Of a DNA stretch of 34,045 nucleotides, positions 1 to 34,045 are shown piece after piece. The stretch is from positions 1-34,045 of the forward strand of contig JAZODO010000160.1 in assembly GCA_045597065.1 (NCBI GenBank), given 5' to 3'. This stretch comes from Acutalibacteraceae bacterium. Lineage in GTDB: Bacteria > Bacillota > Clostridia > Oscillospirales > Acutalibacteraceae. Each line of letters starts with the position of its first letter. The first letter of the stretch is position 1. The translations under genes and the position numbers were made by a program. The notes under the pieces are model-generated. The model did no database searches and had not been told where the DNA came from. It worked only from the letters and a program-made list of their open reading frames with translations.

Positions 1-109
1 CAATAAGTCGGCTATCGCTAACCCTTACCACGTCGAACATATTTGCGTCGCGCATGCCCTCGGCTATTACAAGAGGACCTGCTACCTTGGTTATAATTCC
101 GTTTGCCAT
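1..109 (-). CDS. atpA: V-type ATP synthase catalytic subunit A, N-terminal fragment (CDS continues beyond window start)
   Basis: The reverse complement of 1-109 reads MANGIITKVAGPLVIAEGMRDANMFDVVRVSDSRLI, the conserved N-terminus of V/A-type subunit A. An AAGGAG RBS lies just upstream. It follows subunit F in the canonical I-K-E-C-F-A order. Confidence 0.8.
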   Translation of the reverse strand, partial: MANGIITKVAGPLVIAEGMRDANMFDVVRVSDSRLI

Positions 110-127
110 ATTATAACTCCTTAAAGG

Positions 128-445
128 TTATTTACTAAAAATAATATCTGAACCAACGGCCTTTTCAACCGATGCTTTAAGTCTGTTTACACCGATGCCG
201 TTGTTATTTTTTACTCCCGGAAGAGGAATAATTGCAGGAAGGAACTTTTCGTCGAACTCGGCAATTTCGGTTTCGAGTTCGGCAGCGAGTTCTTCGGTTA
301 TATAAATAACACCGTATTCGCCCGCGCAAAGTTCTTTAAAGGCTGATTTAGCGTTTGCTAAATCGTCGCAAGGGAAGGTGTTGATTCCAACCGCGGCAAA
401 GCCTTTTATGCTTTCGCGGTCGCCAAAGAAAGCAATTTTAACCAT
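128..445 (-). CDS. atpF: V-type ATP synthase subunit F
   Basis: 105 aa, MVKIAFFGDRESIKGFAAVGINTF..., with typical subunit F size and N-terminal beta-strand/GF.AVG motif. Its start overlaps the subunit C stop by 8 nt, suggesting translational coupling. Confidence 0.85.
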   Translation of the reverse strand: MVKIAFFGDRESIKGFAAVGINTFPCDDLANAKSAFKELCAGEYGVIYITEELAAELETEIAEFDEKFLPAIIPLPGVKNNNGIGVNRLKASVEKAVGSDIIFSK

Positions 446-1418
446 ATAGTTCCCTCAACATTTCTCTAACTTTTTTATCGTTTTCGCCTGTTGCTATGCC
501 GCTTTTAATAATTCGGCAAACCTTAATTTCGGCAAGTTTTGCCCAAAGGTAGGCAACAAGAGGTTCGGCCCCTACTGCAACATATTTAGCGCCAAGAACT
601 ATCGACATTAGGTAGTTATCGACAAATCGTTCGAACTCGCTTGGCGAAACCTTATAGGCTTCGACCGCTTCGGCACATTTAAATGCAGTTATATTTGATA
701 AAAGGTTTAACACTTCAGGGGCGCCTTTTAGCGCCGCTTCTTTTAGGCGAGTTTTTGAAACAGGGCCGGTAGTTATTAAACAAATATCGCAAAAATCGGC
801 CGATTTGTTTGCCCTAGCTAAACGAATTGCCGCTTTAACGTTATCGTAAAAAACGGTTGCAAGTAGTAAGTCTTTTAGCATTGGGATTTTTTCTAAATTA
901 GCCTTTTCCGTTTTATAAAGGTTTGCGGCAGTATCTAAAATAGCGTCGCAAAGTTGCGAATCGCCAATTTTAAATAGGGCGTTATAAGCCTTTTCGGCCG
1001 CAGAGGCCATATAAACAGGAAGCAGATTAAACTTTTGCTCCGACACTGCTTTTATTACCGTTTCGGGAGAAACTATTGTTGGGTATAAAAGTAGGTCGTT
1101 ATAATCGGCCGAACAAAGGGTTGCCTTTAAAACGGCCTTTATGTTATGAAAATCGTTAGAGATGATAAAAGGTTCGAACACCGAAAAATCGGGCGCGATT
1201 TCTGCCGCATATTTCCAAACCTTTTGCTCTTCGGCTATAAGAAGCTCATCGATATCACTACCAGTATCGGCAAAGCCGAAGCCTTTATCTTTTAAAAAGG
1301 CAGAAAGAGCCGAAACCGAATTTAAAACGAGCATTTGCTCGATATCTTGTTTTTTAAAAAGCGCAGTTTCTTTTGCTCTTACGTTACCTACCGCAAAGGC
1401 GTAGGATTTAGTTGGCAT
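438..1418 (-). CDS. atpC: V-type ATP synthase subunit C (bacterial/archaeal C, eukaryotic d-like)
   Basis: 326-aa all-helical protein located between E and F as in Enterococcus/Clostridium V-ATPase operons. GGAGGTG RBS. Confidence 0.8.
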   Translation of the reverse strand: MPTKSYAFAVGNVRAKETALFKKQDIEQMLVLNSVSALSAFLKDKGFGFADTGSDIDELLIAEEQKVWKYAAEIAPDFSVFEPFIISNDFHNIKAVLKATLCSADYNDLLLYPTIVSPETVIKAVSEQKFNLLPVYMASAAEKAYNALFKIGDSQLCDAILDTAANLYKTEKANLEKIPMLKDLLLATVFYDNVKAAIRLARANKSADFCDICLITTGPVSKTRLKEAALKGAPEVLNLLSNITAFKCAEAVEAYKVSPSEFERFVDNYLMSIVLGAKYVAVGAEPLVAYLWAKLAEIKVCRIIKSGIATGENDKKVREMLRELYG

Positions 1419-1438
1419 TAAATCACCTCCAAGAAAAA

Positions 1439-2023
1439 TTAGTTAGAAAATAAAATTTTGTTAATTTTATCTTCGAGCTCTTCGCGTTTATCGTTTATAA
1501 CCGCCTTTAAGGTTAGGTTGTATTCGATATCGCCGTATTTTAAAATAAAGCCCGAAGCAATATCGGCCGCAGTTTCGCTAACCGATAAATTTAGGTTTTC
1601 TTTATTTAAAAGGTCTTTAAATAAAGAAACATTACGCGCGAGGTCGGCTTTTCCTAAAATAAGCGTTCCCTCTTGCGCTTTAGCGTTTTTAGCCGCAAGC
1701 GCCGCTAAAAGGGTAAAATATTCCTTATCGGGCAAAGAGATAATTTGCTCTTCGGCCAAATTTAGGGTTTTTTCAATTTCGGCATGTCTTTTAGCGAGTT
1801 TAGCGTCGCGCACGATTAGGTCGGCCGCCGACTCGGCATTATCTTTAATGCTTTTAGCGCGAAGCAAGGCATTAGAGGTAGTGGTAGCTGAATAAGACTT
1901 AACCATTTGGTTGGTTTGGGCCTTTATTTCTTCACACACTGCAGCCGCGTCGTTTAAAGTTTTTTCGGCCTGCAAGTTAGCATCATCTAATATGCCTTGC
2001 AGGATTTTTTCTTCTGCACTCAT
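1439..2023 (-). CDS. atpE: V-type ATP synthase subunit E (peripheral stalk)
   Basis: 194 aa with a long charged coiled-coil N-terminus and a globular C-terminus, positioned between K and C. Confidence 0.8.
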   Translation of the reverse strand: MSAEEKILQGILDDANLQAEKTLNDAAAVCEEIKAQTNQMVKSYSATTTSNALLRAKSIKDNAESAADLIVRDAKLAKRHAEIEKTLNLAEEQIISLPDKEYFTLLAALAAKNAKAQEGTLILGKADLARNVSLFKDLLNKENLNLSVSETAADIASGFILKYGDIEYNLTLKAVINDKREELEDKINKILFSN

Positions 2024-2036
2024 AGTAAACCGCCTA

Positions 2037-4483
<2,447 letters not shown>

Positions 4484-4518
4484 ATTATCACCGCCTTACA
4501 AATTAAGGTAACTTTAAG

Positions 4519-4830
4519 TTATTCAAAAATTATACGAATTGTTTCTTTTATGGCTGCTTCTCTTTCTTTGTCGGCTTTGGCCGAAAGTTTTTCGCCTTCT
4601 GCCCAACCTTTACGCTTACCATTTTCTTTAATTTCGGTAGCGGCAAGTTCGGCGTCGGCAATTATTTTAGCAGCGTCGGCATCTACTTGAGCGGCCGCTA
4701 AAACAGCTTGGTTTTTAGTTTCTTCTTTAGTAGCCGCAATAAGTTCTTTTGCCTTTTGGTCGGCATTTAAAATTATTTCGGCCGATTTCGCTTCGGTTTC
4801 GCGAATTTTATCTATCATACTTTTAACCAT
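4519..4830 (-). CDS. V-type ATP synthase subunit G/H-like coiled-coil stalk protein (NtpF position in E. hirae nomenclature)
   Basis: 103-aa Ala/Glu/Lys-rich predicted single long helix. It is the first gene of the ATPase block, immediately upstream of subunit I. Assignment rests on position and composition only. Confidence 0.6.
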   Translation of the reverse strand: MVKSMIDKIRETEAKSAEIILNADQKAKELIAATKEETKNQAVLAAAQVDADAAKIIADAELAATEIKENGKRKGWAEGEKLSAKADKEREAAIKETIRIIFE

Positions 4831-4843
4831 TTAAAACACCTCT

Positions 4844-6139
4844 TTAATGCTTTACTTTAGCGGCAATTATACGTTCGGCCGCAAAACCTATAAGGAAAAC
4901 TATTGTTGTTGGAAGTACCCACGCCAGACCTACGTTTGAAAGCGGGAGTTCTTTTATAAAAGATACCGAAATTCCAAAAGCCGCAAGGCCGTCGAAAACA
5001 CCAAACACAAGGGCGGTATAGGCGCCACACCTTATTGAAAGTTTCGAAAGTTTACCGTAGAAAAAGCTTAAAATTACTAAAACCAGAACGGGCGGATAAA
5101 CAACGCTTAAAATAGGAGCGGCAAAGTTTATTAGGCTTTCTACCCCAACGAGCGAAATTACCGCGCCGAAGGCACAAATTGCTAAAACGAAATAGCGGTA
5201 TTTAACCTTTTGCTTTGTAATTTCTTCTAAATATTCGGCCGCCGACGAGGTTAGGGCAACCGCGGTAGAAACACAAGCAAAACCCGCTACAACCGCAAAG
5301 AATATACTACCAACCTTACCGGGGAGCAGCGTTTCTATTATAGAAGAAAGTAGCTGAGTACGGTAAATGTGCATATCGTAATTAGAGGAGGCGGTAGCGC
5401 CAAGGTAGGTAAGGCCTAAATAAACAACCAAAAGGCCAAGCCCCGCAACTATGCCCGCGCCCGCAACAACCCTTGCCTTAGAAGAGGCGTTTTCGTGCCC
5501 TTTAGCCGAAGCGCTATTCAAAATTAACATACCGAAAACTATGGCGGCTAAAACATCCATAGATTGATACCCGGCTTCAATTCCGTTTCCGATTACGCTT
5601 TCGGTACGGGGGCCAAGTTCTATTTGGCCCATAGGGGTAATAAGCCCCATAACAATTAAAAAGAGAAGACCGAAAAATAAAATAGGGGTTAAAAACTTAC
5701 CTACTATATCGATAACGGCCGATTTATTTATACTAAGGAGCGCCACTACCGCAAAAAAGATTAGGTAGAAAACCGCCATATTAAAACGGGGTAAAAGCGG
5801 AGAAACCGAAAGTTCGAAGGTTGTAGCGGCGGTTCGGGGAATACTAATTATAGGACCTATACACATTATGATAACAAAGAACATAACGCTACCCACTTTA
5901 GAACCTAGGGGACTTAGTAGCCTTTTATGGCCCTCGGTTTTAATTTGAGAAAGAATTGCAACAACGGCAAGGCCGATATCGGCAATATAGTAGCCCAAAA
6001 AGCCGGAAAACCACTCGGTTCCCGCTTTAAAACCTAAATAGGGCGGAAATATCATATTGCCGGCGCCAAAAAACATTGAAAAAAGGGCAGCGCCGATTAC
6101 AACACTATCTAAAATAATTTTTTTATTGCTTTTGTGCAT
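4844..6139 (-). CDS. brnQ: Branched-chain amino acid:cation symporter (LIVCS family, BrnQ)
   Basis: 431-aa polytopic protein with the N-terminal FGAGNMIFPPYLG motif characteristic of BrnQ. It lies 13 nt upstream of the first V-ATPase gene with no terminator between them. Confidence 0.9.
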   Translation of the reverse strand: MHKSNKKIILDSVVIGAALFSMFFGAGNMIFPPYLGFKAGTEWFSGFLGYYIADIGLAVVAILSQIKTEGHKRLLSPLGSKVGSVMFFVIIMCIGPIISIPRTAATTFELSVSPLLPRFNMAVFYLIFFAVVALLSINKSAVIDIVGKFLTPILFFGLLFLIVMGLITPMGQIELGPRTESVIGNGIEAGYQSMDVLAAIVFGMLILNSASAKGHENASSKARVVAGAGIVAGLGLLVVYLGLTYLGATASSNYDMHIYRTQLLSSIIETLLPGKVGSIFFAVVAGFACVSTAVALTSSAAEYLEEITKQKVKYRYFVLAICAFGAVISLVGVESLINFAAPILSVVYPPVLVLVILSFFYGKLSKLSIRCGAYTALVFGVFDGLAAFGISVSFIKELPLSNVGLAWVLPTTIVFLIGFAAERIIAAKVKH

Positions 6140-6183
6140 TTAGTCCTCCAAAGATTGTTAAATAAAACACAAGCACTTAATTC

Positions 6184-6212
6184 ATTATACCATTTTTTAC
6201 TATTATAATCAA
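6184..6212 (-). promoter_or_regulatory. Sigma-A-type promoter for brnQ (and probably the V-ATPase operon)
   Basis: The minus strand reads TTGATT, a 17-nt spacer, then TATAAT, with TGg immediately upstream of the -10 (extended -10). It sits about 45 nt upstream of the brnQ ATG. Confidence 0.5.
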
Positions 6213-6260
6213 GAATATTGTTAGCGAAAAACAACCAAAATATTAAACATTGTATGAACA

Positions 6261-6291
6261 AAATCCGTCTTTTTTGTTAAAAGACGGATTT
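6261..6291 (-). terminator. Intrinsic terminator after the alanine symporter gene (works in both orientations on paper)
   Basis: Perfect 13-bp inverted repeat aaatccgtctttt/aaaagacggattt with a 5-nt loop. A U-rich tract follows on either strand. It starts 7 nt downstream of the stop at 6298. Confidence 0.75.
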
Positions 6292-6297
6292 TCGTTT

Positions 6298-7728
6298 TTA
6301 TTTCCAATAATCAGTGTCTGAAGTTATGCCAATACTCTTGGCTTTAAAGGTTGGAACCAGACCTTGTTTTCTTTGCTTTTCGTAGTCTTTAAGGGCTTTA
6401 AAGGCATATTTGCCGAGTATTAGTATTACGGGAATATTTACTAAGGTCATAAGGCCCATAGTAATATCGGCAATATTCCAAAGAAGCCCGGCTTCGAGGC
6501 CTGCTCCAAGCAGAATTACAAGCGCGGCTACTATATAGTAAACGGTAAAGAAAGCTTTACCCGGTTTTCTTTTAAAGATATGGAAAAAGCCTTTTTCTAC
6601 ATAGTAGAGGTTGCCGATAAGGGTTGTAAAGGCGAAAAGAACCATTGCAACGGTTATAAAGATAGGTCCGAATTTACCGAACACATTAGATAAGCAGGAT
6701 TGAACATAGTCGGCTCCGCTAAAATCTTTAGAAGGTTCAACACCCGAGCAAACACACATAAAAGCGGTAGCCGAGCAAACAAGTAAGGTATCGATAAATA
6801 CCGAAAGCACTTGAACAAGGCCTTGTTTTACGGGGTGAGAAACATTGGCCGAGGCCGAAGCGTTAGGAGCAGAACCTACGCCTGCTTCGTTAGAAAATAG
6901 GCCACGTTTAATGCCAAGCATTACACAAGAACCCGCAAAGCCGCCGAATATAGCCTTAAAGTCGAATGCGCCGGTAAAGATTTTTGCAAAAACCGAGGGA
7001 ATAGAGGTTATATTTAAAATCACAACCACGAGCGCAACCAAAATATAGGCAACGCCCATAACGGGAACGCAAAAACCGGTTACTTTAAGGATTCGTTTGC
7101 CGCCGCCAAAAAGACAAAAAGCAACAAGAGCGGCAACTAGGGCGCCAATAATCCAAGAGGTAACGCCCTCTTTATAAAAACTATAACCTGTAAAGGTGGA
7201 TTGTAGGTTATAAGAGGCTAGCATATTAAAGCCCACGCCGTATGTAATAATTAAAAGAACCGAAAAGAGCACCGCAAGTTTTCTTTTTTTAAGGGCGGTT
7301 TCAATATAATAAGCGGGGCCACCGTAGGCTCCGTCGGGACCTCTACGCTTATAAATTTGGGCAAGGGTACTTTCGACAAAGGCCGAAGCGCTACCGATAA
7401 TAGCGATAACCCACATCCAAAAAATAGACCCGTAACCGCCAAGACAAATAGCGGTTGCAACACCTACTATATTACCTGTTCCAACTCTGGAAGCGGTTGA
7501 AACCATTAGGGCTTGGAAAGAGGAAACCCCTTTACCATCGGTTGGTTTTTCGGTTACTGCGCGGAATTGTTCTTTAAGTAGGCGGAAAGAGACGAATTTG
7601 GTTCTAAAGGTAAAATAAAGACCTGCGGCTACTAAAAGAATTATTAAAATATAGCCATAGAGCACATCTACTGCTTGACCGCTAAAAACATTTAGTCGGT
7701 CGAAAACCCAGCTGAAAAAATCTGCCAA
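6298..7728 (-). CDS. Sodium:alanine (amino acid) symporter, AGCS family
   Basis: 476-aa polytopic protein with SSFQALMVSTASRVGTGNIVGVATAI and GLFSNEAGVGSAPNA motifs typical of alanine/glycine:cation symporters. TTG start with an AAGGATGA RBS. Confidence 0.9.
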   Translation of the reverse strand: MADFFSWVFDRLNVFSGQAVDVLYGYILIILLVAAGLYFTFRTKFVSFRLLKEQFRAVTEKPTDGKGVSSFQALMVSTASRVGTGNIVGVATAICLGGYGSIFWMWVIAIIGSASAFVESTLAQIYKRRGPDGAYGGPAYYIETALKKRKLAVLFSVLLIITYGVGFNMLASYNLQSTFTGYSFYKEGVTSWIIGALVAALVAFCLFGGGKRILKVTGFCVPVMGVAYILVALVVVILNITSIPSVFAKIFTGAFDFKAIFGGFAGSCVMLGIKRGLFSNEAGVGSAPNASASANVSHPVKQGLVQVLSVFIDTLLVCSATAFMCVCSGVEPSKDFSGADYVQSCLSNVFGKFGPIFITVAMVLFAFTTLIGNLYYVEKGFFHIFKRKPGKAFFTVYYIVAALVILLGAGLEAGLLWNIADITMGLMTLVNIPVILILGKYAFKALKDYEKQRKQGLVPTFKAKSIGITSDTDYWK

Positions 7729-7751
7729 ATTGTATCATCCTTTCGATAAAC

Positions 7752-8903
7752 TTATATCTTAGCTTTAATAAACTTTAAAATCTCGTTTTGGTCTTTTGCT
7801 AAAAGTTTTCCTTGTGTACAGTTTGGCTTTCCGCCGCCTTTACCCGAAAAAGCTCCGTTTAACTCTTTAGTAATTTCGGTTAGGTTTTCGCTTTTAGATA
7901 AGAGAAGATAATTAAAATTATTACCCTCTTCAAAAGAGAAAAGGGCTACTGTTTTAGCCGTTTCACAAAGGGTGTTCGCGATATTTCTAAGACAATTAAA
8001 ATCGGCATTTTGGGTAAAGCCAATAACCGACTCCCCTACCTTTTCGGTTTTAAGGTTTGCGGTAGCGAGTTTTTCTAAAAGCCCCTTATTTTCAAAGCGG
8101 GCAGCATTAAGGTCGGCAGATAGTTTTTCAACCGACTCGGCTATTTCTTCTCTTTTTGCAGAAAGTTGTTTCATAATACTTTTAGCAGCGTTATGAAGAT
8201 AAGTATAATCGGCAAGAGCGAGCGAACCCGCAACCATTTCGATACGAGTACCACCCTTAAAAGAGTAAAAGTTTACTATTTTAATAAGGCCAATCTCCCC
8301 CGCTCTAGCAGGATGGGGAGCGCAACAAGCACAGATGTCGAAACCTTCTACATTTATAAGGCGAACGCCCTCTTTAAGTTCTATTTTGCTACGGCAATTT
8401 ATATTTTCAAACTCTTCTACCGTTGGGGTTAGTACCGTAATTTCGGCATTTTCGAAAACGGCGCGGTTGGCTTCGAGTTCTATCTGCTCAATGTTTTCGG
8501 GGGTTAGTGTACCGCTAACATCAAACGTAACAAGCGAATCGTTCATATGAAAACCAACGTTATTAAACCCGAAAAGTTTATGAATAACGCCCGATAAAAT
8601 ATGTTCGGCACAGTGGTTTTGCATACGAGAAAAGCGAAGTGCGAAGTCAATTTTACCGACTACTTCTTCTAAAACATTCAAGGGGCTTTCCAGGGTATGA
8701 ACAACCTCTTCGCCACTTTCTTGAACATCTAAAACGGGGATGCCATTTAACACACCTTTATCGGGGGCTTGGCCGCCGCCTTCGGGAAAAAATGCAGTTT
8801 TATCGAGGATTACTAAAAACTTACCGTTTTTCTCTGTACAGGAAACTACGGTAGCAGTAAATTCTTTTATATAAGAATTTGTTTCGTAAAGTTTTTGTGT
8901 CAT
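7752..8903 (-). CDS. alaX: AlaX-L type alanyl-tRNA editing protein (Ser/Gly-tRNA(Ala) deacylase; AlaRS second additional domain plus DHHA1-like C-terminus)
   Basis: 383 aa. Zinc-site motifs HxxxH (NHCAEHILSG) and CxxxH (CACCAPHPARAGEIG) are present, plus C-terminal GKGGGKPNCTQGK resembling the DHHA1 GGG..AQG motif. Confidence 0.8.
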   Translation of the reverse strand: MTQKLYETNSYIKEFTATVVSCTEKNGKFLVILDKTAFFPEGGGQAPDKGVLNGIPVLDVQESGEEVVHTLESPLNVLEEVVGKIDFALRFSRMQNHCAEHILSGVIHKLFGFNNVGFHMNDSLVTFDVSGTLTPENIEQIELEANRAVFENAEITVLTPTVEEFENINCRSKIELKEGVRLINVEGFDICACCAPHPARAGEIGLIKIVNFYSFKGGTRIEMVAGSLALADYTYLHNAAKSIMKQLSAKREEIAESVEKLSADLNAARFENKGLLEKLATANLKTEKVGESVIGFTQNADFNCLRNIANTLCETAKTVALFSFEEGNNFNYLLLSKSENLTEITKELNGAFSGKGGGKPNCTQGKLLAKDQNEILKFIKAKI

Positions 8904-8991
8904 AAAATTGTCCTTTAAGAATTACTTGTATAGTTAAATCATTGTTAGCGGTGGGATCAAGCCCCCACCCTACGCTATAATATTTGCTTAC

Positions 8992-9022
8992 TTAAATAAA
9001 GAGGCCGAAAACGCTCGACCTC
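8992..9022 (-). terminator. Intrinsic terminator after gatB
   Basis: Minus-strand RNA forms gaggucg(agcguuuu)cggccuc, a 7-bp stem with one G-U, followed by UUUAUUUAA. It lies 11 nt downstream of the gatB stop. Confidence 0.65.
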
Positions 9023-9032
9023 TTTTTAGTTT

Positions 9033-10439
9033 TTAGTTAAGTTTTTGTTCGAGTAATGATTTAATTACGGCAGGGTCGCCAATTCCTTTTAGTTCCTTCA
9101 TACAAGAACCAAAGAGGGCCATTAGCGCTTTAACCTTACCGCCCTTATAGTCGGCAACGGCGGCAGGATTTTCGGCAATAACGCGGTCGACAACCGCTTC
9201 GATTTGGGCGGCATCTACCTTAGCATTAAGTCCCTGTTCTTCGCAATAGTTGTCAACATCTACATCATTTTCAAATACAGCGGCAAGAACCTTTTTACCC
9301 GCATTACGGGTAATTTCGCTACTATCGACAAGTTCGATAATACGGGAAAGTTTTTCGGGCGCGATAGATAAGGTTTCTAGGCCTAAATAGCGCATACGGC
9401 TCATACATTCGGTTAAAATCCAAGAAGCAACGCTCTTAGGTTCTCTGCCCATTTCTACAACCTTATCGAACATAGCGCAAAGTTTAGCATCGCTTGCCAA
9501 TACTGCGGCTTCTTTTACAGCAATACCCATATCTACGTATTTTTGGCCCTTTTCTTCGGCAGTAGCGGGCATGCCGGCCTTAATTTCGGCAAGCCATTCA
9601 TCATCGATAATAATAGGCATAAGGTTCGGGTCGGGGAAATAGCGGTAGTCGCCCGCGGTTTCTTTATTTCTCATAGGGAAGGTTCTACGCTTAACTTCGT
9701 CCCAACGGCGGGTTTCTTGAACGAGCATTTCGGTACGGCGTTCGATAGCGTCGACATGGCGAACCTTTTCAAATTCGATAGCGTCTTTAATTTCGGCGAA
9801 TGAGCTCATATTTTTAATTTCGCTTCTAACGCCTAGTTGGTCGGAACCTTCGGGGCGAACAGAGATGTTAACGTCGCAACGCATAGCGCCTTCTTCACAT
9901 TCCGAAATTCCGGCAAATTGAAGAGCGGCTTTAAGCTTTTTAAGGTAGGTTATAACCTCGTCGGAACTTCTGAAATCGGGTTTAGAAACGATTTCGATTA
10001 GAGGTACACTTGTACGGTTATAGTCTACAAGAGAGGTGTTGGTAGCGTCGTCGTGAACGAGTTTACCCGCATCTTCTTCTACGTGAATTTGCTTAATGCC
10101 TATTTTTCTTTCGCCTACTTCTACGCTGCCTTCTACGCAAACGGGGTTAAACCATTGGGTAATTTGGTAGGCGCAGGGTAGGTCGGGATAATAGTAACTT
10201 TTTTTATCGAAGGTAGTATACTGGTTAATTTTGCAGTTAAGCATTAAACCCGCTTTAACGGCGAGTTCGATAGCGTGTTTGTTAGTTACGGGAAGCATAC
10301 CTGGCATACCCGAGCAAGCAGGACAAACACAGTCGTTAGGCTCATCGGCAGCGGCATGGCCACCGCAAGAACAAAAAAGTTTTGAATCGGTAGCAAGTTC
10401 TACGTGGGTTTCCAGACCAATAACGAGTTCGTATTTCAT
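9033..10439 (-). CDS. gatB: Asp-tRNA(Asn)/Glu-tRNA(Gln) amidotransferase subunit B
   Basis: MKYELVIGLETHVEL..., DKKSYYYPDLP, IHVEEDAGK and a C-terminal YqeY-like tail are present. I place the start at the ATG at 10439, which has an AAGGAGGAAG RBS and lies 1 nt after the gatA stop. The ORF-track start at 10472 adds 11 unsupported residues. Confidence 0.9.
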   Translation of the reverse strand: MKYELVIGLETHVELATDSKLFCSCGGHAAADEPNDCVCPACSGMPGMLPVTNKHAIELAVKAGLMLNCKINQYTTFDKKSYYYPDLPCAYQITQWFNPVCVEGSVEVGERKIGIKQIHVEEDAGKLVHDDATNTSLVDYNRTSVPLIEIVSKPDFRSSDEVITYLKKLKAALQFAGISECEEGAMRCDVNISVRPEGSDQLGVRSEIKNMSSFAEIKDAIEFEKVRHVDAIERRTEMLVQETRRWDEVKRRTFPMRNKETAGDYRYFPDPNLMPIIIDDEWLAEIKAGMPATAEEKGQKYVDMGIAVKEAAVLASDAKLCAMFDKVVEMGREPKSVASWILTECMSRMRYLGLETLSIAPEKLSRIIELVDSSEITRNAGKKVLAAVFENDVDVDNYCEEQGLNAKVDAAQIEAVVDRVIAENPAAVADYKGGKVKALMALFGSCMKELKGIGDPAVIKSLLEQKLN

Positions 10440-10440
10440 A

Positions 10441-11646
10441 TTATGCTTCCTCCTTTTCCAAAACTTTTGCAAAACTTAAAAGTTCGCTTTCGGCAAAATA
10501 GTTGCCAACAAGTTGAATTCCGCCGGAAACTACCGCAGGCATACCTGTAATAGAAGCGGGCGCGGTATATGCGCTTTCTTCGAAAACGGTTCTAAACTGT
10601 TCGGCAAATTCTTCGCCGTCGAGAGTTTTTGCGGTAGAAACGTCGAGTTCTTTAGTTTGACTAAATGCGGGAATTAAGAGTGCGGTAAAGCCTTTTTCGA
10701 AAAGCGCGGTTAAAGCTTCTACCGCGAGTTTACGAATTTTAAGGGCCTTATCGTAGCAAGATTCGTATTTACCTTTAGAGAGTACGTCGGAACCGTAGAT
10801 AATGGTAGCTTTGGTTAAGAAGTTAAAGCCTTCGGTTCGGCTACCAACATAGAGTTCGTCGATATTTTTGTATTTTTCGGTTCTGTGGCCATATTTAACG
10901 CCATCGAAACGAGAAAGGTTATTGGTAGTTTCGGCCGACATTAGAATATTCCAAGCGGTTTGAATATCTTTTACAAGGGGAAGAGAGATTTCTTCTACTT
11001 CTACGCCCTGTTTTTTAAGTTCTTCGGCAGTATCAAGTAGTTTTACCTTAGCCTCATTAGTAGCAAGGTTTAAAAGTTCTTTAATAATAGCAACCTTTTT
11101 ACCCTTTACAGAAAGGCCTGTATTATATTCGTATTTTTCGGTTTTAAGTGAGGTTCCGTCTTTAGAGTCGAAACCTGATACTACGCCTAAAACTTCGGCA
11201 GCGGTATCGGCATTTTTAGCAGTAACGCCAATTTGTTCTCCCGAACAAGCGCAAGCGATAACACCATAACGGGAAACAGTACCGTAGGTGGGCTTTACAA
11301 AGGTAACTCCCTTTATTGCGGCGGCACGACGGGGCGCACCGTTTAAATCAACATTTAAAGCGGCTTTTACCGCGCCTTCGGCTACAAGAGCGGCAGCGGC
11401 ACAAGTTTCATTTTCAGAAGTTTCGCCGTAAAGGTCGAGCCCGAATTCGCCAACAGCGGTTTTACCCGAAAGGGTGTAACCGGCAGCGGTAAGTTTTTCT
11501 ACTGCGGTTGCAGTAAATAAGGGAACAAAGTTTTTAAGCATTTTAGAACCGGCAGTTGCAGGATAGCCTTTTACTAAAATAGTATCGTCTACCGCGATGT
11601 TGCCGTTTTTACTGATTTCTGTAATATATTTAGCCAATTTACACAC
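10441..11646 (-). CDS. gatA: GatA-like amidase-family protein, N-terminally truncated and apparently lacking the Ser-cisSer-Lys triad
   Basis: Collinear with GatA (AGSKMLKNFVPLFTATAVEKL, KPTYGTVSRYG, NLSRFDGVKYG, SRTEGF) and placed between gatC and gatB. It is about 400 aa and has no GGSSGGS loop. The start is ambiguous: GTG at 11646, or TTG at 11637 with better RBS spacing. Confidence 0.75.
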   Translation of the reverse strand: MCKLAKYITEISKNGNIAVDDTILVKGYPATAGSKMLKNFVPLFTATAVEKLTAAGYTLSGKTAVGEFGLDLYGETSENETCAAAALVAEGAVKAALNVDLNGAPRRAAAIKGVTFVKPTYGTVSRYGVIACACSGEQIGVTAKNADTAAEVLGVVSGFDSKDGTSLKTEKYEYNTGLSVKGKKVAIIKELLNLATNEAKVKLLDTAEELKKQGVEVEEISLPLVKDIQTAWNILMSAETTNNLSRFDGVKYGHRTEKYKNIDELYVGSRTEGFNFLTKATIIYGSDVLSKGKYESCYDKALKIRKLAVEALTALFEKGFTALLIPAFSQTKELDVSTAKTLDGEEFAEQFRTVFEESAYTAPASITGMPAVVSGGIQLVGNYFAESELLSFAKVLEKEEA

Positions 11647-11652
11647 CTACCT

Positions 11653-13758
11653 TTACTTTACGAGTCTGGGAACCTGCCAACTATCTTCGGTAGCCTGAGG
11701 AGCGCCCGAAAGTAGGTCGGCACGGGAGAAGGGTTGTTTTCTTTCGTCGGTTCTAAGAACATTGGTCATAGGACGAACGTGAACCATAGATTCGGTATTT
11801 TCGGTATCTACCTTACCGAGTTCTTCTTCTTTAAGGGCCATGTTTTTAAAGATTTTTTCCATAGCCTTCTTTTCGTCGGTATCAAATTTAAGTTGGTTTA
11901 CCTGTTCGAGTGCATCGAGTTTTGCTTTACCCGAAGTAACCCCGGCTTTAGAGGCAGAAACGGCCGAAGCAAAAGCCGAGCCATCGCCCGCAGAACCGAA
12001 GGTATCGGCACCTTCTTTACCGCGAATAGCAACGTTGGCTTCGAATAGTTGAAGTTCGGTAACTTCGCTTGGAGCGCCAAGTAACTGGTCTTGGGCGGCG
12101 CCATCTAGCGGGAATGCGATAACGTCGCGAATGGTTTCGGTGTCGGCTAAAAGCATTACAATACGGTCGACACCGGGGGCCATACCTGCATGAGGGGGCG
12201 CACCGAATTGGAAAGCGTTATAAAGCGCAGAGAAACGCTTTTCAACTTCGCTTTCTTCGTAGCCCGCAATAGAGAAGGCCTTTCTCATAATTTCGGGGCT
12301 GTGGTTACGAACTGCACCGGATGCAAGTTCTATACCGTTACAAACAAGGTCGTACTGGTAGGCGTTAATTGTACAAGGGTCTTTTGTTTCGAGCGCTTCG
12401 AGTCCGCCTTGGGGCATTGAGAAGGGGTTGTGGGTAAAGATGATGCTGTCGGTAGTTTCGTCGAGTTCGTACATAGGGAAATCTACAACGAAGCAGAATT
12501 CGAAAGAATCTTTATTGATAAGGCCGAGTTCGTTACCAAGCCAGGTACGAATAACACCTGCGTTTTTGTCGGCAGTGCCGGACACGTTGTCGCAAATGAA
12601 GAAGATTGTTTCTCCCTCTTTAACGCCGGTTAGTTCTACGATTTCGCGTTTTTGTTCGTCAGATAAAACCTTTGAAATCGGGTCGTCTTTAAAGGTATAG
12701 GTAGCGGCATCGAGTAAAGTGATATGAGCAAGGCCTGCCATTTTTGCTTGTTTTTGAGCAAAGTCGAGCGATTTATCGAAGAACCAACGCTCTGCCTTAC
12801 AAGGAGCAACAATACCGCGAACGGGTTTGTTCATAAAGGGTTTAAAGGGAGCGCGGGTAAAGAAATCGGAAAGGTCGCAAATAATAAGGGGGTTTCTAAG
12901 GTCGGGCTTATCGGAGCCGTATTTAGCCATTGCTTCGGCAAAGGGAATTCTTCTAAAAGGGGTAGAAGAAATAGGCTTATCAGAGAAGGTTCTAAACACA
13001 TCGGCAACAACCGATTCACAAACTTCCAGAACTTCATCTTGGGTAGCAAAGGCCATTTCGAAGTCGAGCTGATAGAACTCGCCGGGGGAACGGTCGGCAC
13101 GAGCATCTTCGTCTCTAAAACAGGGGGCAATTTGGAAATAACGGTCGAAACCGGACACCATTAAAAGTTGTTTAAATTGCTGAGGTGCTTGGGGAAGAGC
13201 GTAGAATTTACCCGGATGTTTACGAGAAGGTACAAGGAAGTCGCGAGCGCCTTCGGGAGAAGAGGCGGTTAGAATAGGAGTTTGAATATCTAAAAATCCG
13301 CGTTCTTCCATAAGGCGGCGCATATGGCCGATAACCTTACTGCGAAGAATAATATTATCGTGAAGTTTTTTAGAACGTAGGTCTAAAAAGCGGTGTTTAA
13401 GACGGATGTTTTCGTTAGTATTTACCGCGCCTACTTCAAAGGGTAAATCTCTGGTACAAGCGCCGAGTACGGTTACGCTATCGGCTACAAGTTCTACGTC
13501 GCCTGTTGCGATTTTTGGGTTTTCGGTTCCCGCATCACGAAGGGTAACGGTACCCTTTGTAGAAATAACGGTTTCTTTGGCGATTCCTTTAAGCAGGTTT
13601 TCGTTATGAACAACTACCTGGGTTACGCCCGTTTCGTCGCGCAAATCGACAAACAAAACTCCGCCGTGGTCGCGAATTACTTCGACCCAGCCTGCGAGTT
13701 CTACCGTTTGACCGATATGCTCTTTTCTTATTTCGTTGCAACGATGAGTTCTATACAT
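11653..13758 (-). CDS. aspS: Aspartyl-tRNA synthetase (bacterial type with GAD insertion) fused in frame to a C-terminal GatC domain
   Basis: Starts at MYRTHRCNEIRKEHIGQTVELAGWV (GGAGG RBS). Class II motifs are present (FRDEDARADRSPGEFYQLDFE; GAPPHAGMAPGVDRIVML). After ...EANVAIR comes a 34-aa G/A/S-rich linker (nt 11920-12021), then 88 aa of GatC-like sequence (nt 11656-11919) ending VHVRPMTNVLRTDERKQPFSRADLLSGAPQATEDSWQVPRLVK. The 42 codons upstream of the ATG in the ORF track cover the T-box terminator and are not coding. Confidence 0.85.
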   Translation of the reverse strand: MYRTHRCNEIRKEHIGQTVELAGWVEVIRDHGGVLFVDLRDETGVTQVVVHNENLLKGIAKETVISTKGTVTLRDAGTENPKIATGDVELVADSVTVLGACTRDLPFEVGAVNTNENIRLKHRFLDLRSKKLHDNIILRSKVIGHMRRLMEERGFLDIQTPILTASSPEGARDFLVPSRKHPGKFYALPQAPQQFKQLLMVSGFDRYFQIAPCFRDEDARADRSPGEFYQLDFEMAFATQDEVLEVCESVVADVFRTFSDKPISSTPFRRIPFAEAMAKYGSDKPDLRNPLIICDLSDFFTRAPFKPFMNKPVRGIVAPCKAERWFFDKSLDFAQKQAKMAGLAHITLLDAATYTFKDDPISKVLSDEQKREIVELTGVKEGETIFFICDNVSGTADKNAGVIRTWLGNELGLINKDSFEFCFVVDFPMYELDETTDSIIFTHNPFSMPQGGLEALETKDPCTINAYQYDLVCNGIELASGAVRNHSPEIMRKAFSIAGYEESEVEKRFSALYNAFQFGAPPHAGMAPGVDRIVMLLADTETIRDVIAFPLDGAAQDQLLGAPSEVTELQLFEANVAIRGKEGADTFGSAGDGSAFASAVSASKAGVTSGKAKLDALEQVNQLKFDTDEKKAMEKIFKNMALKEEELGKVDTENTESMVHVRPMTNVLRTDERKQPFSRADLLSGAPQATEDSWQVPRLVK

Positions 13759-14005
13759 TAAATTGCCTCCATATTGCTTTTTATAAACAAAAAATAAAGC
13801 CCCGAGAATACCAAAAAGTATTCTCGGGACGAATAGAATAAAATATCCGCGGTGCCACCCGGTTTGGTGTTTTACTAAAAACACCCGCTTTTATATTTAG
13901 TTGAGACGGCGACGAAGCGTTCCCTACTTACTACTTATCTGAAACGCGCTTTCAGTCGGCGACGCGTTCTCCCTGGCAGACTTTCCAAAAAAGCAGAGTC
14001 TTCGT
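13759..14005 (-). promoter_or_regulatory. T-box riboswitch leader (tRNA-sensing); best-fitting specifier codon AAC (Asn) at 13919-13921
   Basis: Minus-strand RNA contains the T-box sequence AAACCGGGUGGCACCGCGG (13847-13865). It also has an AG-bulge-like AGGGAGA, a distal-loop-like GACUGAAAG, and a terminator/antiterminator pair. AAC followed by a purine (G) sits immediately 5' of CUUCGU, which can pair with ACGAAG at the 5' end. Confidence 0.8.
13788..13828 (-). terminator. T-box leader terminator (attenuator) hairpin
   Basis: Minus-strand RNA forms cccgagaauac(uuuuug)guauucucggg, an 11-bp perfect stem, followed by GCUUUAUUUUUU. It lies 30 nt upstream of the aspS ATG. Its 5' arm is preceded by UUCGUCCC, the usual antiterminator 3' strand. 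Confidence 0.8.
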
Positions 14006-14010
14006 TTATT

Positions 14011-14038
14011 ATTATACCAAAAAAGTTTAATTTGTCAA
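14011..14038 (-). promoter_or_regulatory. Sigma-A-type promoter of the T-box/aspS-gatC-gatA-gatB operon
   Basis: The minus strand reads TTGACA, a 16-nt spacer, then TATAAT, with TGg just upstream of the -10 (extended -10). Confidence 0.6.
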
Positions 14039-14071
14039 CAAATTTTAACTTCCAAATAAGCCCAAAAACCA

Positions 14072-14752
14072 TTAAAAAATAGTTTTAATACAGGTTTTAA
14101 TATCGGAAACAAAGTTAAAGTTTTTAAGGTAATCTAAATTATAAATCATTTTTTCGGGTAGAATTTTTTCTATATAAGCTTTATCTACCGAAAGGCCCGA
14201 ATTTATGAGTTCGGCCATTTTTTCGTCTTCGTTTCTAAAAGCGATACTCGCAAGCGAGGTTATACCTGCCGGAAGAAGCAAGGTAGCATACATTTCGGGG
14301 GTATAGGCATTAACATATCGGCGAACTTCGGGGCGGGTTCCAACAAAGGACATTTGGCCCGAAAAAACGTTAAAGAGTTGAGGGATTTCGTCGAGCCTTG
14401 AAGCGCGAATTTTTAAACCAACTCGGGTAATTCTACTATCGCCCGAAACGGTAATTAAAGCGCCCTTTTGGTCGGCATTTTGGACCATTGTTCTAAACTT
14501 TAAAATTTTAAAGGTTTTACCAAGGCTCGTTACCCTTTCGCTCTTATAAAGAACGGGGCCTTTAGAATCGAGTTTTATCCAAACCGATAGTACGAGCATT
14601 ACGGGGCTAAGCAGTATAATTAAAAGGCCCGAAGCCAAAATATCGAAAGCTCGTTTTAAAAAACGGGAAAAGGCCTTTTTCTTTAAAATGTTATAATAGG
14701 GGCGAACCTCTTCGGTTTGCATATAAGTTGGAAGCGATTCCCACCTTAACAT
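14072..14752 (-). CDS. Small monotopic phosphoglycosyl transferase (bacterial sugar transferase family, PglC/EpsL/WbaP-C-terminal type)
   Basis: 226 aa: KRAFDILASGLLIILLSPVMLVLSVWIKLDSKGPVLYKSERV...FKILKFRTM...DEIPQLFNVFSGQMSFVGTRP, the canonical re-entrant helix plus catalytic core. The ATG overlaps the aminotransferase stop by 7 nt. Confidence 0.85.
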   Translation of the reverse strand: MLRWESLPTYMQTEEVRPYYNILKKKAFSRFLKRAFDILASGLLIILLSPVMLVLSVWIKLDSKGPVLYKSERVTSLGKTFKILKFRTMVQNADQKGALITVSGDSRITRVGLKIRASRLDEIPQLFNVFSGQMSFVGTRPEVRRYVNAYTPEMYATLLLPAGITSLASIAFRNEDEKMAELINSGLSVDKAYIEKILPEKMIYNLDYLKNFNFVSDIKTCIKTIF

Positions 14753-15951
14753 TTAACTTCCTCCACACAAGAGATGAAATTTTCGATAATAAAATCGATT
14801 TGTTCATCGGTTAAACGGGTATAAAGAGGCAGGGTTATTTCGTTTTCGTAGTGGGCGTAGGCGTTGGGGTAATCTTCCATTTTAAAGCCCATATTTTTGT
14901 AGGCTGTTAACATTGGAAGGGGCTTATAGTGTACGTTACAAGCGATTTCCCTTTCGGCCATTTTTTCGATTATAAGGTTACGCTGTTTTAGAGTTATGCC
15001 CTTAATTCGAACGATATAAAGGTGACCGCTAGAGGTGTGATTTTCGCTTTTATGGCATAGAGTTTCTATACCAAGTTTAGCAAAAGCCTTATTATATTTT
15101 TCTATAATTTCTTGGCGGCGAATTAGCATTTCCTCGTAACGTTTTAGTTGCATTATACCTATTGCGGCAGCAATATCGGTCATATTACACTTATACGCGG
15201 GGGCTATAATATCGTATTCCCAAGAACCGGGTTTGTTTTTACTAAGGGCCGAACGAGTTTGACCGTGAAGAGATAACATTCTAAACTCGTTATATAAAAG
15301 GTTATTATCGATATCTTTAATATCGCGCCAGGTAACCGCGCCGCCTTCGGCCGTAGTAAGGTTTTTAACGGCATGGAAAGAAAAGGCGGTAAAGTCGGCA
15401 ATATTACCCGCGTTTACGCCATTTTTAATTGCGCCAAAACCGTGAGCCGAGTCGGCCACAACGGCAATTCGGCCAAAAATTTGTTGAAGACCGGGGGTTG
15501 GGCAGAAAAGGTGTTTTTTATTTTTAACAACACTAAAAATAGTATCGTAGTCGCAAATTACGCCGCCTAGGTCTACCGCGATAATTGCCTTGGTTTTTTC
15601 GGTAATGGCGGCTTCCATTTTACAATAGTCCATTTCTAAACTATCTTTTTGGCAATCGACCATAACGGGAGTAGCGCCAACATGGCAAATTACGCTACAC
15701 GAAGCGGTATAGGTATATGCGGGAACAATAACTTCGTCGCCCTTACCTATTCCTAAAACGCGAAGGGTAAGTTCTAGCGCGGCGGTAGCAGAATTTAGAC
15801 AAACCGCTTTATTTGTACCGCAATACTCGGCTATTTTATTTTCAAATTCTACCGCTTTAGGGCCGGTAGTAATCCAACCGGAGAGTATAGTATCTCTAAC
15901 AAAGTTGGCTTCCTTTTCGGTCATATCGGGCGGCGAAAAAGGTATATACAT
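14746..15951 (-). CDS. DegT/DnrJ/EryC1/StrS-family PLP-dependent sugar aminotransferase
   Basis: 401 aa with N-terminal IPFSPPDMTEKE...SGWITTGPK, NSATAALELTLR, and FSFHAVKNLTTAEGG (PLP-lysine motif). GGAGG RBS. Confidence 0.9.
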   Translation of the reverse strand: MYIPFSPPDMTEKEANFVRDTILSGWITTGPKAVEFENKIAEYCGTNKAVCLNSATAALELTLRVLGIGKGDEVIVPAYTYTASCSVICHVGATPVMVDCQKDSLEMDYCKMEAAITEKTKAIIAVDLGGVICDYDTIFSVVKNKKHLFCPTPGLQQIFGRIAVVADSAHGFGAIKNGVNAGNIADFTAFSFHAVKNLTTAEGGAVTWRDIKDIDNNLLYNEFRMLSLHGQTRSALSKNKPGSWEYDIIAPAYKCNMTDIAAAIGIMQLKRYEEMLIRRQEIIEKYNKAFAKLGIETLCHKSENHTSSGHLYIVRIKGITLKQRNLIIEKMAEREIACNVHYKPLPMLTAYKNMGFKMEDYPNAYAHYENEITLPLYTRLTDEQIDFIIENFISCVEEVKC

Positions 15952-16010
15952 TTCATAACCTCCTATATGGCGGGTTAATGCATCATAAAATAATATGACA
16001 GTTCAGTATT

Positions 16011-16038
16011 ATTATAGCACAATTTGTTAGTTTTTCAA
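16011..16038 (-). promoter_or_regulatory. Sigma-A-type promoter for the aminotransferase/PGT pair
   Basis: The minus strand reads TTGAAA, a 16-nt spacer, then TATAAT, preceded by TGc (extended -10). Confidence 0.5.
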
Positions 16039-16080
16039 CATAATTTACAGATAATTCAAAATTTGTTGACAAATATTTCT

Positions 16081-16114
16081 AAAAAGAAACCCCGTACATT
16101 CTTGTACGGGGTTT
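16081..16114 (-). terminator. Intrinsic terminator after the EF-G-like gene
   Basis: 12-bp perfect stem aaaccccgtaca/tgtacggggttt with a 4-nt loop. The minus-strand RNA is followed by UUCUUUUU. It lies 16 nt downstream of the stop at 16130. Confidence 0.8.
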
Positions 16115-16129
16115 TAAGGTTATTGGTTT

Positions 16130-18187
16130 TTAGTCGGCTTTGCTTTCGGCAATAATTTTTTGAGCTATTGAGGCAGGGACTTCTTCATAACGGGCAAATT
16201 CGGTATAGAAGGAACCAACACCACGGGTTACAGAGCGGAGAACTGTTGGGAAATCGGCAAGTTCGCTTTCGGGAACTTCGGCTGTAATAACCATAAGTTT
16301 TCCGTCGGGGTCCATACCAAGCACTCTACCGCGACGCTTTGTAACGTCGCCCATAATATCACCCGAGTTATCGGACGGAACGGTTGCAACAAGGGTTACA
16401 ACGGGTTCGAGCAGTACGGGGTTTGCTTCGGGGATACCTGCTTTAAAGGCAAGCGAAGCGGCGGTTTTAAAGGCAAGTTCCGAAGAATCTACCGGATGGT
16501 AGGAACCGTCGGTTAAGGTGGCCTTTACGCCAACCATCGGGTAGCCCGCTAAAACGCCTGTAAGGGCAGATTCTTGTAATCCCTTTTCAACAGCGGGGAA
16601 ATAGTTTTTAGGAACCGCGCCGCCAAATACGGTTTCGGCAAATTCTAAACCTTCGCAGTCGGAGGGTTCGAACTCAATCCAAACATCGCCAAACTGGCCA
16701 TGACCGCCCGATTGTTTTTTATGGCGGCCCTGAGCTTTAGCCTTTTTACGAATAGTTTCGCGGTAGGCAACCTTGGGGGCTTCGAATAATACTTCTACGC
16801 CAAATTTAGCCTTTAATTTGCTTGCAACAATGTCGAGATGTTGTTCGCCAAGACCTGATAGAATGAGTTCGCCGGTAGCATCGTTATTTTTAAGGGTAAC
16901 GGTTGGGTCTTCTTCGGCTAAACGCATAAGGCCGGCGGCGAGTTTTTCTTCTTCGCCCTTATTTTTGGGGCGAACAGCCATTTTATAGTTAGGAAGTTCA
17001 TAGGAAATATCGGGCAAACGAATAGGACGAGCGGGAGAACAAAGGGTATCGCCCGTTCCGGTTGCATTAAGCTTTGCAACGGCGCCGATATCGCCCGCAT
17101 AAACACAGGAAGTTTCTACCTGTTTTTTACCGCAAACGAAGTAAAGTTTACCAATACGTTCGTTAGCGCCTGTTCTCATATTAAGAAGGGTCATATCGGA
17201 GGTAACCTTACCGCTTACAACCTTAAAGTAAACAAGTTTTCCAACAAACGGGTCTACTACTGTTTTAAATACGATAGCGGCGGTTTGAGCATCGTCGCTA
17301 ACGGTAAGTTCAATTTCGTTACCGTTATTATCTACGCCGATTTCGCCGGCAACCGTTTCGGCCCAAGGAGCAAGCCAGATAAGGCCGTTTAAGAGTTGGT
17401 CAACGGCTTGAAGTTCGGCCGCACTTCCGCAGAATACGGGAGCAATTTCACCGCGGCGAACGCCTGTTGCAAGGCCCATAATAAGTTCGTCGGGGGTAAA
17501 TTCTTCGCCCGAGAAATATTTTTCCATAAGTTCTTCGCTTGTTTCGGCAACCGCTTCGTTAATAGCGGTACGAAGACCTTCTAATCGGTGGCCCATATCG
17601 GGCATAGGAACAACCGAAGCCTTACCGTTTTCGTAAGCATAGGCGCGGTATTCGATTAGATTTATGTAACACTGAACCTTATTTTCAACAACATAGGGAA
17701 CAACTATTGGGCAAACCATAGGACCGAAGGTTGTTTTAAGGTCTTCAAACACCTTATAAAAATCGGCATGTTCGTGGTCGATTTTATTTATAAAGAATAA
17801 TTTAGCAATACCTTTTTTAGTAGCGGCATCGAAGGCTTTTTTAGCGCCTACCGAAACGCCGCTCTTACCCGAAATTACAATAACCGAACTACCGGCTGCG
17901 CGGAAGCCTTCGCTTACCGAAGCCGAAAAGTCGAACTGACCGGGAGTATCGATAACGTTAATTTTAACATCTTTCCATTCACAGGGAATAACCGATGCCG
18001 ATACGCTGGATTTTCTGCGGATTTCTTCAGGGTCAAAATCGGAAACGGTATTACCTTCGGCAATAGTGCCTAGGCGGTCGGACTTACCTGTAATATAATA
18101 AGCCGCCTCTACCAAAGAGGTTTTTCCTGCCGAAGCATGGCCGGAAAATACAACGTTTCGAATATTTTTTGCTTTATAGTCTTTCAA
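16130..18187 (-). CDS. Elongation factor G paralogue (EF-G2-like translational GTPase) with divergent switch regions
   Basis: 685 aa with five-domain EF-G length. G1 is GHASAGKTS, G3 is DTPGQFDF, G4 is NKID. TTG start with an AAAGGGG RBS. Confidence 0.8.
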   Translation of the reverse strand: MKDYKAKNIRNVVFSGHASAGKTSLVEAAYYITGKSDRLGTIAEGNTVSDFDPEEIRRKSSVSASVIPCEWKDVKINVIDTPGQFDFSASVSEGFRAAGSSVIVISGKSGVSVGAKKAFDAATKKGIAKLFFINKIDHEHADFYKVFEDLKTTFGPMVCPIVVPYVVENKVQCYINLIEYRAYAYENGKASVVPMPDMGHRLEGLRTAINEAVAETSEELMEKYFSGEEFTPDELIMGLATGVRRGEIAPVFCGSAAELQAVDQLLNGLIWLAPWAETVAGEIGVDNNGNEIELTVSDDAQTAAIVFKTVVDPFVGKLVYFKVVSGKVTSDMTLLNMRTGANERIGKLYFVCGKKQVETSCVYAGDIGAVAKLNATGTGDTLCSPARPIRLPDISYELPNYKMAVRPKNKGEEEKLAAGLMRLAEEDPTVTLKNNDATGELILSGLGEQHLDIVASKLKAKFGVEVLFEAPKVAYRETIRKKAKAQGRHKKQSGGHGQFGDVWIEFEPSDCEGLEFAETVFGGAVPKNYFPAVEKGLQESALTGVLAGYPMVGVKATLTDGSYHPVDSSELAFKTAASLAFKAGIPEANPVLLEPVVTLVATVPSDNSGDIMGDVTKRRGRVLGMDPDGKLMVITAEVPESELADFPTVLRSVTRGVGSFYTEFARYEEVPASIAQKIIAESKAD

Positions 18188-18315
18188 AGGAAGCGCCCCT
18201 TTCGAATATTGTGAACGCGGTTTTTTTACTGTAATTGCTTCTTATTACAGAAAATAGCCCGTTTTTTCGACAAAATGCACAAAACCTATTCATTGATTTT
18301 GCGATTTATATTGTA

Positions 18316-18344
18316 ATATTACCACAAGTTATTCAGTATTTCAA
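18316..18344 (-). promoter_or_regulatory. Possible sigma-A-type promoter for the EF-G-like gene
   Basis: The minus strand reads TTGAAA, a 17-nt spacer, then TAATAT, with TGg upstream. It would give a 5' UTR of roughly 125 nt containing a 7-bp hairpin (18229-18250). Confidence 0.35.
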
Positions 18345-18360
18345 TAGTAATATTAAAATT

Positions 18361-19227
18361 TTAGTATAATATTTTCTTAATTTTTTGTTTTAATATAACC
18401 CTAAACGAAAATAAGCAAACGGCCGCCTTAATAAGGCCGCAAAAAAAGCAAACTATATAGAGAAAAATATCGAGCCTTGAAAAAATATGACCGATAGAGG
18501 CGGTTGAAACGGCGCTTGAATAAGGGTAGATTAGGGTAGACGCGAATTCGCTTCCGAAAACCAATAAGGTATTTAAAAAAGAAATTAAAACAAAGCCGAG
18601 CCCAAAGATAAAAGATAGCGCCATAGGCGGATTTTTAATATTTTTACCCAAAACAGAAAGGGGCAAAAGCGACGATATAAAATATAGGAAATAGCGAATA
18701 AACGCCCCCAAAGCCCCAAAAAGAGTTGGCTCTTTATAGGGTATTAAATATTTAATTTGGGCAAAGGGCAACGAAAAGCCGAACATTAAAAGAATTAAAA
18801 CGGTAAAAAGCGGAAAAATTAAAAGGCTAAATTTAAAAAGTTTCTCCCTTTTAGAAAAGGCTAATACTACCGATAGCCCCAAAAATGCTATAAAGGGTAG
18901 CGCTATACTGCTCCCCTTTAACATTACGCCAGAAACATAGGCCGAAAGATTTAAAAGGCAAAAGGTAAGGCTAATTAAAATAGCAACAGAAAGCCCTAAA
19001 AACAAAACCCACGAAATAAAAGGTTTATTTTTCAGTTTTAAAAGGGTTTTACTTTTTAAGGCGAATTTTATAAAAAACGCACAAGCGGTAACAACCGCCG
19101 CCGCCAGTACAAAACCTAAAAGGTCGTTCGCGGTATTTTTAGTAAAATAAAAAAGCAACAAATTATCGCCTACAACGGTAGTTGCCGCAAGGGCAAAAAA
19201 CTTTCTGTTAAAACAAAGTTCTTTCAT
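18361..19227 (-). CDS. Polytopic membrane protein, probable GerAB/GerKB-type (permease-like) germinant receptor B subunit, short form
   Basis: 288 aa, about 8 hydrophobic segments by eye. It is the third gene after GerAA-like and GerAC-like genes. The assignment is mainly positional. Confidence 0.5.
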   Translation of the reverse strand: MKELCFNRKFFALAATTVVGDNLLLFYFTKNTANDLLGFVLAAAVVTACAFFIKFALKSKTLLKLKNKPFISWVLFLGLSVAILISLTFCLLNLSAYVSGVMLKGSSIALPFIAFLGLSVVLAFSKREKLFKFSLLIFPLFTVLILLMFGFSLPFAQIKYLIPYKEPTLFGALGAFIRYFLYFISSLLPLSVLGKNIKNPPMALSFIFGLGFVLISFLNTLLVFGSEFASTLIYPYSSAVSTASIGHIFSRLDIFLYIVCFFCGLIKAAVCLFSFRVILKQKIKKILY

Positions 19228-19243
19228 TTATATCTCCCTCAGA

Positions 19244-19828
19244 TTATGCCATTTGGTTACCAAAATAGCATAAACCTAAAACCTTTGGCAGATTGTTTTT
19301 AGCGCTTATTAAGGGGAGCGAAAACCTACCCTCGTTTACTAAAAGGGCGGTTTGAATTTCGAAAAGGGCAGTATGGTCGCCAAAGCCGAAATATTTAGCG
19401 TTTTCCCGAGTTAAGGCGCTAATTTCGCTTCCCGACGAAAGAGAAAAAAGGTCTTCTATTTCCGAGGCCGAAACAAGCGGCGTACTAAGCGAAACATTAA
19501 GTTTAGAGCAAAGGTCTAAAACCGTTTCTATTTGGTTTTTAGGCATATTTTGATTTATAGCAATTAACGAACAATGAGAAAAAGAGGGGGTTTTATTAAG
19601 TTTTGTTTTTATATCGTTAAGGGCGCTAAAAGCGGTATCTCCCCTACCCGATACAACCTCTAATTTAGAATTTTCAGCCGACACATTTACATATTGAAGA
19701 TAAATTTCGATATTTTCCTCTACGGCCGAAAAGCCTATTGCCGAAACGGTATATACGGCGTTTGGCTCGGTATAGCCGCAACCCGAAAGAGCCAAAAGAC
19801 ATAAAACTAAAAATAACGCTTTTTTCAT
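19244..19828 (-). CDS. Lipoprotein, probable Ger(x)C-type germinant receptor C subunit, half-length
   Basis: 194 aa with signal peptide and lipobox MKKALFLVLCLLALSGC. Its start overlaps the gerAA-like stop (ATGA), suggesting translational coupling. Canonical GerAC proteins are roughly twice as long. Confidence 0.5.
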   Translation of the reverse strand: MKKALFLVLCLLALSGCGYTEPNAVYTVSAIGFSAVEENIEIYLQYVNVSAENSKLEVVSGRGDTAFSALNDIKTKLNKTPSFSHCSLIAINQNMPKNQIETVLDLCSKLNVSLSTPLVSASEIEDLFSLSSGSEISALTRENAKYFGFGDHTALFEIQTALLVNEGRFSLPLISAKNNLPKVLGLCYFGNQMA

Positions 19829-21279
19829 AAAGTTTTCCTATACTTATTTTTTGTTTGAATTTTTGGGCGAGTAATCATTTTGGTCCAGTTAGCCCTTACT
19901 AAAACATCTTTAAGCCCCTGAAAAGTTGGGGTATTTAGAGATAATGTGGCGCTAGCGCCCAGCGACTTTAAACCCAAAATATGAATTATTACAACACTCC
20001 ACAAAAGAAGTATTCCAAAAACTCCAAGCAAAGCCGCAGCGAATATAAAGCCAAAGCGCAGATAGAAAACGGCAGCGCGAAGGCGCGGCACCATAAGACC
20101 GCATATTCCCGCAAGGGCAACGGCAATAAGAATTGGCGCGCTAATGATTTTAGCTTCTACCGCCGATTGACCTACAACCAAACCGCCAACGATACTAAGG
20201 GCGTGGCCAACGCTTTGGGGCATTCTAACCCCGGTTTCGCGAAGAATTTCAAAGGTAAGGCAGAGCAGTACACATTCGGCCAAACCAGAAAAAGGAACCC
20301 CCTGGCGCGAACGGGAAATAGTTTGGGCAAAGGCTTCGGGCAAAAATTCGAAATGGTAGGTTATAAAGGCCAAAAAAAGGCCCGGAACCGTAACCGAAAG
20401 AAAAAAAGCCAAAAACCTTAAAAACCTTTGGGCCGAGGCTAAAAGATAGCCTATATAATAGTCTTCGTCGGATTGAAAGTTTTCGGAAAAAAGGTAGGGC
20501 ATAGTTATAACAACGGGTGTTGTGTCTACAATCAAAGCTATTCTTCCCTCTAAAAGTCTGGCCGCTACAACATCGGGTCGCTCGGTTGTTCCTACCGTTT
20601 TAAAAAGAGAAAACTTATTATCTCTAACAAGTTCGGTAATATAGTTAGAATCTAAAACCGAATCTATATTTATTTTTGAAAGCTTGGTTTTTAAAGTCCT
20701 TAACATTTCGCGGTTTACAAGCGATTTTAAATAGCAAATAAAAACCATTGTATTTGTTCTTTTTCCAAGGGTTATAAGCTCTGCGCAAAAGTCGGGGGTT
20801 TTAAGGCGGCGGCGAAGCATTGCGAGATTAAACATTGCCGCTTCGTCGAACCCTTCGCGAGGGCCTTCTAAAACCTTTTCGTTTTCGGGTTCGGTAATGC
20901 CGCGAGTTCTCCAACCTTTGCTATTTACAACTATTACGGTTTGGCTATTTTCGAGCAAAAGTAAAGTATCGCCATAGAGGACTGACGAAATCGCGTCTTC
21001 TACCAAAACGGTTTTTTTAATTTCGCTGGCAAAAAGGAGTTTATCGGCAACAAAATCGGCTATAGGTAAATTTTTATCTATTTCGGTTGCGAAAATTAGG
21101 GGTTTTACAACCGATTCATTAATAAGTTCTACGTTTACCATTCCGTCAAAATAAAAGAGGCAAGCCTTTTCATTTTGAAAAACGAGTTCCCTTTTGCGAA
21201 GAACGCTATCGTTTAAAAAAAGGCTTTCGATATATTTTATATTTAAATTTAAAGATTTAAAAAAACGCTTTTCTTCCAT
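19825..21279 (-). CDS. GerAA/GerKA-family spore germination protein (A subunit)
   Basis: About 484 aa with a soluble N-terminal domain and a C-terminal membrane domain. The family hallmark region is present: GRIALIVDTTPVVITMPYLFSENFQSDEDYYIGY. I prefer the ATG at 21279 (GGGTGA RBS) over the TTG at 21291. Confidence 0.85.
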   Translation of the reverse strand: MEEKRFFKSLNLNIKYIESLFLNDSVLRKRELVFQNEKACLFYFDGMVNVELINESVVKPLIFATEIDKNLPIADFVADKLLFASEIKKTVLVEDAISSVLYGDTLLLLENSQTVIVVNSKGWRTRGITEPENEKVLEGPREGFDEAAMFNLAMLRRRLKTPDFCAELITLGKRTNTMVFICYLKSLVNREMLRTLKTKLSKINIDSVLDSNYITELVRDNKFSLFKTVGTTERPDVVAARLLEGRIALIVDTTPVVITMPYLFSENFQSDEDYYIGYLLASAQRFLRFLAFFLSVTVPGLFLAFITYHFEFLPEAFAQTISRSRQGVPFSGLAECVLLCLTFEILRETGVRMPQSVGHALSIVGGLVVGQSAVEAKIISAPILIAVALAGICGLMVPRLRAAVFYLRFGFIFAAALLGVFGILLLWSVVIIHILGLKSLGASATLSLNTPTFQGLKDVLVRANWTKMITRPKIQTKNKYRKTL

Positions 21280-21293
21280 TTTTTCACCCAAAA

Positions 21294-21322
21294 TAGTATT
21301 TGCGCTAAAAAGAGAACTATTC
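21294..21322 (-). promoter_or_regulatory. Possible forespore (sigma-G-like) promoter for the ger operon
   Basis: The minus strand reads cGAATA, a 17-18 nt spacer, then aATACTA. This resembles my recollection of the sigma-G consensus (GHATR/TGAATA, N17-18, CATnnTA). Weak, motif-only. Confidence 0.3.
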
Positions 21323-21343
21323 GGCCCCTTTTTGCATATTATG
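21316..21343 (+). promoter_or_regulatory. Possible mother-cell (sigma-K/E-like) promoter for the 21373/21904 gene pair
   Basis: The plus strand reads AC, a 17-nt spacer, then CATATTAT, resembling the AC-N16/17-CATAnnnT sigma-K pattern. No good TTGACA/TATAAT pair is seen here. Motif-only. Confidence 0.25.
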
Positions 21344-21372
21344 TACTATTAAACTTTATAAAGGAGAAATAT

Positions 21373-21891
21373 ATGGACAAAGCGTTGTTTGAAAAATACA
21401 TAAAAGAAATGCGCCTTATGAAGGAAAATGCAACCCTTAAAGCGCCAAAAGAAGAGGCTGTGAAAACGGCGGCAACCGTGGCCGAGCCTAATAGCCAAGA
21501 TATGATAGGAGAAGGTTTTTTGGTTGTAAACGTAACCTCGGTTAGAGGAATTTACCCTGTTCCCGGCGCTAGGGTAACGGTTTTTACGGGAAGCGAAGAA
21601 GATATGAAAATAGTAGCCGAAGCGGTAACCGACCAAAGCGGGAAAACCCCGATTATACCGTTAAAAGCGCCTTCGTACCTTTTTACCGAAAGCCCCGACC
21701 CTACCGAACGACCTTTCGCCTACTATAACGTTAGAACCGTTGAAGACGGATTTAAAACAAATTTAAACCTAAATGTTGCAATATTTGATAAAATCACCTC
21801 GCTTCAAAACGTAAATCTCGAACCTATTGTAGAAGAAGTTCAAAAAAACCGCCCTATTGTTATTGATGAATTTGAAAACTATACTTTATAA
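21373..21891 (+). CDS. Carboxypeptidase-regulatory-like (Ig-like beta-sandwich) domain protein, no signal peptide
   Basis: 172 aa. The core GFLVVNVTSVRGIYPVPGARVTVFTGSEEDMKIVAEAVTDQSGKTPIIPLKAP has the pattern typical of CarboxypepD_reg-like domains. AAAGGAG RBS. Confidence 0.5.
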   Translation: MDKALFEKYIKEMRLMKENATLKAPKEEAVKTAATVAEPNSQDMIGEGFLVVNVTSVRGIYPVPGARVTVFTGSEEDMKIVAEAVTDQSGKTPIIPLKAPSYLFTESPDPTERPFAYYNVRTVEDGFKTNLNLNVAIFDKITSLQNVNLEPIVEEVQKNRPIVIDEFENYTL

Positions 21892-21903
21892 GGGGGCGTA
21901 AAA

Positions 21904-23250
21904 ATGACTATTCCCGAAAATATAACGGTTCATTTAGGGCGCCCCGATTCTAACGCCGAAAATGTTACCGTTCCATTTATAGACTACGTAAAAAACGTTG
22001 CTTCGAGCGAGATTTACCCTAATTGGCCCGAAAATGCGCTAAGGGCAAACATTTATGCCATTACAACCTATGCGCTTAACCGAATTTACAACGAATGGTA
22101 CCCCTCGCGCGGGTATAACTTTGATATTACTAACTCTACCGCGTTTGACCAAGCCTTTGTAAAAGACCGCGATGTTTTTGAAAACGTTGGCGCTTTGGTT
22201 GATGAACTTTTTAACGATTACGTAGTTCGCCAGGGCACAGTTAATCCCCTTTTTACCCAATTTTGTAACGGAACAACCTCGACCTGCGACGGACTTTCAC
22301 AATGGGGTACGGTAGAACTCGCAAATTCGGGGCTTTCGCCCTTTCAGATTTTACAGCGATATTACGGAGATGATATTACCCTTATAACCGATGCGCCTGT
22401 CGATAATATACCCGAAAGTTACCCGGGTACCCCGCTAAGGATTGGCGATTCGGGGAACGACGTTAAAATTATTCAAAACGAACTAAACAGAATAGCCCAA
22501 AACTACCCCGCTATACCTAAAATTTCTAACCCGAACGGAGTGTTTGGTGTTTCTACCGAAGAGGCGGTAAAAAGTTTTCAAAAAATATTTAACCTAAACC
22601 AAACGGGCGAGGTAGATAAAGCAACTTGGTACAAAATAAAGAGGTATTATGTTGCGGTTAAAAAACTTTCGGAACTAATTAGCGAAGGTGTTAGTTTGCA
22701 AGAGGCCGAGCTTCCTTACGAAGAACTTTTAAAACCGGGTTCGTTTGGTTCACCGGTTAGACTTATTCAATATTATTTAAGCGTTATTGGATATTTTAAC
22801 GAGTCCTTTAATATTGTACCTATTACGGGGGTTTACGACACCGTAACCGAGAACGCTGTTAGGGCTTTTCAAGAGTTTTACGGCCTTACCCCCGACGGAA
22901 TTATAGGCCCAATTACCTGGAACAAACTTAAAGAGGTTTATATAAATACTATTTCTTCCATTCCGTCTGACTTTTATAACGGCCGAGCAAAATTATACCC
23001 GGGTTATGTACTGAGCAGCGGTATGAGAGGCCAGGCGGTTGAGGACCTTCAAACCTATTTAAGCTTTATAGCCGATTATTATAATGATGTTCCTAAAATA
23101 CCTGTTACAGGGTATTTTGGAACCCAAACCGAAAACACGGTACAAACCTTTCAACGCCTTTTCGGGCTGGAGCCCAGCGGAGTGGTTTCGGCCGTTACTT
23201 GGGACGAAATCGCAAAACAGTACGACTTTTTAAAACTAACCGAAACGTAA
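21904..23250 (+). CDS. Peptidoglycan-binding protein: conserved N-terminal ~165-aa domain (possibly SpoIID/LytB-related) plus three PG_binding_1 repeats
   Basis: 448 aa. The N-terminal region reads VPFIDYVKNVASSEIYPNWPENALRANIYAITTYALNRIYNEWYPSRGYNFDITNSTAFDQAF...CDGLSQWGTVELA. Three ~70-aa repeats start near residues 178, 277 and 370, each ending in a (T/A)W..(I/L)K-like motif. No N-terminal signal peptide is visible. Confidence 0.7.
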   Translation: MTIPENITVHLGRPDSNAENVTVPFIDYVKNVASSEIYPNWPENALRANIYAITTYALNRIYNEWYPSRGYNFDITNSTAFDQAFVKDRDVFENVGALVDELFNDYVVRQGTVNPLFTQFCNGTTSTCDGLSQWGTVELANSGLSPFQILQRYYGDDITLITDAPVDNIPESYPGTPLRIGDSGNDVKIIQNELNRIAQNYPAIPKISNPNGVFGVSTEEAVKSFQKIFNLNQTGEVDKATWYKIKRYYVAVKKLSELISEGVSLQEAELPYEELLKPGSFGSPVRLIQYYLSVIGYFNESFNIVPITGVYDTVTENAVRAFQEFYGLTPDGIIGPITWNKLKEVYINTISSIPSDFYNGRAKLYPGYVLSSGMRGQAVEDLQTYLSFIADYYNDVPKIPVTGYFGTQTENTVQTFQRLFGLEPSGVVSAVTWDEIAKQYDFLKLTET

Positions 23251-23277
23251 AAAAGAGAGCCATTAAGGCTCTCTTTT
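23251..23277. terminator. Bidirectional intrinsic terminator between convergent genes
   Basis: aaaagagagcc(attaa)ggctctctttt forms a perfect 11-bp stem flanked by A-run and T-run. It sits between the + stop (23250) and the - stop (23278). Confidence 0.8.
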
Positions 23278-23712
23278 TTAAAGATATTTTCTAATATCGA
23301 TTGCTAGGCGTTCTTCTAGGTTTATAAGACGTTTGCAAATATCTTTGGAAACCTCATCGGCCGCCTCATATTCGTTTAAATAGCGATTAAGCGATTTAAC
23401 CCCCATATTGCATCCGTCGGTCATAAGGTCGGCAATAGTTTCGTCGGTAGAATCTACCGCGAGTTTCATATTGGTTTTCATCCACGACATACCCTTTGCA
23501 ATAGGGTTTGGGTCTTTGCCTTCATCTTTATATTTATCGAGCAGGGTTTGAATTTCGGTGTTTAATTTTTCGTGTTCAATTTTACAGTTAGAAAGATATT
23601 TTTTCATCTCGCTCGACTTTACGCGGTCGATTACATCTTCGATAGATTCGGTTCCCATTTTAACCCCTGCATCACATTCGCGAAGAAGTTTTATTGTATC
23701 TTGTTCTATCAT
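23278..23712 (-). CDS. Hypothetical all-helical protein (four-helix-bundle-like; family not recognised with confidence)
   Basis: 144-aa charged helical protein with an AAAGGATGA RBS. It has a loose resemblance to PA2169/DUF2383-type bundles (…GMSWMKTNMKLAV…TIADLMTDGCNMG…), but that is only an impression. Confidence 0.5.
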   Translation of the reverse strand: MIEQDTIKLLRECDAGVKMGTESIEDVIDRVKSSEMKKYLSNCKIEHEKLNTEIQTLLDKYKDEGKDPNPIAKGMSWMKTNMKLAVDSTDETIADLMTDGCNMGVKSLNRYLNEYEAADEVSKDICKRLINLEERLAIDIRKYL

Positions 23713-23714
23713 AA

Positions 23715-23760
23715 AAAACGGTCATCCTTTCGTAGTTTATACGATAAGTATGACCGTTTT
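23715..23760 (-). terminator. Long-stem terminator after radC that also contains the RBS of the next gene
   Basis: Outer 11-bp stem aaaacggtcat/atgaccgtttt encloses an inner 5-bp stem tcgta/tacga. On the minus strand the hairpin is followed by UUUUUU and then directly by the AUG at 23712. Confidence 0.5.
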
Positions 23761-23768
23761 AAATTAAA

Positions 23769-24470
23769 TTATTCGGCTTTAAAAATATTTTCGAATTCTT
23801 TAGTAAGAGCCATAGACACATAGTCGTTATCGGCAATAATTATATGGTCGACAAGGTTTACCGAAATTGTATCAAGCGCTACTTTAATTCTTTTAGTAAG
23901 TTCTACGTCTTCGCCGGAAGGTAGGGCTACTCCACCGGGGTGATTATGGGCCACAACAACGGCCGTAGCTTCGCTTTTTAAAACCTTTTCAAGAATAGTT
24001 CTAATACTTACTCCTACTATATCTATATTTCCGCCCATTATTTCTTCGAACGAGATTACCTTACCTAGCCTATTTAGGCAAAGAAGCGAAAAGCTTTCGC
24101 GGCTTAGGGCGTAATAGCGGGTTAAAACATAGTTTCCTATATCTTCGTAGTTTTTAAGGGTTTCTTTTTCGCCAAATTTAGTAAGCACATATGTGCGGCC
24201 GATTGGGCGCATAAGTTTTATTAAACTGGCGGCATTTCTTGTCATACCCTTTGTTTTAAGAAGGTCGTCTATATCGGCGTCGAGCACACCGCTAAAATCG
24301 CCGAAACGGGCAATAAGTTCGCGCGCAATAGGGGCGGTATCTTTTTGAGGTATACCGTAAAAGAGCAACATTTCGAGCAGTTTATCGGGCGATTTGGGGT
24401 TAGTAAGGTCGGCCGCTAAGACTTCTTCTTTAAGGCGGTTTCTGTGCCCCTTATGAATATTTTCAGACAA
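23769..24470 (-). CDS. radC: RadC-family JAB/MPN-domain protein (UPF0758)
   Basis: 233 aa. N-terminal HhH-like region GHRNRLKEE...LLEMLLFYGIPQKDT, and a C-terminal JAMM motif AVVVAHNHPGG...PSGEDVELT. TTG start with an AGGAGG RBS. Confidence 0.9.
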   Translation of the reverse strand: MSENIHKGHRNRLKEEVLAADLTNPKSPDKLLEMLLFYGIPQKDTAPIARELIARFGDFSGVLDADIDDLLKTKGMTRNAASLIKLMRPIGRTYVLTKFGEKETLKNYEDIGNYVLTRYYALSRESFSLLCLNRLGKVISFEEIMGGNIDIVGVSIRTILEKVLKSEATAVVVAHNHPGGVALPSGEDVELTKRIKVALDTISVNLVDHIIIADNDYVSMALTKEFENIFKAE

Positions 24471-24484
24471 GTTTATTCCTCCTA

Positions 24485-24513
24485 TTCACAAGATAAGAAA
24501 AGTATGATATAAT
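24485..24513 (+). promoter_or_regulatory. Near-consensus sigma-A-type promoter pointing into the hairpin array / rlu gene
   Basis: TTCACA, a 17-nt spacer, then TATAAT, with TGa immediately upstream (extended -10). The predicted TSS is near 24520, 5 nt before the first hairpin. Confidence 0.45.
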
Positions 24514-24524
24514 GGTTTTAGTAA

Positions 24525-24701
24525 GTCGAAACAGTAATAGAAGTTACTGTTTCGACACCAAATCTCTGATTTGGTTACAAATTTTCTTTGAAAATTTGAC
24601 TAACCCATTGCAATGATTGTCGTGCATAATTAAATTGTGTGAAAATTTAATTATGCATAGCCGATAAAATCGGCTGTCGAAGCGCTTTTTAGCGTTTCGA
24701 C
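24525..24701 (+). other. Array of six consecutive near-perfect hairpins/palindromes (possible structured leader/ncRNA or operator cluster)
   Basis: H1 24525-24556 (13 bp). H2 24557-24575 (7 bp). H3 24578-24598 (8 bp). H4 24623-24657 (14 bp). H5 24659-24675 (7 bp). H6 24676-24701 (11 bp, one G-U). The first and last hairpins share the outer arms GTCGAA.../...TTCGAC. The strand is uncertain. Confidence 0.6.
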
Positions 24702-24748
24702 AAACCACAACCATTATAATAGGTATATATTTTAAACGGAGTTTTAAT

Positions 24749-25711
24749 ATGGAAATATTTACTGTTGGAAAAAATGACGCAGGAAAGCGTTTAGATAAGT
24801 TTATTTTAAAGGCTATACCCGCGCTTCCGCAATCTCTTATGTATAGATTTATTCGTACAAAACACATTAAGGTAAACGGAAAGCGAGCCGAAATTAGCAC
24901 AAAGCTAAACGAGGGCGACAAGGTAGAGGCTTGGATTAAAGACGAGTTTTTTGTAAAACCCGAAAAGAGATATGACTTTTTGGGCGCACCCTCTAAACTC
25001 GATATTGTTTACGAAGACGAAAACATTATTCTTGTAGATAAAAAGCAAGGGGTGCTTGTACACCCCGATGATAAAGAATATACCGATACCCTTATTGGCC
25101 GTATTAGGCATTACCTTTACGACAAGGGCGAATTCGACCCCGAAAAGGAAAACGGTTTTTCTCCCGCACTGGCCAACCGAATTGACAGGGGTACGGGCGG
25201 AATAGTTATAGCCGCTAAAAACGCCGAAGCGCTTAGAATTCTTTGCGATAAAATTAAAGAGCGCGAAATAGACAAGCAGTATTTAGCCGTTGTTCACGGG
25301 GTTCCCGCAAAAAAAGAGGCAACGCTTGAAGGCTTTTTAGAAAAGAACGAAAGCAAAAACAAGGTTTACCTAAAAAACAGCCGAGAAGAAGGCGGACTTA
25401 CAATTAAAACAAGATACCGCGTTTTAAACAGTAAAAATAACCTTTCGCTAATAGAAGTTGACCTTCTTACCGGTAGAACACACCAAATCAGAGCTCATAT
25501 GGCCTCTATCGGACACCCGCTTCTAGGCGACGGAAAGTACGGCAAACTGGCGCAAGATAAAAAGCTCGGCTATACAAGACAAGCCCTTTATTCTTATAAA
25601 TTAACCTTTAACTTTAAAACAGATGGCGGAATTTTAGACTACCTAAACGGTAAAACCTTTAAGGTAAACCGCGTTTGGTTCGCCGAAGAGTTATTCGGAT
25701 TTAGAGTTTAA
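24749..25711 (+). CDS. RluA-family (RluC/RluD-like) 23S rRNA pseudouridine synthase with N-terminal S4 domain
   Basis: 320 aa containing ANRIDRGTGGIVIAAKN (catalytic Asp motif) and GRTHQIRAHMASIGHPLLGDGKYG. Confidence 0.9.
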   Translation: MEIFTVGKNDAGKRLDKFILKAIPALPQSLMYRFIRTKHIKVNGKRAEISTKLNEGDKVEAWIKDEFFVKPEKRYDFLGAPSKLDIVYEDENIILVDKKQGVLVHPDDKEYTDTLIGRIRHYLYDKGEFDPEKENGFSPALANRIDRGTGGIVIAAKNAEALRILCDKIKEREIDKQYLAVVHGVPAKKEATLEGFLEKNESKNKVYLKNSREEGGLTIKTRYRVLNSKNNLSLIEVDLLTGRTHQIRAHMASIGHPLLGDGKYGKLAQDKKLGYTRQALYSYKLTFNFKTDGGILDYLNGKTFKVNRVWFAEELFGFRV

Positions 25712-26180
25712 AGGCAATATCTTTATCGCCCCAGGTATAGGGGGTAAGTTTAATACCGGCTGCCTTAAACATCATTTTAGAAGCAAGGGTAGATTCGGTA
25801 GTAGCGTATTTATCGCTTTTATAAATAATTTCGGAAACGCCGGCTTGAATAATAGCCTTTGCACATTCGTTACAAGGGAAAAGGGTTGTATAAACCTTAC
25901 TGCCTTCGAGCGAGCCGCCGCGATAATTTAAAATAGCGTTAAGCTCGGCATGGCAAACGAATAAATATTTAGTATCGAGCGGGCTACCTTCGCGGTCCCA
26001 GGGGAATTCATCATCGGAACAGGATTTAGGCATTCCGTTATAGCCTACCGACATAATTTTATTATCTTGGCTTACAATACAAGCGCCAACCTGAGTAGAA
26101 GGGTCTTTACTGCGCATAGCCGAAAGTTCGGCAACGCCCATAAAATATTCGTCCCAAGAAAGATAACCTTCGCGTTTCAT
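25701..26180 (-). CDS. comEB: Deoxycytidylate (dCMP) deaminase, ComEB-type
   Basis: Zinc motifs HAELNAI and PCNECAK are present. I place the start at the ATG at 26180 (MKREGYLSWDEYFMG..., GAGGTG RBS) rather than 26192. The 3' end overlaps the convergent rlu gene by 11 nt. Confidence 0.9.
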   Translation of the reverse strand: MKREGYLSWDEYFMGVAELSAMRSKDPSTQVGACIVSQDNKIMSVGYNGMPKSCSDDEFPWDREGSPLDTKYLFVCHAELNAILNYRGGSLEGSKVYTTLFPCNECAKAIIQAGVSEIIYKSDKYATTESTLASKMMFKAAGIKLTPYTWGDKDIAFKL

Positions 26181-26293
26181 AAAACACCTCATAAAAATTA
26201 CTATTTATTGGGGATTTAGCGCTCCCCTTTTTCGACATTTTAACACATTTGATAGCCTTTTACAATAAATATATAAATTTTTTCAAAAAAGAC

Positions 26294-26322
26294 TTGCAAA
26301 TTTAATAGTTTTCTGTTATTAT
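26294..26322 (+). promoter_or_regulatory. Sigma-A-type promoter for rpmB
   Basis: TTGCAA, a 17-nt spacer, then TATTAT, with TGt upstream (extended -10). It lies about 50 nt upstream of the rpmB ATG. Confidence 0.55.
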
Positions 26323-26370
26323 ATCTTTTGCTATTGATTAGATACCCTAAGAAGAGGAGGTGCAGTGTCC

Positions 26371-26559
26371 ATGGCAAAATGTGATATCTGCAGCAAGGAA
26401 ATTGCTTTCGGCATTAAGGTTTCTCACTCTCACAGAAGAACTAACAGAACTTGGAAACCCAATGTTGTAAAGGTTAAGGCCATCGTAAACGGCACACCCC
26501 GTCGAATCAGTGTCTGCACCCGTTGCCTACGTTCAGGCAAGGTTGTACGCGCTATCTAA
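26371..26559 (+). CDS. rpmB: 50S ribosomal protein L28 (zinc-ribbon C+ form)
   Basis: MAKCDICSKEIAFGIKVSHSHRRTNRTWKPNV...CTRCLRSGKV. GAGGAGG RBS. The ATG at 26371 is preferred to the GTG at 26365. Confidence 0.9.
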   Translation: MAKCDICSKEIAFGIKVSHSHRRTNRTWKPNVVKVKAIVNGTPRRISVCTRCLRSGKVVRAI

Positions 26560-26584
26560 TTTTAGACGGACAGAGCAATAACTT

Positions 26585-26620
26585 AAAACCCGAAGACTTT
26601 TGTCTTCGGGTTTTTGCTTT
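26585..26620. terminator. Bidirectional intrinsic terminator between rpmB (+) and gpsA (-)
   Basis: aaacccgaagac(tttt)gtcttcgggttt forms a 12-bp perfect stem with U-tracts on both strands. Confidence 0.85.
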
Positions 26621-27601
26621 TTATTCATCTTTAAACGGGCGGGTCATTAAGGGGATTACAACGTCTTTAACCGAGTAGTTGTTATAAAGCATTTCGTAGC
26701 AGATGCTAATTATTGGGGCATCTACCCCGTTTTCTTTAGCCAGTTTATAGGCCATTTTAGCGGCAAAGTAACCCTCTACCGTACCAACGGTTTCCAGCGC
26801 TTCTTTTACGCTAACGCCTTTACCTACAAGTTCGCCAAAACGGTGGTTTCGGCTATGAACCGAAGTACAGGTAACGATTAAATCGCCTATACCCGAAAGG
26901 CCCGAGAATGTTATGGCATTGGCGCCAAGCGCAACACCAATTCTTGTCATTTCGGCAAGACCTCGGGTTATAAGGGCGGCTTTAGAGTTGTCGCCAAGGC
27001 CCATTCCGTCGCAAACACCGGCGGCAACGGCAATAATATTTTTAAGAGCACCGCCTAGTTCTACGCCAATAATATCGGTATTAGTATAAACCCTTAAAGA
27101 GTTGTTTGAGAAAAGTTCTTGAACGGTTTTAAGGGCTTCTTCATTACTGCCCGAAACGGTTAGCATAGTAGGAATTTTTCTGGCAACCTCTTCGGCATGA
27201 GAGGGGCCCGAAAGCACCACAACGGGAGAATTTTTAAGTTCGGACTCTATTACCTTAGATAGGCGGAGAGATGTTTCGGGTTCGAAACCCTTAGCAACGT
27301 TTACAACAATACCTATATTTTCAATTTCTTTAAGCTTTGCAGCCGTTTGGCGCACAGCAAAAGAAGGGGTTGCAATAACCGTTACGTCGCTACCCGAGGC
27401 TACCGAAATATCGGTAGTAACGGTAATAGAGGAAGGAATAGTTATTCCCTTTAAAAGTTTTTCGTTTTGATGAGTAGCGTTTATTGTATTTACCTCTTCG
27501 CTAAAAGGCGACCAAACGAATACTTCGTGATTATTTTCATTAAGAGTAAGCGCTAGGGCAAGGCCCCAACCGCCTGCTCCGAGAACGGTAATTTTAGCCA
27601 T
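26621..27601 (-). CDS. gpsA: NAD(P)H-dependent glycerol-3-phosphate dehydrogenase
   Basis: MAKITVLGAGGWGLALALTL Rossmann N-terminus, GALKNIIAVAAG and NHRFGE motifs. Confidence 0.9.
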   Translation of the reverse strand: MAKITVLGAGGWGLALALTLNENNHEVFVWSPFSEEVNTINATHQNEKLLKGITIPSSITVTTDISVASGSDVTVIATPSFAVRQTAAKLKEIENIGIVVNVAKGFEPETSLRLSKVIESELKNSPVVVLSGPSHAEEVARKIPTMLTVSGSNEEALKTVQELFSNNSLRVYTNTDIIGVELGGALKNIIAVAAGVCDGMGLGDNSKAALITRGLAEMTRIGVALGANAITFSGLSGIGDLIVTCTSVHSRNHRFGELVGKGVSVKEALETVGTVEGYFAAKMAYKLAKENGVDAPIISICYEMLYNNYSVKDVVIPLMTRPFKDE

Positions 27602-27610
27602 TATATCTCC

Positions 27611-28306
27611 TTACTTTTTAGAAGAAATTTTCTTTTCTGTTCCATTTAAGAGGCGAACTATATTACTTTTATGTTTTGAAATTACAATAGCCCCCGCAAT
27701 AACCGCAATAATTATTGTAGGAATGATATTATAATCTACTACCGGAAAAAATGCGTTTCCGACGTCTGTTGGACCGAAAACCGAATAGATAATAGCCGAA
27801 GTTACAACGGTTATAGTGGCTAGAATAGAACTTAGCGACACTATTCTGGTTATAACCACGCCAAGCGCAAACACCAAAAGACCAAGAACTATGGCAATAG
27901 GGCAACAAACAGCAAAGGTTCCAACGCTGCAAGCAACCGCTTTTCCGCCCTTAAAGCCAAAGAAAACCGGAAAAATGTGTCCAAGCATTACGGCAATAAG
28001 GCAAATATACGCGCCGTACATAGGGTTAAAAACTTCGGTAGCAGTTGGCGTTTGGCTAATATAAGAAAAAACCATTTTACCAACAAAGCAAGCAACAAAA
28101 CCTTTTAGCGCATCGCACACAAAGGTTAACATTCCGGGAAGCTTACCTGCGGTACGAAGAACATTGGTTGCTCCGGCATTTCCGCTACCTTCGTTTCTAA
28201 CATCTTTTCCTGTAAAAAGTTTAGTAAAAATTACAGAAAAACTAACAGAACCTATAAGGTAGGCAAAAACTACCGCTATAAGAGCAAGTATAATGTTCAA
28301 ACTCAT
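27611..28306 (-). CDS. plsY: Glycerol-3-phosphate acyltransferase PlsY
   Basis: 231-aa membrane protein with GSGNAGATNVLRTAG and FKGGKAVA motifs. Confidence 0.9.
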   Translation of the reverse strand: MSLNIILALIAVVFAYLIGSVSFSVIFTKLFTGKDVRNEGSGNAGATNVLRTAGKLPGMLTFVCDALKGFVACFVGKMVFSYISQTPTATEVFNPMYGAYICLIAVMLGHIFPVFFGFKGGKAVACSVGTFAVCCPIAIVLGLLVFALGVVITRIVSLSSILATITVVTSAIIYSVFGPTDVGNAFFPVVDYNIIPTIIIAVIAGAIVISKHKSNIVRLLNGTEKKISSKK

Positions 28307-28308
28307 AG

Positions 28309-29631
28309 TTATTTTTCTCCTCTTTCTCTAATTACAAAGCGTACCGGCGTTCCTTCGAGGCCAAAGGTAGAACGAATTTGATTTTCTAGATAACGTTGGT
28401 ACGAAAAATGGAATAAATCGGCTCGGTTACAAAAGCAAACGAATGTTGGCGGTTTTGTAGAAGCTTGGGTCATATAGTAAATTTTAAGCCTTCTGCCCTT
28501 GTCGGTTGGGGGTTGAACGCGGGCGGTAGCTTCGGCCAAAATATCGTTTAGGCGGCCGGTTGAAATACGCATTGTATTTTGTTCGTGAACATATTTAATA
28601 AGTTCGAAAAGGCGGTCGAGTCGTTGGCCTGTTTTTGCCGAAATAAAGATAATGGGGGCAAAGGGCATAAAGGAAAAGTCTTTCATTAAACTTTTTCTGT
28701 ATGAGTCCATAGTTCTGCCGTCTTTTTCGACAATATCCCACTTGTTGACTGCAATTATACAAGCCTTACCTTGTTCCAGGGCAAGACCCGCTACTTTAGA
28801 GTCTTGTTCGGTAAAGCCGTCGGTTCCGTCTATCATAATAACGCAAACATCGCTGCGTTCTATTGCCATTCGGGCGCGAATAACACTATACTTTTCGAGT
28901 TTATCGTCTACCTTACTTTTACGGCGGAGTCCCGCAGTATCGGTAAAGTTAAATTTACCGAATTTATTTTCGACAAGGGTATCGATAGCGTCGCGAGTGG
29001 TACCCGCAATATCGGAAACGATAGCGCGTTCTTCTCCCGTTACCGCATTAACCAGCGAAGATTTACCGGCATTAGGTTTACCTATTACGGCAACGTTTAT
29101 AACTTCGCTTTCAAATTCATCGGATTCGTGTTTAGGAAGGTGTTTTACAACCTCGTCTAAAAGGTCGCCTGTTCCGTGGCCGTGAACCGAAGAAACGGCA
29201 ACAGGGTCGCCAAGGCCTAAATTATAAAATTCGTAAAAGTCGAGCGGTAAATCACCTAGTTTATCACACTTATTAACACAAAGCACAACCGGTTTACCGC
29301 TTTTTTGAAGCATAGCGGCAACGTCCGAATCGGAGGCGGTAACACCACATTTTAGGTCTACCACAAAAACGATTACGTTCGCCATTTCGATAGCGAGTTG
29401 GGCTTGGTTACGCATTCCTGCTAAAATAACGTCGTCGGTACCGGGTTCGATACCACCGGTATCGATAAGCATCATTTGATAGCCGCACCATTCGGCATCT
29501 CCGTATATTCTATCACGGGTAACACCGGGAGTATCGTCGACTATTGACATTCTTTTTCCTATAAGTTTGTTAAAGAGGGTCGATTTACCTACATTTGGTC
29601 GCCCTACAACGGCAACAACGGGTTTCGCCAT
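28309..29631 (-). CDS. der: Ribosome-biogenesis GTPase Der (EngA), tandem G domains plus KH-like domain
   Basis: Two P-loops (GRPNVGKST, GKPNAGKSS), two DTGG/DTAG motifs, and two NKCD/NKWD motifs. Confidence 0.95.
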   Translation of the reverse strand: MAKPVVAVVGRPNVGKSTLFNKLIGKRMSIVDDTPGVTRDRIYGDAEWCGYQMMLIDTGGIEPGTDDVILAGMRNQAQLAIEMANVIVFVVDLKCGVTASDSDVAAMLQKSGKPVVLCVNKCDKLGDLPLDFYEFYNLGLGDPVAVSSVHGHGTGDLLDEVVKHLPKHESDEFESEVINVAVIGKPNAGKSSLVNAVTGEERAIVSDIAGTTRDAIDTLVENKFGKFNFTDTAGLRRKSKVDDKLEKYSVIRARMAIERSDVCVIMIDGTDGFTEQDSKVAGLALEQGKACIIAVNKWDIVEKDGRTMDSYRKSLMKDFSFMPFAPIIFISAKTGQRLDRLFELIKYVHEQNTMRISTGRLNDILAEATARVQPPTDKGRRLKIYYMTQASTKPPTFVCFCNRADLFHFSYQRYLENQIRSTFGLEGTPVRFVIRERGEK

Positions 29632-29646
29632 AAAAAATACCTCTCT

Positions 29647-30951
29647 TTACTCGTTATTATTAAGGGCCGATACAAAGGAATATCCGTCGGGTTCGGTTAT
29701 AACAACCTTTACCCCAAGTTCACGTTCTAGGTCGGTAACCGAAACATCGTCTAAAAATAAGTCGCGTTCGAACCTTAACATACAAGAAGGAACAAGCAGA
29801 ATATCATAGAGTTCTTGGCCTTTTAGTTGGTTTATTATATCGGAGCCGGTAACAAGGCCGGCAACAGTAATTTTTTCGCCGAAAAAGTTGTTCTCTATTT
29901 TATAAACCTTACAACTTAAATTATGCCATTTAAGGAGCGCCTTGTCAACAGTAGACTTTATAAGCGGATAGGCGGCAACCCCAGTAATACAGGTTATATT
30001 GCGAGGTTTTTCGGGCTCGTCAAGGTCGGCGAGCGCTTCGGCCGATTCTTTTTCGAAAAGGGCCCACATTCCAACACCGTTATCAAGTTGGGGAAAATCG
30101 CCATATTCGGTATAGTTTGGAATAGGAAGTTCGGCCTTTAGGTAAAATTCGTCGGCCGCGTAAACCAGGCGATTATCACGTTCGGCCTTTAGTTTATTAC
30201 CTATTTGTTCGGTTATTTCTATAACCGATTTAGCGGTTTCTTTATTAAAGGGTTCTATTTCGGCAAGGCCTTCTCTAAATTTAGTAAGGCCAACGGGAAC
30301 AGAAGCTATACATTCGACATTTTTATAGGATGAGAGTTCTTCCAGCGAGCGTTTTAGTTCTTCCCCGTCGTTATATCCGGGGACTAAAACCAGTTGGAAG
30401 TTCATTTTTATTCCCGCTTGGTCGAACCTTTTAATAATTTTTAAGGCTTCGCCTGCAAAACGGTTATTCATCATTACAGAGCGGAGTTCGGGATTTACGG
30501 TATGAACCGAAATATTAACCGGGCTTATGTGCATTTTAATAATTCGGTCGATTTCGTGTTCGGTTAGGTTGGTTAAGGTGATATAGTTGCCAAAAAGGAA
30601 GGAAAGGCGCGAGTCGTCGTCTTTAAAATAGAGTGTTTCGCGAAGGCCTTTTGGCATTTGGTCGATAAAGCAGAAAATACACTTATTCTTACAAGAACGT
30701 TGGCAATCCATAAGATAATTGTCAAAATTAAGGCCGAGTTCTTCGTATTCGCTCTTTTTAATTTTATAAACCTTTTGTTTACCCTTTACGGTTTCTATAA
30801 GAAGGGTCAACTTTTCTTCGTTTTGGTAAAAACGGTAGTCTAGAACGTCGATAATTTCGTTACCGTTTATAGAAATAAGGGTACTACCCGCCTTAATTCG
30901 CGCTTTTGCGGCAGGGCTTTTTTTCTCTACTCCCTCTATTTTAACCGACAT
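29647..30951 (-). CDS. DUF512-family PDZ plus radical-SAM-like protein
   Basis: 434 aa with an N-terminal PDZ-like region (SPAAKARIKAGSTLISINGNEI) and a Cys cluster CQRSCKNKCIFCF. The conserved position upstream of der matches many Clostridia. Confidence 0.8.
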   Translation of the reverse strand: MSVKIEGVEKKSPAAKARIKAGSTLISINGNEIIDVLDYRFYQNEEKLTLLIETVKGKQKVYKIKKSEYEELGLNFDNYLMDCQRSCKNKCIFCFIDQMPKGLRETLYFKDDDSRLSFLFGNYITLTNLTEHEIDRIIKMHISPVNISVHTVNPELRSVMMNNRFAGEALKIIKRFDQAGIKMNFQLVLVPGYNDGEELKRSLEELSSYKNVECIASVPVGLTKFREGLAEIEPFNKETAKSVIEITEQIGNKLKAERDNRLVYAADEFYLKAELPIPNYTEYGDFPQLDNGVGMWALFEKESAEALADLDEPEKPRNITCITGVAAYPLIKSTVDKALLKWHNLSCKVYKIENNFFGEKITVAGLVTGSDIINQLKGQELYDILLVPSCMLRFERDLFLDDVSVTDLERELGVKVVITEPDGYSFVSALNNNE

Positions 30952-30963
30952 AAAATCACCTCA

Positions 30964-30995
30964 ATAAAAAAATAGAGAAGGATTGCTCCTCCTCT
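30964..30995 (-). terminator. Intrinsic terminator after rpmF
   Basis: Minus-strand RNA forms agaggagga(gcaa)uccuucucu, 9 bp with one G-U, followed by AUUUUUUUAUU. Confidence 0.7.
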
Positions 30996-31001
30996 ACTCC
31001 A

Positions 31002-31184
31002 TTAGTCTTCTACTTTTACAACTTCACGTCCGTTGTAGGTTCCACAAGCGGTGCAAAGTCTGTGAGGGCGCTTGTATTCGCCGCAACGCTCGCATTTAAC
31101 GAGGGTGGGAGCAGTAAGCTTCCATAAGTTATTACGTCTTTTGTCACGTCTTGCTTTAGATGTTTTTCTCTTCGGTACTGCCAT
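31002..31184 (-). CDS. rpmF: 50S ribosomal protein L32 (zinc-ribbon form)
   Basis: [17 protein letters not shown]...[18 protein letters not shown]. Confidence 0.95.
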
Positions 31185-31220
31185 TTCAGCACCTCCTTAA
31201 TAAATTTTTTATTTGGTAGA

Positions 31221-31718
31221 TTAGTCTTTTAGGAGTTCTGCAAGTGCCGCAAGTCTGGGGTCGACCTCGCGTTTAGAGCAACCACAGTCGCCCTCGTTAA
31301 GGTTTTTACCGCAGTCGGGGCAAAGTCCCCTGCAAGAGTCGTTACACAACACTTTGGTTGGAAGGCTCATTACAATGTCGGCATAACAGAAGTCATCAAG
31401 GTTAAGTTGCATATCGGGGACAACCGTAATATCGTCGTTATCTTCGTTTTCGAGAATTGAAACGATAGTTCGGTTAATGTTTACGACATAAGGTATTGCC
31501 GTTTCTTTAAGGCAACGGTCGCAAAAACCGACATAACTAACCTTGCAACCGAGTTGAGCTTCTACAATACCTGCTCGGCTGACAATCTTTCCGCTGATTG
31601 CCACGGGAGAGCGAAGTGGTTTGACGCCAAGGAAACTAAGTTCAGACAAATCCATTTCGTGTTCTACCGACAGTTCATTTCTGCTGCCCGCAAATAAAGG
31701 CTTCAAATCAAGAAGCAT
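31221..31718 (-). CDS. yceD: YceD/DUF177 family protein (23S rRNA accumulation protein)
   Basis: 165 aa with a C-terminal Cys-rich segment CNDSCRGLCPDCGKNLNEGDCGC...DPRLAALAELL. Classic yceD-rpmF pairing. Confidence 0.85.
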   Translation of the reverse strand: MLLDLKPLFAGSRNELSVEHEMDLSELSFLGVKPLRSPVAISGKIVSRAGIVEAQLGCKVSYVGFCDRCLKETAIPYVVNINRTIVSILENEDNDDITVVPDMQLNLDDFCYADIVMSLPTKVLCNDSCRGLCPDCGKNLNEGDCGCSKREVDPRLAALAELLKD

Positions 31719-31745
31719 AATCTCACCTCAATTGACACAACTAAT

Positions 31746-31774
31746 ATTATATATAAGGGGAATTTATTTGTCAA
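31746..31774 (-). promoter_or_regulatory. Consensus sigma-A promoter for yceD-rpmF
   Basis: The minus strand reads TTGACA, a 17-nt spacer, then TATAAT: an exact consensus in both hexamers and spacing. Confidence 0.65.
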
Positions 31775-31786
31775 GCATTTTTTAAG

Positions 31787-31818
31787 ACAAAATTACGGAG
31801 CAGGAAAGCCTGCTCCGT
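31787..31818 (-). terminator. Intrinsic terminator after the small P-loop gene
   Basis: acggagcagg(aaag)cctgctccgt forms a 10-bp perfect stem. The minus-strand RNA is followed by AAUUUUG, a modest U tract. Confidence 0.6.
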
Positions 31819-31829
31819 AGCCTTAAAAA

Positions 31830-32234
31830 TTAGATTTTTTCAGCCATTTCAAAGACCGAGGCAGGAAGGTCTGCTTCGTCGCAAGAAACGGTAAATACAA
31901 ATTCGATATCTTTATTTTGGTTTAAACGAGCGAAGAATTTATCGAGCCCGTCTAGACCGCCGCCGATTTTTTTAGTAGCGTCGCCAAAGATATGGGTAAT
32001 ATCATAGTTACTTGCGGCTATTCCGCAGAGCATTGCATAATATTCATCATAACCGGAGATTCCGTAACTTTCTACATCGATAAGTCGAACTTCTTTAGAC
32101 ACGCTAAGTTTTAGCACGTCGCCCTTTTCAACGCAAACAACACTACCGGGGCTGTTTTTAGCCGCAGTGTTAACCTGGTCGATGAGTCTTTTTGTTTTGC
32201 CTGAACCTTTGTTTCCGATAATAAGTTTAATCAT
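31830..32234 (-). CDS. Small (134 aa) P-loop protein of unknown function
   Basis: N-terminal beta-strand plus Walker A MIKLIIGNKGSGKTKRL. A candidate Walker-B-like hydrophobic strand ends in VVCVEKGD. I do not recognise any other motifs. Confidence 0.5.
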   Translation of the reverse strand: MIKLIIGNKGSGKTKRLIDQVNTAAKNSPGSVVCVEKGDVLKLSVSKEVRLIDVESYGISGYDEYYAMLCGIAASNYDITHIFGDATKKIGGGLDGLDKFFARLNQNKDIEFVFTVSCDEADLPASVFEMAEKI

Positions 32235-32281
32235 ATTATCCGCTCCTTTATTTATATATACATCGCAAAAGCGATTGTTTT

Positions 32282-33622
32282 TTATTTTGCAAGACGAGCT
32301 TCAAGCTCTGCCTTTGCGGCTTCGTAGCCGGGTTTACCAAGTAGGGCAAACATATTCTTTTTATAGCTTTCTACGCCGGGTTGGTCGAAGGGATTAACGC
32401 CTAAAACATAACCCGAAATACCACAAGCCTTTTCGAAGAAGTAGATTAGTCGGCCTAGGTTTTCTTCGTCGGCCTTATCTAGGTTTATTACAAGGTTTGG
32501 AACCTGACCGTCGGTATGGGCGAGAACGGTTCCTTCGAAAGCCTTTTGATTTACGAAAGAAAGAGGTTTACCGGCAAGGAAATTAAGTCCGTCGCCATCG
32601 TCGGCTTCTTTTTCGATTAAAACGTCGTTTCCACACTCTCCGATAGTAACAACCGTTTCGAAAAGAATACGGCTACCGTCTTGAATATATTGACCCATAG
32701 AGTGAAGGTCGGTAGAAAAGACAACCGAAGCAGGTAAAAGACCCTTACCGTCTTTACCTTCGCTTTCGCCAAAGAGTTGTTTATACCATTCGGCCATCAT
32801 AGTAAAGCGAGGTTCGTAAGAAACGAGCATTTCAACCGCTTTTCCCTTGCGATAAAAGGCGTTACGAATAGCAGCGTAGGTATAGCAAGGGTTAGCGTTT
32901 ATATCGTTTACTGCGTAGTCGGCAGCAGCGTCGGCCGCGCCCTTCATTAAAGCGTCTAAATCGGCTCCGCAAACGGCAATAGGCAGAAGGCCTACCGCGG
33001 TAAGAACCGAGAAACGACCGCCAACGTCGTCGGGAATAACGAAACATTCATAACCCTTTTGGTCGGCAAGTTGTTTTAAAGTTCCGCGAGCCTTGTCGGT
33101 AGTACAGTAAATACGTTTTGCGGCTTCTTCTTCGCCATAACGTTCTTCGAGGTATTTACGAAGAACACGGAAAGCAATAGCAGGTTCGGTAGTAGTTCCC
33201 GATTTAGAAACTATATTTACCGAAACACGTTTACCTTCGCAAATTTTTAGTAGGTCGTCTAGCGCGGAACCGCTAATAGTGTTACCCGCGAAATAAATAT
33301 CGGGGGTATTTTTAGGAAGCGCATTATAATTATTAGATTTTAAAAATTCAATAGCGGCACGAGCGCCAAGGTAAGAACCGCCAATACCGATTACTATAAA
33401 AATATCGGTATCGGAAATAATTTTAGCGGCGGCTTTTTTAATACGAGAAAATTCGTCTTTATCGTATTCAAAAGGAAGGTTTACCCAACCTAAAAAGTCG
33501 TTACCTAAACCGGTTTTATTATGTAACATATTATGCGCAGCGCTAACCTGCTCTTTAAGGCCGATTATATCGTTTTCCGAGAGAAAATCGGCCGCATATT
33601 TAAAGTTAAAGTTTAAAGCCAT
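32282..33622 (-). CDS. pgi: Glucose-6-phosphate isomerase (short ~450-aa Firmicute type)
   Basis: 446 aa containing [41 protein letters not shown] and [11 protein letters not shown] motifs. Confidence 0.95.
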
Positions 33623-33666
33623 TGTTTTTAGTGCTCCTCTGGGTACTTTTATTACTGTTTATATAT

Positions 33667-33695
33667 ATTCTACACTAAAACTTTGTATTTTTCAA
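33667..33695 (-). promoter_or_regulatory. Possible sigma-A-type promoter for pgi
   Basis: The minus strand reads TTGAAA, a 17-nt spacer, then TAGAAT, about 45 nt upstream of the ATG. Confidence 0.45.
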
Positions 33696-33748
33696 TAAGA
33701 AATTTATAAAAATTAGCAAAAAATTAGAGGTTTTTTAAGTAGTAGGGC

Positions 33749-34045
33749 TTAAAGTGTGAACAAAGATTTAACGAGCCTTAAAAGACAAACCCAAAAGGTT
33801 AGTTTTTCGCTACAGTTTTGGGCAATTATCGGTATTACTCCGAGTTCTTCTTCGCCCAAGAAAATGTGAACGTAGCCTACTATGTCCCCCGCCTTTACAG
33901 GGGCGGTAAGGGTTGTGCTGATACTCGCAGTTTGGGAAAGTTTAGATTCATCCCCCTTTTTTAAAAGCGCAAAAAACTTTTCGGAAACGGTAGGGGAAGT
34001 CGGATCGTAGCCATGTCGTTCTGTGAGCCAAGGAGTTGTCACCTT
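33749..34045 (-). CDS. C-terminal fragment of a serine-type D-Ala-D-Ala carboxypeptidase (PBP5 C-terminal domain plus membrane anchor); CDS enters from beyond the window end
   Basis: ...TLTAPVKAGDIVGYVHIFLGEEELGVIPIIAQNCSEKLTFWVCLLRLVKSLF matches the PBP5_C pattern (aPv.kGd.vG...v..dg..lg..pl.a...v) followed by a hydrophobic tail. The frame is open to the window edge, and the 'M' in the ORF track is an internal GTG. Confidence 0.6.
   Translation of the reverse strand, partial: KVTTPWLTERHGYDPTSPTVSEKFFALLKKGDESKLSQTASISTTLTAPVKAGDIVGYVHIFLGEEELGVIPIIAQNCSEKLTFWVCLLRLVKSLFTL

Follow-up and report, generated by a model that had tools for sequence, protein, structure and literature searches.

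An operon under T-box(Asn) control that may encode an AspRS-tethered, glutamine-independent Asn-transamidosome in uncultured gut and rumen Clostridia

What does a cell gain from an operon that is placed under a tRNA(Asn)-sensing T-box leader and encodes an aspartyl-tRNA synthetase (AspRS) fused to GatC, a shortened GatA homologue that seems to have lost its glutaminase site, and a GatB with its catalytic motifs in place, and from where would the products of these genes draw their amide nitrogen? The question is raised by a 34,045-nucleotide stretch of DNA (hereafter the window), on whose minus strand lie the promoter, the T-box and all three genes. The closest relatives of the operon are found in metagenome-assembled genomes (MAGs) of Acutalibacteraceae and Oscillospiraceae, and the host is an uncultured gut or rumen Clostridium. 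Our answer, offered tentatively and with somewhat less than even confidence, is that the operon would constitute a self-contained module, induced by asparagine starvation, for the indirect synthesis of Asn-tRNA(Asn), and that its products would form a glutamine-independent Asn-transamidosome working on free ammonia. The gene architecture, the loss of the GatA triad and the conservation of that loss, the GatB motifs, and the T-box features were read from sequence, and from them we infer complex formation, the Asn-tRNA(Asn) product and the ammonia donor.

Transcription would start from a sigma-70-type promoter (14011..14038, minus strand, as for all features below) composed of TTGACA, a 16-nt spacer and TATAAT with the TG of an extended -10 element, which matches the consensus at 12 of 12 positions. 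The T-box leader that follows (13822..14011), with stem I, stem III, T-box sequence and antiterminator, aligns to the full RF00230 model (14011..13822, model positions 1-219, 46.6 bits, E=4e-9), but its score falls short of the gathering threshold of 93 bits, at which RF00230 has no match in the window, so that a default Rfam scan misses it. Its specifier context is GGG-AAC-G, in which the Asn codon AAC (13921..13919) is followed by a purine, G (13918); AAC plus purine (A or G) is kept in 62 of 68 related upstream regions, and the triplet overlapping AAC varies by locus, being GAA, CAA or UAA. The T-box motif GGGUGGCACCGCG (~13865..13847) has its UGGC bulge at 13857..13854, kept in 62 of 63 related leaders, and the leader fold has a z of -2.8. 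An intrinsic T-box terminator (13789..13830), recognized from the terminator scan, which places it at 13830..13799, and from the RF00230 alignment, has a 14-bp stem with 7 GC pairs and a T-run. Terminator and antiterminator are mutually exclusive, the 5' arm of the former overlapping the 3' strand of the latter, with CGUCCC common to both. By these sequence features the T-box is Asn-specific and its UGGC bulge fits a G73 tRNA, and the initial annotation's description of one promoter and one Asn T-box leader ahead of three packed ORFs is borne out. Since induction by uncharged tRNA(Asn) is sensible only with products that restore Asn-tRNA(Asn), this control itself supports such a role for the operon.

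The first gene encodes a 701-aa fusion that begins at ATG 13758 and ends at 11653; GTG 13884, given as its start in the ORF list, was rejected, as that position falls within the leader. A profile-HMM scan places the Pfam domains tRNA_anti-codon, tRNA-synt_2, GAD and GatC in a single frame, in keeping with the fusion of aspS to gatC originally proposed. The AspRS part (residues 1-~579; 12022..13758; PF01336, PF00152, PF02938) is of the bacterial type, with an OB anticodon-binding domain, a class II core and a GAD insertion, and scores 734.9 bits with NF001750 against a cut-off of 443, the GAD match being weak (22.6 bits against 23.4). It is joined by a Gly/Ala/Ser-rich, poorly conserved linker of ~32 residues (11926..12021), without a family match here, to the GatC part (residues ~612-701 and the stop codon; 11653..11925), which scores 33.7 bits with Pfam GatC against 23 and 45.5 bits with TIGR00135 against 47.1. 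GatC, normally a free protein of ~95 aa that belts the GatA-GatB interface, is here the C-terminus of AspRS. The same in-frame AspRS-GatC ORF, 689-706 aa long across relatives, occurs in 73 of 77 independent related loci from MAGs of uncultured gut and rumen Clostridia obtained in many studies, and hence the aspS-gatC junction is no artefact. The AspRS part evolves under strong constraint (dN/dS 0.01-0.05), and we infer, solely from the Asn T-box and the genes that accompany it, that it is non-discriminating, charging tRNA(Asn) in addition to tRNA(Asp) or in its place.

The second gene (10441..11646), whose assignment draws on Pfam Amidase, PDB alignments and dN/dS, encodes a GatA-derived pseudo-glutaminase, here called GatA'. 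It is 401 aa long if read from GTG 11646, which leaves the 6-nt gap initially described, or 398 aa if read from TTG 11637, which leaves a gap of 15 nt; the TTG start, agreeing with the MAKYI start of relatives, is the more likely one. Pfam Amidase matches GatA' over profile positions 135-445 only, and ~60 N-terminal residues are lacking. In HMMER alignments to solved GatA structures, K79 and S178 of the S. aureus protein correspond to D20 and A104, and the GGSSGGS segment holding S154 (cis-Ser) is missing, so that GatA' has none of the three members of the Ser-cisSer-Lys triad (S. aureus S178, S154, K79). The glutamine-binding positions Y309, R358 and D425 (S. aureus numbering; for the roles of such GatA residues, yeast R334 and D418, see PMC4027206) have become W232, T281 and S358, substitutes that are invariant in the family alignment. 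The three-gene arrangement with a short GatA was sought in relatives and found, yielding 75 copies of the latter, in all of which the catalytic Lys position is Asp and in none of which the cis-Ser position is Ser, the loop being deleted or hydrophobic, while the nucleophile position holds Ala in 57 copies, Ser and Thr in 7 each, and another residue in 4 (including Y, F and G). Around the old active site, VDLNG[A/S/T]PRRAAA and KPTYGTVSRYG are conserved, and the short GatA is always a complete open frame of 382-401 aa.

With TIGR00132, GatA' scores 247.1 bits, below the equivalog cut-off of 481.1, and its relatives carry the NCBI label 'hypothetical protein'. Its kinship is evident nonetheless in a phmmer search of the PDB, which returns GatA (3h0l_A, E=1e-56), and in a Foldseek search with its AlphaFold model (pLDDT 63.6, moderate confidence), where 3h0l_A is matched with a TMq of 0.74 and the top ten are all GatA; by alignment and predicted model, then, its fold is that of the amidase-signature family, with GatA as nearest relative. 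Its dN/dS of 0.08-0.17, 3-5 fold more relaxed than the 0.01-0.06 of AspRS and GatB, together with the Lys-to-Asp change in 75 of 75 copies, marks it as a conserved pseudoenzyme, and purifying yet relaxed selection is the pattern that a scaffold would give. The degenerate, glutaminase-less GatA of the initial annotation thus agrees with HMM and PDB alignments, neither of which shows an intact amidase triad, and GatA' would be 'glutaminase-dead'.

The third gene, gatB (9033..10439; 468 aa, ATG 10439 to 9033), follows GatA' after 1 nt, with translational coupling signals intact in the operon. It scores 556.6 bits with NF004012 against 338, contains Pfam GatB_N and GatB_Yqey, and aligns over its full length to T. 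maritima GatB, with the catalytic cradle and the YqeY tail intact; GLExH, HxEEDAGK, PLIEIV, RCDxNIS and ExKNM are invariant across 77 copies, and dN/dS is 0.02-0.06. Its description as intact-looking holds for the catalytic motifs but not for the 3_10 turn (S. aureus 183-186), which is two residues (K-M) short in every one of the 77 GatB copies from such operons, whereas the residues are kept in the canonical GatB of loci L047 and L062, in L087-L090 and in T. maritima. This turn tells U1-A72 from G1-C72 (PMC2811023). The tRNA(Asn) of one relative, L024, has G1-C72, and the deletion suggests that the usual U1-A72 proofreading is relaxed, selection being exerted by the tether and AspRS instead. 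The Lys of the conserved GatB motif PDLPK(G/A)YQ, which in PDLPKGYQ we take to be a tunnel residue, is Cys in the window; its replacement points to a remodelled ammonia path and counts against a simple free-ammonia reading. Directly 3' of the gatB stop, sequence inspection finds a terminator-like hairpin, AGAGGTCG...CGGCCTCT, with a T-rich tail (~8994..9023), which is absent from the output of a simple terminator scan; it is the probable end of the operon, and hairpin plus T-run at this place confine the transcription unit to three genes.

In the mechanism that we propose, uncharged tRNA(Asn) would pair both with the specifier, AAC, and with the UGGC bulge, terminator formation would be blocked, and the three genes would be transcribed. 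The AspRS domain would load Asp onto tRNA(Asn). Since the flexible ~32-residue linker ties this domain to GatC, which holds GatA and GatB together like a belt, the acceptor end could swing in cis into GatB, which would phosphorylate the beta-carboxyl and then amidate it. GatA' would be retained purely as a structural partner needed by GatB and GatC and, being unable to hydrolyse glutamine, would leave the amide nitrogen to enter as free NH3/NH4+, which is abundant in gut and rumen, glutamine and the ATP for its synthesis being saved. There is precedent for such chemistry, since AdTs use free ammonia in vitro: yeast mitochondrial GatFAB, whose transamidase is of the GatB type, transamidates with 20 mM NH4Cl, its glutaminase being bypassed, and a mutant with a perturbed glutaminase site is faster on NH4Cl, so that loosening this site can raise the use of free ammonia (PMC4027206).

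The same complex might instead receive ammonia from a separate amidohydrolase docked on it or acting alongside, an asparaginase/GatD-like (type-I) neighbour that would either play the role of GatD for GatE or hydrolyse imported Asn and so provide Asp and NH3, both of which the module uses as substrates. This is unlikely in our judgement, yet in 23 of 83 related loci a divergent asparaginase-family gene (330-365 aa, PF00710, GGTIC and HGTDT motifs) adjoins the operon, its placement taking four orientations (including downstream same-strand, upstream divergent and upstream same-strand), and adjacency that outlasts rearrangement argues for a functional link, so that in many relatives a protein partner rather than bulk ammonia may supply the nitrogen. 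The top PDB matches of its product are archaeal asparaginases and GatD; as a GatD it scores 68 bits against a cut-off of 310-324, and the N-terminal domain of GatD is missing from it. Three members taken from long contigs are all tail-to-tail with the operon but, by shared synteny, represent one lineage; and while in L048 only ~20 nt without a hairpin separate gatB from the gene, a strong hairpin intervenes in most same-strand loci. The gene is, moreover, missing from the 34-kb window and not adjacent to the operon in L004-L008, the closest relatives of the window, the asparaginase catalytic Lys was not located in the consensus of the neighbour family, and asparagine catabolism, as a mere metabolic link, would explain the neighbourhood without physical coupling. 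Quite improbable, in turn, is that Asn-tRNA(Asn) is made by a canonical GatCAB, AsnRS or AsnB elsewhere and that the module is mainly a T-box-regulated AspRS, with GatC, GatA' and GatB appended to hold tRNA(Asn) or to serve in regulation; such an appendage could keep Asp-tRNA(Asn) sequestered, work solely as a kinase, or pass the tRNA on to the canonical enzyme. A canonical gatCAB, whose GatA retains K/S/S, does lie directly downstream in L047 and L062, where the degenerate set is therefore not the sole AdT; canonical gatCAB, asnS or asnA/asnB may also exist in the genome beyond the 34-kb window; no other part is nearly as constrained as AspRS (97% identity in the nearest relatives, against ~70% for GatA'); and C. 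acetobutylicum illustrates that Clostridia can hold redundant aspS and gatCAB sets (PMC4206432). Against this, a canonical set occurs within 6 kb in only 2 of ~80 loci, the Mg2+/ATP site and cradle of GatB are invariant in 77 copies at the dN/dS given above, which is unexpected for a mere tRNA holder, and three co-translated genes kept under T-box(Asn) across several families favour a catalytic product.

That GatA' is still an amidohydrolase, with a new chemistry or another donor, appears very improbable. Strong conservation around the old active site would accord with it, as would Ser or Thr at the nucleophile position in 14 of 75 copies, and these residues or the invariant Asp20/Asp21 would be the candidates. 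Yet the general-base Lys is Asp throughout, the cis-Ser loop is deleted or hydrophobic, none of the three residues that bind the glutamine backbone is retained, the nucleophile position is mostly Ala and otherwise variable, which is uncharacteristic of a catalytic residue, and dN/dS is relaxed. An artefact or product of decay, in which the aspS-gatC junction would stem from a frameshift or misassembly and gatA would be a pseudogene, has a next to negligible chance of being correct: nothing but the unusual look of one sequence speaks for it, and it was rejected in view of the recurrence of the fusion in independent MAG loci, the short GatA frames that are always open and under purifying selection, and the intact translational coupling signals.

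The ammonia-fed Asn-transamidosome that we favour has several known counterparts. In C. acetobutylicum, a T-box(Asn) ('NT-box') governs an aspS2-gatCAB2 operon (Saad et al. 2012 JBC; Saad et al. 2013 PNAS; both as cited in PMC4206432 and PMC4574755), likewise in a Clostridium and with one tRNA(Asn)-responsive T-box over AspRS and a whole GatCAB set, an arrangement by which the entire indirect Asn pathway is switched on by Asn-tRNA shortage. Set beside that operon, the window has a gatC fused to aspS, a truncated, triad-less GatA and a GatB without the 3_10 turn, and the second (Glu) codon reported for the NT-box is not conserved in window-type leaders. Asn-transamidosomes (ND-AspRS:tRNA(Asn):GatCAB; T. 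thermophilus 3KFU, P. aeruginosa 4WJ3, H. pylori) have the same four protein parts as those encoded in the window and presumably the same order of reaction, in which the acceptor end flips over to GatB once AspRS has acted; as in 4WJ3, the AspRS is of the bacterial type with a GAD domain. Known transamidosomes, however, are non-covalent and tRNA-dependent and use the GatA glutaminase, whereas in the window a covalent link ties AspRS to GatC, and the active site of GatA is missing. The domain order of the fusion is that of NF009460 (PRK12820, 'bifunctional aspartyl-tRNA synthetase/aspartyl/glutamyl-tRNA amidotransferase subunit C'), which matches residues 7-688 of its 701 aa over profile positions 26-710 of 723, but at 432.1 bits against a cut-off of 1379 it is not a member of that equivalog; a literature search found no paper on the NF009460 family.

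GatFAB has a fully active GatA (S154-cisS130-K52) and the NH4Cl bypass occurs in vitro, whereas the products of the window operon would rely on it naturally. A precedent for the asparaginase-like neighbour of relatives is archaeal GatDE, whose GatD subunit, of the asparaginase fold, supplies a paralogue of GatB with ammonia, although that neighbour is only distantly GatD-like and tied to the operon by gene adjacency, and GatA' is still present; archaeal GatB, too, has no 3_10 turn and takes G1-C72 tRNA(Asn) (PMC2811023). The combination, initially held to be undescribed, remains so insofar as our literature search found no description of a glutaminase-less GatCAB, but the T-box(Asn) aspS-gatCAB operon cited in PMC4206432 and the AspRS/GatC fusions of NF009460 are precedents for its parts. 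As a prediction, the hard-wired, glutaminase-dead transamidosome of the initial annotation is supported. Ammonia-dependent relatives of glutamine amidotransferases are familiar from AsnA, as opposed to AsnB, and from NH3-dependent NadE without a glutaminase domain. These follow the same logic of dropping the glutaminase where ammonia abounds, but lose the whole domain, while the window keeps a dead copy, presumably for assembly with GatB and GatC.

We regard the chances as evenly balanced that the operon represents, in its most derived form, a widespread and undescribed class of tRNA-dependent amidotransferases that do without glutamine, which would have a scaffold GatA, archaeal-like relaxed recognition of the acceptor stem by GatB, AspRS welded on, and nitrogen from free ammonia or from an asparaginase-fold GatD analogue. 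If so, glutamine would be dispensable for the synthesis of Asn-tRNA(Asn), and perhaps of all asparagine, in many Clostridia of gut and rumen. Triad-less GatA homologues are also encoded in gatC-gatA-gatB operons of several other lineages, a recurrence that suggests a viable arrangement with repeated origins, and a second, distant lineage of AspRS-GatC fusions (L085, AspRS 41% identical) is likewise followed by a triad-less GatA.

GatA′, the short GatA homologue encoded on the minus strand of the window, has an apparent GTG start at 11646, after a 6-nt gap from the preceding fusion gene, and more probably begins at TTG 11637 (15-nt gap), in agreement with the MAKYI start of its relatives. Pfam Amidase covers it over profile positions 135-445 only, it scores 247 bits against the GatA equivalog TIGR00132 (cut-off, 481), and HMMER alignments to solved GatA structures place its first residue at about residue 69-77 of canonical GatA. 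In the same alignments the Ser-cisSer-Lys glutaminase triad (S178, S154 and K79 in S. aureus numbering) is dismantled: K79 becomes D20, the nucleophile S178 (role described in PMC2330236) becomes A104, and the GGSSGGS loop carrying the cis-Ser S154 is absent. Residues that hold the glutamine backbone, with roles stated for the yeast enzyme (PMC4027206), are replaced as well (Y309 by W232, R358 by T281, and D425 by S358). Every glutaminase determinant checked is thus predicted from sequence to be lost, as the initial annotation had proposed in describing a glutaminase-dead GatA homologue. The GatA fold is retained (phmmer against 3h0l_A, E=1e-56), and an AlphaFold model of moderate quality, built on a 16-sequence alignment (pLDDT 63.6, pTM 0.70) and used for the fold match alone, has GatA chains as its best matches (TMq 0.71-0.74).

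A protein search recovered a family of GatA′ relatives of 382-399 aa, labelled "hypothetical protein" by NCBI, whose named members all come from uncultured Clostridia. A scan of one genome per GTDB species gave at least 583 relatives, and the best 80 loci, all in metagenome-assembled genomes (MAGs), belong to Acutalibacteraceae, Oscillospiraceae, Lachnospiraceae, Monoglobaceae and unclassified Clostridia, their named sources being mostly animal gut or rumen. The gene order AspRS, GatC, short GatA, GatB recurs in every related locus with enough flank. Two Oscillibacter MAG loci, L047 (5565..8781) and L062 (~9100..12053), have a complete canonical gatC-gatA-gatB set, with intact triad and 3_10 turn, straight after an unfused degenerate one, followed by an asparaginase-like gene; the arrangement resembles a tandem duplication, which suggests that it is an ancestral stage of the system.

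The loss extends across the family. Among 75 short GatA copies, the K79 position is Asp in all, the S154 position is Ser in none, and the S178 position is Ala in 57, Ser in 7, Thr in 7 and another residue in 4, with K, S and S retained in the second, canonical GatA of L047 and L062. Pairwise dN/dS values are 0.08-0.17 for GatA′, 0.04-0.13 for the linker plus GatC, 0.01-0.05 for AspRS and 0.02-0.06 for GatB. GatA′ is under purifying selection, several-fold more relaxed than that on its catalytic partners, a pattern that fits a scaffold, and it is neither an artefact nor a pseudogene. Its invariant EKEEA C-terminus is encoded by GAAAAGGAGGAAGCA (10441..10458, minus strand), which is the Shine-Dalgarno sequence of gatB; a protein-level role for the tail was therefore rejected, and its invariance is probably a nucleotide constraint of translational coupling.

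The gatB gene (9033..10439, minus strand) starts 1 nt past the GatA′ stop. Its product, annotated initially as intact-looking, can be aligned with T. maritima GatB over its entire length and scores above the GatB equivalog cut-off (556.6 bits, cut-off 338), and 77 copies of GatB′, the GatB of this operon type, show no variation in the motifs GLExH, HxEEDAGK, PLIEIV, RCDxNIS and ExKNM. GatB′ is predicted to be catalytic but altered, with two kinds of change. Canonical GatB keeps the Lys of the motif PDLPK(G/A)YQ, whereas 75 of the 77 copies have Cys, Ala or Ser in its place (PDLPCAYQ in the window), and the GatB of L088, a more distant locus, has Thr; this Lys is probably S. aureus K88 (by our own count) and H. 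pylori K89, a putative lining residue of the ammonia tunnel. In addition, the two residues K-M of the 3_10 turn are missing in 77/77 copies ("SDCKMQEGS" becoming "SEC--EEGA") and are retained in the canonical GatB of L047 and L062, the GatB of L087-L090 and T. maritima GatB. According to Nakamura et al., bacterial GatCAB uses this turn (S. aureus 183-186) to distinguish U1-A72 from G1-C72, and archaeal GatB, 1-3 residues shorter there, accepts G1-C72 (PMC2811023). The tRNA genes seen among related loci include tRNA(Asn)(GUU) of L024 (5..80), with G1-C72 and G73, tRNA(Asn)(GUU) of L071 (2397..2472), with U1-A72 and G73, and tRNA(Gln)(CUG) of L032 (3364..3437, minus strand), with A1-U72. The G1-C72 pair of L024 would be unusual in a substrate of a bacterial tRNA-dependent amidotransferase (AdT), and it fits the loss of the turn in GatB′.

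The fusion gene starts at ATG 13758 (minus strand) and encodes 701 aa, in which a Gly/Ala/Ser-rich linker of ~32 residues joins an N-terminal AspRS of bacterial type (734.9 bits for NF001750, cut-off 443) to a GatC domain (33.7 against 23 bits in Pfam); a GTG start at 13884, from a mechanical ORF list, was rejected as it sits within the leader. Of 77 related loci, 73 have AspRS and GatC in a single ORF of 689-706 aa, and the other four (L047, L048, L062 and L082) have them unfused. In L082, ~2.5 kb (3129..5665) separate aspS from gatC and hold two ORFs, one Ser/Thr-kinase-like (331 aa) and one of 213 aa without family match. The genome of L054 has at least two AspRS genes, since an archaeal-type aspartate--tRNA(Asn) ligase (2260..3609; 434 bits for NF003483, cut-off 353) is encoded just upstream of the T-box/fusion operon.

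Upstream of the fusion gene, a sigma-70-type promoter (14038..14011, minus strand; TTGACA, 16 nt, TG-TATAAT, 12/12 consensus matches) precedes a T-box leader (14011..13822, minus strand) that matches RF00230 over the full length of the model (46.6 bits, E=4e-9), a score below the curated gathering score of 93 bits, so that the leader is seen in an E-value threshold scan only and an Rfam scan of the window at the gathering threshold gave no match. The leader has a stem I specifier loop, GGG-AAC-G, with AAC at 13921..13919 (minus strand), a stem III, a T-box sequence GGGUGGCACCGCG with a UGGC bulge, and a terminator (13830..13799, minus strand) of a 14-bp stem and T-run whose 5′ arm is common to the antiterminator; a hairpin with a T-rich tail 3′ of the gatB stop, on the same strand, is the probable operon end. 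Promoter, T-box, fusion, GatA homologue and gatB are all located as first described. Of 68 regions upstream of related operons, 63 carry the T-box motif and 62 have AAC followed by a purine. The triplet preceding AAC is GGG in 39, GGC in 18 and others in 5; since it varies, the overlapping second codon (GAA, CAA or UAA) is not conserved. The bulge is UGGC in 62/63 related leaders and pairs with the G73 discriminator, the base found in both tRNA(Asn) genes (L024 and L071). A Thr specifier (ACA/ACG) was rejected, being followed by C, not a purine, and the UGGC bulge suiting a G73 tRNA; bacterial tRNA(Thr) has A73. The leader is thus predicted to be an Asn T-box across the family, three Lachnospiraceae loci apart. 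These three (L038, L055 and L063) carry the fused operon too, but without the T-box motif, and share another conserved leader upstream of aspS (~3600..3920), …CCGGC.GTCC.GTACGTGCAGGATAA….

The T-box(Asn) control elements, the fusion, the predicted glutaminase loss, conservation under selection and the intact GatB motifs form the observed basis for a working model in which the function of each operon component is a prediction from its sequence. Uncharged tRNA(Asn) would turn the operon on, the AspRS domain would produce Asp-tRNA(Asn), and the GatC tether would hold GatA′ and GatB beside AspRS, so that the acceptor end could be handed on in cis; GatB would then phosphorylate and amidate with ammonia not made by GatA′. 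The gut and rumen are ammonia-rich. GatB-type enzymes transamidate with 20 mM NH4Cl, and a loosened glutaminase site can increase NH4Cl-driven activity (PMC4027206); given this activity and the gut and rumen habitat of the carriers, free ammonia is a plausible donor.

Two main rivals to free ammonia as the donor are to be weighed, namely that nitrogen is supplied by a partner amidohydrolase, and that the real amidation is carried out by a canonical GatCAB elsewhere in the genome. For the former, a divergent type-I asparaginase-family gene (PF00710, 330-365 aa) adjoins the operon in 23 of 83 related loci (L012, L015, L021, L026, L028, L031-L033, L040, L047, L048, L050, L053, L054, L057, L062, L067-L069, L071, L074, L075 and L081), lying on the operon's strand, either downstream or upstream of it, or upstream in divergent orientation; it is found neither in the 34-kb window nor adjacent to the operon in the closest relatives of the window. 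GGTIC and HGTDT motifs are conserved in the family, which among PDB entries is closest to archaeal asparaginases and GatD. Its product could be a GatD-like ammonia donor and could equally be a plain asparaginase, converting imported Asn to Asp and NH3. In L091-L093 the gene lies at 8001..9056; three members picked from long contigs are all tail-to-tail with the operon and, having synteny in common, count as one lineage. The 60-140-nt gap between gatB and the asparaginase-like gene holds strong GC-rich hairpins (-16 to -47 kcal/mol), most without a T-run, in L028, L032, L040, L054, L069, L071, L074, L075, L081 and L050, which could be partial terminators or elements of mRNA processing or stability. 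The canonical GatCAB rival is favoured by L047 and L062, where a canonical set is immediately downstream. In the 34-kb window, Pfam on 20 other ORFs found no asnS, asnA/asnB, glnS or second gatCAB, a result with little bearing on the remainder of the genome, and a tRNA scan found no tRNA gene; those ORFs encode housekeeping proteins such as V-ATPase subunits, transporters, EF-G, GerA, Der, PlsY and GpsA.

Loss of the triad is also seen in other lineages. When 1.84 billion representative proteins were searched with a profile, 135 of the best 150 matches were at least 340 aa long. Of these, 67 have an intact K-S-S triad, 9 differ at one triad residue, and 30 N-terminally truncated and 29 full-length proteins have lost two or more; the list is biased towards the query family, and the counts are alignment-dependent. 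The five dead gatA copies whose context was examined all lie in gatC-gatA-gatB operons. L084 and L088 have aspS, gatC, dead gatA and gatB, unfused; L087 and L090 have gatC, dead gatA and gatB with housekeeping genes alongside; and L085 has a full-length GatA downstream of a distant AspRS-GatC fusion whose AspRS is 41% identical. The full-length homologues have the triad changed to T/C/D in P0144 (L085, 1712..3142), Q/A/C in P0210 (L087, 1149..2624), A/A/A in P0240 (L090, 2181..3662) and D/V/E in P0133 (L088, 6001..7359); a search with P0133 returned canonical GatAs only, at ~42% identity, with no cultured carrier among the matches. At 515.7 bits, P0144 clears the TIGR00132 cut-off of 481.1, and annotation pipelines will therefore call it a functional GatA. 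The dead gatA copies in operons of several lineages, together with this score, point to a glutaminase loss that is recurrent and largely invisible to annotation.

Among known systems, C. acetobutylicum comes closest, with an aspS2-gatCAB2 operon under T-box(Asn) control (Saad et al., 2012, as related in PMC4206432 and PMC4574755). The AspRS-GatC architecture is already modelled by NCBIfam NF009460, against which the window fusion scores 432 bits with a cut-off of 1379 and is therefore not a member; a literature search for AspRS-GatC fusions found no relevant paper, and the known transamidosomes (Thermus, Pseudomonas, Helicobacter), unlike the fusion, are non-covalent. Within an incomplete coverage of the literature, we found no description of a natural glutaminase-less GatCAB, a triad-less GatA, or a bacterial GatB without the 3_10 turn. 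In textbooks, GatCAB exemplifies the coupling of a glutaminase to a tRNA-dependent kinase/transamidase via a 30 Å ammonia tunnel; a natural, conserved glutaminase-less form would show tunnel and coupling to be dispensable in ammonia-rich habitats and would offer a ready system for the ammonia route to the GatB site. The covalent AspRS-GatC link is a natural experiment in transamidosome substrate channelling and, with the 3_10 turn loss, is relevant to how Asp-tRNA(Asp) escapes amidation. With short GatA labelled "hypothetical" and P0144 above the cut-off, metabolic reconstructions of gut Clostridia may err on the routes to Asn-tRNA and asparagine and on glutamine dependence.

Lastly, an AlaX-like gene (7752..8903, minus strand) lies 129 nt downstream of gatB in the window and encodes an AlaRS-C fragment, tRNA_SAD and DHHA1 domains with HxxxH and CxxxH motifs. 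Its product may be a trans-editing factor tied to the pathway of the operon. Homologues occur in 13 related loci (L004, L005, L007, L008, L030, L044, L046, L050, L052, L054, L075, L081 and L020), in most of them after gatB or the asparaginase-like gene, and in L020 upstream on the opposite strand.

Follow-up and report, generated by a model that had tools for sequence, protein, structure and literature searches.

The open reading frame at 10441..11646 of the window (the whole 34,045-nucleotide stretch of Acutalibacteraceae DNA that was analysed) encodes a GatA homologue, here called GatA*, that is very probably a maintained but glutaminase-dead subunit of an Asn-transamidosome. GatCAB is a textbook glutamine-dependent enzyme, and the GatA glutaminase together with a 30-Å ammonia tunnel is central to making Asn-tRNA and Gln-tRNA in most bacteria; the GatA* family therefore challenges the assumed indispensability of that glutaminase. 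The explanation that we consider best overall, and regard as probable, is that the dead GatA* belongs to a dedicated Asn-tRNA(Asn)-forming machine whose most likely nitrogen source is free ammonia. The genes and signals on which this reading draws are collected in Table 1.

Table 1 Features of the gatA* region, with positions in the window
Feature	Position	Strand	Basis and details
sigma-70-type promoter	14011..14038	-	TTGACA-16-TATAAT, extended TG; 12/12 consensus; directly upstream of leader
T-box leader RNA	13822..14011	-	Rfam RF00230 full-length match (model 1-219)
Specifier codon AAC (Asn)	13921..13919	-	T-box alignment; purine follows AAC
T-box core GGGTGGCACCGCG	13860..13848	-	T-box alignment
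Leader terminator hairpin	13799..13830	-	Terminator scan; 14-bp stem and T-run; overlaps 3' end of T-box match
aspS-gatC fusion gene	11653..13758	-	Pfam, NCBIfam and PDB matches; 701 aa from ATG 13758
gatA*, probable glutaminase-dead GatA homologue	10441..11646	-	Homology to Pfam, NCBIfam and PDB entries; AlphaFold2 model
Signature-loop replacement in GatA* (residues ~72-84)	11433..11395	-	Alignment
gatB	9033..10439	-	468 aa from ATG 10439; NCBIfam GatB, PDB alignments, column comparison
alaX-like trans-editing gene	7752..8903	-	Pfam tRNA_SAD and DHHA1; NCBIfam AlaXM-like

GatA* and its former active site

The original prediction described the product as a ~400-aa homologue of GatA that is collinear with it from end to end, and Pfam Amidase, phmmer and AlphaFold2 comparisons agree with that description. 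The product matches Pfam Amidase (PF01425) with E=2.8e-51 and six PDB GatA structures in phmmer with E values of 1e-56 to 1e-40, and is 32-38% identical to canonical GatA. On NCBIfam gatA (TIGR00132) it scores 247.1 bits, about half of the equivalog cutoff of 481.1. Compared with GatA chains from crystal structures of GatCAB, the AlphaFold2 model (pLDDT 83.5) has TM scores of 0.83-0.87. In NCBI the orthologues carry the name 'hypothetical protein'. The longest possible reading is 401 aa from a GTG, but the true start is likely to be TTG 11637, giving 398 aa, because an AGGTAGG ribosome-binding site precedes this TTG and the MAKYITE start of the homologues is matched there. Collinear alignments, obtained with phmmer and with a profile built from 33 family members, both against the PDB GatA chains, place GatA* residues 14-18 at about positions 74-77 of S. 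aureus GatA, so that ~58-60 N-terminal residues are absent, in line with the ~60 originally predicted. There is no space for them upstream, where the aspS-gatC stop lies at 11653. A longer N-terminus read from another frame or an upstream start was rejected since the reading frame is already maximal, abuts that stop, and has homologues that start likewise.

Amidase-signature enzymes are not known to function without a Ser-cisSer-Lys triad (PMC2330236). Alignment of GatA* to the PDB chains, by phmmer and by the family profile alike, puts Asp (D20 of IAVDDT, codon 11589..11587) at the catalytic Lys, K79 in S. aureus. The column of the cis-Ser, S154, holds Glu or a gap, ENETCAA stands in place of the GGSSGGS segment together with a gap of 15-20 residues, and the nucleophile S178 has become A104 (in DLNGAPRR, codon 11337..11335). 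Loss of the Lys to Asp, loss of the cis-Ser within a deletion of about 20 residues at the Gly/Ser signature, and change of the nucleophile to Ala had all been predicted from this one sequence, and all are found in it. Among 79 orthologues the K79 column is Asp in every one and the S154 column is never Ser; the S178 column ranges over A/S/T/Y/F/G, with Ala in 62 and Ser or Thr in 13. Lys and cis-Ser are thus the only universal losses in the family, a refinement of the prediction for the nucleophile position. Across the family the signature loop is shorter than the GGSSGGS region, variable in length and sequence, and Ala-rich at its C-terminal end.

The substitutions extend to the substrate pocket. 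Tyr309, Arg358 and Asp425 of GatA bind glutamine (bioRxiv 10.1101/733030), and GatA* has W232, T281 and S358 in their place; in the orthologues the Y309 column is Trp in 78/79, the R358 column Thr or Val in 77/79 and the D425 column Ser in 71/79. The pocket also has Asp at the G130 column and Glu at the N424 column, and retains D174. We considered and rejected a misalignment that conceals the triad: single-sequence and profile HMM comparisons with six or seven solved GatAs and a MAFFT alignment with two references all gave the same columns, and neither the profile nor the structure-based comparisons restored Lys/Ser/Ser at the triad positions. Judged by these columns, GatA* is not expected to use glutamine (or Asn) through its active site, and if it is unable to hydrolyse glutamine, the amide nitrogen would have to be made outside it.

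GatA* is nevertheless not a gene in decay, as the original prediction of a maintained pseudo-enzyme had anticipated. All 79 orthologues are complete reading frames of 382-410 aa that are free of frameshifts and further disruptions, and purifying selection is strong on gatA*, gatB and aspS-gatC alike, with dN/dS of 0.08-0.15 for gatA* (at dS <0.9) versus 0.02-0.07 for gatB and 0.03-0.11 for aspS-gatC. These intact orthologous frames, a dN/dS of ~0.1 and conserved synteny exclude a recent or decaying pseudogene. At 119 positions of GatA* conservation reaches 97% or more, the segments round the former active site rank with the most conserved parts, and many family-specific invariant residues, such as D20, D71, R107, W232 and C297, differ from canonical GatA. 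That the dead pocket is so strongly conserved might just as well reflect binding of something other than ammonium. Among gut and rumen Clostridia at least 583 species-level genomes carry the gene, many of these species being abundant, and its source genomes are mostly ruminant or other gut MAGs. Family size, the source of the amide nitrogen, T-box(Asn) control and coexistence with canonical gatCAB all go beyond the original prediction.

Partner genes and the T-box leader

The order (aspS-)gatC / gatA* / gatB is kept in ~80/80 loci together with translational coupling signals, so that gatA* is encoded between gatC and gatB. In the window the gatB ATG lies one base past the gatA* stop and the gatB ribosome-binding site falls within the last codons of gatA*. 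On the other side, the aspS-gatC product, whose AspRS part is of the bacterial type, consists of an OB fold, a class II core, a GAD domain, an Ala/Ser/Gly-rich linker of ~35 residues and a C-terminal GatC (~11656..11925). It matches Pfam tRNA-synt_2 (2.7e-109), tRNA_anti-codon, GAD and GatC (4.1e-8) and scores 734 bits on NCBIfam aspS; the GatC domain reaches 33.7 bits on Pfam GatC against a cutoff of 23, and 45.3 bits on TIGR00135, just under 47.1. The two genes are fused in 72/76 orthologous loci, and gatC is a separate reading frame of 94-95 aa in L059 and L081. A 743-aa AspRS frame from 13884 was discarded because its first 42 codons would cross the T-box and terminator, whereas the ATG at 13758 fits the N-termini of PDB AspRS proteins. 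The best PDB matches of the AspRS part are AspRSs of the Asp/Asn type, with the discriminating AspRS of E. coli scoring nearly as well. The AspRS part has the RDHGG His, a signature of non-discriminating AspRS. The mechanism proposed below presumes non-discriminating activity.

GatB scores 556.6 bits on NCBIfam GatB, above the equivalog cutoff of 338, and matches Pfam GatB_N (3.6e-108, the cradle domain) and GatB_Yqey (4.5e-35, the YqeY tail). The Mg and ATP residues that were checked, in the ETH motif and EED, are retained, and D274 is Asn; to judge from its sequence the protein is apparently catalytically intact. At K88, which is Lys in the canonical DLPKxYQISQ motif, the window's GatB has Cys, and 75/75 family members have Cys, Ala, Gly or Ser. 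This column is not strictly diagnostic of the family, as it is Gln in two loci that have a canonical GatA. The alaX-like gene begins 129 nt downstream of gatB with no terminator predicted in the gap and is possibly co-transcribed with the operon. We do not count it as a conserved member of the system because it lies downstream of gatB in only ~12-14 of 80 loci.

A strong promoter followed by a T-box leader with an Asn specifier is a newly described feature of the gatA* operon. The promoter is the only perfect site within 7600..14200. The leader scores 46.6 bits (E ~3e-9) on RF00230, below the gathering score of 93, and was recovered in an E-value-mode scan of the intergenic region; the Rfam scan of the window at the gathering threshold gave no match. 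The terminator is predicted to alternate with the T-box antiterminator. A T-box core stands upstream of aspS in 62/67 orthologous loci, and AAC occupies the aligned specifier position in 62/62. This conservation indicates that the operon responds to uncharged tRNA-Asn, and its product is almost certainly Asn-tRNA(Asn).

Source of the amide nitrogen

We propose that uncharged tRNA-Asn would stabilise the T-box antiterminator and so allow the operon to be transcribed, that the AspRS part of the fusion would load Asp onto tRNA-Asn, and that the tethered GatC domain would wrap the GatA*/GatB pair, leaving synthetase and amidotransferase covalently joined. GatB would phosphorylate the Asp-tRNA(Asn) and then amidate it to Asn-tRNA(Asn), the most likely nitrogen source being free ammonia or ammonium from an ammonia-rich gut or rumen cytoplasm, which might enter at GatB itself or by way of GatA*, through its remodelled tunnel and the pocket of its former active site. 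Homology and gene order both suggest that AspRS-GatC, GatA* and GatB form a complex with GatA* as scaffold, in keeping with the original prediction of a structural role such as holding GatB and the fused GatC. An Asn-tRNA role is favoured by the AAC specifier in 62/62 leaders, by the known route in C. acetobutylicum and by a GatB that lies above its cutoff with E/H/EED retained.

GatB K88 and GatA T175 and D211 are reportedly ammonia-tunnel residues (Nakamura 2006, Zhao 2012/2016). In the GatA* family the T175 column is hydrophobic and the D211 column is Glu in 79/79; together with the loss of GatB K88, these changes are consistent with a remodelled route from A to B. Ammonia is favoured as donor by the changes at K88, T175 and D211, by the gut and ruminant sources of the MAGs, and by the finding that tRNA-dependent amidotransferases accept NH4Cl in place of glutamine in vitro, where a disturbed GatA site can raise the activity with NH4Cl (PMC4027206). 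That free ammonia specifically is the amide donor we regard as a good possibility that stops just short of probable.

The ammonia could also be made by a separate amidohydrolase, either a GatD-like protein or a canonical GatA encoded elsewhere, with GatA* as a docking or tunnel adaptor; we think this unlikely. A gene for a GatD-like protein of the asparaginase family (~340 aa, with GGTIC, LSENM and HGTDT motifs) adjoins the operon in 23/80 loci, in 14 of them straight after gatB on the same strand, and in 8 of ~27 of its closest metagenomic relatives, and its profile aligns full-length only to archaeal GatD (1zq1, 2d6f), sharing the (I)LSENM motif with M. thermautotrophicus GatD. However, the gene was not found in the 34-kb window or, within 6 kb, in 57/80 loci, and where it lies upstream of the operon it is outside the T-box-controlled unit. 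The protein is without the N-terminal domain of GatD, and its catalytic Lys column is an invariant Gln, so that it may itself be atypical. The gene also neighbours aspS in three loci (L100, L104 and L110), with a canonical GatA following in L100 and L110, and is therefore not tied to GatA*. As an obligatory replacement glutaminase we did not accept the GatD-like neighbour, since neither the window nor the majority of loci have it and it occurs beside canonical gatCAB as well. As to canonical GatA, the gatA* operon is directly followed by a complete canonical gatC-gatA-gatB in two Oscillibacter loci (L059 and L044), which means that the gatA* system can coexist with a true glutaminase; yet the retention of GatA* is hard to explain if a canonical GatA pairs with this GatB.

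Two other explanations assume a different chemistry in GatA* or no amidation at all. GatA* might still be an enzyme, with relocated or different catalysis by D20, D71, R107, W232 or C297 or with another nitrogen donor bound, and the conserved segments and many invariants at the former active site perhaps exceed what a pure scaffold needs. We consider this highly improbable, as none of the six residues known for binding or attacking glutamine remains, the nucleophile column and the signature loop are variable, which implies relaxed constraint exactly at the site of chemistry, and amidase-signature enzymes are not known to act without the triad. Alternatively the complex might be no amidotransferase but a regulatory, sequestering or kinase-only paralogue that would bind or phosphorylate Asp-tRNA(Asn) and leave it unamidated, with a canonical GatCAB or AsnRS doing the real work; the two loci that also have canonical gatCAB, and the not fully canonical GatB, altered at D274 and K88, speak for it. 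This we find very improbable: induction by tRNA-Asn starvation through the T-box(Asn) suits an enzyme that makes Asn-tRNA rather than a sink, GatB passes its equivalog cutoff with the checked metal and ATP residues in place, and the fusion of AspRS to GatC in nearly all loci is accompanied by strong purifying selection on all three genes.

Our preferred reading, a dead GatA* in a dedicated machine for Asn-tRNA(Asn), predicts an ammonia-dependent (or GatD-like-assisted) amidotransferase suited to ammonia-rich habitats. More tentatively, and with considerable reservation, we suggest, for a large clade of rumen and gut Clostridia, a glutamine-independent route to Asn-tRNA(Asn) in which the dead pocket would be an ammonium-capture site feeding a remodelled tunnel, or else a docking site for the GatD-like protein; the capture reading draws on Asp at the K79 and G130 columns, Glu at N424, the retained D174 and the change of Tyr309 to Trp. 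If true, either version would amount to a tRNA-dependent amidotransferase of a new class, intermediate between GatCAB and GatDE, and GatA* would be the first pseudoenzyme of the amidase-signature family to have a defined function in translation. The family also offers a natural experiment on the non-catalytic roles of GatA, namely the folding and stabilising of GatB, tunnel formation and coupling to AspRS. With gatA* labelled as a hypothetical protein, metabolic reconstructions probably miscall the Asn and Asn-tRNA pathways of its carriers.

Comparison with known systems

A literature search on glutaminase-less GatA, pseudo-GatA and AspRS-GatC fusion found no description of such a system. Its components and their order gatC-gatA-gatB are those of canonical GatCAB (S. 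aureus 2F2A/2DF4, A. aeolicus 3H0L, P. aeruginosa Asn-transamidosome 4WJ3), with which it has in common the GatA fold (TM ~0.85), 32-38% GatA identity and an equivalog GatB, and the association with AspRS recalls the Asn-transamidosome in particular. Unlike canonical GatCAB, GatA* is without the triad, the GGSSGGS loop, the glutamine-binding Tyr/Arg/Asp and ~60 N-terminal residues, GatC is covalently fused to AspRS, and GatB K88 is not Lys. The operon of C. acetobutylicum reportedly has a normal GatA and an unfused GatC. That T-box(tRNA-Asn)-controlled aspS-gatCAB operon is a known route to Asn-tRNA (Saad et al. 2012, J Biol Chem 287:20382) and has in common with the gatA* operon the Asn-specifier T-box, the AspRS and amidotransferase set, and a clostridial genome with a possible second gatCAB. 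It is described as a GatCAB set, reportedly with no loss of the glutaminase.

Archaeal GatDE resembles the system proposed here in that a GatB-type kinase/transamidase obtains ammonia without a GatA-type amidase. It differs in having no GatA or GatC, in acting on Glu-tRNA(Gln) and in the extra insertion domain of GatE, and the GatD-like neighbour of gatA* departs from archaeal GatD in its missing N-terminal domain and its absence from most loci and from the window. The AspRS-GatC layout is that of the bifunctional AspRS/GatC of NCBIfam NF009460, with a C-terminal GatC; since the protein scores 432.7 bits on this model, below the equivalog cutoff of 1379, it represents a different and probably independent fusion lineage. 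Tse8, a type VI secretion effector of P. aeruginosa and a GatA-like protein with the amidase signature, is like GatA* in not conserving the equivalents of Tyr309, Arg358 and Asp425 and in its proposed mode of action, which is binding to the transamidosome and not GatA chemistry (bioRxiv 10.1101/733030), but it retains the triad, is secreted as a toxin, has an immunity protein and is encoded outside gat operons. Finally, the ammonia- versus glutamine-dependent NAD synthetases (PMC3376133) and AtzE-AtzG (PDB 6C62), a vestigial complex derived from GatCAB, are precedents for amidotransferase families whose glutaminase module is absent, lost or repurposed, with a synthetase half that uses free ammonia or a partner scaffold that is kept. 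In NadE, however, the glutaminase domain is simply missing, whereas selection keeps a full-length dead subunit in the gatA* operon.

Loss of the GatA active site in a conserved family

A phmmer search of all PDB chains aligned GatA*, the predicted glutaminase-dead GatA homologue of the window, end to end and collinearly with the GatA subunits of six GatCAB structures, and an AlphaFold2 model of the 401-aa protein (119 homologues; pLDDT 83.5, pTM 0.88) matches the GatA chains of GatCAB crystal structures with TM-scores of 0.83-0.87. Some 58-60 residues at the N-terminus of canonical GatA are unmatched, and there is no space for them because the upstream gene's stop lies at 11653. At the catalytic triad (K79, S154 and S178, S. 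aureus numbering), D20 stands at K79 and A104 at S178, whereas the GGSSGGS stretch is exchanged for a segment 15-20 residues shorter that places S154 opposite Glu or a gap; a family profile from 33 members gave the same triad and loop columns. These alignments and the model therefore bear out every element of the original prediction, which described a ~400-aa protein collinear with GatA, lacking its first ~60 residues and ~20 residues of the Gly/Ser signature loop, and changed at all triad positions.

The substitutions recur in 79 complete orthologous ORFs (382-410 aa): the triad Lys column is Asp in 79/79, the cis-Ser column is Ser in 0/79, and the nucleophile column is Ala in 62, Ser in 7, Thr in 6 and another residue in 4. 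Glutamine is bound in S. aureus GatA by Tyr309, Arg358 and Asp425 (bioRxiv 10.1101/733030), and these columns are Trp (78/79), Thr or Val (77/79) and Ser (71/79) in the orthologues. With K79 and G130 both exchanged for Asp, N424 for Glu and Tyr309 for Trp, and with D174 retained, the dead pocket has gained acidic residues and, speculatively, would suit ammonium binding.

The gene is a maintained family and not a decaying copy, in agreement with the earlier proposal. Pairwise Nei-Gojobori dN/dS, taken from unsaturated pairs only (dS <0.9), is 0.08-0.15 for gatA* compared with 0.02-0.07 for gatB and 0.03-0.11 for aspS-gatC in the same genome pairs. Conservation reaches >=97% at 119 positions, and the segments bordering the former active site (residues 61-80 and 101-140) rank with the most conserved, unlike the replaced signature loop, which varies in length and sequence. 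The 120 matches listed from 5.8 billion proteins share 61-99% identity with the window protein and, two partial sequences aside, are 382-399 aa long; those few that bear a name are annotated 'hypothetical protein' and stem from MAGs of Ruminococcaceae, Oscillospiraceae or Clostridia. When one genome was scanned for each GTDB species, at least 583 loci were confirmed, the best 80 of which belong to Acutalibacteraceae, Oscillospiraceae, Lachnospiraceae, Monoglobaceae and unclassified Clostridia and come for the most part from ruminant and other gut MAGs.

An exhaustive search among 50%-identity cluster representatives returned many more, deeper GatA-like lineages (356-455 aa), most with Asp or Glu at the Lys column and no signature loop. 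One such protein, P0130 (452 aa), retains the N-terminal segment and is encoded in an aspS / gatC (unfused) / gatA* / gatB operon. Four near-full-length GatA-like proteins (P0158, P0163, P0156 and P0265; 405-472 aa) cluster with canonical GatAs yet have partly lost the triad, their Lys column holding Ala, Met or Thr, which suggests that additional independent degenerations of GatA exist.

An operon behind a predicted tRNA-Asn switch

The order aspS(-gatC), gatA*, gatB holds at essentially all 80 loci, with GatC fused to AspRS in 72 of 76 and encoded by a separate small ORF in four. In the window, the minus-strand genes from aspS-gatC to the AlaX-like gene form one tight row. The likely gatA* start is TTG 11637, preceded by an AGGTAGG motif, and the gatB ATG at 10439 lies one base past the gatA* stop. 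The stretch GAAAAGGAGGAAGCATAA (10441..10465, minus strand) encodes the conserved GatA* C-terminus ...LEKEEA; because its codons (...EKEEA) hold the gatB ribosome-binding site GGAGG, this conservation probably reflects constraint at the nucleotide level.

Features of the window operon and GatD-like genes at genome and metagenome loci (L handles)
Feature	Position	Strand	Remarks
Promoter, sigma-70, perfect, extended -10	14038..14011	(-)	TTGACA-16-TGxTATAAT; upstream of aspS
T-box leader	13822..14011	(-)	Rfam RF00230 full-length match, 46.6 bits, E ~3e-9, under gathering score
Terminator, 14-bp	13830..13799	(-)	upstream of aspS
AspRS with C-terminal GatC domain	11653..13884	(-)	743-aa ORF; Pfam, NCBIfam
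Amidase-signature protein nearest GatA (gatA*)	10441..11646	(-)	401-aa ORF; Pfam, NCBIfam
Bona fide GatB	9033..10472	(-)	479-aa ORF; NCBIfam 556 bits vs cutoff 338
AlaX-like editing protein	7752..8903	(-)	383-aa ORF; Pfam, NCBIfam
GatD-like gene, genome loci	L029:8663-9688; L009:2433-3449(-); L051:8668-9723; L059:12201-13157		plus 19 other loci
GatD-like gene, metagenome loci	L085-L087, L100, L103, L104, L109, L110

Since promoter, T-box leader and terminator occupy the stretch upstream, AspRS-GatC begins at ATG 13758 (701 aa) and the longer listed ORF runs through the leader. Covariance-model alignment places AAC (Asn) at the specifier position of the window leader. Of 67 orthologous loci, 62 carry a T-box core upstream of aspS, and all 62 of these leaders have AAC as the aligned specifier, with a variable preceding base; the operon is thus predicted to be induced by uncharged tRNA-Asn. 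The window specifier context (13924..13918, minus strand) reads GGGAAC, in which GAA and AAC overlap, resembling the 'two-codon' NT-box reported for C. acetobutylicum; orthologous leaders often read GGCAAC or GGTAAC, and AAC alone is conserved.

The AlaX-like gene (tRNA_SAD and DHHA1 domains) lies 129 nt past gatB with no terminator predicted in the gap, and follows gatB in just ~12 of 80 loci, the closest relatives L001, L002, L004 and L005 among them. The flanks (16130..18187, 18361..21291 and 438..4483, all minus strand) hold genes that are usual on the chromosome of a spore-forming Firmicute, among them Der, PlsY and GpsA, V-type ATPase subunits and amino-acid transporters, a GerA/GerB/GerC germination operon and an EF-G paralogue. 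The 34-kb window contains no canonical gatCAB set and no gene for an ammonium transporter, glutamine synthetase, AsnRS or asparagine synthetase.

Partner GatB and the source of the amide nitrogen

The partner GatB aligns over its full length with GatB in the structures from S. aureus, A. aeolicus and T. maritima, and over its first ~390 residues with two others, and retains the Mg/ATP-binding motifs, the N-terminal E-x-H and EED. When 75 family members were compared with four structurally characterised GatBs and the canonical paralogue of L059 (an Oscillibacter MAG), only about a dozen canonical-invariant columns were consistently changed. K88 (S. aureus GatB numbering), the Lys of the otherwise universal DLPKxYQISQ, is Cys in 61, Ala in 11, Gly in 2 and Ser in 1 (C100 in the 479-aa ORF of the window; gene 9033..10439, minus strand), and the final Asp of YRYFPEPD is Asn in 74/75. 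Among gene pairs that simple sequence patterns matched in the retrieved loci, an Asp-type GatA* always has a GatB with C, A, G or S at the K88 column (70 pairs), whereas the GatB of a Lys-type GatA has Lys (2) or Gln (2) there. Both GatB changes co-vary with the dead GatA. In GatA*, the T175 column is Leu, Met, Val or Ile and the D211 column is invariantly Glu. Together with K88 of GatB, these positions reportedly line the ammonia tunnel (Nakamura 2006, Zhao 2012/2016). Because the sequences are phylogenetically non-independent, the columns serve only as supporting evidence for a remodelled A-to-B ammonia route.

A GatA* that appears dead but constrained, an apparently intact GatB, a tethered AspRS-GatC and a predicted tRNA-Asn-sensing switch together suggest an Asn-transamidosome with a covalent tether, whose GatA* would retain its non-catalytic functions. 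The GatC of canonical GatCAB wraps around the interface between GatA and GatB and aids GatA folding (PMC2330236). As GatA* would be unable to free ammonia from glutamine, the amide nitrogen should come from outside it, and free ammonia would be the simplest source for amidation by GatB. In vitro, NH4Cl serves as a donor for amidotransferases of this family, and in yeast GatFAB the NH4Cl-dependent transamidation even rises when the GatA site is perturbed (PMC4027206). The organisms that carry the best 80 of at least 583 loci mostly inhabit ammonia-rich guts and rumens.

A real lead, though not an established one, is that ammonia is supplied in trans by a ~340-aa asparaginase-family protein that clustering of neighbouring ORFs places beside the operon in 23/80 loci, directly downstream of gatB in 14 and otherwise upstream or divergent. 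Its invariant motifs are GGTIC, LSENM and HGTDT; its profile aligns full-length only with archaeal GatD, and (I)LSENM is shared with M. thermautotrophicus GatD. Against this, it falls far under the cutoffs for type I asparaginase and GatD, lacks the N-terminal domain of GatD, has an invariant Gln at the catalytic-Lys column, and occurs neither in the window nor in most of the 80 loci. It also adjoins aspS in three metagenomic loci, with canonical GatA in L100 and L110 and aspS only in L104. It may act as a GatD-like ammonia donor of bacteria or as an enzyme of Asn metabolism. That GatA* carries a relocated active site seems unlikely, as does a non-amidating role for the complex.

Comparison with known systems

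Judged from its genes, the gatA* system as a whole operates in the manner of a GatCAB Asn-transamidosome with T-box(Asn) regulation. A T-box-controlled aspS-gatCAB transamidation operon is reported for Clostridium acetobutylicum (Saad et al. 2012), and this shared logic argues strongly by analogy for Asn-tRNA(Asn) as the product. NCBIfam NF009460 has the same AspRS-GatC architecture, but the window protein falls far under its cutoff. In the Oscillibacter MAGs L059 (8786-12080) and L044, a complete canonical gatC-gatA-gatB, its GatA bearing GVKDN, GGSSGG and GSDTGGS, directly follows aspS-gatC'-gatA*-gatB' (primes denote the gatA* set), and the L059 paralogues are just 31-42% identical; the two systems thus appear to be old paralogous amidotransferases able to coexist.

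In a full-text literature search, neither a glutaminase-dead GatA nor the gatA* family turned up, and a survey that covers the Asn and Asn-tRNA pathways of 547 genera likewise mentions no such GatA. GatA* matches Pfam Amidase (E=2.8e-51) yet scores only 247 bits against the curated TIGR00132 cutoff of 481, and deviates from GatA in triad, signature loop and glutamine-binding residues; annotation as a glutaminase subunit should therefore be avoided. For the aminoacyl-tRNA field the system is of high interest, since with it both the roles of GatA beyond glutamine hydrolysis and the operation of GatB on free ammonia in vivo become directly testable.

Follow-up and report, generated by a model that had tools for sequence, protein, structure and literature searches.

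The minus strand of the 34,045-nt window analysed here, the whole stretch taken from contig JAZODO010000160.1 of an Acutalibacteraceae bacterium (assembly GCA_045597065.1), carries a genuine aspS-gatC fusion gene, which heads a unit consisting of a T-box leader with an asparagine specifier, aspS-gatC, a gatA-like gene and gatB. The fused frame (13758..11656, minus strand, with the stop codon at 11655..11653) corresponds to 701 amino acids without interruption, beginning with MYRTHRCNEIR; retranslation agreed with the first-pass annotation, which had described an uninterrupted 701-codon frame at 11653..13758 on this strand. An alternative ORF of 743 amino acids, starting from the GTG at 13884, was considered spurious, because the T-box leader is overlapped by its 42 additional codons and because a GGAGG sequence lies 8 nt upstream of the ATG at 13758. 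The encoded protein consists of an AspRS part with an OB anticodon-binding domain, a class II catalytic core and a GAD insertion (residues 1-579, 12022..13758, minus strand), a Gly/Ala/Ser-rich linker of 34 residues (residues 580-613, 11920..12021, minus strand) and a GatC domain recognised with PF02686 and TIGR00135 (residues 614-701, 11653..11919 including the TAA stop, minus strand). The coordinates originally proposed for the linker (12021..11920) and for GatC (11919..11656) were exact.

The gatA-like gene (10441..11637, minus strand) codes for 398 amino acids from a TTG at 11637, with an alternative start at the GTG at 11646, and was identified by Pfam, TIGR00132 and alignment. The distance from the stop codon of the fusion to this start is 15 nt (or 6 nt with the GTG at 11646), in line with the earlier claim that there is no free-standing gatC between aspS and gatA. 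One base past the gatA-like stop, the ATG at 10439 begins gatB (9033..10439, minus strand), which codes for the kinase/transamidase subunit of 468 amino acids (NF004012). An AlaX-like gene at 7752..8903 was rejected as a member of the operon, because L083, the closest relative, is the only locus in which it adjoins the cassette, and all others lack it.

The operon is preceded by a sigma-70 promoter with a 12/12 match to TTGACA-16 nt-TATAAT and a TG extension (14011..14038, minus strand), followed by a T-box leader (13789..14011, minus strand) which was recognised with Rfam RF00230 and by conservation. Within the leader are a Stem I specifier AAC (13921..13919, minus strand), the T-box sequence GGGTGGCACCGCG (13860..13848, minus strand) and a terminator hairpin with a 14-bp stem followed by a T-run (13830..13799, minus strand). 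At the Rfam gathering thresholds nothing was found in the window, and the T-box surfaced only in E-value mode, with 46.6 bits (E = 2.8e-9) over the full model (1-219) against a gathering score of 93. The leader of the related locus L001 scored similarly (49.1 bits, E = 8.6e-10), also with full model coverage. The leader was thus accepted for its conservation and covariation and not for its score: GGGTGGCACCGCG and an AAC with A or G after it are found without variation in the 12 fused leaders, and also in Youngiibacter (L018), and compensatory changes were observed in 19 of the 47 predicted leader pairs. Variants of the T-box motif with one or two base changes (GGGTGGTACCGCG, GGGTGGTATCGCG) are found in L037 and in three related loci in which aspS and gatC are unfused (L013, L015 and L016), all of which keep the AAC. 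A T-box leader was found in all fused loci and in the unfused sister loci. The base ahead of the AAC varies between G, C and T among the leaders, which rules out a conserved overlapping GAA/AAC double specifier. Taken together, the leaders indicate that the operon is probably under asparagine-specific T-box control, a point missed in the first-pass annotation.

The AspRS half is a bacterial-type AspRS. It passed the cutoffs of the NCBIfam aspS equivalog NF001750 (734.2 bits, cutoff 443) and of TIGR00459 (591.8 bits, cutoff 373.85), and its top matches in the PDB are AspRS enzymes, with E values of approximately 1e-130. The Pfam domains tRNA_anti-codon (residues 19-98 of the fusion) and tRNA-synt_2 (residues 115-551, 365.7 bits) both exceeded their gathering scores, whereas GAD (residues 313-393) had 22.7 bits and remained marginally under its gathering score of 23.4. 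The suggestion that the synthetase is complete and of bacterial type was therefore upheld by the equivalog models and by the anticodon and core domains, with GAD as a marginal match.

Non-discriminating AspRS enzymes reportedly have a two-residue signature in the anticodon domain, ascribed to Bernard et al. 2006; in P. aeruginosa numbering these residues are His31 and Gly83. His31, in the sequence RDHGG, is invariant across the fused set and is the same in the solved non-discriminating enzymes 5gro, 4rmf, 5w25 and 4wj3; E. coli AspRS has a Leu at this position. At the second reported site, Gly is present only in the AspRS of the window, with Ser or Glu in its fused relatives and Lys in E. coli. 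These residues suggest that the AspRS may be non-discriminating and charge tRNA-Asn also, a specificity to which the asparagine T-box and the fusion to GatC lend indirect support.

The last 88 residues had been proposed to be a full-length GatC. The PF02686 domain covers residues 626-694 of the fusion (33.9 bits, gathering score 23; model positions 2-64 of 66), and the isolated last 89 amino acids passed TIGR00135 with 49.8 bits (cutoff 47.1; model positions 7-92 of 93), although the same model gave 45.4 bits, under its cutoff, when scored inside the whole protein. With both halves passing curated family thresholds, the proposed domain boundaries also held. The tail aligned end to end with the GatC chains of S. 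aureus and Aquifex (PDB phmmer E values of 0.018-0.036), has 49-56% identity with the nearest free-standing GatCs (93 amino acids) and shares with free GatCs the C-terminal motif DSWQVPRLVK. It is orthologous to the free gatC genes which occupy the same operon slot in sister species. GatC is required for the folding of GatA and encircles the GatA-GatB interface (PMC2330236, PMC4027206).

The fused frame recurs in many other assemblies. The best 120 database clusters (NCBI, ENA, JGI and Logan assemblies) all contain proteins of 697-707 amino acids with 80-93% identity to the fusion, nearly all of them with a GatC match in Pfam, and the same frame was found in 12 GTDB species representatives, which are gut and rumen MAGs of Acutalibacteraceae and other Clostridia. 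The MAGs with the fusion originate from ruminant or gut samples; among the most complete of the carriers are GCA_017466365.1, GCA_052833445.1 and RUG12106/CACYNO01. A search of a representative database with the GatC tail gave no 700-amino-acid representatives; it returned fragments (P0122, P0123, P0165) and free GatCs, and three long matches (P0226, P0191, P0233) were spurious, being DUF285/LRR repeat proteins. A single-chain AlphaFold2 model of the fusion, made with 29 homologues which were all at least 80% identical, was uninformative, with a mean pLDDT of 44 and a pTM of 0.27, and was discarded. Among the orthologues the linker varies from 22 to 35 amino acids, and it is absent from the unfused sister species. 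Comparison with a 93%-identical relative gave dN/dS ratios of 0.03 for AspRS, 0.06 for the linker, 0.12 for GatC, 0.10 for the GatA-like protein and 0.06 for GatB, values which are rough because dS (1.2-1.9) approaches saturation. By this measure both the linker and the GatA-like protein appear to be under purifying selection.

A stop codon does occur between aspS and gatC in three related species, the only observation found which could favour an assembly or sequencing artefact, with a stop codon or frameshift overlooked in the window. The chance of such an error is negligible, since at least 120 clusters, drawn from numerous assemblies and sources independent of one another, contain the frame, as do the 12 species representatives. 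In addition, the linkers of 22-35 codons do not correspond to the 30-37 nt spacer of the unfused operons simply being read through, and the linker appears to be selected. The modest GatC scores, namely the TIGR00135 score in the whole protein and the phmmer E values, might alternatively be taken to mean that the tail is a vestigial or structural appendage on an ordinary AspRS, without binding to the GatA-like protein or GatB. This is highly improbable, given that PF02686 was passed, as was TIGR00135 with the isolated tail, that solved GatC chains align with the tail over its length, that the C-terminal motif is retained as in free GatCs, and that the dN/dS of the GatC part is 0.12. Furthermore, the operon contains no other gatC, while folding of GatA reportedly needs one.

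The GatA-like protein has lost a C-terminal loop and, at its N-terminus, approximately 60 residues. It has a Pfam Amidase domain (175 bits) but fails membership of the GatA family, its TIGR00132 score being 247.1 bits against an equivalog cutoff of 481, over model positions 60-463 only, and it is annotated by PGAP as a hypothetical protein. With reference to the catalytic triad of S. aureus GatA (K79, S154 and S178), the K79 position is Asp in all 14 GatA-like members, the GGSSGGS motif has been replaced or deleted, and the S178 position is A, T, S or M. The column of the glutamine-binding Asp contains G, I, N or S. Twenty-five of the 78 columns which are invariant in canonical enzymes are altered in every GatA-like sequence, compared with 4 of 82 in GatB. 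The Cys in the sequence ACACSGE was considered as a substitute nucleophile and rejected, as the Cys positions are not conserved. With the Ser-cisSer-Lys triad and the glutamine-binding Asp lost, the GatA-like protein is predicted to be catalytically dead as a glutaminase, and the complex would therefore not be a standard GatCAB, which the first-pass annotation had also overlooked. No paper on a catalytically dead GatA was found in literature searches, which reached some but not all of the relevant papers.

GatB, judged by its sequence, is apparently intact. It passed NF004012 (556.6 bits, cutoff 338) and TIGR00133 (490.7 bits, cutoff 314.8), contains both the GatB_N and GatB_Yqey domains of Pfam, and its Glu10/His12 motif VIGLETHVEL aligned with VIGLEVHVEL of S. 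aureus. Of the columns invariant in canonical GatB, 78% are retained in all 14 sequences, and 89% of the residues are retained on average. Four positions which are invariant in canonical enzymes are altered throughout the clade, and the otherwise invariant Lys of the PDLPK motif is replaced by Cys or Gly. Cys89 of the GatB encoded here corresponds to Lys88 of the S. aureus enzyme, a residue which we take to line the ammonia tunnel.

Gene content was compared at loci with flanks of at most 10 kb, and the cassette of three genes is kept among them while the flanks vary. In the unfused loci L013, L015 and L016 the aspS stop codon is followed by a spacer of 30-37 nt and a gatC of approximately 97 amino acids, with 41-42% identity to the GatC tail, and by the same short gatA-like gene. 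The loci L019, L020, L023 and L037 are canonical operons with a GatA of 480 amino acids. This distribution suggests an order of events in which a canonical aspS-gatC-gatA-gatB operon would have undergone degeneration of GatA while still unfused and already with the T-box, after which the aspS stop codon would have been lost and the spacer would have grown into the linker.

The first-pass annotation overestimated the novelty of the AspRS-GatC architecture, since the NCBI model NF009460/PRK12820 already names a bifunctional AspRS/GatC with the same order of AspRS and then GatC. The window protein aligns with positions 26-710 of the 723 of this model, but it reaches only 432 bits where the cutoff is 1379. 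Other fused orthologues have 430-450 bits (440-451 bits for L003 and L010), and the fused proteins score higher on the plain AspRS model (734-746 bits). By these scores the clade shares the architecture of NF009460/PRK12820 without belonging to that family, and the unfused sister operons indicate that the fusion arose separately and locally. The literature searches, which reached some but not all relevant papers, found no publication describing an AspRS-GatC fusion or the NF009460/PRK12820 family.

The Asn-transamidosomes of T. thermophilus, H. pylori and P. aeruginosa (non-discriminating AspRS, tRNA-Asn and GatCAB; PDB 3KFU, 4WJ3) have the same partners and the same three activities as the locus described here, and the shared aim that Asp-tRNA-Asn is channelled from AspRS to GatB without release. 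Those of H. pylori and P. aeruginosa contain a bacterial-type AspRS with GAD, as does the fusion. In the known complexes the partners are held together non-covalently on a tRNA scaffold, whereas the present locus encodes AspRS and GatC as a single polypeptide, with a GatA subunit that lacks the glutaminase site. In C. acetobutylicum, aspS, gatC and gatA are separate canonical genes. In the tRNA-dependent asparagine pathway of that species, a T-box responding to tRNA-Asn couples an extra AspRS and an extra GatCAB (Saad et al. 2012, 2013, cited in PMC4206432), which resembles the clostridial operon described here, although in this clade the base before AAC is G, C or T, so that a second, overlapping codon is not conserved. 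Bacterial-type Asn-transamidosomes are dynamic and unstable (PMC3367201). That a GatC-type subunit tolerates fusion, still encircling the GatA-GatB interface, is known from the gatC-gatA fusion of Mycobacterium smegmatis (PMC7541841), in which the partner is GatA and not an aminoacyl-tRNA synthetase, and tolerance of a long extension is known from fungal GatF (PMC4027206), in which the extension is an N-terminal scaffold domain and not an upstream synthetase. The GlnRS of Deinococcus radiodurans, with its C-terminal YqeY/GatB-tail domain, is likewise a synthetase fused to a module of the amidotransferase pathway, but this module helps GlnRS itself to bind tRNA and does not recruit an amidotransferase (PMC1865053).

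The locus most likely encodes a covalently tethered Asn-transamidosome which is switched on by uncharged tRNA-Asn. Accumulated uncharged tRNA-Asn would pair with the AAC specifier and stabilise the antiterminator, and the operon would be transcribed. The AspRS dimer would have a pair of GatC tails, attached by flexible linkers approximately 34 residues long, and each tail, like free GatC, would wrap and stabilise one pair of GatA-like protein and GatB. The result would be a constitutive covalent complex, (AspRS-GatC)2(GatA')2(GatB)2, replacing the transient complex scaffolded by tRNA; we infer the tethering of AspRS to the amidotransferase from this architecture. By analogy with known transamidosomes, AspRS would charge tRNA-Asn with Asp, the acceptor end would then move to GatB, and GatB would phosphorylate and amidate the product to Asn-tRNA-Asn, with the mischarged intermediate not released. 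The GatA-like protein, with its triad and glutamine-binding Asp gone, would be unable to hydrolyse Gln or Asn and is thus most likely a scaffold only. Free ammonia, which is abundant in the gut and rumen, may be the source of the amide nitrogen, a proposal we make tentatively; in vitro, a heterotrimeric AdT can use NH4Cl as donor in place of Gln (PMC4027206).

A conventional glutamine-dependent amidotransferase, in which the fused GatC and GatB pair with an active GatA encoded elsewhere while the adjacent GatA-like protein acts as an accessory, regulator or competitive placeholder, is unlikely, if not to be dismissed, as the evidence covers the loci with their flanks and a second gatA could lie elsewhere in the genome. 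Tse8 of P. aeruginosa is reportedly a toxin directed at other bacteria, with an immunity gene encoded alongside it, whereas the GatA-like protein here is a resident operon subunit. This GatA-like type VI toxin is a known substitute for GatA in the complex, a homologue occupying the GatA position rather than acting as an amidase (bioRxiv 10.1101/733030). In all members of the present clade, fused or unfused, however, the gatA-like gene takes the place of gatA, with translational coupling to gatC on one side and to gatB on the other; it appears to be under purifying selection, and the cassette travels as a unit. The partner GatB also has lineage-specific changes, including loss of the PDLPK Lys, which suggest co-adaptation with the degenerate GatA-like protein. 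Destruction of the glutaminase site, together with the four altered GatB positions in all members, could also mean that the GatA-like protein and GatB no longer amidate, and that the tethered complex does no more than bind, phosphorylate or sequester Asp-tRNA-Asn, or serves a different purpose, with AsnRS making Asn-tRNA-Asn. This is very unlikely, since GatB is well over its equivalog cutoffs and has kept most of the canonical-invariant residues, and since induction at uncharged tRNA-Asn by a T-box with an asparagine specifier is sensible only if the products raise Asn-tRNA-Asn. It is probable that the fusion is genuine and forms a tethered, asparagine-regulated transamidosome with a glutaminase-dead GatA. 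The more far-reaching proposal, that the clade has a glutamine-independent, ammonia-dependent route to Asn-tRNA-Asn, in which a pseudoenzyme GatA serves as a scaffold, the ammonia path of GatB has been remodelled (Cys or Gly for the PDLPK Lys) and a covalent link through GatC keeps the weakened amidotransferase on its non-discriminating AspRS so that Asp-tRNA-Asn never escapes, is possible, but we would sooner doubt than assert it.

Indirect synthesis of Asn-tRNA-Asn carries the risk that Asp-tRNA-Asn enters translation, and known organisms use transient transamidosomes. A natural covalent tether would be a different, hard-wired answer to the release of Asp-tRNA-Asn and, if true, the first obligate (covalent) transamidosome recognised as such, and the tethered fusion would give structural biologists a stable complex of the bacterial type. 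The genes are publicly annotated as 'aspartate--tRNA ligase' and 'hypothetical protein', and pathway reconstructions of these MAGs therefore miss GatC and GatA. The dead GatA outweighs the tether in importance: it would be a natural experiment on the non-catalytic contributions of GatA and GatC and, if true, would give the first tRNA-dependent amidotransferase in nature that lacks a glutaminase. A GatA without glutaminase activity, conserved and selected, would tie translation directly to ambient ammonia in these gut and rumen anaerobes.

The aspS-gatC gene consists of one open frame, with 701 codons and a stop (13758..11653, reverse strand), starting MYRTHRCNEIR, with GGAGG 8 nt upstream of the ATG at 13758. 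A mechanical ORF list gave a 743-aa ORF from a GTG at 13884, which was rejected because the extension, 13759..13884(-), covers the terminator/antiterminator region of the T-box riboswitch leader and because GGAGG precedes the ATG at 13758; the extension is noncoding. The product has an OB anticodon-binding domain (residues 19-98), a class II core (residues 115-551, 365.7 bits), a GAD insertion (residues 313-393, 22.7 bits, marginally below the 23.4 cutoff) and a GatC domain (residues 626-694, 33.9 bits, cutoff 23) in Pfam. It scores 734 bits against the NCBIfam bacterial aspS equivalog (cutoff 443), and its last 89 residues alone score 49.8 bits against the gatC equivalog TIGR00135 (cutoff 47.1), over model positions 7-92 of 93. 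The first-pass annotation, which described an uninterrupted frame with a complete AspRS and a GatC tail, was confirmed, down to the exact boundaries of the linker (residues 580-613, nt 12021..11920) and the GatC segment (nt 11919..11656). It was also right that no free-standing gatC lies between aspS and gatA, since the next gene starts only 6-15 nt past the fusion stop. Its interpretation, that the fusion would tether the charging enzyme to the amidotransferase, holds as well. An AlphaFold2 model of the fusion was of too poor quality for use. Only TAA-AGG-TAG (11653..11646, reverse strand) separates the fusion from the GatA-like gene, both being in the same reading frame; an AspRS-GatC-GatA chain would be one further stop-codon loss away, and no such single-chain form was seen in any locus examined.

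The fusion is not an assembly artefact. Among the best 120 matches of a search in 5.8 billion proteins, drawn from NCBI, ENA, JGI and Logan assemblies, all were 697-707 aa long with 80-93 % identity, and nearly all had the GatC Pfam match; the same frame throughout these independent assemblies speaks against the missed stop or frameshift in the linker that had been considered. These proteins are named only 'aspartate--tRNA ligase'. When one genome per GTDB species was scanned, the fused frame was found in 12 representatives (loci L003-L012, L014 and L021), classified as Acutalibacteraceae, 'Clostridia' and mislabelled Lachnospiraceae MAGs. Many of these MAGs were sampled from the gut or rumen of goats, reindeer and cattle, and one came from an anaerobic digester. 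Compared with the closest relative, L083 (93 % identical), dN/dS was 0.03 for the AspRS, 0.06 for the linker, 0.12 for the GatC, 0.10 for the GatA-like protein and 0.06 for GatB, values which are rough because dS is near saturation.

The same operon is unfused in three sister species (L013, L015 and L016), where the AspRS ends in EVHIKVRD and a stop, followed by a spacer of 30-37 nt with an RBS and a GatC of approximately 97 aa starting M....L.KLNQL. In the fused species, a linker rich in Gly, Ala and Ser joins the AspRS C-terminus to the same GatC sequence; it is variable, 22-35 residues long, and occurs as two subtypes. More distant relatives (L019 Caproiciproducens, L020, L023 and L037) have canonical gatA and gatB after aspS. 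The closest free-standing GatCs in a 50 %-representative library are 93 aa long and 49-56 % identical to the GatC of the window, with which they share the C-terminal motif DSWQVPRLVK.

The AspRS-GatC architecture is already catalogued, as NCBIfam includes the model NF009460/PRK12820, 'bifunctional aspartyl-tRNA synthetase/.../amidotransferase subunit C'. The proteins of the window clade have this architecture but miss the cutoff of the model (430-450 bits, cutoff 1379) and score lower against it than against the generic AspRS model; the unfused sisters point to an origin of their fusion independent of NF009460. Another fusion lineage is represented in the library by P0165, a 256-aa C-terminal fragment with a shorter linker and a GatC only 33 % identical to that of the window, which at 102.6 bits is also no member of NF009460. 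A literature search found no paper on an AspRS-GatC fusion or a glutaminase-dead GatA. Taken by itself, the fusion is a new example, of moderate interest, of an architecture already catalogued.

The GatA-like gene (10441..11637, reverse strand; 398 aa in the form called in the public record) is annotated by the NCBI pipeline as 'hypothetical protein'; the window corresponds to the complete 34,045-bp contig of that record. The protein matches Pfam Amidase with 175 bits and the gatA equivalog with 247 bits (cutoff 481), from model position 60 onwards. The GatA-like proteins were aligned with solved GatA chains and with seven canonical GatAs encoded in aspS-linked operons. All of them have Asp in place of S. 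aureus Lys79, and the GGSSGGS motif, which contains the cis-Ser, has been deleted or replaced; Ala, Thr, Ser or Met stands at the position of the nucleophile Ser178, and Gly, Ile, Asn or Ser in the column of the Gln-binding Asp. The proteins also lack approximately 60 residues at the N-terminus and a C-terminal loop of 10 residues. Canonical GatA has 78 invariant columns; 27 of these are retained throughout the 14 GatA-like proteins, and at 25 not one of the 14 has the canonical residue. Judged by these residues, the protein is predicted to be unable to hydrolyse Gln or Asn; it is nevertheless conserved and under purifying selection, and 13 of the 14 species for which there is a full-length sequence have it intact. 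In L015 (7048..8253) an in-frame stop at 7831..7833 splits the gene into two ORFs; either a sequencing error or a genuine pseudogene could account for this. The degenerate GatA is older than the fusion, since it is also found in the unfused sisters.

The ATG of gatB (9033..10439, reverse strand) lies one base past the stop of the GatA-like gene. GatB passes its equivalog cutoff (556.6 bits, cutoff 338); both Pfam domains are present, as is the Glu10/His12 motif at the N-terminus. Across the 14 GatBs of the clade, 64 of 82 canonical-invariant columns are kept and four are changed in every member. Most notably, in all 14, each paired with a degenerate GatA, the Lys of the PDLPK motif is Cys or Gly; in the window it is Cys89 (nt ~10175..10173), aligned with S. 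aureus Lys88, which we take to line the GatB ammonia tunnel. The other three changes are R to K, G to S and Y to F, S or A. As a lead rather than a result, these changes may reflect a remodelled ammonia tunnel.

The gene 130 nt downstream of gatB (7752..8903, reverse strand) encodes an AlaX-like, free-standing protein for tRNA editing, with a tRNA-synt_2c fragment and with tRNA_SAD and DHHA1 domains. It was rejected as a member of the conserved cassette, as among related loci it adjoins gatB only in L083, where its start overlaps the gatB stop, and is absent from all others. Two genes upstream of the operon, a gene that starts with TTG (16130..18187, reverse strand) and is syntenic in L083 encodes a 685-aa member of the EF-G family, which may be an EF-G paralogue. 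At 438..4483 and 18361..21291 (both reverse strand), genes for V-type ATPase subunits (I, c, AC39/d) and a GerA-type spore germination receptor operon are consistent with a chromosome of spore-forming Clostridia.

The fusion is preceded by a promoter that matches TTGACA-16-TATAAT perfectly (14038..14011) and by a terminator hairpin of 14 bp followed by a T-run (13830..13799), both on the reverse strand. Rfam gave no match in the window at gathering thresholds; in E-value mode the T-box model matched 14011..13822 end to end (46.6 bits, E=2.8e-9), and also the leader of one relative (49.1 bits). In an alignment of the 12 fused leaders, the T-box sequence GGGTGGCACCGCG and the specifier AAC (13921..13919 in the window, followed by a purine) are invariant, while the base preceding AAC varies; RNAalifold predicted 47 pairs, 19 with compensatory changes. 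T-box leaders with AAC also precede the unfused sister operons. Since AAC is an Asn codon, the operon appears built for induction by uncharged tRNA-Asn, the predicted function of the leader. In Clostridium acetobutylicum, a pathway of tRNA-dependent Asn synthesis under T-box control is known (Saad et al. 2012, as cited in PMC4206432). In other Clostridia, aspS follows a T-box leader in L018 (Youngiibacter fragilis, 2330..2594), L022 and L037 (262..525), with the specifier identified as AAC in L018 and L037 and not identified in L022; no gat genes are near aspS in L018 and L022, and L037 has canonical gatA-gatB. These loci suggest widespread Asn-sensing control of a dedicated AspRS copy.

In the mechanism proposed, uncharged tRNA-Asn would turn the operon on and the AspRS would charge tRNA-Asn; its His31 matches solved non-discriminating AspRSs (Leu in E. 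coli), the second signature site not being conserved. The AspRS dimer would bear two GatC tails. Published work reports that GatA needs GatC in order to fold and that GatC encircles the interface between GatA and GatB (PMC2330236; PMC4027206); each tail should therefore seed the assembly of one GatA-like/GatB pair, so that the Asn-transamidosome would be permanently assembled. Known bacterial-type (GAD-containing) Asn-transamidosomes are dynamic and fall apart upon charging (PMC3367201), whereas the covalent tether would stop release of Asp-tRNA-Asn and dedicate the amidotransferase to AspRS. An active GatA encoded elsewhere in the genome might substitute for the degenerate one, and carriers may possibly have a canonical gatCAB, AsnRS or asparagine synthetase elsewhere in their genomes. 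As the GatA-like protein is predicted not to hydrolyse Gln or Asn, the amide nitrogen would most plausibly come from free ammonia; in vitro, NH4Cl supports transamidation by a heterotrimeric AdT (PMC4027206), and the guts in which the carriers live are rich in ammonia. The fusion, the conserved pseudo-GatA and the Asn T-box together make this a transamidosome variant worth experimental testing.
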